In this document: in pieces, positions 1 through 64,000 of the stretch | How the letters are laid out: the number at the start of each line of letters is the position of its first letter | Position numbering within the stretch: position 1 is the first letter of the stretch | Position numbers and translations under genes: made by a program | DNA from: Pirellulales bacterium | GTDB taxonomy: Bacteria; Planctomycetota; Planctomycetia; Pirellulales; JBBDJB01 | Length of the DNA: 64,000 nucleotides | Reading direction: 5' to 3' | Assembly: GCA_040880125.1 (NCBI GenBank) | Contig: JBBDJB010000052.1 | Location: 188,281-252,280 of the forward strand | Notes under the pieces: generated by a model | Told to the model about the DNA's origin: nothing | Databases searched by the model: none | Seen by the model: the letters and a program-made list of their open reading frames with translations, nothing else

Positions 1-986
1 GCGACTTGGAAGCGCTCACCGGGCACGCCGTCGTGCTGGAGGAGGCGTCGCTGCACGAGTATTGGCGCGTGCCGGAGACGTGCGGTTCGGCCGTCTGCGT
101 GCCGGTCTCCACCTCGACGACGCTGCTGGGCACACTCTGGATGTTCTGCAAGACTCAGCGACCGTTCAGCGACCAGCAAACCAATTTGATCGAGATCATC
201 GCCGGCCGGCTGGCTGCCGACTTGGAGCGAGAGATGCTGCTCTCCGAGGGAGTCGCTTCCACCAATCTGAAGCGGCAACACGATTCGGCCGTCCGCTTCG
301 AACACAGTCTGTGGCCGCAGACCGTGCCGGAATTAGACGGCTGGGATGTCGCAGGAGGCACATGGTCGGCCTGCGGACTGGGCGGCGATTTTCACGACTG
401 GTTCGTGCGCACCGGAGGCGAACTGACCGTCACCGTCGGCGACGCACTCGACAAGGGGACGGCCGCCGCGCTGGCGGCGTCGGGGCTTCGCGCGGCAATG
501 CGATCGCACGCGGCCCACGAACCTTCGCCCGCCCGTGTGATGTCCGGTGTGAATGAGACTCTGTGGACCGGATCGCAGGGCGACAATTTCGCCGCCGCCT
601 TTTGTGGAGCGATCGACCCGGATACGGGGGAGGTGGTATACAGCTCCGCCGGACGCATCAGCGCCATGGTCCTTCGCGACGACGGGTGGGAAGCCCTTGG
701 ACGCTGCGAACTGCCGCTAGGCATCGGCCGTGATTGGAACGAACCAGACCAGCAGATCACGCTCGAACCGGGCGACGTACTGGTGGTGTTCACCGACGGC
801 GTGCGGGAAGCCCAGGACGTGCTGGGAGAGTATCTGGGCGAGTCAACGCTGGCCCAGGCGCTACTGCCGTATCGCACGGCCCGAGCGGAAAAGTTGATCT
901 CCATTGCGCAGGGGCTGTTGGCCGACTACGACACGGCCCAGGACGACTGCACGCTACTTATCGTGCGACGCACAGTACGGTCGTAA
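1..986 (+). CDS. PP2C/SpoIIE-family (PPM) serine phosphatase, C-terminal part; gene continues upstream of window (end of GAF-like domain then phosphatase domain)
   Basis: Reading frame is open to position 1. Motifs GGDFHDWF, VGDALDKGTAAAL and VFTDGV are typical of RsbU/SpoIIE PPM phosphatases. Confidence 0.8.
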   Translation, partial: DLEALTGHAVVLEEASLHEYWRVPETCGSAVCVPVSTSTTLLGTLWMFCKTQRPFSDQQTNLIEIIAGRLAADLEREMLLSEGVASTNLKRQHDSAVRFEHSLWPQTVPELDGWDVAGGTWSACGLGGDFHDWFVRTGGELTVTVGDALDKGTAAALAASGLRAAMRSHAAHEPSPARVMSGVNETLWTGSQGDNFAAAFCGAIDPDTGEVVYSSAGRISAMVLRDDGWEALGRCELPLGIGRDWNEPDQQITLEPGDVLVVFTDGVREAQDVLGEYLGESTLAQALLPYRTARAEKLISIAQGLLADYDTAQDDCTLLIVRRTVRS

Positions 987-1148
987 ATGCCGCGGCGGCC
1001 GCTTCTCTGGCAAATCGTCAACATCACGCCCAGCGTGACCGCATCTTTTCCGCTATGTTAGCAGTGATCTTTCGACATCTTTCCACCCGAGCCGCGAGAA
1101 GCTGGGTGAGCGATTCGCCTTTATGTTCCGTCCGAAGCCCGAGAACCA

Positions 1149-2486
1149 ATGCACGCCGAGCCAACCCAGCGATCGAGCGGTGACGACGGCGCTCCACTGC
1201 GGGTGTTGGTCGTGGCGGAGAACGCTTCCGACCGGATGGGCGGCGAAGCGGTGCTGCCGTTGCACTACTTCCGCGAGCTACGGCGCGCCGGAGTGGAGGC
1301 CTGGCTGATCACGCACGAGCGCGTGGCGCCGGAACTGCGCGAGTCGCTCGGCGGCGATATCGAGTTTGTTCGCTTCGTCGAGGATACTTGGTTGCACCGG
1401 GCCGCCTACCGCATCGGGCGGATGTTCCCCTCACAGATCGAACTGGCGTGGTACGCGCTCACGCTCGGCACGCTCACCCAGATCCGCCTGCGGCGAATGG
1501 CGATCGAGCTGCACCGGGAACGGGGCATCGACATCGTGCATCAGCCAACACCGGTCGCTCCCAAGGCGCCGTCCTGGATCTTCGGCGTCGGCGCGCCGGT
1601 CGTCATCGGCCCGATGAACGGAGGCATGGTCTACCCCGGTGGCTTTGCGCGGCTTTACGAGTCGCGGCTGACTGCCGCAGCGGTCCGGGTACTGCGGGGG
1701 CTTTCGCAGGCGCTGCACGTGATCGTGCCGGGTAAGCTGCTAGCCACGCGGCTGCTAGTGGCCAACGAGCGGACGCGCCAGGCCTTGCCGCTTTTGGCGC
1801 GCGGCCGCGTGACGCAGATCGTGGAGAACGGCATCCTGGAGAACGAGGTCGGCAGCACCGCCTCTGCGGGGAATCCCCTGGAGAAGCAGGACGACGCATC
1901 GCAGCGGGAAATCCAGTTCCTCTACGTGGGGCGCCTGGTCGACTGGAAGGGCGTCGATTATCTGATCCGCGCGGTCGCGGCGGTGCGAGAGCAGACCCCG
2001 TGCCGGCTCGTCATCGCTGGCGACGGCACCGAGCGGGCCATGCTGGAGCGACTCGTAGCAGAGTTGGGTCTTCAGTCGAACGTCGAGTTTCTCGGCTTCA
2101 CACCGCGAGCCGAATGCTTTGCGCTGATGCGGCGATCGGACGTGTTTGTGCTATCGAGCCTGCGCGAGTGCGGCGGCGCCGTCGTGCTGGAGGCGATGGC
2201 CAACGGGCTGCCGGTGATCGCGACCGACTGGGGGGGGCCGGCCGACTATCTGGACGCGTCGTGCGGCATTCTCGTGCCGCCCACGGAGCCGGAGCGGTTC
2301 GTGCGAGATTTGGCCGAGGCGATGACTGCCCTGGCCCGAGAGCCCGAGCGCAGGCGCGCACTGTCAGAAGCTGGTGTCCGCCGCGTGACGACCGAATTCA
2401 CTTGGTCGAAGAAGATTGAGGACGTCCTCGCCGTCTACAGCAGTGTGCTCGGTCGCGAACTGCCCGCGCTTTGCGAAAAATCGTGA
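1149..2486 (+). CDS. GT1/GT4-family glycosyltransferase
   Basis: C-terminal EAMANGLPVIATDWGGPADYL retaining-GT motif. Length 445 aa, ATG start. Confidence 0.85.
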   Translation: MHAEPTQRSSGDDGAPLRVLVVAENASDRMGGEAVLPLHYFRELRRAGVEAWLITHERVAPELRESLGGDIEFVRFVEDTWLHRAAYRIGRMFPSQIELAWYALTLGTLTQIRLRRMAIELHRERGIDIVHQPTPVAPKAPSWIFGVGAPVVIGPMNGGMVYPGGFARLYESRLTAAAVRVLRGLSQALHVIVPGKLLATRLLVANERTRQALPLLARGRVTQIVENGILENEVGSTASAGNPLEKQDDASQREIQFLYVGRLVDWKGVDYLIRAVAAVREQTPCRLVIAGDGTERAMLERLVAELGLQSNVEFLGFTPRAECFALMRRSDVFVLSSLRECGGAVVLEAMANGLPVIATDWGGPADYLDASCGILVPPTEPERFVRDLAEAMTALAREPERRRALSEAGVRRVTTEFTWSKKIEDVLAVYSSVLGRELPALCEKS

Positions 2487-2744
2487 GATAGCAGGTCGTT
2501 GAAAAATGGGACTGGCTCCGAGAATATGACCCGTGACGCGGGAGTTTCGCGCCTTGCGAGGTGCCTGTCCCATCTCAACTCGCAACGCAGCGATTCAGGA
2601 TTAGCTACCGCCAGCGCCAGCCGATTGAAGGCTTCGGCCATCGCTGTTAGATTGGGCGCCAGTTGCGGCCGGCGGGCCATCTTCAACACACCATTCCGCT
2701 ACTGGAAGCTGGACTCGTGAGAGTTCAGCCGGTTCCGGGGCGAG

Positions 2745-2768
2745 TCTGAATTCTCACGAATTCAGCTA
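2745..2768. repeat. Family-B palindromic hairpin element (CTGAATTC-N4-GAATTCAG), 12 bp upstream of purH
   Basis: Perfect 8-bp inverted repeat ctgaattc/gaattcag with loop tcac. Same element at 11093, 20438 and 57488. Confidence 0.7.
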
Positions 2769-2779
2769 CAGGCGATTTC

Positions 2780-4351
2780 ATGACGGACTCACCGAAAGTG
2801 AAGCGGGCGCTGGTCAGCGTCAGCAATAAGCTGGGACTAACTGATTTTGCCCGAGGGCTGGTTGCCGCGGATGTGGAAATCTACGCCAGCGGGGGAACCC
2901 GGCGCCATCTTCAGGACGCCGGCGTGGCGGTCCGCGAAGTCGCCGAATACACCGGGTTTCCGGAACTGCTCGAGGGGCGGCTGAAGACGCTCCACCCGAA
3001 GGTTCATGGCGGGATTCTCTGCCGACACGATCGGCCGGACGACCTGGCAGCGCTGGCCGAGCACGGCATCGTCACGTTCGAGCTGGTCGTGGTGAATCTT
3101 TATCCGTTTGAGGCCACCGTCGGGCGGGAAGGGGTGTCGTTCGAAGAGGCGATCGAGCAGATCGACATCGGCGGGCCTACGCTGGTGCGGGCGGCCGCCA
3201 AAAACCACGCCTTTACGACCGTGGCGACCGACACCGCCCAGTACTCCGCTATCCTGGAGCAGATTGCCCAAAGCGGGGCGACGACGCCCGAGTTGCGCCG
3301 CGAACTGGCGCTGGCGGCGTTTTCACATACGGCCAGCTATGATAAAGCAATCGCGCAGTACCTGTCGCGCGAGCAATCTGAGGAGCCGATGCCGCGGACG
3401 TTGCGCCTGGAACTAGAGCGCAAGGCGACACTTCGCTACGGCGAGAATCCGCACCAGCAGGCGGCTTTGTATGCTCCGGCCGACGTGCGCGGGGCGAACC
3501 TCGTCACCGCACAAAAACTGCACGGCAAGGAGTTGTCCTACAACAACCTGCTCGACTTGGATAGCGCGCTGGCGTTGGTGCGAACGCTGCCGGATTATGC
3601 CGCCGTGGTGATAAAGCACAACAACCCCTGCGGCGCGGCATCCGCCGATTCGCTCGCCGCAGCCATCGAGCGGGCCTGGGCCGGCGATCCGGTGAGCGCC
3701 TTCGGCTCGGTGCTCGGCTTCAATCAAACTGTCGACGCCGGTGCTGCGGAGTTTCTCACTGGGCCGGATCGATTCGTCGAAGCCATCATCGCGCCGGATT
3801 TCACTCCCGAGGCGCTGGAAATCCTCACCACCCGGCCGAAGTGGAAGGCGAACGTCCGCCTGCTGAAGGCCGGCCCGCTTTCGACCGGCGAGGATGCATG
3901 GCAGTTGCGAGACATCGACGGCGGCTACCTGCTGCAAGAGTCCGACCTCGAGGCGGACCCCGAAGGCCAGTGGAACGTGCCCACCAAGGCGCAGCCGGAC
4001 GACGCGCAGTGGGCCGACCTACGATTCACCTGGGCCGTCTGCCGGTACGTCCGCTCCAACGCCATCGTATTGGGCAAGAACCGCGCGCTGGCCGGTGTGG
4101 GAGCCGGGCAGATGAGCCGCGTGGACGCGGTCGAGATCGCACTGCGCAAGTCGGATGAGGATGCCACCGGCTGCGTGCTGGCTTCCGATGCGTTCTTCCC
4201 GTTTCGCGATTCGATCGATCGGGCGGCAGATGCCGGCATCGCGGCGGTGATACAGCCGGGCGGGTCGCGAAACGATGACCAGGTCGTTACTGCATGCGAC
4301 GAGCACAACATCCCGATGATCTTCACCGGCCGCCGGCATTTCCGGCATTGA
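2780..4351 (+). CDS. purH: Bifunctional AICAR formyltransferase/IMP cyclohydrolase
   Basis: N-terminus MTDSPKVKRALVSVSNKLGL (MGS-like domain), AICARFT domain, 523 aa. Confidence 0.95.
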   Translation: MTDSPKVKRALVSVSNKLGLTDFARGLVAADVEIYASGGTRRHLQDAGVAVREVAEYTGFPELLEGRLKTLHPKVHGGILCRHDRPDDLAALAEHGIVTFELVVVNLYPFEATVGREGVSFEEAIEQIDIGGPTLVRAAAKNHAFTTVATDTAQYSAILEQIAQSGATTPELRRELALAAFSHTASYDKAIAQYLSREQSEEPMPRTLRLELERKATLRYGENPHQQAALYAPADVRGANLVTAQKLHGKELSYNNLLDLDSALALVRTLPDYAAVVIKHNNPCGAASADSLAAAIERAWAGDPVSAFGSVLGFNQTVDAGAAEFLTGPDRFVEAIIAPDFTPEALEILTTRPKWKANVRLLKAGPLSTGEDAWQLRDIDGGYLLQESDLEADPEGQWNVPTKAQPDDAQWADLRFTWAVCRYVRSNAIVLGKNRALAGVGAGQMSRVDAVEIALRKSDEDATGCVLASDAFFPFRDSIDRAADAGIAAVIQPGGSRNDDQVVTACDEHNIPMIFTGRRHFRH

Positions 4352-4387
4352 AACCGCGGCAACGTTGAACTCGCGTCGAGAACCATC

Positions 4388-5170
4388 TTGAGCACGATCC
4401 TGGATGAAATCGTGGCCGCCAAGCGACAGGAGGTCGCCGTTTCGCGAGCGGCACGGCCGGAGAAAGACGTGCGCGAAGCGGCCGAATCCGCGCCTACACC
4501 GCGCGATTTCTTCGGCGCCCTCTCCAAGCCGGGGCCCATTCGACTGATCGCGGAGGTCAAGAAGGCGAGTCCCTCGGCCGGTGTACTGCGCGAGGATTTC
4601 GATCCGGTCGAGATCGCCTCGACCTACCAGCGGCACGGGGCGAGCTGTGTGAGCGTACTGACCGACGCGCCCTACTTTCAGGGCAATTTAAATGACTTGA
4701 GAAACGTTCGGGCGGCGGTCGAGCTGCCGCTGTTGCGCAAGGATTTTATCCTCGACAGCTATCAACTGTTAGAAGCCCGAGCTTGCGGTGCGGATGCAGT
4801 GCTGTTGATCGCCGAATGCCTGGACGACTGCAACCTGCGCAAGCTGTACGGCGAGTCGCTCGACTTGGGAATGACGCCCCTGGTCGAGCTTTACGAGCCG
4901 GAGAATCTGCCGCGCGTGCTCGATCTTGGTGCGACGTTGATCGGCGTGAATAACCGCAACCTGCGGACGTTCGAGGTCGACCTGGCGCGCACGCTACGGA
5001 TGGGGGAGCAGATTCCCGACTCGTGCGTTCTGGTCGGCGAAAGCGGGATCCACACCCGCGAGGACGTCCTGCGGCTGGAAGCCGCCGGCGTTGACGCCAT
5101 TCTGGTGGGCGAAGCGCTGGTTCGACAGCAGGAGATCGGCGCCGCGGTCGATCGCCTGTTGGGGCGATGA
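4388..5170 (+). CDS. trpC: Indole-3-glycerol phosphate synthase
   Basis: ILDEIVAAKRQEV...IAEVKKASPSAGVL...GVNNRNLRTFEVDL motifs, 260 aa. Confidence 0.95.
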   Translation: MSTILDEIVAAKRQEVAVSRAARPEKDVREAAESAPTPRDFFGALSKPGPIRLIAEVKKASPSAGVLREDFDPVEIASTYQRHGASCVSVLTDAPYFQGNLNDLRNVRAAVELPLLRKDFILDSYQLLEARACGADAVLLIAECLDDCNLRKLYGESLDLGMTPLVELYEPENLPRVLDLGATLIGVNNRNLRTFEVDLARTLRMGEQIPDSCVLVGESGIHTREDVLRLEAAGVDAILVGEALVRQQEIGAAVDRLLGR

Positions 5171-5176
5171 TGCGCG

Positions 5177-6316
5177 CTACGCAGTCGTTGCATCTTGCGA
5201 TTGCAGCAGGCGCGAGAACTTTCGTCCTGTCGTGCTCAGCGGCAGGTCGTCCAACTCGCCCACGCGGAACCACTTCAACGCGCCGCCTTGGGGTGGCCGC
5301 AGCCGCCCGGAGACGTAGTCGGCCGCGTGGCAGTGCAGTGTGATGTGAAAACGTGTCACGCCGTGCTTAAGCGTGGCAATATGCGCTGCCAATTCGACCC
5401 GGGCACCGGTTAGCGATGCGACCCTCTCGATAATCTGTTCGTCACGCGCGGCCTGATCGTCCGAGGGAAGTCGCACGCGAATGAAATCCCACAGCCCGGC
5501 CCAGCGCTCGCCCTCGGGCACTTGTAGCATCAGCAAGCGTCCGTTGCGGCGGACGGCCACCGCGGCCTCCTGCACGCGTTCAATCGCGGGCGGCTGTTTC
5601 GGCCGGGGGATCTGATCGACTGCCTGGTGGCGATGGGCTTCACACAGCGGCAAGAGCGGACACTCGCCGCAGTGAGGGGCCTGCGGCTTGCAGACTTCGC
5701 TGCCGATTTCCATCAGGGCCTGGTTGAAGGTGCCGACGTCGCGCCGCGGCAGAATCTCCTCGGCCAACTGCCATAGCACCCGCTGGCCCTCGGTGGAGGC
5801 CGGCGCGCCGCGGTATCCGACCAGGCGGCTCAACAGCCGAACCGTGTTGGCCTCTAGAATCGGCTCCCGGGCGTCGAAGGCGATCGACAGGATTGCACCC
5901 GCGGTGTAGCGGCCGATGCCAGGCAGCGAACGCAGCGTGGCGGCGTCGGTGGGAACGATGCCGCCGAACCGCTCAACGACCTCGCGGGCGGCCTGGTGCA
6001 GTTGTCGGGCGCGACGATAGTAGCCTAGCCCCTCCCAATGCCGCATCACCTGTTGTTCGTCGGCAGCGGCCAGATCGGACAAGCCCGGGAAGGCACTCAG
6101 AAATCGCTTAAAGTACGGCCGGACCGTTTCGACCTGCGTCTGCTGCAGCATTACCTCGCTGACCCACACTGCGTAGGGATCGCAAGTGCGGCGCCAGGGC
6201 AGGTCCCGGGCGTGCCGGCGGTACCAGGCGCGGACGCGCCGGCGCAACTGTTGCTTCCAATTGGAGGAGGGAACAAGTGTCGTGGCGGCGGGCCGCCTTC
6301 CGTTGCGGCTGAGCAT
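5177..6316 (-). CDS. mutY: A/G-specific adenine DNA glycosylase MutY (HhH-GPD + 4Fe-4S + NUDIX-like C-terminus). The listed ORF extends to 6757; true start is probably the Met at 6316.
   Basis: WYRRHARDLPWRR...VWVSEVMLQQTQVETV...LPGIGRYTAGAIL and Cys cluster CKPQAPHCGECPLLPLC. The upstream 147 codons of the long ORF are Arg/Ser-rich and not protein-like. Confidence 0.88.
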   Translation of the reverse strand: MLSRNGRRPAATTLVPSSNWKQQLRRRVRAWYRRHARDLPWRRTCDPYAVWVSEVMLQQTQVETVRPYFKRFLSAFPGLSDLAAADEQQVMRHWEGLGYYRRARQLHQAAREVVERFGGIVPTDAATLRSLPGIGRYTAGAILSIAFDAREPILEANTVRLLSRLVGYRGAPASTEGQRVLWQLAEEILPRRDVGTFNQALMEIGSEVCKPQAPHCGECPLLPLCEAHRHQAVDQIPRPKQPPAIERVQEAAVAVRRNGRLLMLQVPEGERWAGLWDFIRVRLPSDDQAARDEQIIERVASLTGARVELAAHIATLKHGVTRFHITLHCHAADYVSGRLRPPQGGALKWFRVGELDDLPLSTTGRKFSRLLQSQDATTA

Positions 6317-6608
6317 GAAGCAATCCTTCACTGGTGGAAATGCAGGAGCGATTGTAACAGCCTGCCGGCGGATCCGACAGGCTGCGGATGAACTCCCGCG
6401 CGACCTGCGCCGAACCGCCCGCTGGACGGAGCCGGCGCGGTGTATTAACTTGGCCGGTTCCTCAGTAGTGGATAACAATGCTTTACGACAGGGCGAGTAC
6501 GTGGCCAAGAAGCGCCGTTCGGGCAGATCGAATCGTGGTGGGCGATCAGCGTCCGGCCGCGCCGGCAACAAGCTCAGCGTGCGGCGCACGCAAAGCGGCG
6601 ACGCATGG

Positions 6609-7055
6609 ATGCTGGTCCACCCTCGCTGCGTGCGGGAACGGGCCGATGATCTGGACGAAGTGCGGCAGATGATCGAGGCGGGCGAGACGGATATCGCCAT
6701 CGACGATCTGCGCTGGCTGCTTAGCGATTGCAGCGAGTTCATCGAAGCGCACCGCATGCTGGGGGAGTTGGCGCTGGCCGACCAGAACGATCTGCCGCTG
6801 GCGCGGGGGCACTTCGGTTTTGCATTTCAGTTAGGGCTGGCCGCGCTGCGCAAGGGCGGCACGCCTTCGCCGCTCCCCTACCGAATGCCCGCCAATCAGG
6901 CATTTTTCGAAGCTGGCAAGGGGCTCGCCTGGTGCCTGCACGAGTTGGGCAAGCGCGAGATGGCGCTCGAACCGCTCCAGACGCTGCTTGCCTGCGACCC
7001 GTCCGACCCGCTCGGCCTGGCGGAGATGCTTCAGCGATGGGAAGCGGAAGCGTAG
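6609..7055 (+). CDS. Hypothetical protein (about 148 aa, helical/TPR-like), divergent from mutY
   Basis: Protein-like composition from MLVHPRC onward. The upstream part of ORF 6186..7055 is Arg-rich antisense of mutY. Start uncertain. Confidence 0.45.
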   Translation: MLVHPRCVRERADDLDEVRQMIEAGETDIAIDDLRWLLSDCSEFIEAHRMLGELALADQNDLPLARGHFGFAFQLGLAALRKGGTPSPLPYRMPANQAFFEAGKGLAWCLHELGKREMALEPLQTLLACDPSDPLGLAEMLQRWEAEA

Positions 7056-7080
7056 TGCCGCTGTAGCCCCTTTCGAAGTG

Positions 7081-8400
7081 CTATGGCAGCGGGATGTCGG
7101 ACAGCTCGTACTCGATCGGCAACCTAGCGAATACCGTGGGCGTCTTGTAGACGAACGATAGCCCCTCGGGACCATCGGGAAGTTCGAACAGGAATGCCAC
7201 GCCGACGTCGGTCTGCGTTTGCGCGGTTGTCTGAAATCCCTGCGGCTGGATCTTTTCGCCGTCCGCGGTTTCCAGATAGGCCTCGTTGTTGAACACCCAT
7301 CCCCGGTGCGATTCCAGCGCGCCGGCCGCGTCCTCGTATCGCGCCCGCATTCGCACCTCCCAGATGTCGTTATTTTTGCGGACGTTCTCCACCAGTATCG
7401 TTGTCTTGCCCTTGCGCTGTTCGCTGCCGGAGGAGTCGGCAAGCTCGGCGAAGCGGAACTCCTCCACCTTGCCGGGAACGAGCGACTGGAATGTTCCGGT
7501 GAGCTTCATGATCTGCTGAATGTCCCGCGGCGGCAGCTTCATCGGAATCGCGATCTCCACGGCGGTTGAACCTCGCTGAACGGGCACTTCCATCACCGCC
7601 TGGCCGTCGGCGAACGCCAGCGGCTCGCCCCGAGCGTCAACGGCGATTAACGTCTCGAGCGGTTGGGCGATGGCGATCGGATGCACGCGCGGCTCCCAGG
7701 CAATCTCCAGCACCAGGTCGATCGAATCGCCTTCTCGGCTGCGAAGGTCGCGCTGCGCCGTGATCCGCGCCGGCTCGATGCGGAAGATGCCGCTGTACGA
7801 CGCGCGGCCAAGCCGCGGCAGTTGGTTGGGAAGCGTGCCCACCAGGGCCAGTCCCTCCTTGCCCGCAAAGTGGTACGTGGTCATGCCCGCCGCGTCCAGC
7901 ATTTCGTCCATGGCGCGCCAGTAAGGCGTTTGCTCGAAGGTGAGAGTCAGTTCGGGGTCGGGGGCCTGTTGGCCGAACTGACCACGATAGTCGATCAGTG
8001 GGTTTCCCGTCTGCTCTTCGATCGTAGTGAGAATCTCCGAGAGCGGCATCTGCCTCGCCTGGAGCGTTATCTGCGTGGGCTGCAGACTTTGCTGCGCCTG
8101 ATTCGCAAGCAGGGTCTGCCGAATTCGATCGAGCCGATGGGCGACTTCGGCTGACATTTCGGCGTCCGCAGTGGGCAGGTGCGCGAGCACGGTTGGCCCC
8201 ATTTCGATTAGTCGGGCCTCGGCGGCGTCGCGCGTGGCAAGCTGCGGATCATCGAGCTGGCGGACCAGGCGGCGAACTTCCGGCGCCTGTTGCGGATCGT
8301 CCTCTTGTGCCATGGCGAGAGACCACGCCGCCAAAATCAGCCCAATCGCGACAAATGCTCGCCCGGCCATTTCGAGGGCCGTCACGGCTACTGTTGTCAT
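7081..8400 (-). CDS. Hypothetical secreted protein (signal peptide), 439 aa
   Basis: Long ORF with N-terminal hydrophobic segment AFVAIGLILAAWSLAMAQ. No recognisable catalytic motifs. Confidence 0.55.
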   Translation of the reverse strand: MTTVAVTALEMAGRAFVAIGLILAAWSLAMAQEDDPQQAPEVRRLVRQLDDPQLATRDAAEARLIEMGPTVLAHLPTADAEMSAEVAHRLDRIRQTLLANQAQQSLQPTQITLQARQMPLSEILTTIEEQTGNPLIDYRGQFGQQAPDPELTLTFEQTPYWRAMDEMLDAAGMTTYHFAGKEGLALVGTLPNQLPRLGRASYSGIFRIEPARITAQRDLRSREGDSIDLVLEIAWEPRVHPIAIAQPLETLIAVDARGEPLAFADGQAVMEVPVQRGSTAVEIAIPMKLPPRDIQQIMKLTGTFQSLVPGKVEEFRFAELADSSGSEQRKGKTTILVENVRKNNDIWEVRMRARYEDAAGALESHRGWVFNNEAYLETADGEKIQPQGFQTTAQTQTDVGVAFLFELPDGPEGLSFVYKTPTVFARLPIEYELSDIPLP

Positions 8401-8681
8401 TACTTAATACCTCGTGTGAGCTGTGAGTAGCTCGGGGCCGCCCGCATGGTGGCAGTCGAGAACCTCCTGTCGCGACTAGCCGATGCGGCTATCCGACACT
8501 CGATTTTACCGCATCGGCCGGGCCGTTTCATTCGAAAACCTGTGGGCCGGCCGGCCGCTGCCCGCCGAGCCGCCGCCGGTTTCTGACCTAGACTTACGTG
8601 GCCCTCTCGGGCGCCGTCGGTCGCATCGGCTCTCGATTCGCCGCCTGCGGCACGATTCACCGATACTGCAACCGCTGAGGC

Positions 8682-9872
8682 TTGGTGCCAATGTCGTCCG
8701 CCGCCCCTATTGCCTGTCCGCTATGGATCAACAGCGTAATGATGCCGTCTGATTCCGCCAGTCAGCACTGGTTACGGCACCCGAAACGGAGGAGTCTTGC
8801 GCTGGTGATGGCGCTGTGCGGTGGTGTCGGCGTCTGTGGACCGCTCGCGCGGGCGGTGGAGCCGGAATTCATGGTCAAGGCCGAGGTGGCTGGCGAGTTT
8901 CTGGAAGGCAAGCCACTGGCCTGGTCCGACCAGCGCGTGTTTCTGCTATCGCGAGACGGGCGACTGGTTGACTTCAGCCCCGCAGAGGCCCGCGATTACC
9001 GACAATCAGCCCCCCGCTTCTTCAGCTACTCGACCGCCGAAATGCGTTCGCAACTCTACGAAGAGTTTGGGCACGACATCGACATCAGCGGCACGGGTCA
9101 TTACCTGGTCGTGCATCCACGCGGACAGAAGGACCAGTGGGCCCAGCGTTTTGAGGATCTCTACCGATCATTCTGCCACTACTTCCGCGTCCGCGGGCTG
9201 AAGCTGGCCGAGCCAAAATATCCACTGGTGGCGGTCGTGTTCCGCAATCGCGAGCAGTACGAGCAGTACGCCGAGCAAACTGGTTCAACCCTCGGGCCGA
9301 ACATGCTCGGGCATTACTCGCCGCGCACCAATCGGATTGCCTTGTTCGACATCACCGGTGGCGACGCATCCCAGGATTGGGCGACCAACGCCACGACAAT
9401 CATTCACGAAGCGACGCATCAGACCGCCTTCAATGCCGGCGTTCACAGCCGCTTCACGGAAGTGCCGCGGTGGGTTTCCGAAGGATTGGCCACCATGTTC
9501 GAGGCGCCCGGCGTCTGGAGCTTTGCCTCGCATAGTTCTCGGCGCGACCGGGTGAGTCGCGAACAACTAGCGGCTTTCCGGGAGTACGCGGCCCAGCGCC
9601 GTGAAGCGGGCGCCATGCAGGACCTGATCGTCTCCGACCAACTCTTTCGCCGCGACGTCTACGGTGCCTATGCCGAGGCGTGGGCCTTGTCCTTCTACCT
9701 GTCCGAGACGCGTTCGCACGACTATGGCCGCTACCTGCAACGAACCGCCGACCGGGAGCAATTCAGGGAGTATCCCCCGGAAGAGCGTCTCCAGGACTTC
9801 CAACAGTCGTTCGGTGACGATCTGAAAATGCTGGAGGTGCAGTACCTTCGCTGGATCAAGGAGTTGAAGTAG
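8682..9872 (+). CDS. Secreted DUF1570-like protein with HExxH motif (putative metallopeptidase). Start codon uncertain.
   Basis: IIHEATHQTAF...EGLATMFE motif. Hydrophobic N-terminal region. Family assignment from memory only. Confidence 0.55.
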   Translation: MVPMSSAAPIACPLWINSVMMPSDSASQHWLRHPKRRSLALVMALCGGVGVCGPLARAVEPEFMVKAEVAGEFLEGKPLAWSDQRVFLLSRDGRLVDFSPAEARDYRQSAPRFFSYSTAEMRSQLYEEFGHDIDISGTGHYLVVHPRGQKDQWAQRFEDLYRSFCHYFRVRGLKLAEPKYPLVAVVFRNREQYEQYAEQTGSTLGPNMLGHYSPRTNRIALFDITGGDASQDWATNATTIIHEATHQTAFNAGVHSRFTEVPRWVSEGLATMFEAPGVWSFASHSSRRDRVSREQLAAFREYAAQRREAGAMQDLIVSDQLFRRDVYGAYAEAWALSFYLSETRSHDYGRYLQRTADREQFREYPPEERLQDFQQSFGDDLKMLEVQYLRWIKELK

Positions 9873-9884
9873 TTGACCTCCAAG

Positions 9885-9962
9885 GTGGCACAGACATTCC
9901 TGAATGTGCCCTTGAGTTGTTCCATACCCTTCACCGGCACAGACAGGAATGTCTGTGCCACG
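9885..9962. repeat. Two Family-A palindromic hairpin elements (GGCACAGACA-ttcc/ggaa-TGTCTGTGCC) immediately after the 8682..9872 stop
   Basis: 9885-9910 imperfect copy. 9936-9962 has a perfect 10-bp stem with GGAA loop. Related copies at 12172, 27494 and 57459. Confidence 0.75.
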
Positions 9963-9975
9963 TGCGATCCTCTCT

Positions 9976-10980
9976 CTACTCCGCCATCGCCCCCGAGCGC
10001 CGGCGGGCTTCCTGCCGGCTGAGGCGATCGGCCCAATACAGCGGCTTGGGCAGTTTGTGGCCGTGCATCATCTCCTGCGTCAATTGAGCCGCCAAGTCGA
10101 CGCTCATGCGATGTCCGGGCGACGCGTAGATTGGCTTACGGCTCTTATCGGTTGGCCACAGCGCCGCCCCGGTTGCCTGGGCGCCCTCGCGGACGTAACA
10201 CCACTGGCCAGCCGGGAGCCGGTCCTCGTCCAGCCGGCCGCAAAGCAGCTTCTTCGTGACGCCGACGGTCGGCACGTCGGACGTGACGCCGAAACACGTG
10301 GCGATGCCCGCGTGTCGCTGATGCAAAATGCCGCTTCCGTCGACGAGGTAAGCATCCGCCGCGAAGCCTGACTCCGTTGCCTTCTCCCACAGCGCCCACA
10401 GCAGCGGCAGTTCGCGAAACGCCAGATACGTGGTCACGTAGGGGAATCGCACTTCGCCGGTTAGCGTCGTGGTCCAGATCACCTCGCGCGAGCCGCGGTC
10501 GAGAAGTACATAGGCCGCCACCGCGCGACGCGGATTGACATACGAGATGTCCAGGCCCGCCACCGTCTCGAGTCGATGGGTCGGCGGTTGCTGCGAGTAC
10601 TGCTCGACCATCGCCTGTTGAATCGACCGCAACTCGACCAGGGGGCGTTTCGAGCGAAAGGCCTCAAACCCGCTGCGTTCCAGATCGACCCGCCCGCCGG
10701 TAATTTGCACGCCCTCGGCGGCCAGGCGCGCGAGCTTGTCGTCCGAACTGCCAGCGATGTAAGCCGCACAACTGCCGTCCACCCGTACGACACGGTGACA
10801 CGGGCAGCCGGGCGTATGCCGATGGTGCAAGACCCAATGTCCGACCCAGCGGGCGGCGATCCGATCGCCCAGCGCGGCCGCCAACCGGCCGTGCGTGGTC
10901 GCCTTGCCCTCAGGCACCTGGCCGAGCAGCGCCACTAGCGCCGACTCCAGGTCCGGGATTTGCGAGGCGGTGAGGAACAT
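9976..10980 (-). CDS. Fusion protein: N-terminal MGMT-type DNA-binding/alkyl-acceptor domain (PCHRVV) plus C-terminal endonuclease V
   Basis: N-terminus GKATTHGRLAAALGD...PCHRVV matches the O6-alkylguanine transferase active-site region. C-terminus LDISYV, DGSGILHQRHAGIATCFGV and VGVTKKLLCG match EndoV (nfi) motifs. Confidence 0.8.
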   Translation of the reverse strand: MFLTASQIPDLESALVALLGQVPEGKATTHGRLAAALGDRIAARWVGHWVLHHRHTPGCPCHRVVRVDGSCAAYIAGSSDDKLARLAAEGVQITGGRVDLERSGFEAFRSKRPLVELRSIQQAMVEQYSQQPPTHRLETVAGLDISYVNPRRAVAAYVLLDRGSREVIWTTTLTGEVRFPYVTTYLAFRELPLLWALWEKATESGFAADAYLVDGSGILHQRHAGIATCFGVTSDVPTVGVTKKLLCGRLDEDRLPAGQWCYVREGAQATGAALWPTDKSRKPIYASPGHRMSVDLAAQLTQEMMHGHKLPKPLYWADRLSRQEARRRSGAMAE

Positions 10981-11092
10981 ATCAGTAATGCGGCCCTGGA
11001 CCGTTGGCGGGTTACCTATTGTATACTCTCATATCCGCTTGGCCGGTTCGGATGGGTTCAGCGGCATCGAGAGGTCGGCTGAAGACGATCAA

Positions 11093-11115
11093 CTGAATTC
11101 GTGCGAATTCAGCTA
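11093..11115. repeat. Family-B palindromic hairpin element (CTGAATTC-gtgc-GAATTCAG), upstream of the UDP-xylose synthase gene
   Basis: Perfect 8-bp stem with 4-nt loop. Confidence 0.7.
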
Positions 11116-11170
11116 GCGTCGGACAGGCATCGCGAGAACGTACCCCGTTTCGCACAAGGATCTTTCACAC

Positions 11171-12145
11171 GTGGCTCGAATCAAGCGGATTCTGGTGACC
11201 GGCGGTGCCGGCTTTCTCGGCTCGCACCTCTGCGAGCGGCTCGTCGAACAGGGGCACGACATTATCTGCCTCGACAATTTCTTCACCAGTCAGAAGAGCA
11301 ACGTGGTGCATCTGCTGCCGCTTCCGAACTTCGAGCTTATCCGGCACGACGTCACCCAGCCGATTTTCCTGGAAGTCGATGAAATCTACAACCTGGCCTG
11401 TCCGGCCGCTCCGGGCCACTATCAATACAACCCGATCAAGACGATCAAGACCTCGGTGCTCGGGGCGATCCACACGCTCGGTATCGCGAAGCGGTGTCAC
11501 GCAAAAATCCTTCAGGCCTCCACGAGCGAGATTTACGGCGATCCGGAAGTGCATCCCCAGCCGGAGTCGTACCGCGGAGCGGTCAACCCGATCGGCCCCC
11601 GCGCCTGCTACGACGAGGGAAAGCGGGTTGCAGAGACGCTGTTCATGGACTATCACCGTGCCAACGGTGTGAACATTCGCGTTGCTCGCATCTTCAACAC
11701 CTATGGGCCGCGGATGCACCCGTTCGACGGCCGCGCGGTGTCGAACTTCATCCGCCAGGCGATCGAGGGCAAGGAGATCACCGTCTTCGGCGACGGTGCG
11801 CAAACCCGCTCGTTCTGCTACCGCGACGACCTGGTGGAGGCGCTGATCCGACTGATGAACGCCCCGGACGAGGTCACCGGACCGATGAATCTCGGCAATC
11901 CCGGCGAATTCACGATCCTGGAATTGGCAAACGTTGTCCTGGAACTCGTGGGCAGTTCCGCAAAGCCGGTGTTCCGGCCGCTGCCGACCGACGACCCGAT
12001 TCGCCGCCAGCCGGACATCGCCCTGGCCCGGCGGCAGCTCGACTGGGAGCCGCAGGTCCCGTTGCGGGAAGGGCTGGAGCGAACCATCGAGTGGTTTCGC
12101 TCGATCAATGTCCAGCAGTACCGCCCGCCGACGCCGAACTTTTAA
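11171..12145 (+). CDS. UDP-glucuronate decarboxylase (UDP-xylose synthase), SDR family
   Basis: [18 protein letters not shown]...[19 protein letters not shown]...YDEGKR motifs characteristic of UXS. GTG start. Confidence 0.9.
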
Positions 12146-12171
12146 GCTCGCAACTCGGCCGAAGCGGCACC

Positions 12172-12198
12172 GGTGGCACAGCCATTCCTGACTGTGCC
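12172..12198. repeat. Family-A palindromic hairpin element (one mismatch) 27 bp after the UXS stop
   Basis: ggtggcacagccattcctgactgtgcc. Confidence 0.7.
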
Positions 12199-12299
12199 TT
12201 TCCGTCCGTCCGCGCTGCCCGGTGGCTTCCCTTTTCGCTCTGGTTCATTTACTGTGAGATAGGCAGGCGAGCTGAACTTTCACCGAACGAGTCGACCCC

Positions 12300-12758
12300 G
12301 TGCACGAAGCCTTCATGCGACTGGCCTACCAGGAAGCGCAGGCGGCAATGGCTGAGGATGAAGTGCCGGTCGGCGCGGTCATCGTCCACGGAGCTCGGGT
12401 GATCGCCTCGGCGCACAACCAGCGTGAACAGCTTCGCGACCCGACCGCGCACGCGGAAATGATCGCCATTACGCAGGCAGCCGAGTCGCTCGGCAGTTGG
12501 CGGCTGGAGGACTGCACGCTGTACGTCACACTGGAACCCTGCCCGATGTGTGCGGGCGCGATCCTGCAGGCCCGCATCCCGACGGTCGTCTACGGTGCGC
12601 CGGATCCCAAGGCTGGGGCCGTGCATACGCTGTTTCAATTGTTGAGCGACCCGCGGTTGAACCATCAGCCGCAGTTGGTGGCCGGAGTGATGTTGCAGCC
12701 TTGCGGCGAGATTCTAACCGAGTACTTTCGCGGCAAGCGTCAACTGGGAAAGAAATAA
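12300..12758 (+). CDS. tadA: tRNA-specific adenosine deaminase
   Basis: HAEMIAI...[15 protein letters not shown]-fold zinc motif, 152 aa. Confidence 0.9.
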
Positions 12759-12835
12759 CGCAGCTACCCTGCGCTGGAGTAGGACGCCGGCAGGGGTCTG
12801 CACTTGCAACGGTTTCAAACGCGAGGATTGGGAAG

Positions 12836-13711
12836 ATGGATACGAATCGCCCAGCGTCCGGCTCGGGTCGGATCTTGCACCGCAAGTCCTTGTCCTGCAT
12901 TGCCATGCTGACGGTTGCACTTTGCCTCGGCGTAACGTCGACGAGCGGGTGCCGCGGCGAAAATGCGCCGACCAAAGACGTCCCCGAACCGGCCAGTCCC
13001 AACGACGTGCCGGGCAGCCCTGGTGTGGAAAGCGAAGCGCAAGCCGCCGTTATCTCGCCCGCCGCCAGTCAGTCCGTGCCCGACGAGCAAGACAAGACAA
13101 GCAGCACGCAGCCGGAGAATCAAAATGCGGGGGCGAAACAAAATGAAGAAGGTACCCCGCTGTTCGACGGCAAGTCCCTCGAAGGCTGGAAGGTCTCGGA
13201 CTTCGCCGGCCACGGCGAGGTTCGCGTCGAAAACGGGCAATTGATTCTTCCCTGGGGGGAGGCGCTGACTGGAGTCACTTCAACACGTGAACTGCCCACC
13301 GAAGACTATGAAATTCACCTGGAGGCGATGCGCGTGGATGGCAGCGACTTTTTCTGTGGGCTTACGTTTCCCGTCGGAGACGATCCGGCGAGCCTGATCC
13401 TTGGCGGCTGGGGCGGCACGGTCGTCGGTGTTTCCAGCATCAACGGGAGTGATGCCAGCGAAAACGAGACGACCAAGTACATGAACTTCGACACCGGCAA
13501 CTGGTACGCAGTCCGCCTCCGCGTGACTGAGCCGCGGATCGAGGCCTGGATCGGCGAGGAAAAGGTTGTCGAACTGGAGCGAGCCGGGCGGGAATTCTCC
13601 ATCCGGCCGGAGGTCGAGCTCTCACGGCCGCTGGGCATCGCCTCCTGGCAGACCACCGCCGCGCTGCGGAACATCCGCCTCATCTCGTTGGCCGACGAAA
13701 TGAAACCGTGA
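12836..13711 (+). CDS. Lipoprotein with DUF1080 / 3-keto-disaccharide hydrolase-like (LamG-type) domain. The ORF 12497..13711 is trimmed to Met at 12836.
   Basis: Lipobox LTVALCLGVTSTSGC. FDGKSLEGWKV...NGQLIL...YEIHLEAMRVDGSDFFCGLTFPVGD typical of DUF1080. Confidence 0.7.
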   Translation: MDTNRPASGSGRILHRKSLSCIAMLTVALCLGVTSTSGCRGENAPTKDVPEPASPNDVPGSPGVESEAQAAVISPAASQSVPDEQDKTSSTQPENQNAGAKQNEEGTPLFDGKSLEGWKVSDFAGHGEVRVENGQLILPWGEALTGVTSTRELPTEDYEIHLEAMRVDGSDFFCGLTFPVGDDPASLILGGWGGTVVGVSSINGSDASENETTKYMNFDTGNWYAVRLRVTEPRIEAWIGEEKVVELERAGREFSIRPEVELSRPLGIASWQTTAALRNIRLISLADEMKP

Positions 13712-13771
13712 CCAATGCAGCCCGCGGCACCGTGCATTGCTACCGCGCCGCCGGCAGTCGAAGATAGAATC

Positions 13772-14809
13772 ATGTCGCAACCAGTCGCTACTCGCCGAAC
13801 GATCTCCATCCCGCGAGACGCGCATTACTCCCGCCAATACACGCCTGCCGCGCGTATCGTCGGGTGGTTCGCCATCGCCACCTTGCTCTTCACGACGGCC
13901 GTGGCACAGGCCTGGCAGCGAAGCGACAGCGAGCGGCCGAAGCGGGCGTTGCCGCCGAAGTGGAACGAGGACCTGATCGACGTCTTCTTTCCCGATGCAC
14001 GCGAGCAACTCGTCGGCGAACGGCCGGCCTCGCTGACGACGGGAGAGCTTGCAGAAGCGTCGGAAGACGCAGCGCCCGGCGCACGTACTCCGGCATCTTC
14101 CGCAGCCGCAGGCTCCGGCTGGTCGGGCTGGATCAGCGCAGCGGCTATCGAGGACGAAGTAAAGGCCAACCATCTGGCGTTGCGCGCCCTGGTGGAGTCG
14201 CCGGTTCAGTTCAAAGGGGGCGGTTACAAGCAGTGCCGGACGCGCTTCAGCGTGCTGGCCGTGATGCTGCAGGTCGCCGCTCGGTACGATGGCCAAGTCC
14301 GCTGGCAGGACCACGCCGCCGCGATGTCCGACCAGTTCGCCCGAGCGGGGTTCAACTGCAAAGTGGGAACCGATCCGACCTACCGCGAGGCGTCGCTTCG
14401 GGTGCAAGACCTGGAAATGCTCGTCCGCGGCGAGCGCGTGACGGCCCCGACGCCAGAGGGCGAGCGGCCTTGGCACCGCATTGCCGATCGCGCACCATTG
14501 ATGCGGCGCGTCGACGCCGCCTTTATGCAGCGGATACGGCCGCACATCTCCGGCGAGCCGGGCTTTCGCGCCAAGTCCGAGGAGATCCTGCACGAGGCGC
14601 AGATCCTGGCCCTGCTGGCCGAGATCATCCACCAGCCGGGCTACGAATACTCAGACGACGAGGACTTTCAGTCGTACGCTCGGATGATGCGTGACGCGGC
14701 CGTGGAGTTGACCGAGGCGACGCGCGGTCAGGACTTCGCCCAGGCCGCCGAAGCCGCGATCGGCATCGAGACCTCCTGCGTCGAGTGCCACGACCGCTTC
14801 CGCGGCTGA
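13772..14809 (+). CDS. Hypothetical membrane-anchored protein with C-terminal CxxCH heme-binding motif (cytochrome c'-like position)
   Basis: N-terminal TM IVGWFAIATLLFTTAVAQA. C-terminal ...GIETSCVECHDRFRG. Start chosen at internal Met 13772. Confidence 0.55.
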   Translation: MSQPVATRRTISIPRDAHYSRQYTPAARIVGWFAIATLLFTTAVAQAWQRSDSERPKRALPPKWNEDLIDVFFPDAREQLVGERPASLTTGELAEASEDAAPGARTPASSAAAGSGWSGWISAAAIEDEVKANHLALRALVESPVQFKGGGYKQCRTRFSVLAVMLQVAARYDGQVRWQDHAAAMSDQFARAGFNCKVGTDPTYREASLRVQDLEMLVRGERVTAPTPEGERPWHRIADRAPLMRRVDAAFMQRIRPHISGEPGFRAKSEEILHEAQILALLAEIIHQPGYEYSDDEDFQSYARMMRDAAVELTEATRGQDFAQAAEAAIGIETSCVECHDRFRG

Positions 14810-14862
14810 GCGTTCGCTGCGAGTGCCGGGTCGAACACGCTAGCAGGCCGCAGCGATGCGTG

Positions 14863-15855
14863 CTACGCCAGCCACCACGTCGCGAAGCCAAAGTAGTAGC
14901 ACAGCGTCGCGGTGTCGGCCAGCGCGAGCACGACCGGCCCGGAAGCGACCTTCGGGTCGCGCTGAAGCAGGCCTAAAATCCCCGGAATTAAGATCCCCAG
15001 TGCAGCGGCCGTCACGATGGAGAAGGCCATGCTGAGGAGGATCGACAATGCCACCGCTGGTATGCCCTGCCAAAACAAAGCCACGCCGCCAACCAAGCAA
15101 CCGCTCGCAATTCCGATCAGTGCCCCGATCGGCACCTCGCGGACCAGCGACCGGAAGAGTGAACTGAAGTTGACGCGGGTCCCATGTTGCATTTGCAAGC
15201 TTAAAGTCAGCGACTGAATGCTCATGCTTTCGGCCAGTGCAAGCACCACGGGAATAAACAATGCCAGCACCAGCACCTTGTCCAGCACGTCTTGAAACAG
15301 ACTTGTAATAAACGCGCACAGCAAGCCGCCTGCAATGTTGCATAACAGCCAGGGAAATCGTCGAGCGAACGCCGTGGGTAGATGGGCCTGCTGAACCTGG
15401 GCCAAACGTACGCCGATGAGTTGAAAAACATCCTCGCTCTCTTCGTACCGCGTTACATCGGAGATCTCGCTGGCATAAAGCTCGACGTCGATTACGCCGA
15501 TAATCCGTCGCTCCGAGTCCACGACCGGTAGGGCGAGCAGCCGGTGCATGATGAAAAACTCGCAGGCTTCCAGCACCGTGGCAGATTCCGGTAGGGCCAC
15601 CACCTTGTGCACCATTACGTCTTCAATCCGCGTATCGGGTGGGTTCAGTAGCAGTCGGCGCGTGGGTACCACGCCGATGAGCCGGTCCTCATCATCCACC
15701 ACGTAAAAATAGACGATGCGCTGAGCTTTCCCCTCGCGCTGGACCTGGGCCAGCGCCTCGCCGATTGTCTGATGGGCCGAGATTCGCACAAAGTCCGTGC
15801 GAATGTGTTCCAGAGCGCTCTGGTTGAGATGGTCGAGGGGCTGTACAGCGGTCAT
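14863..15855 (-). CDS. mgtE: Magnesium transporter MgtE (CBS pair + MgtE TM domain). The ORF is trimmed from 16203 to Met at 15855.
   Basis: CBS-domain pair followed by a 5-TM region ...GILIPGILGLL.... The upstream extension of the ORF is not protein-like. Confidence 0.82.
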   Translation of the reverse strand: MTAVQPLDHLNQSALEHIRTDFVRISAHQTIGEALAQVQREGKAQRIVYFYVVDDEDRLIGVVPTRRLLLNPPDTRIEDVMVHKVVALPESATVLEACEFFIMHRLLALPVVDSERRIIGVIDVELYASEISDVTRYEESEDVFQLIGVRLAQVQQAHLPTAFARRFPWLLCNIAGGLLCAFITSLFQDVLDKVLVLALFIPVVLALAESMSIQSLTLSLQMQHGTRVNFSSLFRSLVREVPIGALIGIASGCLVGGVALFWQGIPAVALSILLSMAFSIVTAAALGILIPGILGLLQRDPKVASGPVVLALADTATLCYYFGFATWWLA

Positions 15856-16078
15856 GCGGGCTCCTGTCCGCGAGTTTTTTCTTTGTGCTGGCCGGAATCT
15901 CCTTGGGAATGGTTCTAATCGTAGTTCCGCGATACCGCAATGGTCTCCAGTGAAACCGTTTATGGCGAGGGTCCAACCCCACCCTCCGGCGTCCACGTCG
16001 TCTGAACGTTCTCCGGCAACTTCACTCGCTCGGGCACCTCGCGTGACAACCAGCGCACTGCCGGCCCCGGATCTTTTT

Positions 16079-16834
16079 TCAAGACACCATCTCGCCTGGC
16101 TGAGACATGAAGCCTTCGACCACCTCGCGTCGCTCGGCCGCTTCGCCCTCGGGATACCAGCCCTTGTAGCGGAGCAGTTTCGCGCGTGGGTTGTTGCGGA
16201 CACGCTCGGCGTTGCCGGCGTTGCACTCGACGACGTGATCCCACATGTCCGCCTCGGTCAGCAACTGGATGATTCGGTCCTGCAAGCCCGGCTCCTTCAC
16301 GTCCAGGTGAAGCAGCATCGCCCGCTGCCGAGCCAGTTCCAACAGCGCCGCCAGCGTGGGCACGCGCGTCGACTCGCCCGAGCCCCGGACCGGCATGCCC
16401 AGCAGATCATAATAGGTCAGCGCGCGCTCGCTGCCCTGCCCCTTAAGCGTACGATCGACCGCGTCGTCGTGCATCAGATAGAGAATGCCGTCGGCAGTTG
16501 CGCGGATGTCGATCTCGCAGCCGTCGGCGCCGTGATCCATGGCGGCGGCGAACGCTTCCAGCGTGTTCTCCGGCGCGAAGTGGCTTGCGCCGCGGTGGAC
16601 CATAATGACGGTGCGGCTGCGTCGCTCCGCCACGCGTGCGTGCCGAGTTTGCCGCGCCTCCCCGGACTCCTCCGGTAGCTGGTTGATGTACCCCTGCCGC
16701 TGCGAAGCATCTTGGGCCGATGCACTTGCGCCGCTCGAGAGCACGGCGAGCACGACCAGGCCCAATCGAGCGGCGCGCGATCGCCGTACTCGTGAAAGTA
16801 CTTGCGCACCGGCGGCGTGCGAGTTTTCATCCAC
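16079..16834 (-). CDS. Secreted glycerophosphodiester phosphodiesterase (GDPD family)
   Basis: VIMVHRGASHFAPENTLEAFAAAMDHGADGCEIDIRATADGILYLMHDD. Signal peptide. Confidence 0.85.
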   Translation of the reverse strand: MDENSHAAGAQVLSRVRRSRAARLGLVVLAVLSSGASASAQDASQRQGYINQLPEESGEARQTRHARVAERRSRTVIMVHRGASHFAPENTLEAFAAAMDHGADGCEIDIRATADGILYLMHDDAVDRTLKGQGSERALTYYDLLGMPVRGSGESTRVPTLAALLELARQRAMLLHLDVKEPGLQDRIIQLLTEADMWDHVVECNAGNAERVRNNPRAKLLRYKGWYPEGEAAERREVVEGFMSQPGEMVS

Positions 16835-16871
16835 AGGGAGGTCGCCGTACGGAGGAACGGCCTGCCGGCCG

Positions 16872-17411
16872 CTAGTTGATCAGCAGCGGCCAGGCAGGGT
16901 CGGAGTCGCCCCCGCGGCGTTCCCACTCGCGGCGGACTTCGCCCAGGCCAAAGACGCACATTTCGAAGTCGTCGCTCAGGCGCTGCAGGACGGCCGGCCG
17001 CGGCGGCTCGGACTCGACCGCGATCGTGCTGGCGATGTAGTACGCCCGCTTGCCCTGGGTCTGGTAGTCCAGCAAGGCGTCCTTGCGGCCCAGCCGCCGC
17101 ATGCGCTCGAAGACCTCCGGATAGACGCCGCACCAGAAGAGCGTGAAGTCGCCGATGTGGCGATGAACTTTGCGCCGGGCCTCGCCTTGCCGAGCTTCCG
17201 CCTCCAGCAGCATGTCGGCTACTTGGTCGAGCCGCTTGCCCGTGGGGCCGCGGACGCTGAAGACGTCGTCGTTGCGAATGAAGCGGACGAGCAGTTCCGC
17301 CAGGTAGTCGACCAGCGGCGGGTCAACGACCCCCAGGCGGCAACCAAAGGCGTATTCCGTGAGCCCGGCGAAGAACCGCCGGACCGTATCCTGGCGCGGA
17401 TTCGGCTTCAT
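16872..17411 (-). CDS. Conserved hypothetical protein (about 180 aa). Start uncertain; the ORF extends to 17612.
   Basis: Protein-like C-terminal 180 aa (MKPNPRQDTVRRFFAGL...). No recognised domain. Confidence 0.45.
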   Translation of the reverse strand: MKPNPRQDTVRRFFAGLTEYAFGCRLGVVDPPLVDYLAELLVRFIRNDDVFSVRGPTGKRLDQVADMLLEAEARQGEARRKVHRHIGDFTLFWCGVYPEVFERMRRLGRKDALLDYQTQGKRAYYIASTIAVESEPPRPAVLQRLSDDFEMCVFGLGEVRREWERRGGDSDPAWPLLIN

Positions 17412-17621
17412 GGGCGTTCTGTTCCTCCTCGCTCCGCGACTTGCCCGAGGCGGCGGGTGCCGCAGCGGACGAGTTACTCGAGAAAAGGCCCAACTGCCGA
17501 CCGGCAGACAACTTACGGGCCTCTCCTCCATCGCACGATTGAGGGCGTAGAGCCGGCCGCACGCAGCAGGGCGCCGACTTACCTCATCTATTTTACCTTC
17601 GAATTTTCTCATGGGTCAAGG

Positions 17622-17845
17622 TTTGTCCATTTTTACGGAATGTCAGTGATCGTCGTAAGCTATATAATAGTAATATGTTACCGCATGATGTGTGCGGACC
17701 ATCTCCGCTGCGCGTGTCCAATTGGACGCGCTTTCCGGGGGGCCCCACGATTGTCCATTTGGACAGGGCTCCCGGCTGGCGCTGGCGCGCCGAGCCGATT
17801 TTTCACGCCCCGTTGGACAGCAACTTTTTCGCTGTCCATTTGGGG
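17622..17845. promoter_or_regulatory. Array of four TGTCCA-N(2-3)-TGGACA palindromic sites in an AT-rich intergenic region; candidate operator sites
   Basis: Sites at 17622, 17716 (GTCCAATTGGAC, perfect), 17752 (TGTCCATTTGGACA) and 17812/17831 (GGACAGC...GCTGTCC). A TATAAT-like tract lies at 17660. Confidence 0.4.
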
Positions 17846-18360
17846 CGGCTGGGGACGCTCAAGTCTCGCGCTCCCCCGACCGCAAATGAATTGACTGGTA
17901 GTCGCTAACAAAACAAATCGAATCTGTCGACGTAAACTACCGCCTCGGGCGCCCAGATTGATGCATTCACCCCAGAACCATCACGGATAAGAGCTGGTAA
18001 GCACAGAAGCGATCTCAAATATAATACACAAAACTGTGTTCATTGTCAAGCCTTGGCAAAGCGAGAGGCGGGTGTTGGCCACGGGTAGAGCCGCAACCAC
18101 TGGATCGACAGTCCAGTATTCTAATGGGGGCGATGGAGGTAAAGGGCAGCCAGACCGAGGGGCCTTCGCGGCAATCACGCCGAGCGGGCGATACGGGTTC
18201 CTCTACTCTGGTTCAGGGTTTGGTACAGGAGGCATTGCCCCCCACTCCCAGGCTTATCCCGGACCAGAGAAGAGGAACCGGTAGGCCCTTGTGGCCGGCG
18301 CCGTCGTGCCGTTGTGGTTTCCACTTCGGTCTACAGATCCATTGGACGGCACCGGTTGCG

Positions 18361-18831
18361 TCAGTGCGTAGCGTGGTCGTGGGCGGCGGAGGCGTGATCG
18401 TGGCCGGCCGTGTCCGGTTGCTCCTCAATCTCCCGCACGGAGAACCGTCGCAGCCGGTCGACCGCGTACAGCGACGTGCGATCGGTGTTGTTCCACCGGC
18501 GGGTGACGACGACGTATGACGGATAAAAGTCCACGCGCGTTGCCGGCATTTTCCCGCCGGCGGCCGTGTTCGGCTCCGTCTCGTACATGTAATCGATTTC
18601 CAGGTTGCCGGTGATCGTCGAGTAGGCGGGAGCGGCGGGCTGGTCCGGAATGGTACTCAAGTACGCGAGCAACGTGATCCCGAGGAGGCACGTCAGGGCG
18701 ACGCCCATCACGAAGCCGGTCACCAGCGGAACGCTAGGGGAGTTGGAAGCCTGCAAGTTCGATTCTGCGGACATCGTTACCTCATCGACTTCAGCAACCG
18801 CAGCCATGGATTCGCGGGCGCGCACTGACAT
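18361..18831 (-). CDS. Hypothetical single-pass membrane protein with His-rich C-terminal tail
   Basis: TM VTGFVMGVALTCLLGITLLAYL. C-terminus HDHASAAHDHATH. Confidence 0.5.
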   Translation of the reverse strand: MSVRARESMAAVAEVDEVTMSAESNLQASNSPSVPLVTGFVMGVALTCLLGITLLAYLSTIPDQPAAPAYSTITGNLEIDYMYETEPNTAAGGKMPATRVDFYPSYVVVTRRWNNTDRTSLYAVDRLRRFSVREIEEQPDTAGHDHASAAHDHATH

Positions 18832-18949
18832 TGGAACGTGCGACGTCTCGCTTGCCCGAGCGTTCCACTAACGGTGTGGTGCAAATGCGGCTTTCACGTT
18901 TAAAGCAATCCTACGTGGATGACGAGGTCAAGCCACTTGTGAAATTTCA

Positions 18950-19840
18950 CTACCTGGGTGGCTCGATTTGGTCAGCCTTCCCGATGTTACAATCTTTGCA
19001 GAGCGTTCGAAGATTCTCAAACTCAGTCACACCACCCTTTGACCAAGGGAGGATGTGATCGACGTGCAGGTTCACGTGTTGGTTGGTCGCAGGGCTACGG
19101 CCGCAAAGGACGCAGCGAAACCGATCGCGCACGAGAACTCGATATCGGAGTCCTAAAGGAGCGTCTCGCGGACCACTCCTCTCCCGGGAAGGCCGATCAT
19201 CAATAGCTGAAGCTGGGTTCGATTCGACATCATCTGACAAGGTAGTGCGATCGCCAGAGTTTGCGCGTTCGACAAACGCTTCTAATGCGCGGAGCCAACT
19301 GCCCCAGCGCAGGACGTACGCCTTAGATCCGACCTTCGACGGCGGCATATTCATCTCGTCATGCTTGGGAGGACGGCCTAGCTTTGTCCAAACGCTTAAC
19401 AGGTTCTCGTAGCATTCTTCGTCCGTGTAACGTATGCCGCGTTTCGTCTGTCTTAAGCCAGCAGCTACGAGCGCCTTCTTCCACGAGCCAAACTGAGCGA
19501 GAACGGCGTGACATTTGAACTTGCCGTGTATGTAAAAGTCAGTCTTGATCAGCTCTGATGTGTGAAGCTTAGCGGCAACACGGCGCAATTCCGAGACAAT
19601 TTCTTCAGCGCTGCGCGCGCGGTTGGATTGATTTACTAGGTGGTCCAAACCTGCCGCGTGGAGCGCATTTCGCCAACTTCCAAACCGCTTCCGAAGCGTC
19701 GAGGAATGGACGCGCGATAAAGAGTCAAACTGCTTTACAGAAAGCGACGTTGTTGAGACCAGACCTGCTACGCGCCTGACCTCAGCGAGAATATCTGCGT
19801 CGTCGTGCGATGTTAATCGGTTAAGCTCAAACTTCGACAT
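18950..19840 (-). CDS. HNH endonuclease with N-terminal homing-endonuclease-associated repeats (FGSWxxAL motif x3)
   Basis: C-terminal CVLCGR...HVDHILPWSKGG...ENLRTLCKDCN HNH motif. Repeats RKRFGSWRNALHAAGL, LAQFGSWKKALVAAGL and LRWGSWLRALEAF. Local GC is clearly lower than the surroundings. Confidence 0.8.
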   Translation of the reverse strand: MSKFELNRLTSHDDADILAEVRRVAGLVSTTSLSVKQFDSLSRVHSSTLRKRFGSWRNALHAAGLDHLVNQSNRARSAEEIVSELRRVAAKLHTSELIKTDFYIHGKFKCHAVLAQFGSWKKALVAAGLRQTKRGIRYTDEECYENLLSVWTKLGRPPKHDEMNMPPSKVGSKAYVLRWGSWLRALEAFVERANSGDRTTLSDDVESNPASAIDDRPSRERSGPRDAPLGLRYRVLVRDRFRCVLCGRSPATNQHVNLHVDHILPWSKGGVTEFENLRTLCKDCNIGKADQIEPPR

Positions 19841-19871
19841 GGCTTCGCGTTAATTCGGAACGATACGACCG

Positions 19872-20057
19872 TCAAGGGACCGGAATGCTCAAGTCCCGAC
19901 AGATCTTGCGGGCCAGCGGGTCTGGTATCTCGGAATGACGCGGAACCGCGGATCGGCGGTTATTGGTCGGATTGCCCCACCATGAATGGCGACGTCCTTC
20001 GCGCACCAACAAACAGCCGTTTTGTTGGAGATGTCGAATAAGCGCGTGCCGCTTCAA
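19872..20057 (-). CDS. hicA: Type II toxin HicA (mRNA interferase)
   Basis: MKRHALIRHLQQNGCLLVREGRRHSWWGNPTNNRRSAVPRHSEIPDPLARKICRDLSIP matches the YcfA/HicA family. 61 aa. 4-bp overlap with upstream hicB. Confidence 0.8.
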   Translation of the reverse strand: MKRHALIRHLQQNGCLLVREGRRHSWWGNPTNNRRSAVPRHSEIPDPLARKICRDLSIPVP

Positions 20058-20272
20058 GGGGTCAATTCCACCTCTTCGAACTCACCGCTCACCGCCGCCG
20101 CCGCACGCGCATCGTCGCGATTCATTTCCACCGCTTCGCTCAAGGCGTCGCGGAGATTCTCCAACAACTCTTCGCGCGTGGCCCCTTGCGAGTTGACGCC
20201 GGGTACTTCTTCCACCCAACCGATCCACCATTGTTCGTGCTGCTGGATGACAGCCGTGTATTTTGCGGCCAT
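20054..20272 (-). CDS. hicB: HicB-family antitoxin (UPF0150-like); start chosen at MAAKYTAV
   Basis: YTAVIQQHEQWWIGWVEEVPGVNSQGATREELLENLRDAL is a typical HicB N-domain. Overlaps hicA start (ATGA). Confidence 0.7.
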   Translation of the reverse strand: MAAKYTAVIQQHEQWWIGWVEEVPGVNSQGATREELLENLRDALSEAVEMNRDDARAAAAVSGEFEEVELTP

Positions 20273-20402
20273 GGCATCGTTTCCGCCGGTTCGATTCGGG
20301 AGTCGCCACGATTGTATCGGCGACCTCTTCCTGCCCATTGTACAGTCTACCCCAGTGTGTCGGGGGGTGCCATCAGCATCGCCCAGCCGCTCGAGGCCGT
20401 AG

Positions 20403-20483
20403 CTGAACTTGCAAAAGTTCAGATGAGTCCAGAGGCGGCTGAATTCTTGCGAATTCAGCTACGTGCTTGCGAATTCAGCTACG
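20403..20483. repeat. Three tandem Family-B-type hairpins (CTGAACTT-gcaaa-AGTTCAG, GCTGAATTC-ttgc-GAATTCAGC, plus a partial copy) overlapping the trpA stop codon
   Basis: Inverted repeats read directly from the sequence. The trpA TAG (rc of 20479-20481) lies inside the last copy. Confidence 0.7.
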
Positions 20484-21288
20484 ATCGCACGCCTAGCGCC
20501 GCGCGCAGCTCGGCCGCGTATTGGCCGATCTCTTGCAGCACTTCTTTCCGATCGCGATCCGCGGCTTGCGCAACGCGGCGGACAATGGCCGAGCCGACGA
20601 TCAGGCCGTCGGCGACGGGCGCCAGCGCGCGGACGTGCGCGGGCTGGCTGATGCCGAAGCCGATGCAGATGGGCAGCTCCGTGCGCTCGCGCAGCCAACT
20701 GACGCTGTCGAGCAGTTTCTGCGGCAACTCCGTCCGCTCGCCCGTGATGCCGGTGACCGAGACGTAATAGAGAAAGCCGGAGGACGACTCGGCAATGCGG
20801 ACCGCCCGCTCCGGCGGCGTGGTCGGCGTGACGAGCTGAATCAGGCTGAAGTCCGCCCGTCGGCATACGGCGGCCAACTCGTTGGCCTCTTCCACCGGCA
20901 GGTCAGGCACGATCGCCCCAGCGGCCCCGGCGGCATGAGCGTCGGCCACATAGCGCTCCAGCCCGTGCCGCAGCACGATGGCGTAGCTGACCATCGTCAC
21001 CACCGGGGCGTCAAGCTGCGGCGTCACACCACCCAGCATGCCGAGGATGTCGGCCAGGCGGATCTTGTGGGCGAGTGCTCGCGTGTAGGACGCCTGAATC
21101 ACCGGGCCATCGGCGATCGGGTCGCTGTAGGGGATGCCCAGCTCGCACATGCTCGCGCCGCGGGCGACAAGCTCCTGCAAGACGGCGGCAGTGAAGTCCA
21201 GGTCCGGATCGCCGGCCGTGATAAAGGGCATCAACGCCTTTTCGCCAGCCGCCCGCAGGCGCTGGAAGAGCTGGTCGATCGCCGACAT
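20479..21288 (-). CDS. trpA: Tryptophan synthase alpha chain. The ORF is trimmed from 21525 to MSAIDQLF.
   Basis: MSAIDQLFQRLRAAGEKALMPFITAGDPD...GFGIS motifs. 7-bp gap after the trpB stop. Confidence 0.92.
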   Translation of the reverse strand: MSAIDQLFQRLRAAGEKALMPFITAGDPDLDFTAAVLQELVARGASMCELGIPYSDPIADGPVIQASYTRALAHKIRLADILGMLGGVTPQLDAPVVTMVSYAIVLRHGLERYVADAHAAGAAGAIVPDLPVEEANELAAVCRRADFSLIQLVTPTTPPERAVRIAESSSGFLYYVSVTGITGERTELPQKLLDSVSWLRERTELPICIGFGISQPAHVRALAPVADGLIVGSAIVRRVAQAADRDRKEVLQEIGQYAAELRAALGVRS

Positions 21289-21295
21289 GGCCGCG

Positions 21296-22540
21296 CTACT
21301 CCCCGCCGGCCGGTGGATGTTCGATCGATACGCCGCGCAGCCGGGCGATCTCGGCGGCGTCCTTGTCGCCGCGGCCAGAGAGGCACACGACGAGGGCTTC
21401 TTCCGGCGGGCGCTGGCGGGCCAGCCGCATGGCGGCGGCGATCGCGTGCGAGCTTTCCAAAGCGGGCAGGATGCCTTCGGCGCGGGCGAGCGAGTCGAAG
21501 GCCGACAGGGCGTCGTCGTCACCACAGTGCGTGTAGCTCACGCGGCCGCTGGACTTCCAATAGCTGTGCTCGGGGCCGACTCCGGGATAATCGAGCCCTG
21601 CCGAGATGGAGTGGACGTCGCACGTCTGGCCGTCTTCGTCCTGCATGACATAGCTGAAGCTGCCGTGCAGCACGCCGGGCTGGCCGAAGCTCAGCGGCGA
21701 GGCATGATCGCCCGGCTGCTCGCCGCGGCCGCCGGCCTCCACACCGACCAGGGCGACGCCCTCGTGCTGGATGAAAGGAAAAAACATGCCGGCCGCATTG
21801 CTGCCGCCGCCGACGCAGGCGACCACGTGCTCCGGCAGCCGGCCAAGCTGGGCGTGGCACTGCTGGATGGTCTCGCGGCCGATGACCGATTGGAAGTCGC
21901 GTACGATGCGGGGGAACGGATGCGGCCCGACGACCGAGCCGAGGATGTAGTGCGTGGTGTCGACGCTGCCCATCCAGTCGCGCATGGCTTCGTTGATCGC
22001 GTCGCGCAAGGTTCGCGAGCCGCTGGAGACACCGCGAACTTCGGCGCCCAACAGCCGCATGCTAAAGACATTGGGCGCCTGGCGGCGGATGTCTTCCTCG
22101 CCCATGTAAACGACGCACTCCAATCCGAAGCGGGCGCAGGCGGTGGCCGTAGCGACGCCGTGCTGACCGGCGCCGGTCTCGGCGATGACCCGGCGCTTGC
22201 CCATGCGGCAGGTGAGCAGCGCCTGGCCGAGGGTGTTATTGATCTTGTGGGCGCCGGTGTGGTTGAGGTCCTCGCGCTTCAGCCAAATCTGGGCCCCGCC
22301 GCACTGCTCGCTGAGCCGCCGGGCGTGATACAGCGGCGAGGGCCGGCCGACGTAGGTGCGGTGCAGCTCGTCGAGCTCGCCGAGAAATGCGCCGTCGGCC
22401 ATGGCGGCCTGGTACTCGCGGTCGAGCTCGTCCAGCGCGTGCACGAGCGTTTCGGGGACGTAGCGTCCGCCGAACAGACCGAAGCGGCCCTGGGCGTCCG
22501 GCACCTGCGGCGCGGCGGAAGGCGAAGATGACTTGGGCAT
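21296..22540 (-). CDS. trpB: Tryptophan synthase beta chain
   Basis: [15 protein letters not shown]...HTGAHKINN...GGGSNA PLP-enzyme motifs, 414 aa. Confidence 0.95.
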
Positions 22541-22864
22541 AAGCTACGGCGCTTTCGACCGTAGAGGGCGGAGAATATTGAAAGTAGCTGGACGCGTGAG
22601 AGTCAGTCGGGACAAGATCGATTGTCGATTGAGGGCCGGGAATGGTCAAGGCGGTAGCGGACGTTGTGAACTCTGAAGGCCGCATGTTGAAGTGAGTTTC
22701 GCTCCGAACGGCAAGGGCGTCTGGTGGACGCCGGAAAGGGCAGAGCGGAGCTGAAAGCAAGCGCAGCGAAAGCCACTGCTGGACAAGGTGAGCAGTGGCA
22801 CCCGAGGGGGCTGGAGTCTTGCGAATCCAGCTACGGGTAAGGAAGCGATACCACCGAATCGACG

Positions 22865-25800
22865 CTACTGCGGGGCTTCGACTGTGACGGCCACGACCAA
22901 GGGCGCGGTAGCGTCCGGGCCTTTGACCAGCTCGATGTGGTCGATCGGCTCGGTGCGCTTCGGCTCGACTGCCAGGTATCGAACCTGGCTATTGCGGAGG
23001 CGGAAGGCCAGTTCCGAGCCGGGCACTTCATATCGCCCGATGTAGTCGGCGAAGTGGACGCCGTTGCGCAGCTCGTGATCTTCGGTCTGCCCGTCCTGGT
23101 AGACGATGCGGACGATCATCGAAACCGTGCCGTCCTCCTGCGGACCCTGGGCGGCCCAGCCGGCCACGCCGCTGAGCAGGTGAATTGCCCGGGCCGGCTG
23201 ATGCACCGGCAGGCTCACCTCGCGCGGCATCCGCGGCGGGAACTCCCCCTGCGGACCGTAGAGCATGACCACATTCGGCACGCGGCCGTCCTGTGGATCG
23301 ACCAATTGGAACGGCACCTCGCGATAGGTCTTGGGCGACCAGTCGGAGAAGATCAGCCTCTCCGCCGTGCTGCGCTCGTCGAAGAACATGCCGCGCACGC
23401 TGCTGATGCTGGCCACTTTGCGAAGATCGAGCGGCGTGTACCGGCCGCGGCTGGTGAGAAACTCCAACAGGTTCGCGATGTCGTCCTCGGTGACCTGCTT
23501 CTCGAAGCCCTCTGGCATGACGGACTTGTTCGAGGCGAGTAGCTGGTCGATGTCGTCGCGAACGATGGCGTGCCGCTTGGCTTCGGTATCGATCAATTCG
23601 ATCGACGTGCGGGTTTCCGAGGCGAGCATGCCGCTTTGAATCAGGCCGTCGAGCGTGACGACCGTGTAGGTGCGGAAGTTCGCCTCGACGCTGCGGCTGG
23701 GGTCGATGATGTGGGTGAGCAGCTCTTCCTTCGGGTGGACGGCCATGCCGGTCAGGTCCGGGCCGATGACAGTGCCTTCGCCGCTGTGCGTGTGGCACTT
23801 GCTGCACTCCTTGATGAACACCTGCTTGCCGAGGGCGGCATCGCCGGTCCGCTCGGTCAGCGGCATCAGCCGGGCGAGTACTTCCGCGCGATCGGGGTTG
23901 GGCAGACTGCCGCCCTGCTCCAGCAGTTGCGAAGCGCGGCGGCGAATGCGGCGATCGGGATGCGCGGCCAGCGCCTGTTGTTGATCGAGCGAAAGGTCGC
24001 TCAGTTGCACGGCCCCGTCGGCGGCCGCTGTGAGCAGATCGCGGGTAGTTTCCGGGCGGGTCAACAGCACGCGCAGCGCCGCGGAGCGGACGGCGGGAGT
24101 CATGCCGGCGAGACGCTCGATGACGGCGCCGCCCAGCCCTTCGGCCGTGCTTCCGCCTAGGGCTTCAATGAGTCCTTCGGCCAGCTCCGGCGTGGCTTGT
24201 GGCGTGACCTGGTCGAGCACCTGACCGACGACCTTGGCGTCGCGCGGGAGGAACTCGACCAACTGCTCGGCGGCTTCCACCCGGGAGCGGGTCGCTTGCT
24301 GCTGGTCAGATAGGGTGGCGACCAGGGAGGATGTGATGCGGTCGGCGTACTTCTCCAGCACGTCGGTGCCCCAGGCGTTGCCGAGGCGGATGAGTTGGCC
24401 CTGCGTGCCGGAGGGGATCCGCTCGACCAGGATGCCAAGCGCCGCGGCGGCCTCGTCGGAAATCTGTGCGGTATGGTCGCGGGGCCAGCCTTCGCTCAGC
24501 CCGGTTGCCAGGGCGGAGATGTATACGGGATCCGCTTTGTCGAGCGCCGCCAGCAGGCGGCCGATCTGCTGGCCGTCCGGGCGGCTGCGGGCGACGTGTT
24601 CGGCCACGGTGGTGACGATCTCGAGCGTCCGCTCGTCGAGCTGCTGGGCGTCGGCCAGATAGGCGAGGGTGCGCGGTGCGTGTACAGCCGCGGCGCTGGT
24701 TAGGGCATCGGCGATCCAGCGGTCCTCGGTCGCGCCGGGCGACTTGAGTTGGTCGGCGACCGTCTTGGCAGCGTTGTCGCTTTCTTCTTGCACATCGGCC
24801 AGGGCCAACACGGCCGCGAGGCGCACCTGGGCGTCGTCGTCGGCCAGGATTTTGGAGTCGAGAACCGCCTGGAGAGAGTCTTCGCCTGGCGGAAGGACTT
24901 GCACCGCATTGCGGCGGACGCCCGCGGACGGATGAGCGAGCGCGGCAATGGCCGCCTGTGTCGCCTCGTCATTCGAGCGGTCCAGCGCACCCAGCCCTTG
25001 CAGCGTCCACAGGGCGTGGATCGCGCCGACATTCAGCCCGATCGGGTCGACGCTCTGGTCCTTTACGAGTGCAATGAGCGCCGGCACCACGTCGTTCTCA
25101 CCGCGCTCGACCAGCAGCCGCTGCGCGTGCCGCCGCCAAAGGAGGTTATCGTGCGCCAGGGCCTGCACCAGTTCTTCCGGGCTGGCGCCGGCCAGCGACA
25201 TCGGCTCGGCCTCGGGTGCCTTGTCGTAGACGACGCGGTAGACGCGGCCGTGGGCCTTGTCGCGCAGGTCGGTTTCGTAGGCGTTGCCGCGTCCGTTGTC
25301 GAAGCCGGCCGGCGTGGGATTGTGCTGTACGATGAAGTTGTACCAGTCGATCACCCAAACGTGCCCGTCGGGACCGACCTCGGCCATGATGGGGGCCGAC
25401 CACTCGTCATCGCTGGCCAGTAGATTGAAGGGACTGTCCGACGTGAAGTCGCTGCCGTCGCGGTTGAGCACGAACGCGCCGACCAGGTGGCCGGTCGGGC
25501 CGTTGACGAACGAGACGCGGTTCCAGTACTCCTGCGGGTAGGCACGTGCCGTATAGAGCGCCTTGCCGGCGCCGGCCGTGTAGCCGCCATGCTGATCGAC
25601 CTGGCGGACCTTCTCGGTGATCGGATCGAACAGGTGATCCTCCGAGATCATCTGCAGCACCTGGGGCGACCAACCGGCGACGCGCTCGTAGTAGCGATTC
25701 GGGATGGGCATGTAGACGCTGGGGCAGCGGTTGGCGGTCGAGCCAAAGACGATGCCCTCCTCGCTGATGCCCAGCCCCCAGGTGTTGTTGTTGGTCGAGC

Positions 25801-27256
25801 GGAGGAATTCGATGTCCGACCCGTCGGGGCGGAAGCGGAAGAACCCCTGGCGGAAGCCGGGATAGCGCGTGCCATCGGCCGCGACCGGACGCGAGTTGTT
25901 GTAGCCCTGCATGGCCCAGATCCAGTTGTCCAGGCCGTAGTTGAAGTTGCTCACGATGCCGTGCGTGTCGCCGATCGACCAGCCGGAAAACAGCACGCGG
26001 CGCTCGTCGGCGCGGTCGTCGCCATCGGTGTCCTTCAGGTAAAGCGTCTCCCGGGCGTTTTGCACGATGGCCCCGCCGCGGTGGAAGGCGATGGCCGTGG
26101 GGATGCTCAATCCCTCGGCGAACACGGTGAACTTGTCCGCCCGGCCGTCGCCGTCGGTGTCTTCGCAAATGCGAATGCGGTCGCGGCCTTCGTTCTCGCG
26201 GGCAAGCTCATTGGGATAGTCGACGGTCTCGCAAACCCACAGCCGGCCGCGCTCGTCCCAGGTCATATAGATCGGCTTGCCCTGGAAGTCCGGCTCGCTG
26301 GCGAACAGCTCGACGTGAAAACCCACCGGCGTGACGAAGTGCTTGATCGACTCCGCGGGCGGCAGCGGCTTTTGCATCATGTTGAGCGGCTCGTCCTGCC
26401 GGCCCCACTGCCGGCTGGGCGGATAGTTGGGGATCTTTGCGCCGACGTCGACGTACTCGAACGCGGCGATGTCGGTCCGCTTGGGCGTCATCTCCGGGAC
26501 GGGAAACGCTGCCTGCGACTGATAGTCGGGCACAGCGCCGACGTCCTCGTCGGCTGCCCAGCGAATGCCGCGCTCCAGCAGGTTCTGAAAGCCTTCGTTC
26601 CCCCAGGTGCGATGATCGTGCCCCCAGGCGGTGTAGAAGACGCGTCCGTCGCCGTGCGTGCGCACCCAAGTCCACGGCTCGCGCTCGTCGCCGTCCACGC
26701 GATACGAAAGCACGGTGCGGTCCTTCTCATTGTGCAGATGGTGGACATACGTCTCGTCCCAGCTCTCGAAGCCGCCGAAGCCGCGCATGATCGGATGGTC
26801 CGGCTCGGTGATCTGCGTGGTGAACACGCCCGTGCCGTGCCGCTGGAATTGGGCACCTATCAGGGCAACGACCTCCGGCGAATTGCGGAAGCAGAACGAG
26901 GCGCAATGGATCGGCACGAAGCCGCCGCCGCCGGCGACGTAGTCGAGCAGGCCCTGGGCCGCGTCGGGGTCGATGCGGTCGATATTGGCGAACACCAGCA
27001 GGGCGTCGTATTTCTGCAGGTTTTCCAGCCGCACGTCCGCCAGGCTCTCCGTGTAGGTCAGCGCGATGTTTCGCTCCTCCAGCACCGGCGCAATCTGGCG
27101 AAAGCGGTCGGCCGGCCGGTGGGCCCCCCCGTCGCCGAGGAACAGCACGGAGAGCTGCTGGGGAGCCTCGTCCTGTGCTGCCGAAGGCGTGGTGGCCGCG
27201 CCGATCAGGACGCTAAGTACTAGAGCAAGCGATGCGAGGAAGCGAGCTGGCGACAT
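22865..27256 (-). CDS. Giant secreted multidomain protein: ThuA-like domain + putative membrane-bound dehydrogenase beta-propeller + HEAT repeats + cytochrome c (CxxCH) domain (PVC-type heme-binding protein)
   Basis: Signal peptide. ThuA motifs (LSVLFLGDGGAHRP...FVPIHCASFCF). GFHVELFASEPDF...LWVCETVDYPN dehydrogenase-like region. HEAT repeats. CSKCHTHSGEG heme site. 1463 aa. Confidence 0.8.
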   Translation of the reverse strand: MSPARFLASLALVLSVLIGAATTPSAAQDEAPQQLSVLFLGDGGAHRPADRFRQIAPVLEERNIALTYTESLADVRLENLQKYDALLVFANIDRIDPDAAQGLLDYVAGGGGFVPIHCASFCFRNSPEVVALIGAQFQRHGTGVFTTQITEPDHPIMRGFGGFESWDETYVHHLHNEKDRTVLSYRVDGDEREPWTWVRTHGDGRVFYTAWGHDHRTWGNEGFQNLLERGIRWAADEDVGAVPDYQSQAAFPVPEMTPKRTDIAAFEYVDVGAKIPNYPPSRQWGRQDEPLNMMQKPLPPAESIKHFVTPVGFHVELFASEPDFQGKPIYMTWDERGRLWVCETVDYPNELARENEGRDRIRICEDTDGDGRADKFTVFAEGLSIPTAIAFHRGGAIVQNARETLYLKDTDGDDRADERRVLFSGWSIGDTHGIVSNFNYGLDNWIWAMQGYNNSRPVAADGTRYPGFRQGFFRFRPDGSDIEFLRSTNNNTWGLGISEEGIVFGSTANRCPSVYMPIPNRYYERVAGWSPQVLQMISEDHLFDPITEKVRQVDQHGGYTAGAGKALYTARAYPQEYWNRVSFVNGPTGHLVGAFVLNRDGSDFTSDSPFNLLASDDEWSAPIMAEVGPDGHVWVIDWYNFIVQHNPTPAGFDNGRGNAYETDLRDKAHGRVYRVVYDKAPEAEPMSLAGASPEELVQALAHDNLLWRRHAQRLLVERGENDVVPALIALVKDQSVDPIGLNVGAIHALWTLQGLGALDRSNDEATQAAIAALAHPSAGVRRNAVQVLPPGEDSLQAVLDSKILADDDAQVRLAAVLALADVQEESDNAAKTVADQLKSPGATEDRWIADALTSAAAVHAPRTLAYLADAQQLDERTLEIVTTVAEHVARSRPDGQQIGRLLAALDKADPVYISALATGLSEGWPRDHTAQISDEAAAALGILVERIPSGTQGQLIRLGNAWGTDVLEKYADRITSSLVATLSDQQQATRSRVEAAEQLVEFLPRDAKVVGQVLDQVTPQATPELAEGLIEALGGSTAEGLGGAVIERLAGMTPAVRSAALRVLLTRPETTRDLLTAAADGAVQLSDLSLDQQQALAAHPDRRIRRRASQLLEQGGSLPNPDRAEVLARLMPLTERTGDAALGKQVFIKECSKCHTHSGEGTVIGPDLTGMAVHPKEELLTHIIDPSRSVEANFRTYTVVTLDGLIQSGMLASETRTSIELIDTEAKRHAIVRDDIDQLLASNKSVMPEGFEKQVTEDDIANLLEFLTSRGRYTPLDLRKVASISSVRGMFFDERSTAERLIFSDWSPKTYREVPFQLVDPQDGRVPNVVMLYGPQGEFPPRMPREVSLPVHQPARAIHLLSGVAGWAAQGPQEDGTVSMIVRIVYQDGQTEDHELRNGVHFADYIGRYEVPGSELAFRLRNSQVRYLAVEPKRTEPIDHIELVKGPDATAPLVVAVTVEAPQ

Positions 27257-27462
27257 AGGTGGAATCCTGTACGTTAGCGCCGGGGAGATGTTATGGACGC
27301 ATTGGGCGGCGAGGGCGGCGCGCGGTATCCGTGGGTCTGCCCAGAACGGGCCGCTTATTGAACCCTGTCGGGGCCTCTACGGACCGCAACGGGGGCAAAG
27401 AAGCGGCACCCTCGAAGGTGGCATTATAACCGCCCGGCGGGCAGAGATGCACGCTCCCACCG

Positions 27463-27519
27463 GGTGAATTCTTTCGCCAAGTAGAAGTTCAGACGTGGCA
27501 CAGACATTCCTGTCTGTGC
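27463..27519. repeat. Degenerate Family-B hairpin followed by a Family-A hairpin (GTGGCACAGACA-ttcc-TGTCTGTGC) and a short T-run; a half-copy of A lies at 27651-27672
   Basis: Read directly. Same tandem B+A arrangement as at 57459-57511. Confidence 0.6.
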
Positions 27520-27742
27520 GTTTTGCCGGCGGCTCATTCGAATGCCCTGAGGGGCAGGCCGTACGGCACTATTTCGCTTTGCCTTGGCGGAACGTTCTTG
27601 GTAGGAAGCCCGCGAGCAGAGCAACCTGGGCTCGTCAATTCGATTCGCATAGCCAGGAATGTCTGTGCCACCACACGGGTGGGCTGCCGCTATTGTGGTG
27701 ATTCTACACCCGGAATATCCGTGCCAGCGAGCGGTTTTAGGG

Positions 27743-28579
27743 TCAGTCCGCCGCTGGCCGCGGGCGGTTGCTCCAGTGCCCGGACGGATCGCTGCCGCTT
27801 ACGATGACGCCCTTCTGATTCCAGTCCAGGTGCGCCCGGACGTCGGCGGCGCAATATCGCAAGGTCAAGCCGCAGCGGCGGCGTTCGGACCGGTTGGCCT
27901 CTGAACCGTGCAGCAACAGGTCGCTATGGATCGAGGCCTCGCCGGCCGCCAGCACATCGTCCACCGGCCGGCCGTACTGCTCGGCGTTCTCCACCGCCTG
28001 GTCGAGCACGCTGTGCTGGGCGGATTCGCTCGGCCGGTACGTGAGATGCCCGAAGTGGTGCGACCCGGCAATGAACCGCATGCAGGCGTTTTCGGTATCG
28101 GCATCGTCGATGGCCAGCCAGACGGTGACGGCTTTCGACGGAGTAAGCGGCCAATAGCTGGCGTCCTGATGCCAGGCGACGCTCTTGCCGTCGTGCGGCA
28201 TCTTGCAGAAGAAGTGTGAGCCCCAGGCGACAATATTTTCGCCCAGCAGGTCCATTACCAATGCGACGATCCGCGGCTCGGTCAGCAGATCGTAGACGCG
28301 GCCGTACTTCAGGTGTGCCGAGCTGATCGAGTAGCTGTCGCCGCCGGCGGCGGAAACGCGATCAAGCAGCGCGTCGAAGTAGCCGCGAATCTCGTCGATT
28401 TCTTTGCGGCCGAAGATCGGTAGCGGACGAACGTAGCCGTCGCGGTTGAAGGCTTCTATCTGCTCGTTCGACAGCGCACGTGGCTCCGACGTGGTGGCAG
28501 GATGAAACCGCAGATCGCGCTCGATCGATTGCAGCTCGTCGCCCTGCGGGGTCGTGCGGAAGTCGGTTCGATCGGACAT
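27743..28579 (-). CDS. Phytanoyl-CoA dioxygenase (PhyH) family Fe(II)/2-oxoglutarate oxygenase
   Basis: WHQDASYWPL...HxD...GSHHFGH...RRCGLTLRY motifs. Start trimmed to MSDRTDF. Confidence 0.78.
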   Translation of the reverse strand: MSDRTDFRTTPQGDELQSIERDLRFHPATTSEPRALSNEQIEAFNRDGYVRPLPIFGRKEIDEIRGYFDALLDRVSAAGGDSYSISSAHLKYGRVYDLLTEPRIVALVMDLLGENIVAWGSHFFCKMPHDGKSVAWHQDASYWPLTPSKAVTVWLAIDDADTENACMRFIAGSHHFGHLTYRPSESAQHSVLDQAVENAEQYGRPVDDVLAAGEASIHSDLLLHGSEANRSERRRCGLTLRYCAADVRAHLDWNQKGVIVSGSDPSGHWSNRPRPAAD

Positions 28580-29105
28580 CACAAGTTCTCGGAGATTTGC
28601 AAAAGAAAATACCAGTGTGAGCGAATACGGAGTAGACACATTTTAACGGTGTTAGGTTGCCATGTCCGGCGGCTGGCGCAGACTTCACTCGACGCGCGTT
28701 TACGCACATTCGGCGGCTCCGAGCCTCCTGGACGTTTCAGAAGCGTACTATGTCTCTCCACGGCCTCAACACATTCCGACGTCGCCGGGTCGAAGTGCCG
28801 TAGAAGGGGAACGGGGTCGATGCAAACAAGCGGCTGATTCACTGCGAAACGCGATGCATTGTGCCGGCCGGATTTTCCACGCCGGAGTTTTTCAAAGAGA
28901 ACGTGCATCGCAGCCCGGCTGCTAAGTCGTTGTTCAGAAAGAAAAAAGGTAAACCGCGGCGGACCCGAAAACATCTATCCGATACGAATGATTTGATTGG
29001 CGAGGATAATTAAGCGTCGAGCAATTTGCACGAATGCGATTCCGACAATATCCCGGAAACCTGAAAATGCGAGAAATGATTTTCTGCGACCATGCGAACG
29101 TCCAC

Positions 29106-30890
29106 ATGCAAGATCATACTCGACGTTTTCGGACGCATCGCATTCTCCTGGCGTTGGCCCTGTGCATTCCTATCGCGACGGAATTGAAGGTTTTTGCAGA
29201 GGATCCGCCCGAGAGCAATCCGCCGCTGATAACTTCCTCCGATTGGCCTTGTTACAATCACGATGTCCTCGGTTGGCGATTTAACTCGGAGGAGTCGCAT
29301 CTATCGCCAGAGAACGCTGTCGAACTGGTGGAGAAGTGGCGGTTTCCCGCGGCAACGTCGCCTGAGAAGATCGGGGCCGTTCACGCGACGCCAAGCGTCG
29401 TGAACGGCTACGTCTACTTTGGCACCGCGACTTTTCCGGCTTGTTACAAACTGAAGCCCGACGGTACACTCGCCTGGGTCTATCACACGAGAACGGGCGA
29501 AGCTTCGACGACAGACCTGCCTGAGGGCGGATTCAACCGAATCGAAGCGGAGAACGGGATTCTTACCTCCGCCCTGGTCACTCAGACAGGCGTCTACTTC
29601 GGCGATACGGCTGGTGTGTTTTATGCGCTCGATCGCTCGACCGGCAAAGAGCTATGGAAAGTCGACACGCGCGCCGAAGGTTTTCCCGGACATCATTCGC
29701 TCAACATCTTTAACGGGTCGGCAATACTGGCCGACGGAAAGGTGATTGTCGGAGGCGGCGGCTACGAACATCCGTACCCGCTCGACCCGGAGTATCCATG
29801 CTGTACGGGCCGCGGATTTGTCGTCGCCTTCCATCCCGCGACCGGGGAAGTCCAATGGAAGTATGACGTAGGAGAGAAGCCCGAATGGTTTGCGGAGCCC
29901 GTCGCGATCGAAGACTCGAACGGGAAACACCTATTTAAATACGGTCCTTCCACAAGCTCCGTCTGGTCGACTCCCTCGTACGATTCGGAACGCAACACGA
30001 TCTTCTTCGGTACCGACGTTCACAACTCTCCCCGCCGGCCGACCGAAGAGGACCCCCGCTACCACACGAAGTACTCGGCCGCCGTGATTGGCGTCGATGT
30101 CCAGTCGGGGCGCGAGAAGTGGGTCACCCAACTCAATGAGGGTGACATTTTCAATATGAGCATGGCGGGATACGACCCGAATACGGGACGCTATAAGGAC
30201 TGCTCGATCGGCGATACGCCGAAAGTCCTTTCAATCGAGATCGACGGAAAACTGGAGAAGGTCGTCGGCGTCGGCTGTAAGAATGGCGGCTTCTATGTGC
30301 TCCACGCCAAGGACGGTGAGGTTCTCGCCAACACGCCCGTCTACGACGGACCACCGCAGTACCCGCTGGATCCCGAGCCGAGCCCGCGCATGATCGCCCC
30401 TCCGAGCCCCATCGGCGGAATCCAGACTGGCTGCGCGACGGATGGTAGAAACGTATTTACCAACGGCATCGACTGGCTGCTGCTCAATACGAAGGAGCCG
30501 GGCTTACCGCGAGGAGGGCGAGTCGTTTGCGTCTCCGCGAGCCTGGCCGACGAACGCTGGCGTCACGAACGGCCGCAGCTCCGCACGCTGGCAAACCTAT
30601 TCCAGAAGAGTGGCGACCCGGTGGGCGCCGGCATTGCGTTGGGCGGCGGACTCGCCTGTTTTACGACGACCGTCTCGGAGCAACTTGTCGTCCTTGATGC
30701 CGCTTCCGGAGCGACGCTCAAGCAGATTCCAATCGGTGCCGTCTGGAGCGGACCTTCGATTTCACGCGGCCGAATCTACGTGGGCACCGGCAGCATCCTG
30801 TTTTTCAAAAAGCAGATCACCGGCACCATCTACTCGTTCGGTACTCCCGGCGATGACGAGGTCACCCGCCTGGGCGCGGGAACCGAATAA
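29106..30890 (+). CDS. Secreted PQQ-like beta-propeller repeat protein
   Basis: WPCYNHDVLGWRFN...GYVYFGT...GVYFGDTAGVFYALDRSTGKELWK...RIYVGTG repeats. Signal peptide. Start uncertain (29034/29067/29106). Confidence 0.72.
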   Translation: MQDHTRRFRTHRILLALALCIPIATELKVFAEDPPESNPPLITSSDWPCYNHDVLGWRFNSEESHLSPENAVELVEKWRFPAATSPEKIGAVHATPSVVNGYVYFGTATFPACYKLKPDGTLAWVYHTRTGEASTTDLPEGGFNRIEAENGILTSALVTQTGVYFGDTAGVFYALDRSTGKELWKVDTRAEGFPGHHSLNIFNGSAILADGKVIVGGGGYEHPYPLDPEYPCCTGRGFVVAFHPATGEVQWKYDVGEKPEWFAEPVAIEDSNGKHLFKYGPSTSSVWSTPSYDSERNTIFFGTDVHNSPRRPTEEDPRYHTKYSAAVIGVDVQSGREKWVTQLNEGDIFNMSMAGYDPNTGRYKDCSIGDTPKVLSIEIDGKLEKVVGVGCKNGGFYVLHAKDGEVLANTPVYDGPPQYPLDPEPSPRMIAPPSPIGGIQTGCATDGRNVFTNGIDWLLLNTKEPGLPRGGRVVCVSASLADERWRHERPQLRTLANLFQKSGDPVGAGIALGGGLACFTTTVSEQLVVLDAASGATLKQIPIGAVWSGPSISRGRIYVGTGSILFFKKQITGTIYSFGTPGDDEVTRLGAGTE

Positions 30891-31047
30891 GTCACCGACG
30901 CCAAGATACGATTCAAGCATGCTTCCCGATATCGGGCCGATCTTCCAAGGATCCCTAAACGACGCCCAAAGTGATTTGGCTCGATTGCGGGGCGCAGACC
31001 GTAGGGTGAGCGTCCCTGTCGGATGAGGCGTTCGCTAAAAAAACCGC

Positions 31048-31896
31048 TCATGCGATCGGCTCGAATGGGTGCGTCGTTACCTTCTGGTCGTCGATCACCA
31101 GCAGTGTTGAAGGCGGAATCTCCTCCCAGTGATCGCTGATGTGGTCCAGTGGCTCGGACAGTACGACGATGGCGTCGTCCGGAATCTCGGCCCGTTGGCC
31201 GCCGACCTCTTTCAAGGCGGTGGTCGAACGATTGTGAAACAGTGTCGGCGCTCGGTCGCCGGAGCCGTAGCGCACGGCGAAGATCCGCTGGCCGTCCGAA
31301 ACCGCCACGGTCATCCGCAGCGGCGAGTCGCTGCCGGCCCCGCGGCCGACCGTCTCGACAAAGCCGGCCATCCGGGCCAGCGCCCGAGGTGGGTCGCGCA
31401 CCAGACCAAACGTCAGTGCCAGATAAAACATCCGCTCCGAATCGGTCGAACCTTCCATTCTCGCGTACAGGTCGGCATCGACGGCGAGGTCGATGTCCCG
31501 CTTCACGGCCGCGAAGTTCGTGATGCTGCCGTTGTGTTGGAAGAGCCACTTCTCGAAGCGGAACGGGTGGCAGTTGGTGCGCTGGATGGCCGTGCCGCTG
31601 GAGGCGCGGACGTGCGCGAGAAACAGGCTCGATTGCGTGTGTTGGGCCAGGCTGCGGAGGTTATGGTCGTTCCAGGCGGGCTGGATATCGCGATAGACGC
31701 CCGGTTCATCCTGGTCGTTGTACCAGCCCAGGCCAACGCCGTCGCCGTTCATGAAGAAGGCTGCCTGCGATTGATCGTCCATGCCAGTGTGCAGCCGCTG
31801 TGAACGGCGACTCTGGTCGATCAATGAATGCTCTGGCTTGAGCAACAGGCTATCCATGTAGATGGGCGAACCGGTATAGGCCAACCAACGGCACAT
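31048..31896 (-). CDS. Class II (Ntn) glutamine amidotransferase, YafJ/EgtC-like
   Basis: N-terminal MCRWLAYTG (Cys2 nucleophile)...GMDDQSQAAFFMNGDGVGLGWY. Start trimmed from 31992. Confidence 0.78.
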   Translation of the reverse strand: MCRWLAYTGSPIYMDSLLLKPEHSLIDQSRRSQRLHTGMDDQSQAAFFMNGDGVGLGWYNDQDEPGVYRDIQPAWNDHNLRSLAQHTQSSLFLAHVRASSGTAIQRTNCHPFRFEKWLFQHNGSITNFAAVKRDIDLAVDADLYARMEGSTDSERMFYLALTFGLVRDPPRALARMAGFVETVGRGAGSDSPLRMTVAVSDGQRIFAVRYGSGDRAPTLFHNRSTTALKEVGGQRAEIPDDAIVVLSEPLDHISDHWEEIPPSTLLVIDDQKVTTHPFEPIA

Positions 31897-32163
31897 TGCA
31901 GAGACTCCGAGGGAATGTAGTGCTGCCGACCACATGGCCGGATCGCGGCACCGCTCTATTTTCCCCCACCGGCGGCCCCTGGCAAAGGGCATTTGACTGG
32001 GAACCGCCGCAGACTCCGGGGCGGCCGACGGCGCGACGCCGGGCGAGGTGCCTGTTATACTGCGCCCGGGAGTGGAGCTTCAGCCGCGCCGGCTGGCGCA
32101 GTGCCAACGCAAGATTCGCTTCGGGCCGCGGTGTTCATCACTTTTTGCTGGTTCGGGGGGACG

Positions 32164-32598
32164 ATGTACTTCGAACGCGGCCGCGAGGTGCGGCTGCCGC
32201 TGGAGTACTCCGTGAGCTGCTCCCCGTTCGCACCTGCGACGTTGATTCAGCCGTGGTTCACTTGGGGACTTTTCGCGGTTTGGGTCGCAAGCATTTTTCT
32301 TGTCGTGCGACTGCGCGGCAGCGGCGCGCTTGCCCGATATTTTCTGTTTTCGGCCGTCGGCGTTGGCGCGATCGCCTGTGCGGTAGTGGCGATGTGGATG
32401 GATCGCTCGACCGGGATTGCATTAGAGGCGGCGCTCGTCGTGGTGCCGTTGTTATTGGTCGTGTGGGCCATTTACACGGGTGTGATGGTGGCGGCCTTCG
32501 TGCAACTGGCCGCCGTGTTCACCGAATGGGCCAACGGCTGTATCGGAAGAATCGGAAAGGGATCGCACGGGATCGCCGTGGGCCCGGAGCCGAAGTGA
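32164..32598 (+). CDS. Hypothetical small membrane protein (4 predicted TM)
   Basis: Hydrophobic segments WGLFAVWVASIFLVV, YFLFSAVGVGAIACAVVAMW and LVVVPLLLVVWAIYTGVMVAAFV. The upstream part of the ORF is Arg-rich. Confidence 0.4.
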   Translation: MYFERGREVRLPLEYSVSCSPFAPATLIQPWFTWGLFAVWVASIFLVVRLRGSGALARYFLFSAVGVGAIACAVVAMWMDRSTGIALEAALVVVPLLLVVWAIYTGVMVAAFVQLAAVFTEWANGCIGRIGKGSHGIAVGPEPK

Positions 32599-32623
32599 CT
32601 GGCTGAGCCACGCGTGCCGGACG

Positions 32624-34018
32624 CTAGTGCTGATCGTCGTCGCCCAGCTTCTCTTCGACTTTGTCGGCCTGCCAGGCGATGGAGGTCAAGATTCGGCTCA
32701 CGTCTAGCGGGTCGGCCGTTTCTGCCAGTTCGTTCGCCTGGATCACGACCATGTCGCCGGCGCCGAAGTCCTGCATCGCAAATGCCCCGTGGATCAGCCG
32801 CGTGTTGTACTTGAGCAGTTGCACGGCGATCTCCGGCCGGGCGGGCCCACACGTCGAAACGTACGTGATCAATGTTTGCCCTTCCTTGTCCTTCGTGCCG
32901 AAGCTGACCGTGACGTCCTGCTTGCGCAGCGCACCAACCGGCACGCTGACGTGCACCTGCTCGCCTTCATCACGCACTGTGTAGCCGGCGGAGTTTGCCA
33001 CCTGCAGCACCATGGCCTTGGGATCCTTGGTGACCGGCACCGCGTTCAGATCGTCGAAGGACAAATCGCCCACGGCCGCCGCACCACCGGCGGCGGTGGC
33101 CCCGACAACGCCCGGCGGATGGCTCGCCGGCGCGGCTTGACCGGCGGCGGCTTGCGGCTGACCCTGCTGGCCGGACATCGCCTGTTGGATCATGCCAGGC
33201 ATCATCATGCCGAATCCTGCGCCCATGCCCATGCCCATCCCGGCGGCACCGCCGCCCTCGCCACCGCCCTCGGCCATCTTCGACATGCTCTGGGCCGCTT
33301 GGAATTTCATGAACGCGTTCAGGTCGCCGACCGCGCCCATCGCACTGCGGGCGTCGATCGCCTTCTGCACTTCCTCGGGCGGAGTAATGGCGTTGATGAA
33401 GAAGTCGACCAGTTCCAGACCGTACTTGCCGAACTCCTCGGCGACCTTGGCCCGCGTGCCGGCGCCGACCTCATCGTATTTGGCCGGCAGGTCGAGCAGG
33501 CTGATGCCGAGCGAGCCGAGCAAGTCCGTCATCCGGGCGACGATCAGGTCCTTCAGGTAGGACGTCACCTCCTCGGTGGTGTACTTGCCCTGGGTGCCGA
33601 CCAGCGTGTTGAGCAAGAGCGGCGAGTCGATGATCCGAAATGAATACTTGCCGAAGCTGCGCAGGCGGACCATGCCGAACTGCGGATCGCGGAACGTGAT
33701 CGGCTGCCGCGTGCCCCACTTCTGGTCGATGAACGTCTGCTTGCCAAAGAAGTAGACCTGGGCCTGAAACGGCGAGCGCTCCCAGGGAATTGTGAGCAGC
33801 CGCGTAATCAGCGGCACGTTGGCGGTGGTGAGCGTATGCCGGCCGGGGCCGAAGTTGTCCAGCGCCTTGCCGTCGCGGAAGAAGACCGCCTCCTGGTTCT
33901 CCTGGACGATCAACTGCGCGCCCATCTTGATATCGGCGGAGCCTTCCTGCGGCACGCGATGGACGAGCGAGCGGTTGGTGTTGTCGAAAAACTGCAAAAC
34001 TTCCAGGCGAATGGCCAT
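32624..34018 (-). CDS. SPFH/Band-7 domain protein with Gly/Met-rich linker and C-terminal YbjN-like (putative sensory-transduction-regulator-like) domain
   Basis: N-terminus [13 protein letters not shown]...SPFH core ...[14 protein letters not shown]. Linker [29 protein letters not shown]-terminal 150-aa domain. Start trimmed to MAIRLEV. Confidence 0.78.
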
Positions 34019-34111
34019 GTTCTTACTTCCTCTGCGGTCGTCTAGCGTGCCGGCGCCCGGCAACCAAAAGTCGTCAAGCCGGCGACAGTCGATATAGTTC
34101 GCTTTCGTGGT

Positions 34112-34621
34112 CTAGTCCAAGCCCTTGAGAATATCTTCGCGGCGATCCCAGGCATCTTCCACGTGCTCGACGCGGTCGAGCAGCGGTCGGATCACCTCGT
34201 CGCCGGCGGTCGACTTGTCGCGCAGCGCTTCGACCTGATCGGCCAATTGGGCGACGCTCTCCATTACGGCCACGTCGTGCTCGTAGACCTGATCGAGCTG
34301 CGGCTCGCCGATCTGCACAAGATCGAAGAAACCACTGTAGCCCTGCATAGCCCCGCGGATGCGGGAAATGAGCCGGTCCAAACGCGAGCGAAGTTGCTCG
34401 ACCTGCGGCAGATCGTCGATCTGGCCGGACTCCGCCAGGCGGCGCGAAAAGTCGTCCAGTCCCCGCTTGCTGCGCTGCAGCCGATCGGCCAGCCACTCGC
34501 GCTGCAGCTCGTCGCTCTCGCGGCGGTATTCCTTCTCCAGGTATCCACGAAAGCCCGGGATGTGGCGGAGGACGGTTTCGATCGTCCCGCGGCTCTGGGC
34601 GTGGCGTTTTGGCTCGGGCAT
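34112..34621 (-). CDS. Hypothetical charged/coiled-coil protein immediately upstream of the SPFH gene
   Basis: 169-aa ORF with helical charged composition. The alternative overlapping frame is Arg-rich junk. Confidence 0.45.
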   Translation of the reverse strand: MPEPKRHAQSRGTIETVLRHIPGFRGYLEKEYRRESDELQREWLADRLQRSKRGLDDFSRRLAESGQIDDLPQVEQLRSRLDRLISRIRGAMQGYSGFFDLVQIGEPQLDQVYEHDVAVMESVAQLADQVEALRDKSTAGDEVIRPLLDRVEHVEDAWDRREDILKGLD

Positions 34622-35064
34622 GGAGGAGTTCTCCCGCTGGCGAAAAGTAGCAATGTGACACCTACGCCTGAGATTCGTGCGTGGGCGGCAAATCTTGGAG
34701 CGTCACCCCGCCTGGGCGAGGGATGGACGCAGATTAGACAGCATCATAACGCAGCGCCCGGTCAAAGAAACCCACGCCCGTTAAATCGAGCAGAGACGGC
34801 AGCTTACGATCGTCGGGACCGGCGGTTTGGGCCAGCGCCGAGGCGTGTGGATTCGAACGGAGAAAACGGGGTGGCTGCGAGAATTGGGCACTCTGCAGCC
34901 CGAATCGCGAGACGACATTTTTTGGAAGGCCAGCGTCTACTCGGCATGGCTGGCGCTTGCCGGCTTTGCTATAGTCCGCCCCCGGCGCGCTGCGGACGGC
35001 CTTGGCCGGACGAGCTGCGCGCACCTTACTCTTCCTACGACCCGCACAAAGGTCGAGCTTGAGC

Positions 35065-35778
35065 ATGGCTTTTCGCAATCTGCCGTATGGGACGGCATGG
35101 ACGATCTTGCTGCTTGCCATTTCCGGCTGCGCCAACGGTCCGCCCTTCAGTCCGGTGAATTGGGCGTCGCTGCCGTCCTTGTGGGCAGACGATGAGGTGA
35201 AGTTGTCGCTGGTCACCCCGTCCGAGCGCGTGGCGGAGTTGCAGGCAACCTCAGAAAACGCGGCGGGCCTGGACGATCAGGCGAAGGTTCGACTGGTGGC
35301 AGAATTGGCCGGCCAACTGCCCAATGAAGCCGATCCGCTGGTGCGGGAGCAGATCGTTCGCACGTTGGCGGCGCTTTCGATGCCGCAGAGCATCTCGGCG
35401 CTGCGGATGGCGCTTGGCGACTCCGCTCCCACGGTGCGTGTGGCCGCCTGTAACGCTTTAGGCAAACTGCCCGCCCCGGAGGCACAAGCCGCCCTGCTGG
35501 AGGCCCTGGGCAGCGACACGGACATCGACGTTCGCCTGGCCGCTGCCGATGCCTTGAAAAACTTCCCCGACCGGCAGACGGTCGATGGTTTGGCCATGGC
35601 GCTGGACGACCGCGATCCGGCCCTGCAATATCGCGCGATGCAGACGCTGCGCGAGGTGACCGGGCAGCCGCTGGGGAACAGCGTGACGGCCTGGCGTCAG
35701 TACGTGCGGGGGGAGAATGTCGCGCCTGCCCAGCCGGCATCGGTGGCGCAGCGTTTGCGCGATCTGGCGCCGTTCTAG
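35065..35778 (+). CDS. HEAT-repeat lipoprotein
   Basis: Lipobox LLLAISGC. Repeats of ...VR.AAA.ALG......LL.AL.D.D..VR..A..AL.... Confidence 0.65.
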   Translation: MAFRNLPYGTAWTILLLAISGCANGPPFSPVNWASLPSLWADDEVKLSLVTPSERVAELQATSENAAGLDDQAKVRLVAELAGQLPNEADPLVREQIVRTLAALSMPQSISALRMALGDSAPTVRVAACNALGKLPAPEAQAALLEALGSDTDIDVRLAAADALKNFPDRQTVDGLAMALDDRDPALQYRAMQTLREVTGQPLGNSVTAWRQYVRGENVAPAQPASVAQRLRDLAPF

Positions 35779-36267
35779 CGCCTGGTTTGCAGATTCTCGG
35801 CGTTTGCGTCTGGACCGTAGCGGATTTCGCGAGAATTCCGGCGCACTCGATTTCTCTGAGTTTGCGAATTCCGCTACGGAGTCTCATCCAACGCGTAGCT
35901 CTGGGCGGGGGGGGCTCCTTCCACCACGCGCACATTCGCTTCGCCCCCCCTTCGCGACCCTACGCGGGCTTCAGGCAAGCTGTGCAGCGTCTGACGATTT
36001 TGCGCGCTTCAGCGCGCTGCAGTAAAAGCGGCTGCGCGCCGGGTTGTAACGCTGAATATGTCTGGGCTTGTGCAGCGCGTGGACTGCGCGCGAGCGGGCC
36101 TGCATTCCCATAAATTTCAAATTGGCGCGGGCCGATATGAATGCTACCAGCATGCGGTCGTTGGCGGGTTTCTGCGCCGCCTCGCCGCCTTTCTTTCTTC
36201 GTGGTGTTTAGGGGTCGTGCCTACGACGCCGCAGCGTCCGCCGGCCCTATCAACGGGAGTTTTCACG

Positions 36268-37470
36268 ATGGCACGCCAGCCGAGTTCCGTCGCCTTGCTG
36301 TTTGCGTCCTTGGCCGCCTCGATCATTCCACTTGCCTCGCATGAGCCCGCCCGGGCGGTGATTCCGGATTTCGCACTGGCTTCCGCCGATCCGCAACTGG
36401 CGACGCTACCCGATCGGCTCGACGGCGTGTTGGAGCTGTACCAGGGCAAGATGCTCAACACCCAATCGCACGGCCCCTGGGAGATCATGCATGCGATCAT
36501 CGCCTACGGCGTCGACACGCAAATACGCATCGACGGGCCGTCGGGCGAGCCGGTCACGGCCATCGGATGGTTGTGCTTCAATCGGCCGGCCGCCGGACAG
36601 CGACTGCTTTACACGGGCCGACAGGGCGAACTGGCCGCCATGCGAGGGCCGGGTTTGCAAGGGCACGACGGGCAGTTCCTGGCAATCCTGGCCCAGTCCA
36701 AGGTCATGCCTGACTATCCGATCAAGGTCGGCGAGCGCGATTTCACTGTGGCCGATCTGGTGGAGTACGAACAGAAAACCTGCGTCGCCGGCACCGAGCT
36801 GACCTTCAAACTGATCGGCCTGTCGCACTACCTCGAGTCCGACGCCACCTGGACCAGCGAGAACGGCCAGCAGTGGTCGATCGAGCGGCTGATCCGCGAG
36901 GAGATCGCCCAGCCGATCCGCGGCGCCACCTGTGGCGGCACGCATCGCCTGATGGGCCTCAGCTACGCCATCCAGCGCCGCGTGCGCCAGGGGCTGCCCA
37001 TCACCGGCGAGTTCCGCCGCGCCGAGATCTACACCAGCGACTACCACAAGTACACCTTTAAGCAACAAAACTCCGACGGCAGCTTCAGCACCGCCTGGTT
37101 TAGCGGCCGCGGCAACGACGCCGATCTGGACACGCGTCTCCGCACCACCGGGCACATCCTGGAGTGGATGGCGTTCTCTCTGCCGAAAGACGGCTTGACC
37201 GATCCGCGCACCGTGCAAGCGGTGGAGTATCTGACCGGCCTGCTGCACGATAACAGCAGTCGCCGCTGGGAGATCGGACCCCTGGGACACGCATTGCACG
37301 CGCTGGCCCTCTATCGCGACCGGGCGCTTGACCGGGGCGGCCTTGATCGGCCATCGCGGAACCTGGCGTCGTACGAGGCCCAACGCACCGCCGCGAAGGA
37401 TGACGATGCCGGTGAGACGACCCCGCAGAACGTCAAGGGCTCGCGGGGTCCGGTTCTGATCCTCAAGTAG
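36268..37470 (+). CDS. Hypothetical secreted protein, possibly alpha/alpha-toroid (prenyltransferase/squalene-oxidase-repeat-like)
   Basis: Signal peptide MARQPSSVALLFASLAASIIPLASH. QxxDGSF/W-type motifs. Low certainty on fold. Confidence 0.5.
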   Translation: MARQPSSVALLFASLAASIIPLASHEPARAVIPDFALASADPQLATLPDRLDGVLELYQGKMLNTQSHGPWEIMHAIIAYGVDTQIRIDGPSGEPVTAIGWLCFNRPAAGQRLLYTGRQGELAAMRGPGLQGHDGQFLAILAQSKVMPDYPIKVGERDFTVADLVEYEQKTCVAGTELTFKLIGLSHYLESDATWTSENGQQWSIERLIREEIAQPIRGATCGGTHRLMGLSYAIQRRVRQGLPITGEFRRAEIYTSDYHKYTFKQQNSDGSFSTAWFSGRGNDADLDTRLRTTGHILEWMAFSLPKDGLTDPRTVQAVEYLTGLLHDNSSRRWEIGPLGHALHALALYRDRALDRGGLDRPSRNLASYEAQRTAAKDDDAGETTPQNVKGSRGPVLILK

Positions 37471-37515
37471 ACCACGGCCACGAAGCGGTACGTCGACTTT
37501 GCGCGACGCACGTTG

Positions 37516-37542
37516 CCGCGCCGGATCGTCTTTCCGGCGCGG
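37516..37542. terminator. GC-rich hairpin (CCGCGCCGG-9nt-CCGGCGCGG) between convergent genes; likely bidirectional terminator
   Basis: Perfect 9-bp inverted repeat 46 bp after the + gene stop and 48 bp after the - gene stop. A second palindrome (CTTCGAAG) lies at 37563-37581. Confidence 0.45.
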
Positions 37543-37589
37543 CGGCGTGTCTTTCTAAAGATGTCTCCTTCGAAGACACTGCCCGCAGA

Positions 37590-38414
37590 TCAAAGGCTGA
37601 GCGGAAACAGCCGCTGGCGGTCGGCGTCGGTCAGTGCGGCGGCGTATTCGCTAATCTCGAACGCTTCCGCATATTGGATGGCCGCGCCGCGCTCTTGTCC
37701 GTAGGCGGCGATCAGGGTTTCACGAAATCGCTCGGCCCGCTCGCCGGTCTGGCGCTCCCACCAGGTGCGCAGCCACGCCATCCGCTGGTCGTCCTCTTGC
37801 GGAACCTCGTCGAAAATCCCCTGGTTGTAGGGCAACCATTCGAACACCTGCGTCTGGTGGCAGGCCATCATCCGCACCACCGTGTCGACAAACGGCGTCA
37901 CGTCGAGCACCGCGTCGGGTCGAAGCGGATTGGGTTTGGTGAACAGGTCCGGCAGGTAGCCCACCACCGGATCGCGACGCAGGGCCGGCACCTCCGGCAC
38001 GAGCAGCGGCACCGTTACCAGATACGACGCGTCCTGCACCAACTGGCCTACGGCACGGTGATCGGGATGGTAGTCGTTCAGGCGGTGCGTCAGCACCAGG
38101 TCGGGCTCGAACGTGCGAATCTCGCGGATGACGCGGCGGCGGGCTTCCAGCGTCGGCTGCAGCGCTCCGTCGGGAAATTCCCACACCTCGTACTCAGCGC
38201 CGATCACTCGTCCCGACGCGGCAGCCTCCTCGATCCGCAGGCTGGCCAGTTCCTCGGGCGGGCGCCAATGATGGCCGGCGGCGCCATTGCTCACCGAGAC
38301 CATCTTCACCGTGGAACCACGCTGGCAGTGCAGCGCGGCAAACCCGCCGGCATGGTATTCCGCGTCGTCGGGATGCGCTCCAAGAATCAAGATGCGCGGC
38401 GGTGGCTGTGACAT
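37590..38414 (-). CDS. PIG-L/LmbE-family N-acetylglucosaminyl deacetylase
   Basis: ILILGAHPDDAEYHAGG...HPDH motifs. Confidence 0.85.
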   Translation of the reverse strand: MSQPPPRILILGAHPDDAEYHAGGFAALHCQRGSTVKMVSVSNGAAGHHWRPPEELASLRIEEAAASGRVIGAEYEVWEFPDGALQPTLEARRRVIREIRTFEPDLVLTHRLNDYHPDHRAVGQLVQDASYLVTVPLLVPEVPALRRDPVVGYLPDLFTKPNPLRPDAVLDVTPFVDTVVRMMACHQTQVFEWLPYNQGIFDEVPQEDDQRMAWLRTWWERQTGERAERFRETLIAAYGQERGAAIQYAEAFEISEYAAALTDADRQRLFPLSL

Positions 38415-38639
38415 CGTCCGGCTTGATCGAGCGAAGTGAAACTTGAATGAACGAGTACCCGCGGATGGGTGTTGGTTCAGCAGCCTGTTGATTTTTGAGG
38501 GCAGGCTGCTGCATCACACGGAAGTGATGCCAAAATGACGACGTAAGTCGTTATTTTGCGAGCCGTGAGGAGCTTTACTCCGAACTTGGCGAGGTTGAAA
38601 ACCGCCACGACGGCGTTTTTCAACAGGCTGTTAGACCCG

Positions 38640-40769
38640 CTACGGCGAGTCGGCCTTGGCATCGTCCCCCTGGCGAACCTGAAGCCGATCTACATCCCAG
38701 CCGAGCCGCTTCGCCACGTCGCGCGGATAGCTCCAGTCGTCGGCCTGATCGTCGTACAGCACCACCCGCGATCGCTCGGTGGCCATGGCGACCGCCTGCG
38801 GCATGTCGAGATAGCGCCGCACGTTCAAAAAGATCGGCCCTTCGCGGTGGGTCGCGGGCAACTCGTGCAGATCGAGCCGGGCTACGTCCGGTTCGAACAG
38901 CGAGGCATAGAGCGCCACGCCGCCCGTCTGCCGCTCGCCCTGCAGCCACAGGTCGGCCCCGTCCAGCGCGTCCAGTTGCCGCACGGCCTGGATCGCCCGG
39001 CGCGTGTCCCATACCTGCATGCCGTCGAGAGTTTGCCCCAACAGCATGAAGCGGCGGCGATGCTGAATCTGCTTCTGCTCGCTCTGGTCCCACGCGGTGG
39101 GGCCGATGCCGCGCGGCGCGACGTAGGCCATCGCCCATTTGTTCGACTCGAGCATCCGCCGCTGGGCGTCCTGCGCCGCGGAGTCGGATTCCGGCAGCGA
39201 CTCCTCGCGAAGCTGCTCCTCGAAGGAGCCGCGCATCGTGGCCAGGAATTGCTGCCAGCCTTCCGAATCCAACACGTTCAGCACAACCAGCTCCGGATCG
39301 GTCAGCCCGGCCCGATGCACTAGGTACAGCCGCAAATCGATCGGCCCCTGACTGGTGAAGTCGTACGCCTGAAACGATAACCCGTCGCGCTGTGCCGCGA
39401 AGGCCTGTTTCACGTTCAGCGATTCGCCATCCTCCGGCCAGCCGCGGAACGACTTCTCGCGCAGTGCCGTCAGCCAGCCGTCGCGGCTTTCTCGCCAGGT
39501 CTCGGCCGATTCGGGCGGCGATGGCGGATCGGCCGCTTTGACGAAAGTCTCGTGAATGCTCGTATTGAGTTGATCCTCGGGCAGTTCCTTGAACACTCGA
39601 AGCTGCTCGGGCTCAAAGAACGGCACGGCCGGCTTGTCGATCAGCCGGTCGTTCTCCTGCAGGAAATGGTCGAACCAGCGGAAGGCGTGAATCCGCAGCT
39701 CCTGCGTATCTTTGTGCGGCCCGGAGGTGATCTGCAGACCGAGCTTGTCCTGGGCGTCGTAAAGATCGTAGATCTTGCGGGTTTTGAGGTGCGTCCGCAC
39801 GACGCCGTCAAGCGGAAAGATGCCGTCGCGGTCAGTGTTGCTGATCAACAGCGGCCGCGGGGCCACCAGCGCCGGCAACTGCGGATAGTCCCAGCGGTAG
39901 GTGTTCACAAAGAACATGCAGTCGCAGTGCCCCTCGACGGTGCCGTCGACAACGTGGTTCTCCAGATCGGTGATGCCCGCCACTGGCACGGCTGCCTGAA
40001 TTCGATCGTCGATGCCCGCGATCCACCAGCTATACGCGCCGCCGCCGCTGCGGCCGGTCACGCCCATCCTTGAGGCGTCGACTTCATCCCGAGACTCCAG
40101 GTAGTCGAGCGACCGCACGCAGTTCCAGGCCTCCACGCCCGCGGGCGAGTAGCCGCGATTGTTCCACCACCACATGCCGTACCGATACGTGCCGTGATGG
40201 GTGGCCTCGATCTCGCCGAGTTGCAGCGAGTCGATCGTCAGGCAGACATACCCGTGCCGCGCAAACCAGGCGCCGTGATGCTGGTAGTGCACCTTGTTGC
40301 CATAACTGATGCCGTTTTCCTTCACGCCACCGTGGCCGCAGACATACAGAACGGCGGGATGCTTTTTCGACGTGTCCTTCGGCAGGTACAAGTTGGCCGT
40401 CACGTACAGACCGGGCTTCGACTGAAAGTGCAGATTCTCGACCCGAAACTCCTCGTGCTCGACGCTGCCGGTCACCTGGGCCTTCAGATCCGTCCGCTCC
40501 GGCATCGGATCGAGACTGAGCATCTCCAGCAGCTCCTGGCGGTAGCGCGGTCGCTTCTGCTCCCAGTCCTCGAGCGAGGAGATGTCCGCCAGCGTCGCGT
40601 CGCGGAGCTTGTTGGTCTCGGCCTCGAAGTACTCGCCGATCATCCGATCGCCGCGCCGGGTGTCGATCTCGTGTTCTTGTGAGATCGCCACCGCTTGGTT
40701 GATAACCACGGCCACCAGCGCCGCCAGCAGAAGCTGCGGCCGAAGCAATCGGAAGGCAGTTCGTTGCAT
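38640..40769 (-). CDS. Secreted alpha/beta-hydrolase-fold protein (acetyl-xylan-esterase/peptidase S9-like)
   Basis: Signal peptide. GxSxG (VTGRSGGGAY). Catalytic-region pattern CGHGG...D...H. 709 aa. Confidence 0.7.
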   Translation of the reverse strand: MQRTAFRLLRPQLLLAALVAVVINQAVAISQEHEIDTRRGDRMIGEYFEAETNKLRDATLADISSLEDWEQKRPRYRQELLEMLSLDPMPERTDLKAQVTGSVEHEEFRVENLHFQSKPGLYVTANLYLPKDTSKKHPAVLYVCGHGGVKENGISYGNKVHYQHHGAWFARHGYVCLTIDSLQLGEIEATHHGTYRYGMWWWNNRGYSPAGVEAWNCVRSLDYLESRDEVDASRMGVTGRSGGGAYSWWIAGIDDRIQAAVPVAGITDLENHVVDGTVEGHCDCMFFVNTYRWDYPQLPALVAPRPLLISNTDRDGIFPLDGVVRTHLKTRKIYDLYDAQDKLGLQITSGPHKDTQELRIHAFRWFDHFLQENDRLIDKPAVPFFEPEQLRVFKELPEDQLNTSIHETFVKAADPPSPPESAETWRESRDGWLTALREKSFRGWPEDGESLNVKQAFAAQRDGLSFQAYDFTSQGPIDLRLYLVHRAGLTDPELVVLNVLDSEGWQQFLATMRGSFEEQLREESLPESDSAAQDAQRRMLESNKWAMAYVAPRGIGPTAWDQSEQKQIQHRRRFMLLGQTLDGMQVWDTRRAIQAVRQLDALDGADLWLQGERQTGGVALYASLFEPDVARLDLHELPATHREGPIFLNVRRYLDMPQAVAMATERSRVVLYDDQADDWSYPRDVAKRLGWDVDRLQVRQGDDAKADSP

Positions 40770-41044
40770 GATGTCGTCGCCCGCTGAAGGTTGAAGGTTT
40801 CGATCCGCCGGAAGTGCCTCTTATAGTGGCGGCTCGGCGAACGGATTTCAACTACTTCGCAGGCGCAGGGGCGCTCGAAACAGGGGACTGGCTCGATGTG
40901 CGCGAGGGGCCCCCTCATTCGAACGCGGGCTTTGGCATCGTGCCAGTCCCCCCTTTTCGTCGCTTCCGGGCCGCCCGAGGGGCTTCACCGCGCTTTTTGC
41001 ACTAAGCAGCCCGTCCCATTTCCCGTTCCGCTGCGAAGGCGCGC

Positions 41045-44000
41045 TTACGCCGCGTCTTCTTTCTGCTGGGAGAGATGGGCCGTCCGCAGCGACTGCTGCT
41101 CCAAGACCCGGGCCAGCGGCTCCACCGAGCGAATGTGGATGTCGCGCTGCGGAAACGAGATCTCGATGCCCGCGTCGCGGAATTCGTCGTGAATCCGCGT
41201 GTGCAGCGAATCGACCAGTTCCGGCCAGACATCGCGGTTGGGAAGGAACACGCGCAGCTCGAACTCCAGCGAGTGGTCGCCGAAGCCCTTGCAGATGGCC
41301 GTGGGCGCCGGGTCATCGAGCACGTGTGGGCATTGCTCGGCGGCTTGCATTAAGAGTTCGCGGGCCCGAGCCATGTTCGACCCATAGGCGATTCCCACCG
41401 GAATGATCACCCGCGTCACGGGGTCCGACAGCGTCCAGTTGATCAGCTTCGAGGTGACGAACTCCTTGTTCGGCACGATCAGCTCGCGGCGGTCCCAGTC
41501 GAGAATCGTCGTGGCGCGGATGCGGATCCGCATCACCTTGCCTTGCACGTCGCCCACGTTGACGATGTCGCCCACGCGGATCGGTCGCTCCAACAGTATG
41601 ATCAGACCGCAGACGAAATTGGCGAAGATCTCCTGCAAACCAAATCCCAGCCCGAGCGACATTGCCGCCACCAGCCACTGCACGGTCGACCAGCCGATCC
41701 CTATCTGATTGAAGGCGAGCACCACGCCCAACAGGATAAGCAGATAGCGCGAAACGCTGGAGACGGCATAGCGTCCGCCGGCGTCCAGCGGCAGGCGAGG
41801 CAGCACGGTCATTTCCAACAGGCCGGGGATATCGCGCGTGGCGATGGCGGCCACCGCGGCAATTCCCAAAGCCAACAGCACGTTCTGCAGTGTGATCGCG
41901 TCGCCCGCTTCCGTGGTTCCGAGCGAATAGCCTTCAAGAAACCGCAGCGCGGGCAGCACGTCGATCCAGATCGCCCAGGCGGCCACACCGCCGGCCAAGA
42001 GAATGAAGCTTCGCAGGATGTGCCGCGTCTGTGAACTGACCGCGGTCAGATCCGTCTGCGGGATTTCCACCGGGGTGCCCGCTTCATCTACGCCGGCGGC
42101 CTCGTTCCCGGCATTGGCTTGCAGTGCCGCCCGGCGCTGTTGCGCCTGCTCGCGGGCCAGACGCCGCTTGACAATCACCAGCTTGCGGACAAGCAGCGAA
42201 TATAGCACCAACAGCCCCAGCCCGACGCACACCATCGCGAACAGCCGCCACGTCAGTTGAAGCGAGGTGTAGTAGTAGCCTTCGACTGCCATGACGGCGA
42301 GCACGACCGGCAGCGCTACCGATGTGGGAAACCACACGTAGCGCAGGCGATACATCGCGCCTTGCCGATTACGAGCCAGCGCCTCTTGCAGCACGCCGCC
42401 GACCGGCCGCAACGTACGGTACAGCACGACAGAACACGCCAGCATGCCCGCGACGTAAGTAAACCTTCCGAGCGACGTGCTCAGCCCGTCGTGACTCAGG
42501 GCCCGCAGCGTCGAGACCACCAGCACTGCCGGCAGCGCAATCCGCATCAACCAACCGAGTTGGTTCCGCATCAGCCGCACGCTCCGCCCGGACCAGTCGA
42601 AGTGCGCTTCGGCCAGTCCGGCCGGTCGGCAGATCTGCCGCAGGCTGTCCAGCACCAAGCACACCAGCGCTGCCGTCCACAGCCCAGAAGCGAGTGCCAC
42701 GGGCAGCTCGGATGCTTCACCCGCGGTGCCAATGCGGCTGCTGAGCAGCATCAGCACCAGCGGCCAAAGCACGGCCATGGCCGCCGTGATCGCTAGCGCG
42801 ACCAGCGTAGGGCGGAAGCGATTGGCCTGACTGTCGGAGGCCTCCTCTCCGATGTCCGCAATCCGGCGGCGAAAATTCAGCTTCAGCACGAGCGCCCCGA
42901 GGCACAGCAGGGCGATCGCCACGCCCCAAACAATCGCCGCCGTGCTGTTGTCCCCCATCGGCTGCACGAGTTCGGTCCAAGCCATCGGCCCGAGCACTTC
43001 GGTGCTGGCATTCCAAGCCGTGGCTACGTCGGCGGCGCCAAGCCGCGGCGCGCTGCGGGTCCACAGCACGTGCTCGTCGATGAACGTGGCGAAGGTCTCA
43101 GTCTCACGGGTGAGCTCTCGCTCGCGTGTATCCAGTTCGAGGAGCTTGCGGAAATAGTTGCGGTAATCGCCCAACAGCGCGGCATAGTATTGGTGCCGGG
43201 CGTCGAGCAGATCTTCGAGCATCGGCTCGAGCAGGCACTCGTCGACGTTCTCCGCGGCATCGGCCAACTGCGCGATCTCCTCGCGGAGCGCTTTCTCCGT
43301 TGCGGGAAACCGAAGCTGTTCATCTTCCAGCTCGTACGAGTCCAAGCGAACCTGGGCGATCGTCTCGGCCCGCTCGCGCAAGCGGCGATTGTGCATGCGC
43401 AGTTCCGGCAGGTCGTCGCGCTGCCTGTGCAGAAAGGATCCGATGGTGTCGTTCAGCCCGGTGCGGGCCAGCCGCTCCTGGATGCGGCGAAAGTCTTCCT
43501 GCAGCGCCTGGAGCCGCTGACCCGTCTCCTCGGTTTGCACCGTCACTTGTTCGATCTGCGCGAGCAGCGCAGTTCGCCGCTTGGCCAGCTCCGCGTTGTC
43601 GCGGGCCAGCGACTTGAGCGCCGGATGCGCATCAGCCACGTTGCGGCGGGCTTCCTGCGCCTGGCGCGCCGCCTCGCTCGTGCGGCGCCGCTCGACCGCA
43701 TCACGCAGCGTTTTCACATGCGCTTCGGCCTGTTGACGTGCTCGAACGGCGAGGTCCCGCTTCAACGGCATGAGCTCGGCTTCGGCGTCGTACCGCTGCA
43801 GTTCCTTCTCGCGGGCGCGGATTTCGTTTTGCAGGTTGGACTTGCGGGCCGACAGCAGCGCCCGATTTGCTTGCGCCAGCTCCGCATCGCTGGGCGGCAG
43901 GCCCGAGATCTGCTTATCGAGTTCCTCGGCGCGCTTCTTCAAGTCGGCGAGCTGGCGCGGAGCTTCGATCCGGCGCTGGTCCCGCTGTTTCATCTCCGAC

Positions 44001-44545
44001 TCGAGTTCGCCGGCGGTGGCCTTCTCCTTGGTGAGCGCCACTTCCCTTTCCAACAGTTGCGCTTCCAACTCGTCGAGCGTCGCCGCGTCGTTCCACGTGA
44101 CCGTGGAACTCTTGGGCTGTTCGACTTGTTGTTTTTTGCTCTGCAGGCTTGCCGGCGCCTCTTGGATGGCGGCCTCGTGTCGCGAGACTTCCTGCTCCCA
44201 GCGGGCCGCCGAATCGAGATCCTCAATGATCTTGCGATACGCCTCCAGCAGCTTGGCCTTCGCCTCGGCTTCGATGCCGGTGGCGTCCTCCACCCGCTGG
44301 ATCTGTTGCCGGATCGACTCGACCGTGAGCACCAGGCGGACTTCGTCGGGTTGCTGCTGAGTGTCGGTGCCGGGCTGCGCGTCGTCCTGTGCCGCCGCCG
44401 GCGCGCCGCATCGGCAGACGATCAGTCCGATCGAGACTGCCAAGACAGTCGACAAGGCGCCCCGAGACAGCGCGCGCGAAAGGTTCCGCGGACGAACAGG
44501 AGAATCAGCCACGATCGCATCCATGCTGGCGTGAAGAACAGTCAT
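41045..44545 (-). CDS. MscK/KefA-like mechanosensitive channel with long N-terminal coiled-coil periplasmic domain and C-terminal MscS domain
   Basis: About 500-aa coiled-coil, about 11 TM, C-terminal MscS core (...GDIVNVGDVQGKVMRIRIRATTILDWDRRELIVPNKEFV...). Start trimmed to MTVLHASM. Confidence 0.85.
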   Translation of the reverse strand: MTVLHASMDAIVADSPVRPRNLSRALSRGALSTVLAVSIGLIVCRCGAPAAAQDDAQPGTDTQQQPDEVRLVLTVESIRQQIQRVEDATGIEAEAKAKLLEAYRKIIEDLDSAARWEQEVSRHEAAIQEAPASLQSKKQQVEQPKSSTVTWNDAATLDELEAQLLEREVALTKEKATAGELESEMKQRDQRRIEAPRQLADLKKRAEELDKQISGLPPSDAELAQANRALLSARKSNLQNEIRAREKELQRYDAEAELMPLKRDLAVRARQQAEAHVKTLRDAVERRRTSEAARQAQEARRNVADAHPALKSLARDNAELAKRRTALLAQIEQVTVQTEETGQRLQALQEDFRRIQERLARTGLNDTIGSFLHRQRDDLPELRMHNRRLRERAETIAQVRLDSYELEDEQLRFPATEKALREEIAQLADAAENVDECLLEPMLEDLLDARHQYYAALLGDYRNYFRKLLELDTRERELTRETETFATFIDEHVLWTRSAPRLGAADVATAWNASTEVLGPMAWTELVQPMGDNSTAAIVWGVAIALLCLGALVLKLNFRRRIADIGEEASDSQANRFRPTLVALAITAAMAVLWPLVLMLLSSRIGTAGEASELPVALASGLWTAALVCLVLDSLRQICRPAGLAEAHFDWSGRSVRLMRNQLGWLMRIALPAVLVVSTLRALSHDGLSTSLGRFTYVAGMLACSVVLYRTLRPVGGVLQEALARNRQGAMYRLRYVWFPTSVALPVVLAVMAVEGYYYTSLQLTWRLFAMVCVGLGLLVLYSLLVRKLVIVKRRLAREQAQQRRAALQANAGNEAAGVDEAGTPVEIPQTDLTAVSSQTRHILRSFILLAGGVAAWAIWIDVLPALRFLEGYSLGTTEAGDAITLQNVLLALGIAAVAAIATRDIPGLLEMTVLPRLPLDAGGRYAVSSVSRYLLILLGVVLAFNQIGIGWSTVQWLVAAMSLGLGFGLQEIFANFVCGLIILLERPIRVGDIVNVGDVQGKVMRIRIRATTILDWDRRELIVPNKEFVTSKLINWTLSDPVTRVIIPVGIAYGSNMARARELLMQAAEQCPHVLDDPAPTAICKGFGDHSLEFELRVFLPNRDVWPELVDSLHTRIHDEFRDAGIEISFPQRDIHIRSVEPLARVLEQQSLRTAHLSQQKEDAA

Positions 44546-44829
44546 AGCCCCCGCTTCCTTGCGTGGCTGGCGGCTGGCAGCCGTGGAAGTTTTCAACGGG
44601 CTGCAAGTGCCACCTCGAAGGTGATAAGGCCGCTGGCGCATAGTGTCAATACGGGTCTGCGGCGGCCGGGATTCGCGGGCTCGCATTGGCGCATTCGATC
44701 GGAGCATTACCGGCCATCCGTGGGGCGTTTTCGCCAATGGCACGCATTTGCTAGGATAGCGCAATTGGCAAACGCGCGGCATGCTGGCATGCACGCGGCA
44801 ACCTTTCGCTTCTGGATTAGCAGAGAACG

Positions 44830-45276
44830 ATGCCGGCGGTATTCGACAACCAGGGCGTGCGATTTCAGTATCCGGAGAACTGGACGCTGGAGTGGCAGGA
44901 GAGCGACACGACCGATCCTAGCGTGTCGGTGTTCAGTCCCGGCGGCGCGTTCTGGACGCTGTCAATTCATCCGCCGGGGACCGAGACGGCGCGGCTCGTT
45001 CAGGTGGTGTTGGACGCCCTGCGCGAGGAGTACCAGGAGCTGGACGCGCAGGAGGCGGTCGACTCGATTGGCGACACGGAGATGATCGGCTACGACGTGA
45101 ATTTCTACTGCCTGGACCTGTGCAACACCGCGGTGGTGCGGGGCTTTCACACCCGTCGGGCCAGCTATGTGCTGCTCTGCCAGGCGGAAGACCGCGAGTT
45201 TGAGCGCGTGCGGGAGGTTTTTCGCGCCATGACCACCAGCTTGATTCGCGAAGGCCCGGACGGCGCTGTGGCGTAA
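44830..45276 (+). CDS. Hypothetical protein (148 aa)
   Basis: ATG start, protein-like composition, no recognised domain. Confidence 0.45.
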   Translation: MPAVFDNQGVRFQYPENWTLEWQESDTTDPSVSVFSPGGAFWTLSIHPPGTETARLVQVVLDALREEYQELDAQEAVDSIGDTEMIGYDVNFYCLDLCNTAVVRGFHTRRASYVLLCQAEDREFERVREVFRAMTTSLIREGPDGAVA

Positions 45277-45706
45277 AGCGCTGCCAAGGGTGCCAATGCT
45301 GTCCCCTCCAGCAGCTACGTTTGTCCCGGTGGCACCCTGCGAGTTTCATCGCACACCTCCGCAACGCTTCTTGTAACTCTTACAAGCCGGAGGGCACGGC
45401 GGCCGAGTGGCGAAGGGCGAGTCGTTGCCGCTAAGTGCTACCACGCAACCCGCTGATACGCAGGAGCTTACGCCAGTTTCTCACTGCTGTTAGCGACTTC
45501 GCCAACGCCCCCAACACCTTTTGGCACGCCAGGTGCATTAGAGACTGGCACAGTTGTTCGACCCAGTTGGCCCCAGGCCCCGCAGCCTCGGGCCAAAACA
45601 ATCCGGGGGGGCCGATCTACTGTACCGTGAATCTTAGCAGCGCGTCGCCGGGGTATGGCGACGACAAACACCCGACACGGGTTGGCGCAGTTTTTTACGG
45701 TTGATG

Positions 45707-45755
45707 GACCCAGGTGGCTGGAAGCTCGCAGAGCCACCTGGGTCCGTTTTTTTTT
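45707..45755 (+). terminator. Canonical intrinsic terminator: 13-bp perfect stem (GACCCAGGTGGCT/AGCCACCTGGGTC), 12-nt loop, T9 tail
   Basis: Read directly. Oriented for + strand transcripts. Lies 430 bp downstream of the 44830..45276 stop. Confidence 0.7.
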
Positions 45756-45809
45756 GCGCGGCGGCCAGTCGCCAATTCGAGCGGGAATCGCGACTGTGTG
45801 AACTGACTA

Positions 45810-48800
45810 CTACTGAGCCGTGCTCTCGTAGATCGGCAGATGCCGGTAGTAGACTTCCAGCGAGAGCAGGTTCAGCGCCGTCACGTACAGCCGCCCGCCT
45901 TGCGGCCCCCACTTGTCGGCCACTGGCGAGAGCGGGTTCCAGCTTCCCGCGAAGTAGCCGCTGGGCGTCTGCGTGTCGACCAGCATCGGATGCAGCCGTT
46001 CGTTCCACGACTCCCAATACTCGCCGCCCATGTGGAACATCACCTGCGTGGCGTAGTACCAGTAATAGGTGTCGCGCATCGGGTTGTCGACCGTGCCGAC
46101 CAGGGCCTGGTTCTCCGGGGTGCCGATGCGGGGCAGGTTGTCCAGCAGATGATCCGCACCCAAGCGGATTTCCGCGTCCTCGCGATTGCTGCCTGCATAC
46201 AACCGCATCAACAAGCCCACTGAGGTCATTGCGGTGCTGGGTGTGCGTCCGTGTCGCTGCGCGGGCGTATCCGCTGCCCAGGGATTGTAGAGGTACAGAT
46301 GCCGCTGATCGCCCGTGCCGCGGCAGCGATCCAGAAAAGCGATGGCCCGGTCGAGAGTTTCCTGCGGGACGTCCAGCCCCGCCAACTCGCCGCTCTTTAG
46401 CGCCATCCACTGCCAGCCGGTGACCGACAGGTCGGACATGTAGCCCGGCGTGTACCGCCATCCGCCGCGCTCCGGGTGCTGTGACTCCACGATGAAGTCG
46501 ATCGCCCGTTGCGCCGGCTCGCGAAGCATCGGGTCGCCGGTCATTCCCACCGCCTCGCACAAGGCAATGGACGCGATGCCGTGACTGTAAAGCTGCGCGA
46601 CATAGTTCGATGCGACTTCCTGCGGGATGTACAAGCCGCCGTCCGCTTGCTGGCTCCGCACCAGGTAGTTGAGGCCGTCTTGCACGACCTGCTGGTAGCG
46701 GTCGTCGAAGTGATCGTAACCGGCGCCGAGGAACGCCAGCAGAGCCATCCCCGTAGCGGCCGAGTCGGCGTGAATGGCGGCCTGTTCGTCCTGATAGCCG
46801 GGCGGGTTATTGCGATCGAGTTGGAAGGACCAGCGGCCGTCGGGAAGTTGATGCCGGGCCAGGTACTCCAGTCCCAGTTCGATGGCCGCTTCCGTCCGAG
46901 CGGTCGGTTTCCCTTCTCCGCCGCTTTGAAGCTCTTCCTGTCGCTGCCCGCGGCGGGCGAACGCTTCGGCAACCACTTCCGCCTGGCCGCTGATCGTCGC
47001 TTGGCCGCCGACCTTCCGCTGTAGGAAGCGCCCCGGCGCGGTGTGCACGACCTGGCTCTCCCGCTGGGCCCGGCGCGGATTGCCCACATCGATGCTCACG
47101 GCCTGTTGCAGCCCGCCCGGACCTTCCTCCGCCTGAACGCGAACCGGCAGGTTGCCGCTGGCACGAGCGAGCGCGTCTCCGCCGGTGGCACTTTGGGCCG
47201 CGCCGCCTTCGTTGTCACTTCCCGGCGACGCATCGGCAAGTTGCACCGGCTCGTCCGGCAGTGCCGCGCCGCCGGGCAGGGCGGCCGTCGTGCTGCGCTT
47301 CAGCGGTGCGCCTTCACTCCCGGAAGCGACCACGGCCGCATCCCGCGCGGAATCGTTGCGTGCGGCCTGCGTGCTGGCCAGTCCCGCGCCGGCTGCAATC
47401 GCCGCCGGCGAATCGAGCGGCACATCGCCTGCCAGGGCGCCGATCTCGCCTGGCGTGCGCGTTGAGGGAACGCCGCTGGGAGTGCGCGCGGCGGTGGCAC
47501 CCTCAGCGACGAGCGGATCGCCCGCCGCGGCGGCGCGGCCTTCCGGCGCTCCCGAGTCAACCGGCGCCGCCGCCGCGCTGGCCAATGTTGCGCCCGTGTG
47601 TGGGCGGCTGGGAGCAGCCGCGGATTGTGCAACCGGAGGCGCGCCCGATTCTGAACCGTCTGATGTGCGGCGGCGCAATTCCGGCTGGACCAGATCCGAC
47701 GGGCTAGGCTGATCGGGATCGGCCGCCTGGGCGGAACCGTCACCGGCCGGAGCGACTGCCGCGGCACGCGCGGGGCTCTCGACCGATCCGCCGCCGGCGA
47801 CGAGCGCACTTTCTTGGGCAGGATCGTCTTCCCGCGCGACGGGGGCAGCGGGCACGGCGGCCACGTTCTCCGCGTCGAGCGATGCGAGCGGAGCACTGCC
47901 GGCGGCGCTGCGCCGCGGCTCGCGCGGCTGCTGGGCGGAAAGCGCTACCTCCGGCTGGCCGCCACCAGACGCCCGACCGATTCCGATCTCCGGCACTACT
48001 TGTGGCGCCCCGGTATCGATCTGCCCTTCGCCCGCGGCGGCCGTTTGGTCTCCGCGCGGCGCCTCCGCGTCACGGCGCTGGACCGCCGCACTGGACGTGG
48101 CGCTGAGCGTGCTGGGGCGCTGCGAGCCGATGGCGGTCGCCTGTTGGACGTCTTGGGCCAGCCGTGTCGCCTCGGGCATTTCCGCCCCGGCGCGCGACTT
48201 GGCCAGGCGCGCCGGCGCGCTGGGTGCTTCGGCTTGGCCTTCGCGTTGCTGCACGGCGCTGTCCCGATTGGCCGCCGAGGACGCCACGGTCGCGGATTGC
48301 CGCGAGTCGGCCGGCAATTGTTCGTCCAGGTTCTCGGATCGGCCACGGCCGACGACCCCCTGGTTGGCTCGGCTCAGCGCCGCCCGGGCAGGCTGGGCAG
48401 TCGCCGAAGGTCGACTCGACGCCTGGGCCAGCGAAGGGCTTTCCACGGCGTCGGGAGACGCCGCTACCGCTGCCTCGCGCGGCGCCCGGCGAGGCGTCTC
48501 GGCGGCGATGGAACTGGTGTCAACTGTCGGCTGATCCGGGCGATCGCTCCGTCGAGGAACTTCCGCGTTGCTCTGCGCGGTGGCAGCCGCAATTGGTTGC
48601 GGCTCGGGCGAGTCGCTCGATGGAGCTTGCGGCGCTTCGGTCGACTGCCGGGCAACTTGCGTGGCTTGCGGCGAAGCGTCCTCGTTTGCCGGCGACGTCT
48701 CTGCGACCGCTTGCGACGGTGTTTCAACTTGCGTCGGTGAGACATCCGCCGCGGCGGTGCTCCGCGCCGGGCTGGTCGATGGCGTCACCTCCGGCTGCGG

Positions 48801-49943
48801 GTTGTCCGATTCGCGCCGGGCCACCTGCACCTGCGACGGGATAACCTCCGACGGAGCACGGTCAACCGGTATGAATGCGGCCGACTCCGCCGGCGTGGGG
48901 CTGGGTACCTCGCGCGCCGTCTGGGCCAGCCGCGTCGACTGCGCGTCGAGCGGCCGCTCGGGTGAGCGTTGGCGCGGACGGCCATCGCGCACCTGGGCCG
49001 TCTCGGCACGCGGCATCTCGGCCGGATCGGCGATCCGGCGCGGGAGTGTCGTCATCGAGGGCGAGTCTACCGTCGTCTGTTCGCCGCGCGTGCGCTGTGA
49101 GAGCAACACTTGCTCCGCCTCGCGGGGAGTCTGCGGCTCAGCGACGGTCGCCTGCGGCGGCACACGGGAAGCTGGTGCCTCGCGGGCCAATTGCGTGGGA
49201 GTCGCGTCGACGCTCGGCTCCTGCGGCGCGGCCGGCTGCTCGGGATTTGGCACCGCGACCGTGGGACGGCTGCGGTCCAACTCCGCCTGCACCGGCTGCT
49301 TGCTCAACTGCGATGCGTTGTCCGCACGATGCGGCGCGGAAAGCTCCGTGCGCGCGAGTTCCACCGGGCTAGGTTGTTCGGTGGTCTCGGTAGTCGGTGT
49401 CGGCACCGGTTGACGCAGTGTTTCGGTCTCTTTGGGCGTCTCCTGCTCGCGCGTCACTTCGGCCGTCTGCGGCTGGGGTACCTGGCTGGGGACCGGTTGT
49501 TGAAACGGCTCGACTTGCTCCGGCCGGTCGATCGGCGGCGCGAAGTACTCCGGCAGCGGGATCGGCTCGTCCTCGGGTACCGCTACCGACTGGTCCTGCG
49601 CCTGTTCGGCCAAAAGCTGCAGGTACTGCGAGTGCAGCACGACCGCCAGGAAAAGGTGGCCAATCAAGCTGATCAGCACCGCCAATTGCAGGCGCCGGGC
49701 AACGCGGCGGCCCCAGCGCGTCGAGGCCCAGAACAGCACGGCCAGCGTGAGCGTGAAAGTCGCCAGGCGAACCCAGCCGTTGTGCAGCAGCCGCGGATCG
49801 TCGAACCCGCCCGCCGCCACGATGATCCCGCCCACGAACCCGGCGAGGATGAACAGCGCCAGATTGATCGGCCACGACTGCTCCTCGAAAGGCAGCCGTG
49901 CGGCCGGCTCGATCTTGCGGATCACCTGGCGGAGCTTAGCCAT
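45810..49943 (-). CDS. Giant membrane-anchored protein with TonB-like topology: N-terminal TM helices, Pro/Ala/Glu/Gln-rich low-complexity spacer of about 800 aa, and C-terminal prenyltransferase/squalene-cyclase-like alpha/alpha-toroid domain
   Basis: N-terminal TM helices (LALFILAGFVGGIIVAAGG, LATFTLTLAVLFWAS, LAVLISLIGHLFLAVVLH). PxP/AxP-rich repeats. C-terminal 400 aa with QADGG..., GGWRY..., LLAFLGAGY toroid-repeat signatures. 6 bp after the exbD stop. Confidence 0.75.
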   Translation of the reverse strand: MAKLRQVIRKIEPAARLPFEEQSWPINLALFILAGFVGGIIVAAGGFDDPRLLHNGWVRLATFTLTLAVLFWASTRWGRRVARRLQLAVLISLIGHLFLAVVLHSQYLQLLAEQAQDQSVAVPEDEPIPLPEYFAPPIDRPEQVEPFQQPVPSQVPQPQTAEVTREQETPKETETLRQPVPTPTTETTEQPSPVELARTELSAPHRADNASQLSKQPVQAELDRSRPTVAVPNPEQPAAPQEPSVDATPTQLAREAPASRVPPQATVAEPQTPREAEQVLLSQRTRGEQTTVDSPSMTTLPRRIADPAEMPRAETAQVRDGRPRQRSPERPLDAQSTRLAQTAREVPSPTPAESAAFIPVDRAPSEVIPSQVQVARRESDNPQPEVTPSTSPARSTAAADVSPTQVETPSQAVAETSPANEDASPQATQVARQSTEAPQAPSSDSPEPQPIAAATAQSNAEVPRRSDRPDQPTVDTSSIAAETPRRAPREAAVAASPDAVESPSLAQASSRPSATAQPARAALSRANQGVVGRGRSENLDEQLPADSRQSATVASSAANRDSAVQQREGQAEAPSAPARLAKSRAGAEMPEATRLAQDVQQATAIGSQRPSTLSATSSAAVQRRDAEAPRGDQTAAAGEGQIDTGAPQVVPEIGIGRASGGGQPEVALSAQQPREPRRSAAGSAPLASLDAENVAAVPAAPVAREDDPAQESALVAGGGSVESPARAAAVAPAGDGSAQAADPDQPSPSDLVQPELRRRTSDGSESGAPPVAQSAAAPSRPHTGATLASAAAAPVDSGAPEGRAAAAGDPLVAEGATAARTPSGVPSTRTPGEIGALAGDVPLDSPAAIAAGAGLASTQAARNDSARDAAVVASGSEGAPLKRSTTAALPGGAALPDEPVQLADASPGSDNEGGAAQSATGGDALARASGNLPVRVQAEEGPGGLQQAVSIDVGNPRRAQRESQVVHTAPGRFLQRKVGGQATISGQAEVVAEAFARRGQRQEELQSGGEGKPTARTEAAIELGLEYLARHQLPDGRWSFQLDRNNPPGYQDEQAAIHADSAATGMALLAFLGAGYDHFDDRYQQVVQDGLNYLVRSQQADGGLYIPQEVASNYVAQLYSHGIASIALCEAVGMTGDPMLREPAQRAIDFIVESQHPERGGWRYTPGYMSDLSVTGWQWMALKSGELAGLDVPQETLDRAIAFLDRCRGTGDQRHLYLYNPWAADTPAQRHGRTPSTAMTSVGLLMRLYAGSNREDAEIRLGADHLLDNLPRIGTPENQALVGTVDNPMRDTYYWYYATQVMFHMGGEYWESWNERLHPMLVDTQTPSGYFAGSWNPLSPVADKWGPQGGRLYVTALNLLSLEVYYRHLPIYESTAQ

Positions 49944-49949
49944 CGCACC

Positions 49950-50357
49950 CTACTCCGTTGCCAGGCTGTAATCGCGGATACCTGCCCGATTGCACAGGTT
50001 CATCACCGTCGCGATGTGCTTGGTCCGCGAATTGCCGTCGGCGCGAATGATCACCCGCTGCCGGCCCGGATTGTTCATCCAGGCCTGCTTCAGGGCCGTT
50101 TCCAGCCCGGCCTCGGTGAGCAGTTCGCCGGAGACAAAGTAGCGCCCATTCTCGGTAACGTTGACAAACAGTTCCTTGGGCTGGGCGATCAGTGGCTTGG
50201 CCTCGCTCGCCTGCGGCAGCACAATGTCTAGCTCCCGCTCCTCTTCTTCAAACCGCGTGGCGACAAGAAAGAAGATCAGCAGCAAGAACACCACGTCGAT
50301 CAGCGGCGTTAAGCTGAGCGATCCCAGTGCCATTCCCTTATCGATCTTGACGGCCAT
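49950..50357 (-). CDS. exbD: Biopolymer transport protein ExbD/TolR
   Basis: SLTPLIDVVFLLLIFFLV TM...VIIRADGNSRTKHIATVMNLCNRAGI. 135 aa. Confidence 0.88.
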   Translation of the reverse strand: MAVKIDKGMALGSLSLTPLIDVVFLLLIFFLVATRFEEEERELDIVLPQASEAKPLIAQPKELFVNVTENGRYFVSGELLTEAGLETALKQAWMNNPGRQRVIIRADGNSRTKHIATVMNLCNRAGIRDYSLATE

Positions 50358-50378
50358 CGGCTCTGGTCCCTAGTGGTA

Positions 50379-51392
50379 CTACTTCGGCGCCGGCGCGGTG
50401 GAATGTGCGGCCTCATCCTGCTCGACAGGCGCCGGCGCGCCGTCGCCGCTCAGTTCCTGCCGCGTCACTCGGAGCTTGCCTTCGAAGCGCTCCAGTTGCG
50501 GCAGCAGGCTGAAAATCATGTCGTCGATTTCGCGGATCAGCGTCTGAATGCGACCTTCGAAATAGTGGGCCATCACGGCGGCGGGAATTGCCACCGCCAA
50601 GCCGGCGAAGGTGGTAACAAGTGCCACGTAAATGCCCTCGGCCAGCGCTTCGGCCTTGTTGGCCCCCACCGGCAGGTTGGCCGTGGCGAAGAAGGCCTGG
50701 ATCATCCCCCACACCGTTCCCAACAGCCCCAGCAGCGGGCAAACGGCAGCGGCCAGGTTCAGCGTGCGCACGTTCGAATACAGCCGCGTTGCCTCGCGTT
50801 CGCTGGCGTCCGTTACGGTGCGCTCGACTTCCGAGTGCGGCCGCCCGACCTTCAGCAGCATCGCGCGTATGATCGATGACGTGGTCGAGGGGTGTTGCTG
50901 ACAAATGCGATAGGCGCGGCGAGGATCGAAGCCGCCGCGGCTTTGTGACATCGTCGACAGGCTTTCGACCAGTTCGCCGGGAATCACCCGCTGCCGTCGC
51001 AGCGAGATCCAGCGCTCGATGCTCAGCGCGAGCACGAGAATCGAAATCACGCCGATTGGCACCATCAACCATCCGCCGCGGACGATCAACTCCAACAGAT
51101 TGACCGCAGGCTCGTCGCCGACCGGCACCGGCGCCGGCTCGGCCGCTTCTTCCTCCGCTTCTTCCGTTGCGGCGAGCGCCTCGGCGGCCCGTTGCTCGGC
51201 CAGGTCTTCTTCTTGCTGGGCCGCATCCTGGTCGGGTGGATCGGACTCTTGAGCAAAAGCCTGATTGGCTGTCACCCCCAGCAATAGCATGGCTGCCAAC
51301 AGGACCGCCGCCGCGACGGATCGCCGGCGCTTCGCGCAACCGGGCGGTACTCCGGCCCCGGACTGAAACGTTGGATCGACCTGTTCACGCAT
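50379..51392 (-). CDS. exbB: MotA/TolQ/ExbB proton-channel protein with long acidic periplasmic N-terminal region; start trimmed to MREQVDP
   Basis: Signal/TM, Glu/Ala-rich segment, then ExbB core ...LGLLGTVWGMIQAF...ALVTTFAGLAVAIPA.... Confidence 0.88.
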   Translation of the reverse strand: MREQVDPTFQSGAGVPPGCAKRRRSVAAAVLLAAMLLLGVTANQAFAQESDPPDQDAAQQEEDLAEQRAAEALAATEEAEEEAAEPAPVPVGDEPAVNLLELIVRGGWLMVPIGVISILVLALSIERWISLRRQRVIPGELVESLSTMSQSRGGFDPRRAYRICQQHPSTTSSIIRAMLLKVGRPHSEVERTVTDASEREATRLYSNVRTLNLAAAVCPLLGLLGTVWGMIQAFFATANLPVGANKAEALAEGIYVALVTTFAGLAVAIPAAVMAHYFEGRIQTLIREIDDMIFSLLPQLERFEGKLRVTRQELSGDGAPAPVEQDEAAHSTAPAPK

Positions 51393-51668
51393 CAAGATGT
51401 TCTCCCCAGCGGACTGCAAAAGCTGCACACCACCGGTTGTTGATATCCGGCTCGATCGGCACCACCAGTGAGCAGTATTTCTGCGCATCTACAGAACGCT
51501 CTATCCTACCGTCGAGCCACCTGGCACAGAAGGGACCGCAGCCCGGTCAGCGCTCCGCCGAGTCGCCGCCGCTTGGGCGAGGTCTTCTCCAGGAACTACG
51601 CAGACTTGGCGATTTACGTGCGAACAACCGCCACGTCTGCAGACGAGACCGATGACCACGGCCACCGG

Positions 51669-54600
51669 CTAACCCCCCAGTGCGGCTACTTTCTGCTTCG
51701 CGGCGGGGAGTTTGTCACTGTTTGGGAATCGCTCGATGAGTTCAGCGAACAGCCGCTTGGCCGCGTCGGGCCGATTTAGCAGTTCCAGGCAGCGGGCCGC
51801 CTCGAACGTCGCGTCCGACTGCCACTGGTGATAAGACTCCGGCGAGTCGGGGTACCCATATCCATAGACTACCTTGAAATACGCCCGCACGGCGTCCTGG
51901 TAGTCCTTGTTCGCGAACATCAGCTCGCCCGCCATGAACTGAGCGCGAGCGCCAAGTTCAAACTGATTTGTGTCGGCGACTTTCTGGTAGAGATCGAGCG
52001 CTCGCTCGTGCTGTTCCAGGTTCTGCCTTGCCCAGGCTTGCTCATAGAGAACTTCATCGCGGTAGTCGGAGTCGGGTAGCTCCTGCGTCGAACGCTCCAG
52101 CAGTTCCAGGCTTTGCTCCCACTGCTTCATTTGCGCCGCCGCCTGACCGGCGTGCAGCAGCGCCAGACCGCGCAGTTGATCGCTGGACAGATTGCCCTCG
52201 AGCGCCGCAGTGAATCCGGCCAACGCTTCTTCGTGCATGCCCTGCTGGAACTGCGACTCGGCCAGCATGAGCCGGGCGTCCGCGGCGAGATTCGCGTCGG
52301 GATACTCGCCCAGCTGCTGCCGAAAGGCCTCCGCCGCCTGTTGGTACTGCTTCTGCTGGAAGTGGGACCAGGCGAGCTTGTGCAGCGCCCTTTCTTCCAC
52401 GGGCGAAGCCGCGGCCTTCTCGACGGCGATGCGATAGTTCTCCGCCGCCTGCTCGTACTCTTTAGCATCGTAGCGGATCTCGCCGACCCGGAACGCACAC
52501 TCGGCCGCCAGCGGACTGTCGCCGTGCTGTTCAACCAGTCGGGCAAAGACGGTCGCCGCCTCGGCCGCCCGGTTCAACTCCACGTGGCACCAACCCAATT
52601 CATACAGCACCTTGTCGAGCGCCTCGTACTCCGGCTGATCGGAGACGATCGTCGAAAACGTGCTGGCTGCCTTGTCGTACTGCTCCAAGCCAGACTCGCA
52701 CAGCCCGCGCACGTACAGCGCGTCGAACCGCGCCTTGTCCCGCGGCTCGGTTGACAAGTACGCCTGAATGTCTTCCAGAGCGCCGGTGAAATCCTTCGTC
52801 TGCTGGCGAGCGACCGCACGAGCGTATCGGCCGCGTGGGATCAGTTCGTGCTGCGGATACTTCTCGATCAAGTCGCTCAGTGTGCCGGCGGCGTCGCCAG
52901 GATGATCGGTGTTGATCTGCGCCCAGCCGAGCCCCAACAGCGCGTAAGGTATGAGCGAGCTGTCGGGCCATGTGTCTCGCAGGTGCGCGAACGCGCCGGC
53001 GGCCGCAGCAGCATTGCCCGCCGCTTCATGAAACTCGCCCAGCCGGAAATAGGCCTGATCGAGCGTGCCGCTGTTGGGGAATCGCTCGATCAACTGCTCG
53101 GCGGTCGCGATCGCCTCTGGCAGCTTCCCTTGCGCCCGCTGCGTGCGTGCCAAGAGCAACATGGTGCGGTCCGCGCCGCCGCCCATCGGCTGTGCGGAGA
53201 GCGACGCCTGTAGCGACTCACCAGCCGCATCGAACTGATCAAGATCGAACTGGCTGCTGCCCAGCACCAGCAGGGCCTCTGCCCGGGCAGAGGCGTCTTC
53301 GATCTGCTCAACGGCGCCACTCAGCACTTCGACGACCTCCGCATGTTTGCCGGCAAGCTGCAGCGCCACGGCCTGCCGCACCCGCCAGGCGTCGATCTCC
53401 GACCGCATGTTGAACTGCTCGATCAGCCGGGCATATTGGTCGGCCGCCTGCTGGTGATTGCCAAGCTGCAGATTGCTCTCGGCGGCCACTTGCAGCACGT
53501 CCGGCGTAAACTCGCTCTGCTGGCGGTTTGACAGAAACGACTTGGCAAGCTCCAGCGCCCGATCGTACTGGCCGATCTGCAGCGCCGCGAAGCTGGCCAT
53601 GTAGGCGGCTTCACCGGCCAGTGAATGTTCGGGAAACTGCTCCGCGAGTGCCTGGTACGCCGCGATCGAGTCGCCACGACGGGCCGGCGTCTCGTACAGC
53701 GCGTCAGCCTTGTCGAGCATCAGCGGCACGCGAAGCGGGCTTTCGCCGGCTTCGACCAGAGCAGCTTCGGCCGCCTGCAGCGCTTCGGCCGGTTGACTCT
53801 GCTTGAGGTAACTCCGCGCGATCCAGTGGGCCGCGTCCAATGCGGATTCGCCGCCCTGAGAGCCGGCCCGCTGGAGCCATTGCCGCGCCTGGTCGAAGTT
53901 GCCAGCCATGAAGTGGCTCTTGCCGGCCGCCAATGTCGCGGCCCCGGCGTACGTCGACTGCGGGAATTGCTCGAGAAGCGACGCATACAGCGCCGCGGCC
54001 TCGGCAAACTGCTGCAGGTCGTACAGGCACTGGGCCTGGCGCAAGGTTGCATAGTCGGCCAGCTCGAAGGCGGGCGTATTCGCCGCGGCGGCGAAGTGCT
54101 GTTGCGCCTCGGCCGGCTTGCCGGCGGATAGCAGCACGTCGCCCTGCCGCATGGACACTTCCGTCGCCAGCGGGTCCTGCGGAAACTCGCTGGCAAACCG
54201 CGTGTACACCTGGCCCGCGGCCGCCGTGTTGCCGGTCTCTTGCAGCGCCACCCCCAGACCGTAGATCGCCTTGGCGCGCAGCTCGTGCTGAGGGTGAGCC
54301 TGGACCCACTGCCGGTACGCTTCCACCGCCTGGGCCTTCTCTCCGAGCGAGTACAGCGCCTCGGCCCGATAGAACCGTGCTACGGGCAGTTGTTCGTCTT
54401 CGGGGAACTTTTCCGCCATCGCGGCGAACGTGTCCACGCTACGCCGCAACGCCTCGGCCTGGCCCTGGTTGAACTGTGCCAGCCCCAGGTTGACGTAGCT
54501 GGACGGCGTCAGCTCCGATTGCGGATAATCGCGAATCGCTTGCTGAAAGGTCTGTTCGGCCTGCTGATATTTCTGCTGTTGAAACTGGCAAACGCCCTGG

Positions 54601-54836
54601 TAGTGCCGGGCCTTGTCGGCCAGCGGCTCTTGGGCGAAGCGATCGAGGAAAGTCTTCCACTCCTCTTCGGCCAGCTCGTACAGCCCCTGGTTCTGCAGTG
54701 CCACGGCGGCGCGATACTGGCGGACAGCCGCCGGCGACGATTCGGCGGCCTCTTGCGCGAGCCCCGCTGAGGCCAGCAGCAAGGCCAATAGCCATGCGGC
54801 ACCGCACGCCAGGAGAACCGAGAAGGTGCGATGCAT
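51669..54836 (-). CDS. Secreted tetratricopeptide-repeat protein (about 1055 aa, more than 20 TPRs); start trimmed to MHRTFSV
   Basis: Signal peptide MHRTFSVLLACGAAWLLALLLASAGLAQE. Repeated A..Y..G......Y..A...F TPR pattern throughout. Confidence 0.8.
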   Translation of the reverse strand: MHRTFSVLLACGAAWLLALLLASAGLAQEAAESSPAAVRQYRAAVALQNQGLYELAEEEWKTFLDRFAQEPLADKARHYQGVCQFQQQKYQQAEQTFQQAIRDYPQSELTPSSYVNLGLAQFNQGQAEALRRSVDTFAAMAEKFPEDEQLPVARFYRAEALYSLGEKAQAVEAYRQWVQAHPQHELRAKAIYGLGVALQETGNTAAAGQVYTRFASEFPQDPLATEVSMRQGDVLLSAGKPAEAQQHFAAAANTPAFELADYATLRQAQCLYDLQQFAEAAALYASLLEQFPQSTYAGAATLAAGKSHFMAGNFDQARQWLQRAGSQGGESALDAAHWIARSYLKQSQPAEALQAAEAALVEAGESPLRVPLMLDKADALYETPARRGDSIAAYQALAEQFPEHSLAGEAAYMASFAALQIGQYDRALELAKSFLSNRQQSEFTPDVLQVAAESNLQLGNHQQAADQYARLIEQFNMRSEIDAWRVRQAVALQLAGKHAEVVEVLSGAVEQIEDASARAEALLVLGSSQFDLDQFDAAGESLQASLSAQPMGGGADRTMLLLARTQRAQGKLPEAIATAEQLIERFPNSGTLDQAYFRLGEFHEAAGNAAAAAGAFAHLRDTWPDSSLIPYALLGLGWAQINTDHPGDAAGTLSDLIEKYPQHELIPRGRYARAVARQQTKDFTGALEDIQAYLSTEPRDKARFDALYVRGLCESGLEQYDKAASTFSTIVSDQPEYEALDKVLYELGWCHVELNRAAEAATVFARLVEQHGDSPLAAECAFRVGEIRYDAKEYEQAAENYRIAVEKAAASPVEERALHKLAWSHFQQKQYQQAAEAFRQQLGEYPDANLAADARLMLAESQFQQGMHEEALAGFTAALEGNLSSDQLRGLALLHAGQAAAQMKQWEQSLELLERSTQELPDSDYRDEVLYEQAWARQNLEQHERALDLYQKVADTNQFELGARAQFMAGELMFANKDYQDAVRAYFKVVYGYGYPDSPESYHQWQSDATFEAARCLELLNRPDAAKRLFAELIERFPNSDKLPAAKQKVAALGG

Positions 54837-55208
54837 CGTATGACCGCTCCTGGTAAGGATAATTCGACTACTTTTCAATACGCGGTGGATGAGTTTTTCA
54901 ATACGCCTGGATGAGTTGCGGCGGGTGCCACGGCTCGCTTTGCCCAGCCGTGCTCTGGCGGCCCTCGACGTGCCAAACATCTACTACAACTTTATACGCA
55001 CGCGGCCCCGGCTCGTGGCGGCAAGACCGCCGATGATCGCCGGAACTCCGCTCAATCTACTGCCGTCGATAGCCCCAGACAACCTGCCTGTCCCGTCGAG
55101 GGTGGCAGTTGTCCACCTCTGGTGAAAGCCGTATCATGACGCCACCTGGAATCGGCGAATTTGCGCCGGTGAATCGCAGTTTCGAACCTCCGATCAAACA
55201 GACGCGCC

Positions 55209-56195
55209 TTGCTGGAAGTTACGACTATACACTGGGTTGCGTTTTGTTCGCTGGTCGCGATTCTGCTCATCCTGGACCTGCTGATCTTCCATCGCCACGC
55301 CCACGAGCCGTCGCTCCGCGAGTCGGCCGGCTGGACCGTTTTCTGGAGCAGCCTCGCGCTGTGCTTCAACGGCCTGATCTGGTGGTGGGGCGGACCCGGA
55401 CCGGGGATCGATTTTTTCACCGGTTACCTGGTCGAGTGGTCGCTCTCGATGGACAACGTCTTCGTGTTCATCGTCATCTTTGCCTACTTCCGCGTGCCGC
55501 TGAAGTACCAGTACCGGGTTCTCTTCTGGGGCATCCTCGGCGCCATCGCCATGCGACTGACGTTTATCCTCATCGCGGGCGAACTGCTGGAACGCTTCGA
55601 TTGGGTGCTCTATCTGTTTGGTGCATTCCTGCTGTACACAGGCGTGAAGCTGGCCTTCGCCCACGGCAGCGAGTCCTCGCCCGAGAATAACATCGTCATC
55701 CGCACCGCACGGCGGGTTCTGCCGGTTTCTGCCACCGCCCACGGCGATAAGTTCTTCGTCCGAGAGGGCGGACGCTTGATGGTCACCCCGCTGTTTCTTG
55801 TGCTGTTGGCGGTCGAGAGCACCGACGTAGTGTTCGCCGTCGACAGCGTTCCGGCCATCTTCGGCATCACGGACGACCCATTCATCGTGTTTACGTCAAA
55901 CGTCTTCGCGATCATGGGCCTGCGGGCCTTGTACTTCCTGCTGGCGGGCGTAGTGGACATGTTCCGCTATCTCAGCTACGGCCTGGCCGCCGTGCTGGTC
56001 TTTATCGGAGCGAAGATGCTGCTGCACGACTTCATCCACCTGCCGAACTGGGCCTCGCTGGCGGTGATCGCCTCGCTACTATCCATCTCGATCATTGCGT
56101 CGCTGATCGCCGCCCGGCGCAATCCCACTCCGCCGCATCCCGACGCGGTCCAGCCGCTGCCCGCCGAACCGGAACCCGAGCCGCGCGGCAAGTAG
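55209..56195 (+). CDS. terC: TerC-family integral membrane protein
   Basis: ...VEWSLSMDNVFVFIVIF...FAVDSVPAIFGITDDPFIVFTSNVFAIMGLRALYF... TerC signature. Confidence 0.85.
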   Translation: MLEVTTIHWVAFCSLVAILLILDLLIFHRHAHEPSLRESAGWTVFWSSLALCFNGLIWWWGGPGPGIDFFTGYLVEWSLSMDNVFVFIVIFAYFRVPLKYQYRVLFWGILGAIAMRLTFILIAGELLERFDWVLYLFGAFLLYTGVKLAFAHGSESSPENNIVIRTARRVLPVSATAHGDKFFVREGGRLMVTPLFLVLLAVESTDVVFAVDSVPAIFGITDDPFIVFTSNVFAIMGLRALYFLLAGVVDMFRYLSYGLAAVLVFIGAKMLLHDFIHLPNWASLAVIASLLSISIIASLIAARRNPTPPHPDAVQPLPAEPEPEPRGK

Positions 56196-56197
56196 GG

Positions 56198-56260
<63 letters not shown>

Positions 56261-56473
56261 GTGGCGCGGGGTGTGACGTGCCGGAGGTGTAGCTGAACGC
56301 TTCTCCGACATTAGTCGCAAGCATACCAACCGAACCCCGGACCCCGAACCCCGCCCTCCGCCCTCCGCGCGGTGTTATGATAGACGGCAATCCTTGGCCG
56401 TTCGCCTGCCGGCAACGCAGGCCGGCATGCGTGCCGCTTATCAAAACTCTCCCCGAATGGAAGTTGTCCCAGC

Positions 56474-57451
56474 GTGAAACAGATTCTCATCACCGGCGGC
56501 GCCGGATTCATCGGCAGTCATCTGGCCGACACCCTGTTGGCGCGGGGACATCGCGTCACGGTGGTCGACAACGAGTCGGCCGGATCGCCGGATAACCTTC
56601 AAGCGGCCGGTCGACATTTCGACTTCCAGTACGTCCGCGGCGCCGTCGAAGACCGGCCGCTGATGCGTGAGCTGCTGGCCGATGTCGACGAGGTCTATCA
56701 CTTGGCCGCGCCCGAAGGCGTCGAGCGGCTGGCCCGGCTGCCGGCCAGGGTGATTCAAAAACAATGGCGGGCGCTGGACGGGTTGGTGTCGGAGATGGCC
56801 CGCCGCCACAAGTCGGGCCCCCCCGTGAAGTGGTTCTTCGCCAGCAGCGGGGATGTCTACGGCTGCCGCTCCAGCGATTCATTCTCGGAGGACGAGCCGC
56901 TCAGCTTCGGGCCGGTTTCGGACGTCGGTCAGGCGGCCGGCGCGTCCAAGGCGCTGGGCGAGTTTCTCGCCCTGGCGGCACAGCGGCAGCATGGCCTGCC
57001 GGTGATTATCGGCAGGCTCTTTAACGTGGCCGGCCCACGCCAGTCGGCCCGCTGGGGCAAGGTCGTGCCGCGCCTGGTGAGCTGCGCACTGGAGGGTCGC
57101 GCGCCGGTCGTGCACGACGACGGCGGCCAGACGCGGGCGTTTCTGCACGTGGCCGACGCTTGCGAGGCGATCGCCGATCTGATGGAGAACGGCACCGTGA
57201 CAGGCAATGTCTTCAACATCGGCGGCGAACGGCCCATCAGTATTTTTCAACTGGCCGAACGAGTCGTCGCCGCCGTCGACGCGAAGCTGGACATCGAGTT
57301 TGAAAGCTACCGCAACACGTACGGCGAAGGTTTTGCCGCAGTCCGCCATCGCATGGCCGATCTGACCCGGCTCAAGCAGACGATTCATTTCGCGCCGCAA
57401 CACGACCTCGACGTGATTGTGACGGAAGTCATCGAGTGGCTGCGGGCATAG
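56474..57451 (+). CDS. NAD-dependent epimerase/dehydratase (extended SDR, UDP-sugar epimerase-like)
   Basis: ILITGGAGFIGSHLADTLLARGHRVTVVDN... Rossmann motif, 325 aa, GTG start. Confidence 0.88.
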   Translation: MKQILITGGAGFIGSHLADTLLARGHRVTVVDNESAGSPDNLQAAGRHFDFQYVRGAVEDRPLMRELLADVDEVYHLAAPEGVERLARLPARVIQKQWRALDGLVSEMARRHKSGPPVKWFFASSGDVYGCRSSDSFSEDEPLSFGPVSDVGQAAGASKALGEFLALAAQRQHGLPVIIGRLFNVAGPRQSARWGKVVPRLVSCALEGRAPVVHDDGGQTRAFLHVADACEAIADLMENGTVTGNVFNIGGERPISIFQLAERVVAAVDAKLDIEFESYRNTYGEGFAAVRHRMADLTRLKQTIHFAPQHDLDVIVTEVIEWLRA

Positions 57452-57458
57452 CCATTTT

Positions 57459-57511
57459 GGTGGCACGGACATTCCTGTCTGTGCGCAGGCTGAATTGCGG
57501 ACAATTCAGCC
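57459..57511. repeat. Tandem Family-A hairpin (GGCACGGACA-ttcc-TGTCTGTGC) and Family-B hairpin (GGCTGAATTG-cgga-CAATTCAGCC) starting 8 bp after the epimerase stop
   Basis: Read directly. 10-bp stems with 4-nt loops. Confidence 0.75.
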
Positions 57512-57601
57512 TCCCCGCCGGCGACCGCCACCACGCGATCAACGAGCTCGATCGGCTTTACACGCCCTGAAACGATTTCATATTTTGATGTGAAAAAGTA
57601 G

Positions 57602-57629
57602 TTGCAAAATCGCCCCTGCCGTGTACAAT
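57602..57629 (+). promoter_or_regulatory. Near-consensus sigma70-type promoter (TTGCAA - 16 bp - TACAAT) in an AT-rich intergenic region; a GGACACCGGGTGTCC palindrome overlaps the predicted TSS
   Basis: Hexamers and spacing read directly. The surrounding 150 bp is strongly AT-rich relative to the genome. Confidence 0.4.
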
Positions 57630-57635
57630 ATGGAC

Positions 57636-57826
57636 ACCGGGTGTCCGGCCTGCTGACGGCACGTATTGGGAGGCCGCCTTCGGCGATTCCCGACGACGCA
57701 GATCCGCCATAGCACGCGACGCCGTCGCAGAGACAAGCTGACTTTTTAAACACTTGAAAAAAGCCGGGGGTTCAAAAAAGGTGCCGCTTCACGCGGCTGG
57801 CGCAGTGTGGGGCACTGCCTTTTTTT
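57636..57826 (+). ncRNA. Candidate small RNA (about 190 nt) between the predicted promoter and the intrinsic terminator at 57802-57826; unknown family
   Basis: Promoter-to-terminator unit with internal hairpins (GCGACGccGTCGC; GCAGTGtggggCACTGC+T7). No ORF longer than 30 codons. Not matched to SRP, 6S, tmRNA or RNase P by eye. Confidence 0.3.
57802..57826 (+). terminator. Intrinsic terminator: GCAGTG-tgggg-CACTGC followed by T7
   Basis: Read directly. Flanked by direct repeats GGGGGTTCAAAAAAGGTG (57766) and GGGGGCGTTCAAAAAAGGGTG (57852). Confidence 0.65.
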
Positions 57827-58089
57827 CAACAGAAACGGGTTCCCCGGTAAGGGGGCGTTCAAAAAAGGGTGGGAAACCACCACGCTCACAAGTTCACGAC
57901 CAAACGAAATGACTCCATACGACGGCGCTTCACCCCACCAAGCGGTGCTTGACGCTCCGTCCGGGTCGCGGTGACAATACATAAGTGGCGGGCCGGCCAA
58001 TCGGGGGCGGCCTCTCTTCACGGCCCGCTGCCAGGAGAAGTTCAATGCTCCGGCTTCACTCGACCGCTCGTTCCGAGCGGCCTATTGCC

Positions 58090-59649
58090 ATGCCACTCGC
58101 ACGGCCGATCGCCGCGCGCTGCGGACTGACGCTCATCGAAATGCTGGTGGCGATGTCCATCACGCTATTGATGATGGCTTCTGTCGTGACGATCTTCGAC
58201 CAGTTCGGCCGGGGCGTGAACGACAGCCGCGCCACGCTCGAAATGACCAGCCGCCTGCGAGACGTCCGCAATCGGCTGCAATCGGATCTGGCCGGCCTGA
58301 CCTGCCCGGCAGTCCCCTGGCAGCGGCCCGAGTCGGGTGTGGGATATCTCGAGATCTTCGAGGGGAGCAATACCGACTACGATCCCACGATCCTCAACAA
58401 GCCATCCGAAGTGGGCACGCCGCTCGACCCCAGCGAGAGCATCCTTCCCCCCAACGCCCGGGGTACTTTCGATCCCGAAGACGGCCCCTTCGGGCTGGGG
58501 GACGCCGACGACATTCTGATGATGACGGTTCGCAGCCCGGACCGGCCGTTTGTCGGACGGATGCGCGTGCCGGTGTTGCCGTCTGGATTTCAGACCGTCT
58601 CCATCCAGTCGCACGTTGCGGAAGTTATCTGGTACGCCGTGGAAAATCCCGTGGATGGGTCGCTGGGCGAACCGGGCATGCGGACGCTGTATCGCCGCAT
58701 CCTGCTGGTTATGCCCGGAGCTGAGTATCGCCCCCCGGGATCACCGACTTCGGTCCCGCTTCTTCAAGCCGCCACTGGCTACGATGAATTTAATTTCTAT
58801 TCACACTACGACGTCTCCGCCCGGCGTGATGCCACCGGACGCTGGATCCCCAACACACTGGCGGATTTGACCAAGCGCGAGAACCGCTTTGCCCATGGCA
58901 CTTTCCCGCAGGATCCAAGGGAATTCCCGTTTTGGCTGCGCGCCGATGCTTTGCGCAGTCACAGGCCGATCTACAACCGGAGGGCCAACGGAGCCAGTGC
59001 CTTGCGGCCTTTTGGTGAGCCGTTCGCCCAGGGGCATCCCGAATGGGCCCTCCGCGCCGGCGAAGACGTGATCATGACCGATATTCTCGGCTTCGACATT
59101 CGCGTCTACGATCCTCAGGCGCCGATGTACGAGGTTCCGCTTGACGGAAGCACGACGACAGTCGCTCCCGGAGACCCCGGTTGGCCGCCAGAGGGCGGCA
59201 ATCTCAACAACCCGGCGGGACTCGGCGCGTATGTGGACTTGGGCTACGCCTTTCGCCGTGAGCATTCGCCAGTCTATGGCCTATTCCCGGCATTTTCCGG
59301 GCTAACCGGCACCGTCGTCACGCCCTTTAGCGCCCGACCGGGACCCTTGCACCGGGGCGTCCAGGGCACACCCGGCACATATACCCTCGGTGCTTGGTTC
59401 TACGACACCTGGTCGTTCCACTACGAGCATGACGGCATCAGTCAGGACGGCCCGGACGGAATCGACGAAGGCACCGACGGCTTCAACAGCGATCTGGTGA
59501 ATTCCGCGGTCGACGACATGTCGGAATTCGAGACGTCGCCGCCATATCCGGTGCCTTTGCAGGGCGTCGAAATCAAGATCCGCGCGTACGAACGCTTCAG
59601 CCGGCAGATTCGCGAGGTCACCGTCCGCCAAGACTTCGCCACGCAGTAG
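58090..59649 (+). CDS. DUF1559-type protein with type IV pilin/pseudopilin N-terminal cleavage-methylation domain (planctomycete-specific family), unusually long (519 aa)
   Basis: MPLARPIAARCG|LTLIEMLVAMSITLLMMASVVTIFD prepilin signature. A possible promoter TTGACG-18-GACAAT lies at 57949-57978. Confidence 0.8.
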   Translation: MPLARPIAARCGLTLIEMLVAMSITLLMMASVVTIFDQFGRGVNDSRATLEMTSRLRDVRNRLQSDLAGLTCPAVPWQRPESGVGYLEIFEGSNTDYDPTILNKPSEVGTPLDPSESILPPNARGTFDPEDGPFGLGDADDILMMTVRSPDRPFVGRMRVPVLPSGFQTVSIQSHVAEVIWYAVENPVDGSLGEPGMRTLYRRILLVMPGAEYRPPGSPTSVPLLQAATGYDEFNFYSHYDVSARRDATGRWIPNTLADLTKRENRFAHGTFPQDPREFPFWLRADALRSHRPIYNRRANGASALRPFGEPFAQGHPEWALRAGEDVIMTDILGFDIRVYDPQAPMYEVPLDGSTTTVAPGDPGWPPEGGNLNNPAGLGAYVDLGYAFRREHSPVYGLFPAFSGLTGTVVTPFSARPGPLHRGVQGTPGTYTLGAWFYDTWSFHYEHDGISQDGPDGIDEGTDGFNSDLVNSAVDDMSEFETSPPYPVPLQGVEIKIRAYERFSRQIREVTVRQDFATQ

Positions 59650-59764
59650 TTCTCCGCCCGATACCGCAAGAGAGGTGCCGCACAGAGGCGTCGTGGCGGA
59701 AAAGGTTCCACGGAGCGGCGCCACTCCAGCACGAAGCCCGCTCCACTCTCCCACCATTTTCGCC

Positions 59765-60235
59765 ATGCACACGATTCGTCTGCGGGGTCCGTGGCAGTAC
59801 GAGATCGGCGAGCCGTCCGAAGCAGTGCGCCACTTGAGTCAACCGAGCAGGCACCGCTCCGGTCGTCTGACGCTGCCCGGCTCGTGGTCTGAAACGGCCG
59901 GAGAGGAGACGTCGGGGCCGCTCGTGTTGCGTCGCCGCTTCGGTTGCCCGACCGGAATCCGCGACGGCGAGCGTGTTTGGCTGATGATCGAGCCGGGTGA
60001 TCGGCCGGCGGAGTTGCGGCTGAACGGCCATCTGCTCGCCCGTTTGATTCCCGGTACCCCCGCCCGGCACGATATCACTGCCCGCCTGGCGCATCGCAAC
60101 GAACTCGAGGTGTCGCTATCCCCGTTGCGTGCACCTTCATATCCAGCACCACCAGGTCCAGCCGCCCAAGGCGACCGGCTGCTCGGCGACGCCCGGCTGG
60201 AGATCGAGCCACGTTCTCCGGCTCCAACTCGATAG
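59765..60235 (+). CDS. Hypothetical protein with galactose-binding-like (GH2 N-terminal sugar-binding-like) domain
   Basis: IRLRGPWQYE...LVLRRRFGCP...ERVWLMIEPGDRPAELRLNGHLLA...HDITARLAHRNELEV pattern. Start chosen at internal Met. Confidence 0.45.
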   Translation: MHTIRLRGPWQYEIGEPSEAVRHLSQPSRHRSGRLTLPGSWSETAGEETSGPLVLRRRFGCPTGIRDGERVWLMIEPGDRPAELRLNGHLLARLIPGTPARHDITARLAHRNELEVSLSPLRAPSYPAPPGPAAQGDRLLGDARLEIEPRSPAPTR

Positions 60236-60429
60236 GCGATTGTGACCCGCATAACGCTCGGCGATTCACTTTGCAATGACTGCCGCTTTGCCGTTCCGGC
60301 GAAGGCTCAAATACGACTCGACGTACCGTCGGCCATCTGGACCGCAGCTCCCCCGCCGGCACTGTTGCACTGGACCGAACCGCCCGACACAATACCGACG
60401 TGGCGGCCGGCTTGTACAGCGTAAGCACT

Positions 60430-60740
60430 TGCCCCCGCTGGCGCGTACAGCCGGTCGTCACATTTGCATCGTCGCTGCTGTCACTGTTCATCACGTGGGC
60501 CCGCATCATCGGTTCGACCGAACCGCCGGGGACGGTGCTGGTGGACTACAATTAGAACGCCTGGGGGCGGACCTTGGCGAGCGTTTACAGCGTCCGGCCG
60601 CGCAAAGGAGCAACGGTTTTTGCTCCCGTTACCTGGGACGAAGTGCAGCAAGGCATCCGCGTGGAGGACTTCCACCAGCAGAACATGCCAGAGCGCCTTG
60701 AGCAGGTTGGCGATCTATGGAGACCACTGACCTACGCCAA
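60430..60740 (+). pseudogene. Remnant of NHEJ LigD polymerase/primase domain (C-terminal about 90 codons) with in-frame TAG
   Basis: Translation ...TVLVDYN*NAWGRTLASVYSVRPRKGATVFAPVTWDEV...DFHQQNMPERLEQVGDLWRP matches the LigD-Pol C-terminus (VDYLQN...APYSVR...VS.PL.WDE...FT....P.RL...GD.W). No intact upstream domain. Confidence 0.5.
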
Positions 60741-61303
60741 GCAGGGCCGCTCGGACTGCCGTCTCGCGGAATCGAAACGGGGGGCAAATTCGCTTCTCAG
60801 TGGTTCGCGTGCGGGTTACAATCCCCAGGCCTTAACGGCACAACACGCTCGCCCGAGCAATGGAAATCTTGTTGCGCCGTCCAGGAATCATGCACAGGCG
60901 ACCCGGCGGTGCCGGCCGGCAACGGAAGGCAGCCGCACGTACCAAGCGCCCCGGAATCGACTGGTAGTGGCAGAGAGGCTTGCTTTAAGTGAACTCGTTG
61001 TCGGCGACCAAGTGGAGCTTTAATGCGGTTATGCGAGTGCGGCGTTTCTGTGCCTCAATCCTATTCTGCCCTCATGGCAGCTCTCTCGCTTTCAGCTTTC
61101 TGACCGGCGAATGCGGTTAGCATTGATCGAACCACCTCTCGCCCGCGCGCACTTCCCCAGCATGAATCAGGGAAGCTAGCTTCCTCCAAGCGGCCCCCCA
61201 GGCCGCTGGGCGACGACCGTTGTGATGTTTTTCCTCTTGGACGCTGCGCGGCCTGTGCAGCGAAGTCCGACAGCCGGCGCGGCCAACGAGCCGCGACACT
61301 CGC

Positions 61304-63960
61304 ATGAGCAATCGCTACGCTTCCACCCGCCGAAACTCGAAACAGCCGCGAAAACTTCGCCGCAAGCCGCTATGGCGCAAGCTCGCCATGGAGCGGCTTG
61401 AAGAGCGGTGGCTGCTCGACAGCCAAGGTCTCGGGCAGTTCGATCCGCTCGTTGCGGAGGAACCGCTGCTGGTCAGTGCCGCGCAGACCGCGCCGACCGC
61501 AGTGAATGTGGCCTGGCAGTTCGAGGGGCCGGCGCCACTGGAGAACGTCTTTGGCGGCGGCCACTTCAATCTCGATCCGAACTTCGGCTCCGGGGCCATC
61601 GAAGCACTCGCTCCGCACCCGACCAACTCCAATATCATCTACGCCGGCACCGTCAACGGCGGCATCTGGCGAACGAGCGACGCCCAGCAGATCAATCCGC
61701 AGTGGACGCCGCTGACGGACTTTCACCAGTCGCTCTCCATCAGTGCCATCGCGTTCAGCCCCATTGATGTGAACGATGACGGTACGACCAAGGGCACCAG
61801 CACAGGCACGACCGTTTACGCCGGCACCGGCAACTTCAGCAGCGGCGATGCCATCGGCGTCTTGCGCAGCACCGACGGCACACAATTCGCGCTGATGCCG
61901 GGAAGCGAGGTCTTCAGCAACAACAAGCTGAAGATTTGAAGCGTCGTGCAACCTGCTTTTCATCGGCGGCGATCGGCAGCCCGACAACGATACGTCGGGA
62001 AATGCTGCCAGCTTCGGCCGGTTGTTTGCGGGAGTGATCCAACCGCCTGCCGCACCCGGAGCGATGGCGACCGCGGTTTGGGATCACGTTGTCGGCGACC
62101 GCACGCAGGCTGATCGATTGATACTCGACGGCATTCCCGATACCCCACCGCGCCGCATGCCGACTCGCGCGACCTGGTCTTCGCCGCCGACGGCACCATT
62201 CTAGAAAGCAACGACGGCGGCATCGTGGCATTCACTCCGGTCGCCACCATTGCCAATGACCTGCGGCAGGCGAACAGGAATTTGGGAGTGTGGCGCAGTC
62301 TGGCTGGCAATCTCGGTACCGTCGAGTTCTACGGCATCACTTACGATCCGCTGCGCAACACGATCATCGGTGGCGCTATCGACAACGGCACTTCGGAGCA
62401 AACGCTAAACGGCCAGATCTTCCGCGAAGTTCGGGGGGCGACGGAACCATTCCGGACGTGTTCGCCTTTCCGACGATCGGTGCGCCGCAAAGCACCGTCC
62501 GATACTTCACGACTCAGAACTTCGGCATTGCCATGCAAATTGGCCTGCCCGGGGCAACGCCGGCCGCACCCACGGCGTTGGCCGTGGTGGACGCCACCGG
62601 AGCGGCGATTTCCGACTTCGACTTTATCCAGGTGTGGACGGTCAACGCCACCAACGGTGGCCGCATTCTGGCGGAGCGCGAAGATACGAGCGTCGGCGGC
62701 AATCTCATCGAGCTTGTGTTAAACCGAGTGGCAGGGCAATTGCAGATCAGCAACACCTTCTCCAGCGCCGCACTTGGTACAGCCCGCACCGACTTGACTG
62801 CGGCCGTCTACGGTTTCAGCCCCCCGGACAGCGACGGCGACGGCATGGCCGACGCCACCAGTCGCCCTGATTTGATCTACGCTGGCTTCTCCGATGGTGG
62901 CCTCTTCTTTCGGGAAGTGTTCGATCCGGCCAATCCAAGTCAGATTACCGAGCTGACCAACTACGGAGGATCGCGCATTCGCGACATCTTCGTCGACCCG
63001 TTCGATTTCCGCAAAGTGATCATCGCGGACAGCAAGGGGCGCATCTGGAGCAACAACAACGCACCGTCCATGGCCAGCCCGTTCCGCGAGATCACGGCAA
63101 ACATCAAAACGATTTCCGGCGGCGATGTTCGCGCCGTGCAGTATGTCAATATCACGCCCAATCCCGGCGACGAAGCTCTGCTCGTGGGAGGCCTGGGCGG
63201 AGTATTTCACTACGGCGGCGATCCGTTCAGCGGGACCTTTGCGTGGCGCGAGTTCGGCAACAACCTGCCCAACGTTCTGGTTACCGATCTCGAGTACAAC
63301 CACACCGACGATATCCTCATCGCCGGCACGTGGGGCCGCGGCGCCTGGTCGATCAAGAATCTCAAGACGCAAGCGGTGGCTTTCCCCCAGGCGGGGAGCC
63401 TCACCGAAGGACTACTCCCTGCAACTGGCCCACAACCCGGCGCGGACAGCGCGGCATTGACGCAGTCCACCGCGACCGGATTTGTGCTGGAGCTTCGCGG
63501 CACGCCCCAGAACGACCAGGTTGTGCTTCGCCGGGACCCGTTCAACCCGCTCTTGCTCGAAGTCTCGGTCGACGGGCAGGTGCTTGACCTGGGAGGGGCC
63601 GTAGAGATTACGAGCGTAGCTCAAGTCGTCTTCGACGGGCTAGCCGGTAATGATCGGCTGCTGATCGACGTAGGAAACGGCGTTGTCGGATTTCCGGGGA
63701 CCAGCTTGGCCGACGGCGGGCAGAGCGTGATCTTCCTGGGAGGAAGCGGCATCGACACGCTGGAACTGACCGGCGGTCCGGTGATGACAAGCGCGTCAAA
63801 TTATAGCGCCGCCACCAAAGCCGGTACGATACTCCTGGCCAGCGACGACGCCATCGGCGAGTACCATGTCGAGGACGTCGAGTCGGTCGAGCAGAATGGG
63901 CTGGCCGCACCAATCGATAACCGCCTGCGCACGCTGGGAGCGGGGCTAGCTGCCCGTTGA
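61304..63960 (+). pseudogene. BNR/sialidase-like (Asp-box beta-propeller) secreted protein gene interrupted by at least three frameshifts (near 61932, 62150 and 62435); planctomycete N-terminal RKLAMERLEERWLL motif
   Basis: Protein-like translation continues across frames 2, 0, 2 and 1. The last shift coincides with a G7 homopolymer at about 62433-62439. Motifs ...IYAGTVNGGIWRTSD..., ...DGGIVAF..., ...GTWGRGAWS.... Confidence 0.6.
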
Positions 63961-64000
63961 AAAAGTCTCCTTGACGGCTGTCTGGGCTGGCGCTATCAAG

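What the first reader, a model, noticed from the sequence alone, without database searches (positions are those of the whole stretch)
45810..54836. ExbB-ExbD operon coupled to a giant TonB-topology protein with a squalene-cyclase/prenyltransferase-like C-terminal domain, plus a 1055-aa TPR protein
Four co-directional minus-strand genes: a secreted TPR protein, then exbB and exbD, then a 1377-aa protein. The gaps are 276 bp, 21 bp and 6 bp. The last protein has the architecture of TonB: an N-terminal membrane anchor followed by a very long Pro/Ala/Glu/Gln-rich rigid spacer of about 800 aa. Its C-terminal domain, however, is an alpha/alpha toroid related to squalene-hopene cyclase and protein prenyltransferase beta subunits, not the TonB C-terminal domain that contacts TonB-box receptors. 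exbBD-tonB-TPR synteny is well known in other phyla. Here the energy-transducing arm seems to have been swapped for a different effector domain and an extremely long linker. Planctomycetes have few classical TonB-dependent receptors but do have unusual envelope uptake structures. This could be an undescribed proton-motive-force-driven envelope machine.
Basis: partly seen in the sequence, partly recalled or inferred. Interest (0 to 1): 0.78.

Follow-up and report, generated by a model that had tools for sequence, protein, structure and literature searches.

The report
TonB-like tether with toroid head
A four-gene operon conserved across the planctomycete order Pirellulales pairs a proton-driven ExbB/ExbD-type membrane motor and a giant TPR protein with a TonB-like membrane-anchored tether that ends in a terpene-cyclase-like ring domain instead of the usual TonB head. 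It looks like an undescribed variant of the machines that carry energy from the inner membrane to the outer envelope.

Summary
Four co-directional minus-strand genes lie at the stated coordinates, with gaps of 276, 21 and 6 bp: a secreted 1055-aa TPR protein, an ExbB/TolQ-like protein, an ExbD/TolR-like protein and a 1377-aa protein.

The adjacency is not chance:
- 53 of 60 related genome loci with enough upstream sequence have ExbD directly upstream.
- 43 of 52 have the full TPR-ExbB-ExbD-toroid order.
- Anchor and toroid occur together in 80 of 81 long representatives.
- Linker length varies from 377 to 1827 aa.

Most likely this is a Ton/Tol-type proton-motive-force transducer with a swapped head. 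Its closest precedent is the vWA-headed transducers described in 2025. The target of the head is unknown. I rate it a new variant of a known kind, interest about 0.68.

The parts
51669..54836 (-). Secreted giant TPR protein (1055 aa from the Met before the signal peptide MHRTFSVLLACGAAWLLALLLASAGLA; the longest ORF extends to 54980). First gene of the operon.
   Evidence: Pfam gives TPR_6 4.9e-75 in 14 stretches. NCBIfam gives tol_pal_ybgF (CpoB-type TPR) 335 bits in 12 stretches, plus BamD/YfiO-like hits. An ortholog lies upstream on the same strand in 50 loci.
50379..51392 (-). ExbB/TolQ-family motor subunit (337 aa; alternative start at 51488). It has a signal-peptide-like N-terminus, an acidic periplasmic extension and a three-helix core.
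   Evidence: Pfam MotA_ExbB 3.3e-27. NCBIfam tolQ 1.3e-17 beats exbB 1e-10. Against PDB sequences, TolQ scores 1.1e-10 over the whole core and ExbB 1.5e-7 over TM2-3 only. A signal-like N-terminal extension is present in 50 of 52 orthologs.
49950..50357 (-). ExbD/TolR-family motor subunit (135 aa) with the conserved membrane Asp (D21 in LTPLIDVVF).
   Evidence: Pfam ExbD 4.5e-27. Alignment to solved ExbD chains 7ajq and 6tyi covers the TPfIDV helix. Position confirmed.
45810..49943 (-). 1377-aa transducer-like protein: three-helix anchor, disordered tether, C-terminal toroid. It starts 6 bp after the exbD stop.
49584..49943 (-). Anchor module (aa 1-120). A basic cytoplasmic N-tail is followed by three membrane helices; the TM1-TM2 loop is FDDPR and the TM2-TM3 loop is Arg-rich.
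   Evidence: Alignment of 48 orthologs. Charge distribution fits N-in, C-out. AF2 predicts helices at 19-44, 56-76 and 79-120, pLDDT about 80-89. A profile search finds 556 cluster representatives, and 80 of the 81 long ones end in the toroid.
49632..49691 (-). Third membrane helix LQLAVLISLIGHLFLAVVLH (aa 85-104) with S92-x3-H96-x6-L103, matching the S-H-L part of the TonB/TolA 'SHLS' motor-docking signature.
   Evidence: His is present in 117 of 119 orthologs. The residue at -4 is Ser in 90 and Cys, Gly or Ala in the rest. The +7 position is not conserved. The role of the SHLS motif is taken from PMC12204202 and PMC10907165.
49542..49562 (-). IPLPEYF (aa 128-134), the window's copy of the family motif vT[VIL]P[DE]Y. 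It is a candidate equivalent of the TonB D-box / TolA motor box that ExbD captures.
   Evidence: The motif occurs in 64 of 119 orthologs at a median of 35 aa after the His, against 6.5% of shuffled controls. D-box position and role are from PMC10907165. Binding to ExbD is not tested.
47139..49583 (-). Low-complexity Ala/Pro/Ser/Arg/Gln/Glu/Thr-rich tether (aa 121-935), without tandem repeats.
   Evidence: Composition; no tandem repeats. The distance from the TM3 His to the toroid is 377-1827 aa in orthologs, median 1030. Most of it does not align between orthologs.
47919..48416 (-). Conserved island of short linear motifs inside the tether (aa about 510-675), for example G.AG.G..NLDR and VD.GP.QVV......GRASGGGQP.
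   Evidence: It aligns in 26 of 48 orthologs. It has no Pfam hit and no hydrophobic core. It is absent from the short orthologs of about 900 aa.
46902..47138 (-). Conserved Gly/Gln/Arg-rich segment just before the toroid (aa 936-1014), predicted disordered.
   Evidence: It aligns in 41-48 of 48 orthologs. The consensus is. pLDDT is below 50 in the AF2 model.
45813..46901 (-). C-terminal (alpha/alpha)6 toroid (aa 1015-1377) of the terpenoid-cyclase / prenyltransferase superfamily, with QxxDGxW-type repeats and invariant motifs LCEA[VY]GMT.D, SD.SVTGW and RDTYYWYYATQ.

Best explanation
This is a Ton/Tol-type trans-envelope force-transduction module with a non-canonical head.

Proposed mechanism:
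1. A pentamer of the ExbB/TolQ-like protein and a dimer of the ExbD/TolR-like protein form a proton-driven motor in the cytoplasmic membrane.
2. The large protein docks on the motor through its third membrane helix, using the conserved Ser-x3-His. Probably the ExbD dimer also captures a short motif just outside the membrane.
3. The long disordered tether crosses the enlarged planctomycete periplasm.
4. The tether lets the motor pull on, or reel in, the C-terminal toroid while the toroid holds a ligand in the outer envelope.
5. The co-transcribed secreted TPR protein acts as a periplasmic scaffold or adaptor, possibly binding the conserved linear motifs of the tether.

The motor is more TolQ/TolR-like than ExbB/ExbD-like, the TPR protein is CpoB-like, and the operon is order-wide. 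I therefore lean to a housekeeping, Tol-like role in envelope maintenance rather than substrate-specific import.

Shown here: gene content, architecture, fold, the conserved motifs and the conserved synteny. Inferred: motor docking, force transmission, the role of the TPR protein and the physiological function. The ligand of the toroid is unknown.
For: Motor genes:
- Pfam MotA_ExbB and ExbD are well above their cut-offs.
- The membrane Asp of ExbD aligns with solved ExbD chains.
- The TolQ-like core aligns end to end with solved TolQ.

Anchor:
- Three helices with charge distribution giving N-in, C-out.
- TM3 His in 117 of 119 orthologs, with Ser or a small residue at -4. This corresponds to the TonB/TolA motor-docking signature (PMC12204202, PMC10907165).
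- A D-box-positioned motif in 64 of 119 orthologs against 6.5% of shuffles.

Architecture of anchor, disordered linker and globular C-terminal domain.

Operon:
- Gaps of 21 and 6 bp in the window. Median gaps of 18 and about 34 bp in orthologs.
- ExbD directly upstream in 53 of 60 loci, and the full four-gene order in 43 of 52. Independent gene calls agree.
- Anchor and toroid are always fused: 80 of 81 long representatives.

Precedent: vWA-headed transducers follow the same grammar of TPR, tolQ-like, tolR-like and transducer genes in the PVC group (PMC12204202).

Tol-like lean:
- tolQ and tolR models outscore the exbB and exbD models.
- TIGR02795 (CpoB-type TPR) scores 335 bits on the TPR protein.

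Published BLAST searches found TonB in only four of the planctomycete genomes examined and not in Rhodopirellula baltica (PMC3422733). Yet Rhodopirellula and Rubripirellula genomes carry this operon (L035, L067, L068, L080).
Against: - No experiment and no complex model supports docking or force transmission.
- The Leu and second Ser of the SHLS motif are not conserved.
- The D-box-like motif is missing by my pattern in 55 of 119 orthologs. It contains a Pro and is not predicted as a strand in the monomer model.
- A floppy linker of 400-1800 aa is a poor force conductor unless it is wound or stretched.
- No outer-membrane partner gene is conserved nearby.
- Seven of 60 loci lack ExbBD next to the toroid gene.
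- All NCBIfam scores for the motor proteins are far below the equivalog cut-offs, so the Tol-versus-Ton lean is weak.
- The strong conservation of polar and aromatic residues in the toroid would also fit an enzyme.
Confidence: 0.6

Rival explanations
1. TonB-like import energiser. The toroid binds an outer-membrane transporter or a polymeric nutrient such as a polysaccharide. Motor-driven pulling opens the transporter or drags the polymer into the enlarged periplasm.
Against: No transporter, sugar-utilisation or regulator gene is conserved next to the operon. There is a single conserved copy with housekeeping-like neighbours, rather than the many receptor-linked copies typical of Ton systems. 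The motor scores closer to TolQ/TolR. At the sequence level the toroid groups with terpenoid cyclases, not glycosidases. Uptake was shown in Planctomycetales and Gemmata, whereas this operon was seen only in Pirellulales-type genomes.
Confidence: 0.2
2. Tethered periplasmic enzyme. The toroid is a catalytic domain, either an isoprenoid/terpenoid-modifying enzyme or a polysaccharide lyase/hydrolase, held near the membrane by a long leash. The motor genes serve another purpose, or only position or regulate it.
For: Identity of 47-67% across an order, with many invariant Asp, Arg, Trp, Tyr and Gln residues, looks like an active site. The closest structures are enzymes.
Against: No DxD/DxDD acid motif is conserved. 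The position aligned to the DAD motif of prenylcyclase 6ij1 reads D-x-S, with the Ser invariant. The Ser-x3-His helix and tight operon coupling with exbBD are conserved, which a plain anchor would not need. Isoprenoid diphosphate substrates are cytoplasmic, by established knowledge.
Confidence: 0.12
3. Passive spacer or envelope ruler. The protein only links the cytoplasmic membrane to peptidoglycan or the outer membrane, and its tether length sets or tolerates periplasm width. No energy is transduced.
For: Tether length varies five-fold between genera. The linker is disordered and the head is conserved.
Against: This does not explain the conserved motor genes directly upstream, the conserved His in TM3 or the D-box-like motif.
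Confidence: 0.05
4. Coincidental adjacency of an unrelated 'terpene cyclase/mutase family' gene and an exbBD pair.
For: None beyond the fact that public records annotate the protein as 'hypothetical' or 'terpene cyclase/mutase family protein'.
Against: The synteny recurs in 53 of 60 loci from different genomes, with short intergenic gaps.
Confidence: 0.02

Closest known systems
vWA-headed TolA/TonB-like force transducers (Williams-Jones et al., Mol Biol Evol 2025, PMC12204202)
   Same: [quoted passage not shown] Function is unknown in both.
   Different: The head is an (alpha/alpha)6 toroid, not a vWA fold. There is one tolR/exbD-like gene instead of two. The anchor has three helices instead of one. 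The linker is 380-1830 aa instead of about 100 aa. The paper's main text does not mention cyclase, prenyl or Pirellula-type examples.
TonB-ExbB-ExbD (Ton system)
   Same: An ExbB/ExbD-family motor is encoded directly upstream. The anchor helix has Ser-x3-His. A short motif lies at the D-box position. A Pro-containing periplasmic spacer is followed by a C-terminal effector domain.
   Different: There is no TonB_C domain, so no known way to bind a Ton box by strand addition. Two extra membrane helices are present. The spacer is disordered Ala/Pro/Ser-rich sequence, not (Glu-Pro)n/(Lys-Pro)n. No TonB-dependent receptor is linked.
TolQ-TolR-TolA with CpoB (Tol-Pal system)
   Same: The motor subunit aligns best with TolQ. 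A secreted TPR protein with CpoB-type repeats lies in the same operon. The operon appears housekeeping-like across the order.
   Different: No TolA C-terminal domain, TolB or Pal is found in the operon or among conserved neighbours. The TPR protein has 1055 aa, about four times the size of CpoB, and comes first in the operon.
Single-domain class II terpene-cyclase-like proteins (PDB 8paj, 6ij1; drimenyl-PP synthase 8zg0) and squalene-hopene cyclase
   Different: The domain is periplasmic, membrane-tethered and fused to a TonB-like anchor. There is no conserved DxD(D) acid motif. It is a single toroid, not the two-domain beta-gamma enzyme.
'Long' ExbB with a signal peptide and periplasmic N-terminal extension (Serratia marcescens ExbB, PMC9008036)
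   Same: The ExbB-like protein here starts with a signal-like segment and an acidic extension before the first core helix. This holds in 50 of 52 orthologs.
   Different: The core is TolQ-sized and TolQ-like. The partner is the toroid protein, not TonB or HasB.

Membership tests
TonB family | C-terminal TonB_C domain (Pfam PF03544 or PF13103) that binds the Ton box by beta-strand addition | tested here: not met
   No TonB_C hit at E<=1. The C-terminus is an all-alpha toroid. The conserved island in the linker is low-complexity sequence.
TonB family | Membrane anchor helix with the SHLS / His motor-docking signature, oriented N-in, C-out | tested here: met
   S92-x3-H96-x6-L103 lies in the third helix. 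His is kept in 117 of 119 orthologs and Ser in 90 of 119. Charge distribution gives N-in, C-out. The Leu and second Ser are not conserved.
TonB family | D-box / motor box captured by the ExbD dimer just after the anchor | tested here: inconclusive
   The vT[VIL]P[DE]Y motif occurs about 35 aa after the His in 64 of 119 orthologs, against 6.5% of shuffles. Its pattern differs from the published D-box and no binding test was possible.
TonB family | Genetic linkage to exbB-exbD | tested here: met
   The gap to exbD is 6 bp in the window. ExbD lies directly upstream in 53 of 60 loci.
TolA / Tol-Pal system | TolA C-terminal domain, with TolB and Pal encoded alongside TolQRA | tested here: not met
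   Pfam and NCBIfam give no TolA hit. No further gene is conserved on the operon strand except a small TPR gene in some loci.
ExbB/TolQ/MotA and ExbD/TolR motor proteins | MotA_ExbB and ExbD Pfam domains above the gathering score, plus the membrane Asp in ExbD/TolR | tested here: met
   Scores are 95.2 bits (cut-off 22.9) and 95.1 bits (cut-off 25.4). D21 aligns with the Asp of solved ExbD. The core aligns with TolQ.
Class II terpene cyclases (squalene-hopene cyclase type) | Catalytic DxDD (or DxD) general-acid motif | tested here: not met
   The invariant columns of 27 orthologs contain no DxD pair. The segment aligned to the DAD motif of 6ij1 reads D-L-S, with the Ser invariant. That alignment is weak at 9.9 bits.
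Class II terpene cyclases (squalene-hopene cyclase type) | (alpha/alpha)6 toroid with QW-type repeats | tested here: met
Protein prenyltransferase beta subunits | Zn-binding Asp/Cys/His triad and an alpha-subunit partner | not tested
Alpha-2-macroglobulin / complement thioester domain | CGEQ thioester motif | tested here: not met
vWA-headed force transducers (PMC12204202) | C-terminal von Willebrand factor A domain | tested here: not met
   There is no VWA Pfam hit and the fold is a toroid. The operon grammar and anchor signature are shared.
Zorya and other anti-phage systems with MotAB-like motors | ZorA/ZorB plus effector genes | tested here: not met
   PADLOC gives only a generic ZorA match at E 9e-4 on the ExbB-like protein and nothing on the other three.

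The most novel reading that the evidence does not exclude
The toroid head is a carrier or grapple for a non-protein envelope molecule, either an isoprenoid lipid such as squalene or a hopanoid, or a glycan chain. The TolQR/ExbBD-type motor reels the very long tether in and out to move that cargo across the enlarged planctomycete periplasm. This would be a proton-motive-force-driven 'fishing line' for lipid or polymer transport between membranes, a function not known for any Ton/Tol-type system.
Probability: 0.12. Interest if true: 0.88.

Novelty: new variant of a known kind. Interest (0 to 1): 0.68.

Why it matters
Ton and Tol systems are the textbook way for diderm bacteria to spend inner-membrane energy at the outer membrane. 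Until 2025 only heads of the TonB/TolA type were known.

This operon adds a second non-canonical head, a terpene-cyclase-like toroid. It is conserved across an environmentally abundant order, and published searches found no canonical TonB in some members of that order. Its tethers reach about 1800 residues. That length bears directly on how force, or reach, is achieved across the unusually wide planctomycete periplasm.

The operon offers a concrete four-gene target for planctomycete genetics, covering envelope integrity, budding and macromolecule uptake. Its point mutants are obvious: ExbD D21, anchor H96 and the invariant residues of the toroid.

It also shows that many genes annotated 'terpene cyclase/mutase family protein' in Planctomycetota are unlikely to be cyclases.

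Tried and rejected
- A word-indexed search with the anchor profile A2 returned only 13 short fragments and no alternative fusions. The exhaustive representative search replaced it.
- A cluster look-up to obtain organism names for divergent members gave only 'hypothetical protein' and one 'Planctomycetes bacterium'. Distribution outside Pirellulales-type genomes stays unknown.
- The afdb50 fold library was unavailable.
- An exact look-up of the window's ExbD found no record, so the source genome was not identified.
- I considered that 'short' toroid proteins of 410-550 aa on long contigs are anchor-less paralogs. I rejected this for the two inspected, P0043 and P0086. Both are pieces of split gene calls within the linker, and both lie downstream of TPR-ExbB-ExbD.
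- I considered a link to squalene synthesis, because hpnCDE-like genes lie 4 kb downstream in L082. I rejected it because this occurs in only 1 of 83 sequences.
- I considered a folded or TonB_C-like domain hidden in the linker. I rejected it because the one conserved island is low-complexity motif sequence.
- Tandem repeats in the linker: none found.
- The promoter and terminator scan found nothing above the shuffled background.
- Rfam and tRNA scans of the window found nothing.
- PADLOC gave no defence system.
- Six literature searches found no paper that links a toroid or 'squalene oxidase repeat' protein with ExbBD/TolQR.
Full report
**Observation**

The four minus-strand ORFs exist as described.
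- The 1377-aa ORF is 45810..49943.
- A 135-aa ORF at 49950..50357 matches Pfam ExbD (4.5e-27).
- An ORF at 50379..51488 matches MotA_ExbB (3.3e-27).
- The TPR ORF at 51669..54980 has 1055 aa from the Met at 54836, which precedes a clear signal peptide.
- The gaps are 276, 21 and 6 bp.

The 1377-aa protein matches SQHop_cyclase_C above the gathering score (1.3e-7). It matches nothing resembling TonB_C even at E<=1. NCBIfam gives squalene/oxidosqualene cyclase and pectate lyase models far below their cut-offs.

**Anatomy of the large protein**

*Anchor.* The N-terminus has three hydrophobic helices, not one.
- An alignment of 48 full-length orthologs shows a basic N-tail, TM1, a conserved FDDPR loop, TM2, an Arg-rich loop and TM3.
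- In the window the N-tail and the TM2-TM3 loop each carry five Lys/Arg residues, while the TM1-TM2 loop is acidic. By the positive-inside rule this puts the N-terminus in the cytoplasm and everything after TM3 in the periplasm.
- AlphaFold2 on the anchor alignment predicts helices at 19-44, 56-76 and 79-120, with pLDDT of about 80-89.

*TM3 signature.* TM3 reads LQLAVLISLIGHLFLAVVLH, with S92, H96 and L103 spaced like S16, H20 and L27 of E. coli TonB (that numbering is from my own knowledge). Across 119 orthologs where the helix could be located, the His is present in 117. The -4 position is Ser in 90 and Cys, Gly or Ala in the rest. The +7 position is not conserved. The SHLS motif and its His are the residues by which TonB and TolA bind their motors (PMC12204202; PMC10907165).

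*D-box-like motif.* About 35 residues after the His, 64 of 119 orthologs carry a motif vT[VIL]P[DE]Y, which is IPLPEYF in the window. Only 6.5% of shuffled controls carry it. TonB has its D-box at this position and TolA its motor box, and a dimer of ExbD captures that element (PMC10907165). Whether this motif does the same is untested.

*Linker.*
- Residues 126-935 are Ala 20%, Pro 13%, Ser 10%, Arg 8%, Gln 8%, Glu 7.5% and Thr 7%, with no tandem repeats.
- The distance from the TM3 His to the toroid varies from 377 to 1827 aa among orthologs, median 1030. Open frames run from 827 to 2282 aa. The window protein is therefore of typical size for its family.
- Most of the linker does not align between orthologs. 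An island at aa about 510-675 aligns in 26 of 48, and the roughly 80 residues before the toroid align in nearly all.
- The island is a series of short motifs in low-complexity sequence, without a hydrophobic core. It is not a hidden TonB_C domain.

*Toroid.*
- AlphaFold2 with a 27-sequence alignment gives mean pLDDT 79, and the domain itself is mostly above 90. The fold is all-alpha.
- Sequence similarity to solved structures is limited to the QxxDGxW-type repeats of squalene-hopene cyclase (E 3e-4).
- The invariant columns of the ortholog alignment contain no DxD pair. The segment that aligns, weakly, with the DAD acid motif of 6ij1 reads D-L-S, with the Ser invariant. A proton-donating class II cyclase is therefore unlikely.
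- The thioester motif CGEQ is also absent. The conserved Cys lies in LCEA[VY]GM.
- The domain is 47-67% identical across 80 genomes, with many invariant Trp, Tyr, Asp, Arg and Gln residues. It probably recognises a specific ligand.

**Motor and TPR genes**

- The ExbD-like protein aligns with solved ExbD chains through the TP[FL]IDV helix, so its Asp (D21) is in place.
- The ExbB-like core aligns end to end with solved TolQ (E 1.1e-10). It aligns with ExbB over TM2-3 only (1.5e-7).
- NCBIfam likewise ranks tolQ and tolR above exbB and exbD, all far below their cut-offs.
- The protein begins with a signal-like segment and an acidic extension, as do 50 of 52 orthologs. This recalls the 'long' ExbB of Serratia (PMC9008036, seen).
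- The TPR protein is secreted. It has at least 14 TPR_6-type repeats, and NCBIfam sees them as twelve CpoB/YbgF-like stretches.

**Is the adjacency real?**

A scan of one genome per species (185,579 genomes) with conserved peptides of the toroid found at least 590 relatives. The best 80 were all from Planctomycetota, apart from one unclassified MAG (L031). Every locus named to family or genus belongs to Pirellulales: Blastopirellula, Bremerella, Rubripirellula, Rhodopirellula, Allorhodopirellula, Anatilimnocola, Lacipirellulaceae and Thermoguttaceae.

tblastn with the window's proteins gave these results:
- Of 60 loci with at least 1.5 kb upstream of the gene's 5' end, 53 have ExbD directly upstream on the same strand.
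- Of 52 loci with at least 5.5 kb upstream, 43 show TPR, ExbB, ExbD and the toroid gene in that order.
- Median gaps are 18 bp between ExbB and ExbD, and about 34 bp between ExbD and the anchor.

Third-party gene calls with precomputed Pfam hits show the same order in two further contigs. They also show that 'short' toroid proteins are split gene calls inside the linker.

Seven loci lack ExbBD. In one of them, L009, the TPR gene directly precedes the toroid gene.

Clustering all ORFs of the loci found no other gene conserved on the operon strand, apart from a small TPR gene downstream in 15-17 loci. No outer-membrane barrel or lipoprotein was conserved.

An exhaustive profile search with the anchor found 556 cluster representatives. 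Of the 81 listed that have at least 780 aa, 80 end in the toroid. Anchor and toroid thus form one family, not a mix-and-match module.

**Interpretation**

The shown facts are:
- a PMF-motor gene pair;
- a C-out anchor helix with the motor-docking His;
- a motif at the D-box position;
- a long periplasmic tether;
- a conserved globular head;
- tight, order-wide operon linkage;
- a co-transcribed periplasmic TPR protein.

The simplest reading is a Ton/Tol-type force transducer whose head has been replaced. [quoted passage not shown] That paper's main text does not mention cyclase-like heads or Pirellula-type organisms.

Speth et al. 2012 found TonB by BLAST in only four planctomycete genomes, and not in Rhodopirellula baltica. 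Rhodopirellula- and Rubripirellula-type genomes nevertheless carry this operon. These exbBD genes are therefore not there to serve a canonical TonB.

I lean towards a Tol-like housekeeping role, for three reasons: the motor is TolQ/TolR-like, the TPR protein is CpoB-like, and the operon is order-wide with housekeeping-like neighbours. This lean is weak. An import role, an enzyme on a leash and a passive spacer remain possible, and the ligand of the toroid is unknown.

The tether is more likely disordered than rigid. If force is transmitted, it would have to be by winding or stretching.

**Novelty**

Six full-text searches found no paper that connects a toroid or 'squalene oxidase repeat' protein with ExbBD or TolQR. 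A 2025 review of the phylum mentions neither TonB nor ExbB. Public records call the protein 'hypothetical' or 'terpene cyclase/mutase family protein'. A head swap on a TonB/TolA-like transducer already has a precedent, so I rate this a new variant of a known kind, not a categorically new system.

**Limits**

- No complex modelling, no coordinates for mapping conserved residues and no whole genomes were available.
- Only the best 80 genome hits could be inspected, so the distribution outside Pirellulales is unknown.
- None of the 30 larger ORFs of the window scanned with Pfam carries a TonB_C or TonB-dependent receptor domain. The rest of the source genome could not be checked.

Noticed in passing
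window 47919-48416 (-), aa about 510-675 of the 1377-aa protein; also 46902-47138 (aa 936-1014): The otherwise unalignable linker holds a conserved island of short linear motifs (G.AG.G..NLDR; AS.SA.R....TQ; VD.GP.QVV......GRASGGGQP). It is shared by 26 of 48 orthologs and missing from the short orthologs of about 900 aa. A related Gly/Arg-rich conserved segment lies just before the toroid. These could be docking peptides, perhaps for the TPR protein.
   Followed up: partly
window 44830-45276 (+): A 148-aa ORF convergent with the 3' end of the toroid gene has no Pfam hit and no signal peptide. It is conserved at 27-82% identity next to the toroid gene in 19 related loci, so it is probably a real gene that travels with the operon.
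   Followed up: partly
L016 12542-13537 (+), L082 11527-12213 (+) and about 15 other loci; not in the window: A second, small TPR gene (about 230-330 aa) follows the toroid gene on the same strand in 15-17 loci. It is absent from this window, where an MscK-like channel gene follows instead.
   Followed up: partly
L009 5512-11302: In this genome the giant TPR gene is followed directly by the toroid gene, with no exbB or exbD between them. Six other loci (L028, L047, L049, L051, L059, L060) have the toroid gene without TPR or exbBD nearby. I could not tell whether these are second copies or rearrangements.
   Followed up: partly
L082 13179-17525: lytB/ispH and three squalene-synthesis-type genes (two SQS_PSY and an amine oxidase, hpnCDE-like) lie 3-7 kb downstream of the cyclase-like toroid gene. 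This occurs in only 1 of 83 sequences, so I treated it as coincidence.
   Followed up: yes
window 41045-44794 (-): A 1249-aa MscK-type mechanosensitive channel (MscS_TM, MscS_porin and MS_channel domains) lies downstream of the operon on the same strand, after a 1-kb gap. It is not conserved at this position in related loci.
   Followed up: yes
window 56474-57451 (+): An NAD-dependent epimerase/dehydratase gene lies divergent from the TPR gene. It occupies the same relative position in 23 related loci, which suggests conserved local gene order in the order.
   Followed up: partly
window 18950-19840 (-), inside the low-GC stretch 18001-20000 (GC 0.57 against about 0.64): An HNH endonuclease with three homing-endonuclease-associated repeats sits in a GC dip, possibly a mobile or foreign insert. 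A second dip at 28001-30000 covers a PhyH-family dioxygenase and the start of a PQQ beta-propeller gene.
   Followed up: no
window 22865-27256 (-): A 1463-aa multidomain protein combines ThuA, DUF7133, HEAT and cytochrome c domains. Giant periplasmic proteins of this type are common in planctomycetes.
   Followed up: no
window 57985-59649 (+): A 554-aa protein carries an N-terminal prepilin-type methylation motif (N_methyl) and has no other Pfam match.
   Followed up: no

Follow-up and report, generated by a model that had tools for sequence, protein, structure and literature searches.

The locus lies in a 64,000-nt stretch of contig JBBDJB010000052.1 (assembly GCA_040880125.1, positions 188,281 to 252,280) from a Pirellulales bacterium; we call this whole stretch the window and give all positions within it. 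Two plus-strand genes, encoding a sugar epimerase and a pseudopilin-like protein, flank an intergenic gap of 593 nt (Table 1). An earlier note on this DNA had measured the gap as 530 bp to a GTG at 57985, which falls at about the transcription start of promoter P2; the longer figure is correct because the conserved start of the gene is the ATG at 58045, with AGGAG just 5´ of it. Nor is the gap unusually AT-rich, as had been proposed, since its GC content is 0.58 and the 28 intergenic regions of the window average 0.60 (range 0.53-0.69). Runs of at least six T are rare (14 in the 64-kb window, both strands), and four of the 14 fall within 57757-57866. Between 56000 and 60000 there are four promoter-like sites, against 0.7 expected, all in this gap; across the window 14 of 19 such sites are intergenic, although intergenic DNA makes up 19% of the sequence. 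The comparisons below use a close relative (locus L082), the only relative genome with the region, which has diverged by 15% at neutral sites; as the neutral rate we took the 85.1% identity that four-fold sites show in the neighbouring epimerase gene.

Table 1. Positions in the window of the features in and around the epimerase-pseudopilin-like gap.
Feature	Position	Strand	Remarks
Epimerase stop codon	57449-57451		
REP-like hairpin GTGGCACGGACATTCCTGTCTGTGC	57459-57485	+	directly 3´ of epimerase stop; kept in L082 and L083
Further copies of the REP-like hairpin	9884(+), 9961(-), 12172(+), 27495(+), 27673(-)		
Perfect 11-bp hairpin AGGCTGAATTG-cgga-CAATTCAGCCT	57487-57512	+	inverted repeat I6; no T-run 3´ of the hairpin
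Promoter P1, sigma-70 type, TTGCAA-16-TACAAT	57602-57629	+	predicted start near 57636
5´ body of putative RNA	57636-57721	+	not conserved; length varies
Small hairpin GCGAC-gcc-GTCGC	57716-57728	+	begins the conserved 3´ domain; L082 keeps the stem, with a loop 6 nt longer
41-nt invariant block CCGTCGCAGAGACAAGCTGACTTTTTAAACACTTGAAAAAA	57722-57762	+	identical run between window and L082
Two-way intrinsic terminator	57774-57826	both	A6 (57774-57779), G+C-rich hairpin, T7 (57820-57826)
Second GTTCAAAAAAGG copy with hairpin GGTGG-tttc-CCACC	57853-57881	-	minus strand reads hairpin, then T6
Promoter P2, TTGACG-18-GACAAT	57949-57978	+	orthologous promoter of the pseudopilin-like gene, 70 nt 5´ of the ATG
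5´ leader of pseudopilin-like mRNA	57985-58044	+	hairpin GCGGGCCG...CGGCCCGC with TCGGGGG loop, then AGGAG and ATG
Pseudopilin-like gene	58045-59649	+	534 aa; prepilin N-terminal cleavage/methylation domain; PulJ/GspJ-like family

The gap opens with two hairpins. The first is a short imperfect palindrome of the REP type, repeated between genes and often in inverted pairs: its five further copies in the window are 88-96% identical and all intergenic, and two sets are paired, at 9884(+)/9961(-) and 27495(+)/27673(-). In L083 the stem of the second hairpin is kept through a swap of G-C to C-G at the loop-closing pair. The two together (57455-57520) fold at -33.8 kcal/mol (z = -5.0), and this predicted twin hairpin is likely the 3´ end structure of the epimerase mRNA.

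At the other end of the gap, the pseudopilin-like gene has its own promoter. The sequence at P2 had been noted before as a second, weaker promoter; it is present, and it proves to be the widely conserved promoter of this gene, with the motif cTTGACttt-~15 nt-cGGTGCAATAg standing upstream of the gene in 30 of 77 related loci (background 0.039 per kb per strand). An 80-nt run from P2 through the leader (57964-58043) is identical in L082. Leaders at orthologous loci contain a hairpin with a YCAGGGG loop on stems of differing sequence, the median stem having 6 pairs against 4.1 in the null. Owing to their differing loop and stem lengths, RNAalifold on a MAFFT alignment of the P2 leaders gave no consensus; significance was taken instead from a flank-shuffle test, in which 9 of 28 leaders reached p<=0.05. 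The gene product had been assigned to DUF1559, and this assignment does not hold: Pfam and NCBIfam show a prepilin N-terminal methylation domain only (N_methyl PF07963, 20.9 bits against a cutoff of 21.2; TIGR02532, 17.2 bits against a cutoff of 16.3), and the homologs are named as PulJ/GspJ family or prepilin-type proteins.

Between these two units stand a promoter and a terminator on the same strand, about 190 nt apart, with no conserved ORF from P1 (57602-57629) to the end of the terminator at 57826. Both are where the earlier note had placed them, as the near-consensus P1 sequence and as the hairpin GCAGTGtggggCACTGC (57802-57818) followed by T7. In L082, P1 reads TTGCAA-16-TATAAT (10/12), the change from TACAAT to TATAAT being toward consensus, and a 33-nt run that overlaps P1 (57589-57621) is identical. 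The P1 block as a whole (block B) is 84% identical to L082, which is not significantly above neutral. Because promoter-like sites are so strongly concentrated in intergenic DNA here, a site of this quality is usually real.

The terminator is well formed in both directions. The G+C-rich hairpin (57774-57819) precedes the T7 on the plus strand, and with A6 on its 5´ side the reverse strand reads as a hairpin followed by T6. It folds at -24.2 kcal/mol on the plus strand (-27.2 in L082) and at -22.5 on the minus strand (-23.2 in L082), with z from -2.0 to -2.9 (-2.9 for the minus strand here). The fold is the same in L082, whose three substitutions lie in loops or turn G-U into G-C and are all compatible with it. 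Among 38 base pairs compared between these two sequences only, none changed on both sides and two changed on one.

Conservation reaches well beyond the hairpin on its 5´ side. Over the 109 nt of 57722-57830, identity with L082 reaches 95.4%, where four-fold sites have 85.1% (P = 0.0007), and this conservation ends at 57830, within 5 nt after the T7. The abrupt stop fits the 3´ end of a plus-strand RNA. Folding of 57715-57770 gives z = +0.3, essentially no structure; being conserved yet unstructured, 57722-57762 is a candidate single-stranded functional region, either a seed or a protein-binding site.

The part between P1 and this block behaves differently. Relative to L082 it has 65% identity in MAFFT columns plus 239 gap columns, and in L082 a repeat element of ~250 nt splits it; the 5´ two-thirds of the putative RNA evolve neutrally. 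The several hairpins formerly described in the ~190-nt body are no better than those of shuffled sequences (z = -0.78 for the whole RNA). The palindrome GGACACCGGGTGTCC reported at the predicted +1 is indeed there (57632-57646); L082 has lost it and reads GTACAGTGGGTGATC, and the window holds no further copy. It is probably without function, and we rejected it as an operator on both counts. Also set aside were a small protein encoded between P1 and the terminator (there are only short non-ATG ORFs, and indels of 1 nt and 16 nt in L082 break every frame) and base pairing between the 5´ part of the RNA and the leader of the pseudopilin-like gene (through inverted repeats I2 and I4). For the latter, 57637-57678 is partially complementary to 57988-58027, and this complementarity is weaker in L082 although the leader there is identical.

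We tentatively suggest, with slightly less than even confidence, that the middle of the gap specifies a separate non-coding transcript, particular to this lineage, in which the 3´ domain is the functional part. P1 would start a plus-strand RNA near 57636, and this RNA would end at the T7 of the intrinsic terminator, for a length of about 190 nt in the window and of about 430 nt in L082. Its constrained part would be the last ~110 nt (57716-57826), running from the small hairpin through ~45 nt of unstructured, A/U-rich sequence that contains A6 tracts to the terminator hairpin and the U-tail, while the 5´ part would be free to vary. In known sRNAs, A-rich tracts, an A/U-rich single strand, a terminator hairpin and a U-tail form an Hfq-binding module. 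By analogy, the 3´ domain may let the RNA act in trans, whether it base-pairs, binds an RNA chaperone or does both. The terminator could also work on the minus strand and so insulate the RNA unit and P2 from each other, and the pseudopilin-like gene would be expressed from its own conserved P2 and not from P1. That the epimerase gene already has a strong twin hairpin at its stop supports reading the module as a separate unit.

The proposal of an independent small transcript had been made from the window alone, and the comparison with L082 bears out one part of it. P1, the terminator and the 3´ domain are kept; the 5´ body, the palindrome and a structured whole RNA are not supported. The reading of an independent unit is weakened by resting on one relative at 15% neutral divergence with no compensatory double substitutions, by P1 conservation that does not exceed neutral, by a 5´ body that is unconstrained and tolerates the ~250-nt insertion, by the whole-RNA z-score, and by the lack of an Rfam match or of a homolog beyond L082.

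The candidate resembles the Hfq-binding trans-acting sRNAs of Proteobacteria in its orphan sigma-70-type promoter joined to an intrinsic terminator without an intervening ORF, and in the conserved, unstructured A/U-rich stretch with A6 tracts that lies directly 5´ of the terminator hairpin and U7 tail. Class II Hfq-binding sRNAs carry A-rich ARN tracts. It differs in that it has no relation to any known sRNA by sequence or in Rfam, and in that its conserved part is the 3´ domain, not a 5´ seed.

The main rival, which we consider unlikely and take seriously, is that a plain two-way terminator insulates P2 and no small RNA functions here. On this view the A6-hairpin-T7 element would stop epimerase read-through and antisense transcription before P2, and P1 would be incidental or decaying, or weak with a product that has no role. 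The neutral rate at P1, the unconstrained and repeat-split 5´ body and the whole-RNA fold all sit comfortably with such an element. So do other loci: among the 28 others that carry P2, 11 show a canonical hairpin with T6-8 on the plus strand upstream of it, at 59-229 nt in ten cases and 412 nt in L072. Measured from the nearest long plus-strand ORF, eight of these 11 follow at 56-160 nt, six of them at 56-79 nt, and three (L047, L051 and L072) lie 135-415 nt away. That a terminator upstream of P2 in these loci simply belongs to the preceding gene is a further weakness of the independent-unit reading.

The element in the window has the A-tract, G+C-rich hairpin and T-tract of bidirectional intrinsic terminators, stable on both strands and kept in L082. 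Bidirectional terminators usually lie between convergent genes, whereas the flanking genes here share a strand, and this element is found 3´ of a promoter and past the strong twin hairpin, at a distance of 369 nt from the epimerase stop (about 660 nt in L082), with a second minus-strand hairpin and T6 following 87 nt further on. Against simple insulation, too, the 45 nt that precede the terminator hairpin show no change although they are unstructured, an invariance that no terminator needs. Sites of P1 quality rarely arise by chance in intergenic DNA here, and both P1 hexamers are kept or improved in L082. The distant loci where an epimerase gene and a pseudopilin gene with P2 are syntenic (L007, L020 and L067) have gaps of 89-128 nt and no T-run terminator, which argues that the P1-to-T7 module is an addition of this lineage and not an ancestral epimerase terminator.

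Much less probable, in our view, is the transcription-attenuation leader suggested before, in which P1 would serve the pseudopilin-like operon as a distal promoter and the T7 hairpin would be a regulated attenuator controlling whether P1 transcripts extend to the gene. As in attenuation leaders and riboswitches, promoter, terminator and gene share one strand; no other terminator intervenes at 57830-58045, and pairing with the U7 tail could be contested between two A6 tracts and a U5 tract. However, an independent, conserved P2 separates terminator and gene, and since P2 is a real and widely conserved promoter with its own leader hairpin, an attenuation leader is disfavoured. The sequence from terminator to P2 is neutral (80% identity), and no constraint is seen 5´ of the conserved block, where a sensor would be expected and where the ~250-nt insertion of L082 falls. 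A 5´ UTR under the gene's own promoter with a conserved sensor, as attenuators and riboswitches have, is not what we find here; the gap lacks a conserved aptamer or leader peptide and has no Rfam match to a riboswitch or leader family.

The flanking direct repeat described in the earlier note is present, as GGGGGTTCAAAAAAGG and GGGCGTTCAAAAAAGG at 57766-57781 and 57853-57868, and is more than a direct repeat. The window contains two exact copies of its 12-mer GTTCAAAAAAGG, where 0.12 would be expected, and the A6 tract of the repeat is the T6 tail of minus-strand terminator-like hairpins. Copy 1 is the A-tract arm of the two-way terminator. Copy 2 lies in a neutral stretch (block E, 80% identity with L082), and its hairpin (57853-57881) folds weakly (-10 kcal/mol, z = -0.7); one stem substitution in L082, a single event, keeps pairing on the minus strand only (U-G). 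Tandem duplication was rejected as the source of the repeat, since the copies are separated and followed by unrelated sequences, as was, by eye, a sigma-54 promoter at the terminator and the REP hairpin (spacing or -12 element unfit, not conserved). It also seems very doubtful that the gap acts at the DNA level or from the minus strand, with the TTSAAAAAAG copies and the 41-mer as protein-binding or DNA-bending sites acting on P2, or the pair of minus-strand hairpins with T6 ending a short RNA that diverges from P2: four TTSAAAAAAG copies (direct at 57754, 57771 and 57858, inverted at 57819-57830), two terminator-like sites on the minus strand and the substitution just described would agree with this, but the gap has no minus-strand promoter of at least 8/12 and none that is conserved, block E is neutral where the region upstream of the minus-strand RNA's terminator should be conserved and conservation lies instead beyond that terminator, copy 2 evolves at the neutral rate, the A-tracts are spaced 17 and 87 nt apart and out of helical phase, and 170-230 nt separate the sites from the sigma-70-type promoter downstream of them.

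How far does the candidate small RNA extend? An Rfam assignment would have made it a known RNA; no family matches at its gathering score over the window, or at E<=10 in 57400-58100. In the L082 gap the only matches at E<=10 are to miRNA precursors, Phe_leader and RybB; they score far below threshold and fall on the repeat insert and the terminator region. A tRNA/tmRNA search found none. Conservation of the gap upstream of homologous genes, which the earlier note had asked about, is not seen: blastn and nhmmer detected no similarity at 80 pseudopilin-homolog loci. These loci came from a genome scan with a protein alignment and are all distant (31-45% identity); a scan with the single pseudopilin-like protein had no match. 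A covariance model of the conserved 3´ domain (R1), run over the window and 81 loci, matched only its own locus and L082. Pattern and distant-mode searches gave no match in viral contigs (three patterns), plasmids and phages (distant mode), and a metagenome pattern scan with GACTTTTTAAACACTTGAAAAAA gave one match (L085), on an unrelated AT-rich contig, which we took as chance. REP- and MITE-like repeats do contribute to the region, through the hairpin at the epimerase stop and the L082 insert, which is related to window 40852-41023; the P1-to-terminator module, in contrast, has no second copy in the window or any fetched locus, and is therefore not a repeat element.

As it stands, the candidate is an ordinary, unvalidated and genus-restricted one. 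The fullest version of the proposal, a true regulatory RNA that acts in trans in an uncultured genus of Pirellulales and departs from the classic 5´-seed sRNA design, with a freely evolving, repeat-hosting 5´ part and a functional, constrained 3´ domain, possibly acting on the adjacent pseudopilin-like operon and among the first sRNAs defined in Planctomycetes, strikes us as improbable. RNAduplex energies between the putative RNA and the start regions of all 39 genes in the window were uninterpretable, and a literature search on planctomycete sRNAs or Hfq returned nothing specific. A 2022 review counts 8 distinct sRNAs for the whole PVC group of Planctomycetes, Verrucomicrobia and Chlamydiae (PMC9029176, Table 1). 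Were the RNA real, it would be among very few regulatory RNAs known from Planctomycetes, and would indicate that a search for promoters paired with intrinsic terminators works in these G+C-rich genomes. A sturdier by-product of the analysis is P2 with its CAGGGG-loop leader hairpin; the promoter is strikingly conserved in many Pirellulales, which points to shared regulation of the pseudopilin-like gene across the order.

In an uncultured Pirellulales bacterium, the gap between the epimerase gene and the pseudopilin-like gene contains a sigma-70-type promoter, P1 (TTGCAA-16-TACAAT), a palindrome at its predicted start, and a downstream hairpin followed by T7, all where an earlier note had placed them. 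We tentatively suggest, at somewhat less than even confidence, that P1 and the terminator bound an independent non-coding transcription unit. P1 would fire at about 57636, and the putative plus-strand RNA would end at T7, giving about 190 nt here and about 430 nt in L082, the one close relative that spans the gap. No conserved ORF lies between P1 and the terminator. That the two signals are used is inferred. The RNA may act in trans through its 3´ domain, by analogy: A6 tracts, an A/U-rich single strand, the terminator hairpin and a U7 tail follow one another in a layout that, in Proteobacteria, is an Hfq-binding module, the distal face of Hfq taking A-rich and the proximal face U-rich RNA (PMC3936774, PMC3505971).

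Promoter-like sites and T runs are more concentrated in the gap than chance would allow. Between 56000 and 60000 there are four promoter-like sites, every one inside the gap (0.7 expected), 14 of the 19 sites in the window are intergenic, although intergenic DNA makes up 19% of the window, and four of the 14 T runs of at least six, which are rare in the 64 kb (both strands), lie within 57757-57866. Of all sigma-70-type matches in the window, the best (TTGACA-17-TATTAT, 11/12) sits at 18049 on the minus strand, in intergenic 17613-18360 upstream of the minus-strand gene 16872-17612, and favours the idea that promoter hexamers of E. coli type carry information in this organism. Two descriptions of the gap did not hold. 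With a GC of 0.58 it is not unusually AT-rich (intergenic regions of the window average 0.60 and span 0.53-0.69), and the 195-nt body, described as having several hairpins, folds no better than shuffles (z = -0.78).

Features of the gap and related elements (window coordinates; identity is to L082)
Feature	Position	Strand	Identity	Remark
NAD-dependent epimerase/dehydratase gene	56474-57451	+		upstream neighbour of gap
Hairpins after epimerase stop	57452-57540		81%	extra hairpin in L082
Epimerase twin hairpin	57455-57520			-33.8 kcal/mol, z = -5.0
P1 region	57541-57635		84%	33-nt identical run across -35; L082 -10 is TATAAT
P1	57602-57629	+		
Palindrome	57632-57646			
5´ body of putative RNA	57636-57721	+	65% in MAFFT columns, plus 239 gap columns	not conserved
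3´ body and terminator	57722-57830	+	95.4% (5 mismatches/108)	P = 0.0007 vs neutral
Repeat copies	57766-57781, 57853-57868			
Two-way terminator	57774-57826			A6-hairpin-T7
Simple hairpin; T7	57802-57818; 57820-57826	+		
Terminator to P2	57831-57948		80%	neutral, 16-nt indel
P2 and leader	57949-58044		94%	80-nt identical run
P2	57949-57978			TTGACG-18-GACAAT
Pseudopilin-like gene	58045 (start ATG)	+		534 aa; downstream neighbour of gap
REP-like palindromes	57459-57485, 9884-9909, 9937-9961, 12172-12197, 27495-27520, 27646-27673			two sites are inverted pairs

Homologs of the module were found in one close relative only, which retains P1 and the terminator. Its epimerase (P0121, 94% identical) is on two JGI contigs, one of which, L082 (2039 nt), spans the gap completely and enters the pseudopilin-like gene. 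Against the four-fold degenerate sites of the epimerase, taken as neutral (85.1% identical), the last 110 nt of the putative RNA are constrained. Conservation of this 3´ block starts at a small hairpin (57716-57728; stem kept in L082, loop 6 nt longer), runs through an invariant, unstructured A/U-rich stretch of 41 nt (57722-57762; fold of 57715-57770, z = +0.3), and stops no more than 5 nt past T7, a boundary consistent with a plus-strand RNA ending there. The +1 palindrome is lost in L082, which has GTACAGTGGGTGATC.

The extra length in L082 is a highly structured insert of about 250 nt between GACGGCA and CCTTCGGCGAT (L082 1245-1495). With it, the L082 P1-to-T7 transcript folds into two long hairpins (arms GGGGACTGGC/GCCAGTCCCC; z = -7.4). 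Window 40852-41023, which is intergenic between two minus-strand genes, matches the insert at 73-80% identity, and the insert is therefore a repeat element; the closing stems of the two copies differ in sequence, yet still pair. The element represents either a repeat/MITE-like family or a structured RNA of another kind. Tolerance of so large an insertion in the 5´ part would be expected if the function resided in the 3´ domain, or if the RNA body had none. A REP-like imperfect palindrome, GTGGCACGGACATTCCTGTCTGTGC, also recurs in intergenic regions close to gene ends.

The chief alternative, which we regard as unlikely though worth weighing, is a terminator that simply insulates in both directions, P1 being an incidental promoter. 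The copies GGGGGTTCAAAAAAGG and GGGCGTTCAAAAAAGG, described previously as a direct repeat, are present but have a simpler explanation: on the minus strand their A6 tract reads as the T6 tail of hairpin and T-run elements, and copy 1 provides the A-tract arm of a two-way terminator, whose fold is stable on the plus (-24.2 kcal/mol) and the minus strand (-22.5). Three L082 substitutions within the terminator disrupt the simple GCAGTG/CACTGC hairpin and all fit a longer one preferred by RNAfold and RNAalifold in both genomes (two in loops, one G-U to G-C), which weakly supports the longer fold; no double compensatory changes separate the two sequences, from which the structure was itself derived. 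A canonical plus-strand hairpin with T6-8 also lies upstream of P2, the promoter nearer the pseudopilin-like gene, in 11 of 28 other loci with P2 (59-229 nt away in ten, 412 nt in L072), so that a terminator ahead of P2 is a recurrent, ordinary arrangement and intrinsic terminators are in use in these bacteria. Eight of the 11 are 56-160 nt (six at 56-79 nt) and three (L047, L051, L072) 135-415 nt past the nearest long plus-strand ORF, a putative gene in each case. Against a plain epimerase terminator, 369 nt separate the terminator from the epimerase stop (about 660 nt in L082), the gene already has a very stable twin hairpin at its stop, one stem of which is kept in L083 via a G-C to C-G swap, and syntenic epimerase loci with P2 (L007, L020, L067) have short gaps that lack such a terminator. 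Distance, twin hairpin and short gaps together indicate that the P1-to-terminator module of about 400 nt is an addition in this lineage.

Other terminator-like sites were seen elsewhere in the window. The strongest of the whole window, at 45691-45760 (a hairpin of -31.4 kcal/mol leading into T9, and a T6 element 56 nt ahead of the T9), lies in intergenic 45277-45809 between convergent genes. On a rough gene map, four intergenic stretches reach about 1 kb or more, 12759-13714, 14810-16078, 18832-20185 and 60236-61303 (956, 1269, 1354 and 1068 nt), the second with two plus-strand hairpin and T6 sites (15875, 16074); genes or RNAs that lack annotation may be present in these stretches, where Rfam gave nothing at gathering score.

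A leader driven from P1 that attenuates the downstream gene is improbable, mainly because P2, downstream of the terminator, is the conserved promoter of that gene. P2, described as second and weaker, is indeed present, but its rank is reversed. Of 77 loci, 30 carry the motif cTTGACttt, about 15 nt, cGGTGCAATAg ahead of the pseudopilin-like gene (background 0.039 per kb per strand), the N-methyl motif following 60-280 nt downstream, and the window P2 (cTTGACgct...cGGTGaCAATAc) is this promoter. Loci with the motif include L003, L006-L010, L012-L014, L016, L018, L020, L022-L024, L026, L029, L031, L034, L041, L043, L045, L047, L051, L058, L066, L067, L072 and L082. Five of the six L082 mismatches in the P2 and leader block are in the P2 spacer, the sixth at 58044. 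Most leaders, located upstream of the match at about 3501 in the loci, form a hairpin whose stem sequence differs among loci and whose loop keeps YCAGGGG (TCGGGGG in the window, enclosed by GCGGGCCG...CGGCCCGC), and GGAACAGAG lies between hairpin and ATG. In a flank-shuffle test nine of 28 leaders reached p<=0.05 (1.4 expected), and the median stem had 6 pairs, the null 4.1. The leaders of the window and L082, the only two scanned, match no Rfam family. The leader may be a cis-regulatory element common to Pirellulales and not yet described; promoter and CAGGGG-loop leader rest on many more sequences than the module, and may be the more useful lead. We give as little credence to a DNA-level or minus-strand role of the repeated A-tract motif. 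The boundary past T7 does not suit a minus-strand RNA, as the conserved body of such an RNA would fall in the neutrally evolving block right of the terminator.

Any genome holds many sRNA candidates of this kind. If real, the putative RNA is a lineage-specific sRNA candidate whose definition rests on promoter, terminator and local conservation, in a phylum with very few known sRNAs (eight for the whole PVC group; PMC9029176). Rfam gave no family at gathering score over the whole window and nothing even at E<=10 on 57400-58100; no tRNA or tmRNA genes were found. The pseudopilin-like protein has hundreds of homologs. If a fragment is set aside (P0002, 69% identical across two-thirds of the query), whose 1.1-kb contig lacks upstream DNA, the nearest is 49% identical. 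The gap had no nucleotide similarity (blastn, nhmmer) to any of 80 loci fetched from species-representative genomes (homologs at 31-45% identity), nor did a covariance model of the 3´ domain match them. The order TPR protein, TerC, epimerase, pseudopilin-like gene, orf186 is kept in nine loci, whose gaps (89-478 nt) have unrelated contents, such as REP-like palindromes and long hairpins.

The downstream protein is 100% identical to NCBI 'MAG: prepilin-type N-terminal cleavage/methylation domain-containing protein [Pirellulales bacterium]', encoded on a contig of 252 kb, and the stretch is also present on one Logan contig, L001. Pfam and NCBIfam recognize solely a prepilin N-terminal methylation domain; the gene is not DUF1559, and its homologs are named PulJ/GspJ family or prepilin-type. 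The longest-ORF start, GTG 57985 (554 aa), falls at about the P2 transcription start and is probably wrong; ATG 58045, the conserved start, is preceded by AGGAG, is identical in L082 together with 80 nt upstream, and is the Logan call on L001. The gap is therefore 593 nt (57452-58044), longer than when measured to the GTG. Between the TerC and epimerase genes lies a perfect heptamer tandem repeat, CGGGATG x 8.7 (56200-56260, also 56330-56368), and heptamers (CGTCATT, CCTCCAG, CCCCATT and others) occur just upstream of the N-methyl motif in several orthologous loci (L003, L006, L008, L016, L026, L027, L051, L078), apparently between a presumed ATG and the motif. If the repeats are coding, copy-number change would shift the reading frame, the unit being 7 nt, and they may confer phase variation on the pseudopilin-like gene.
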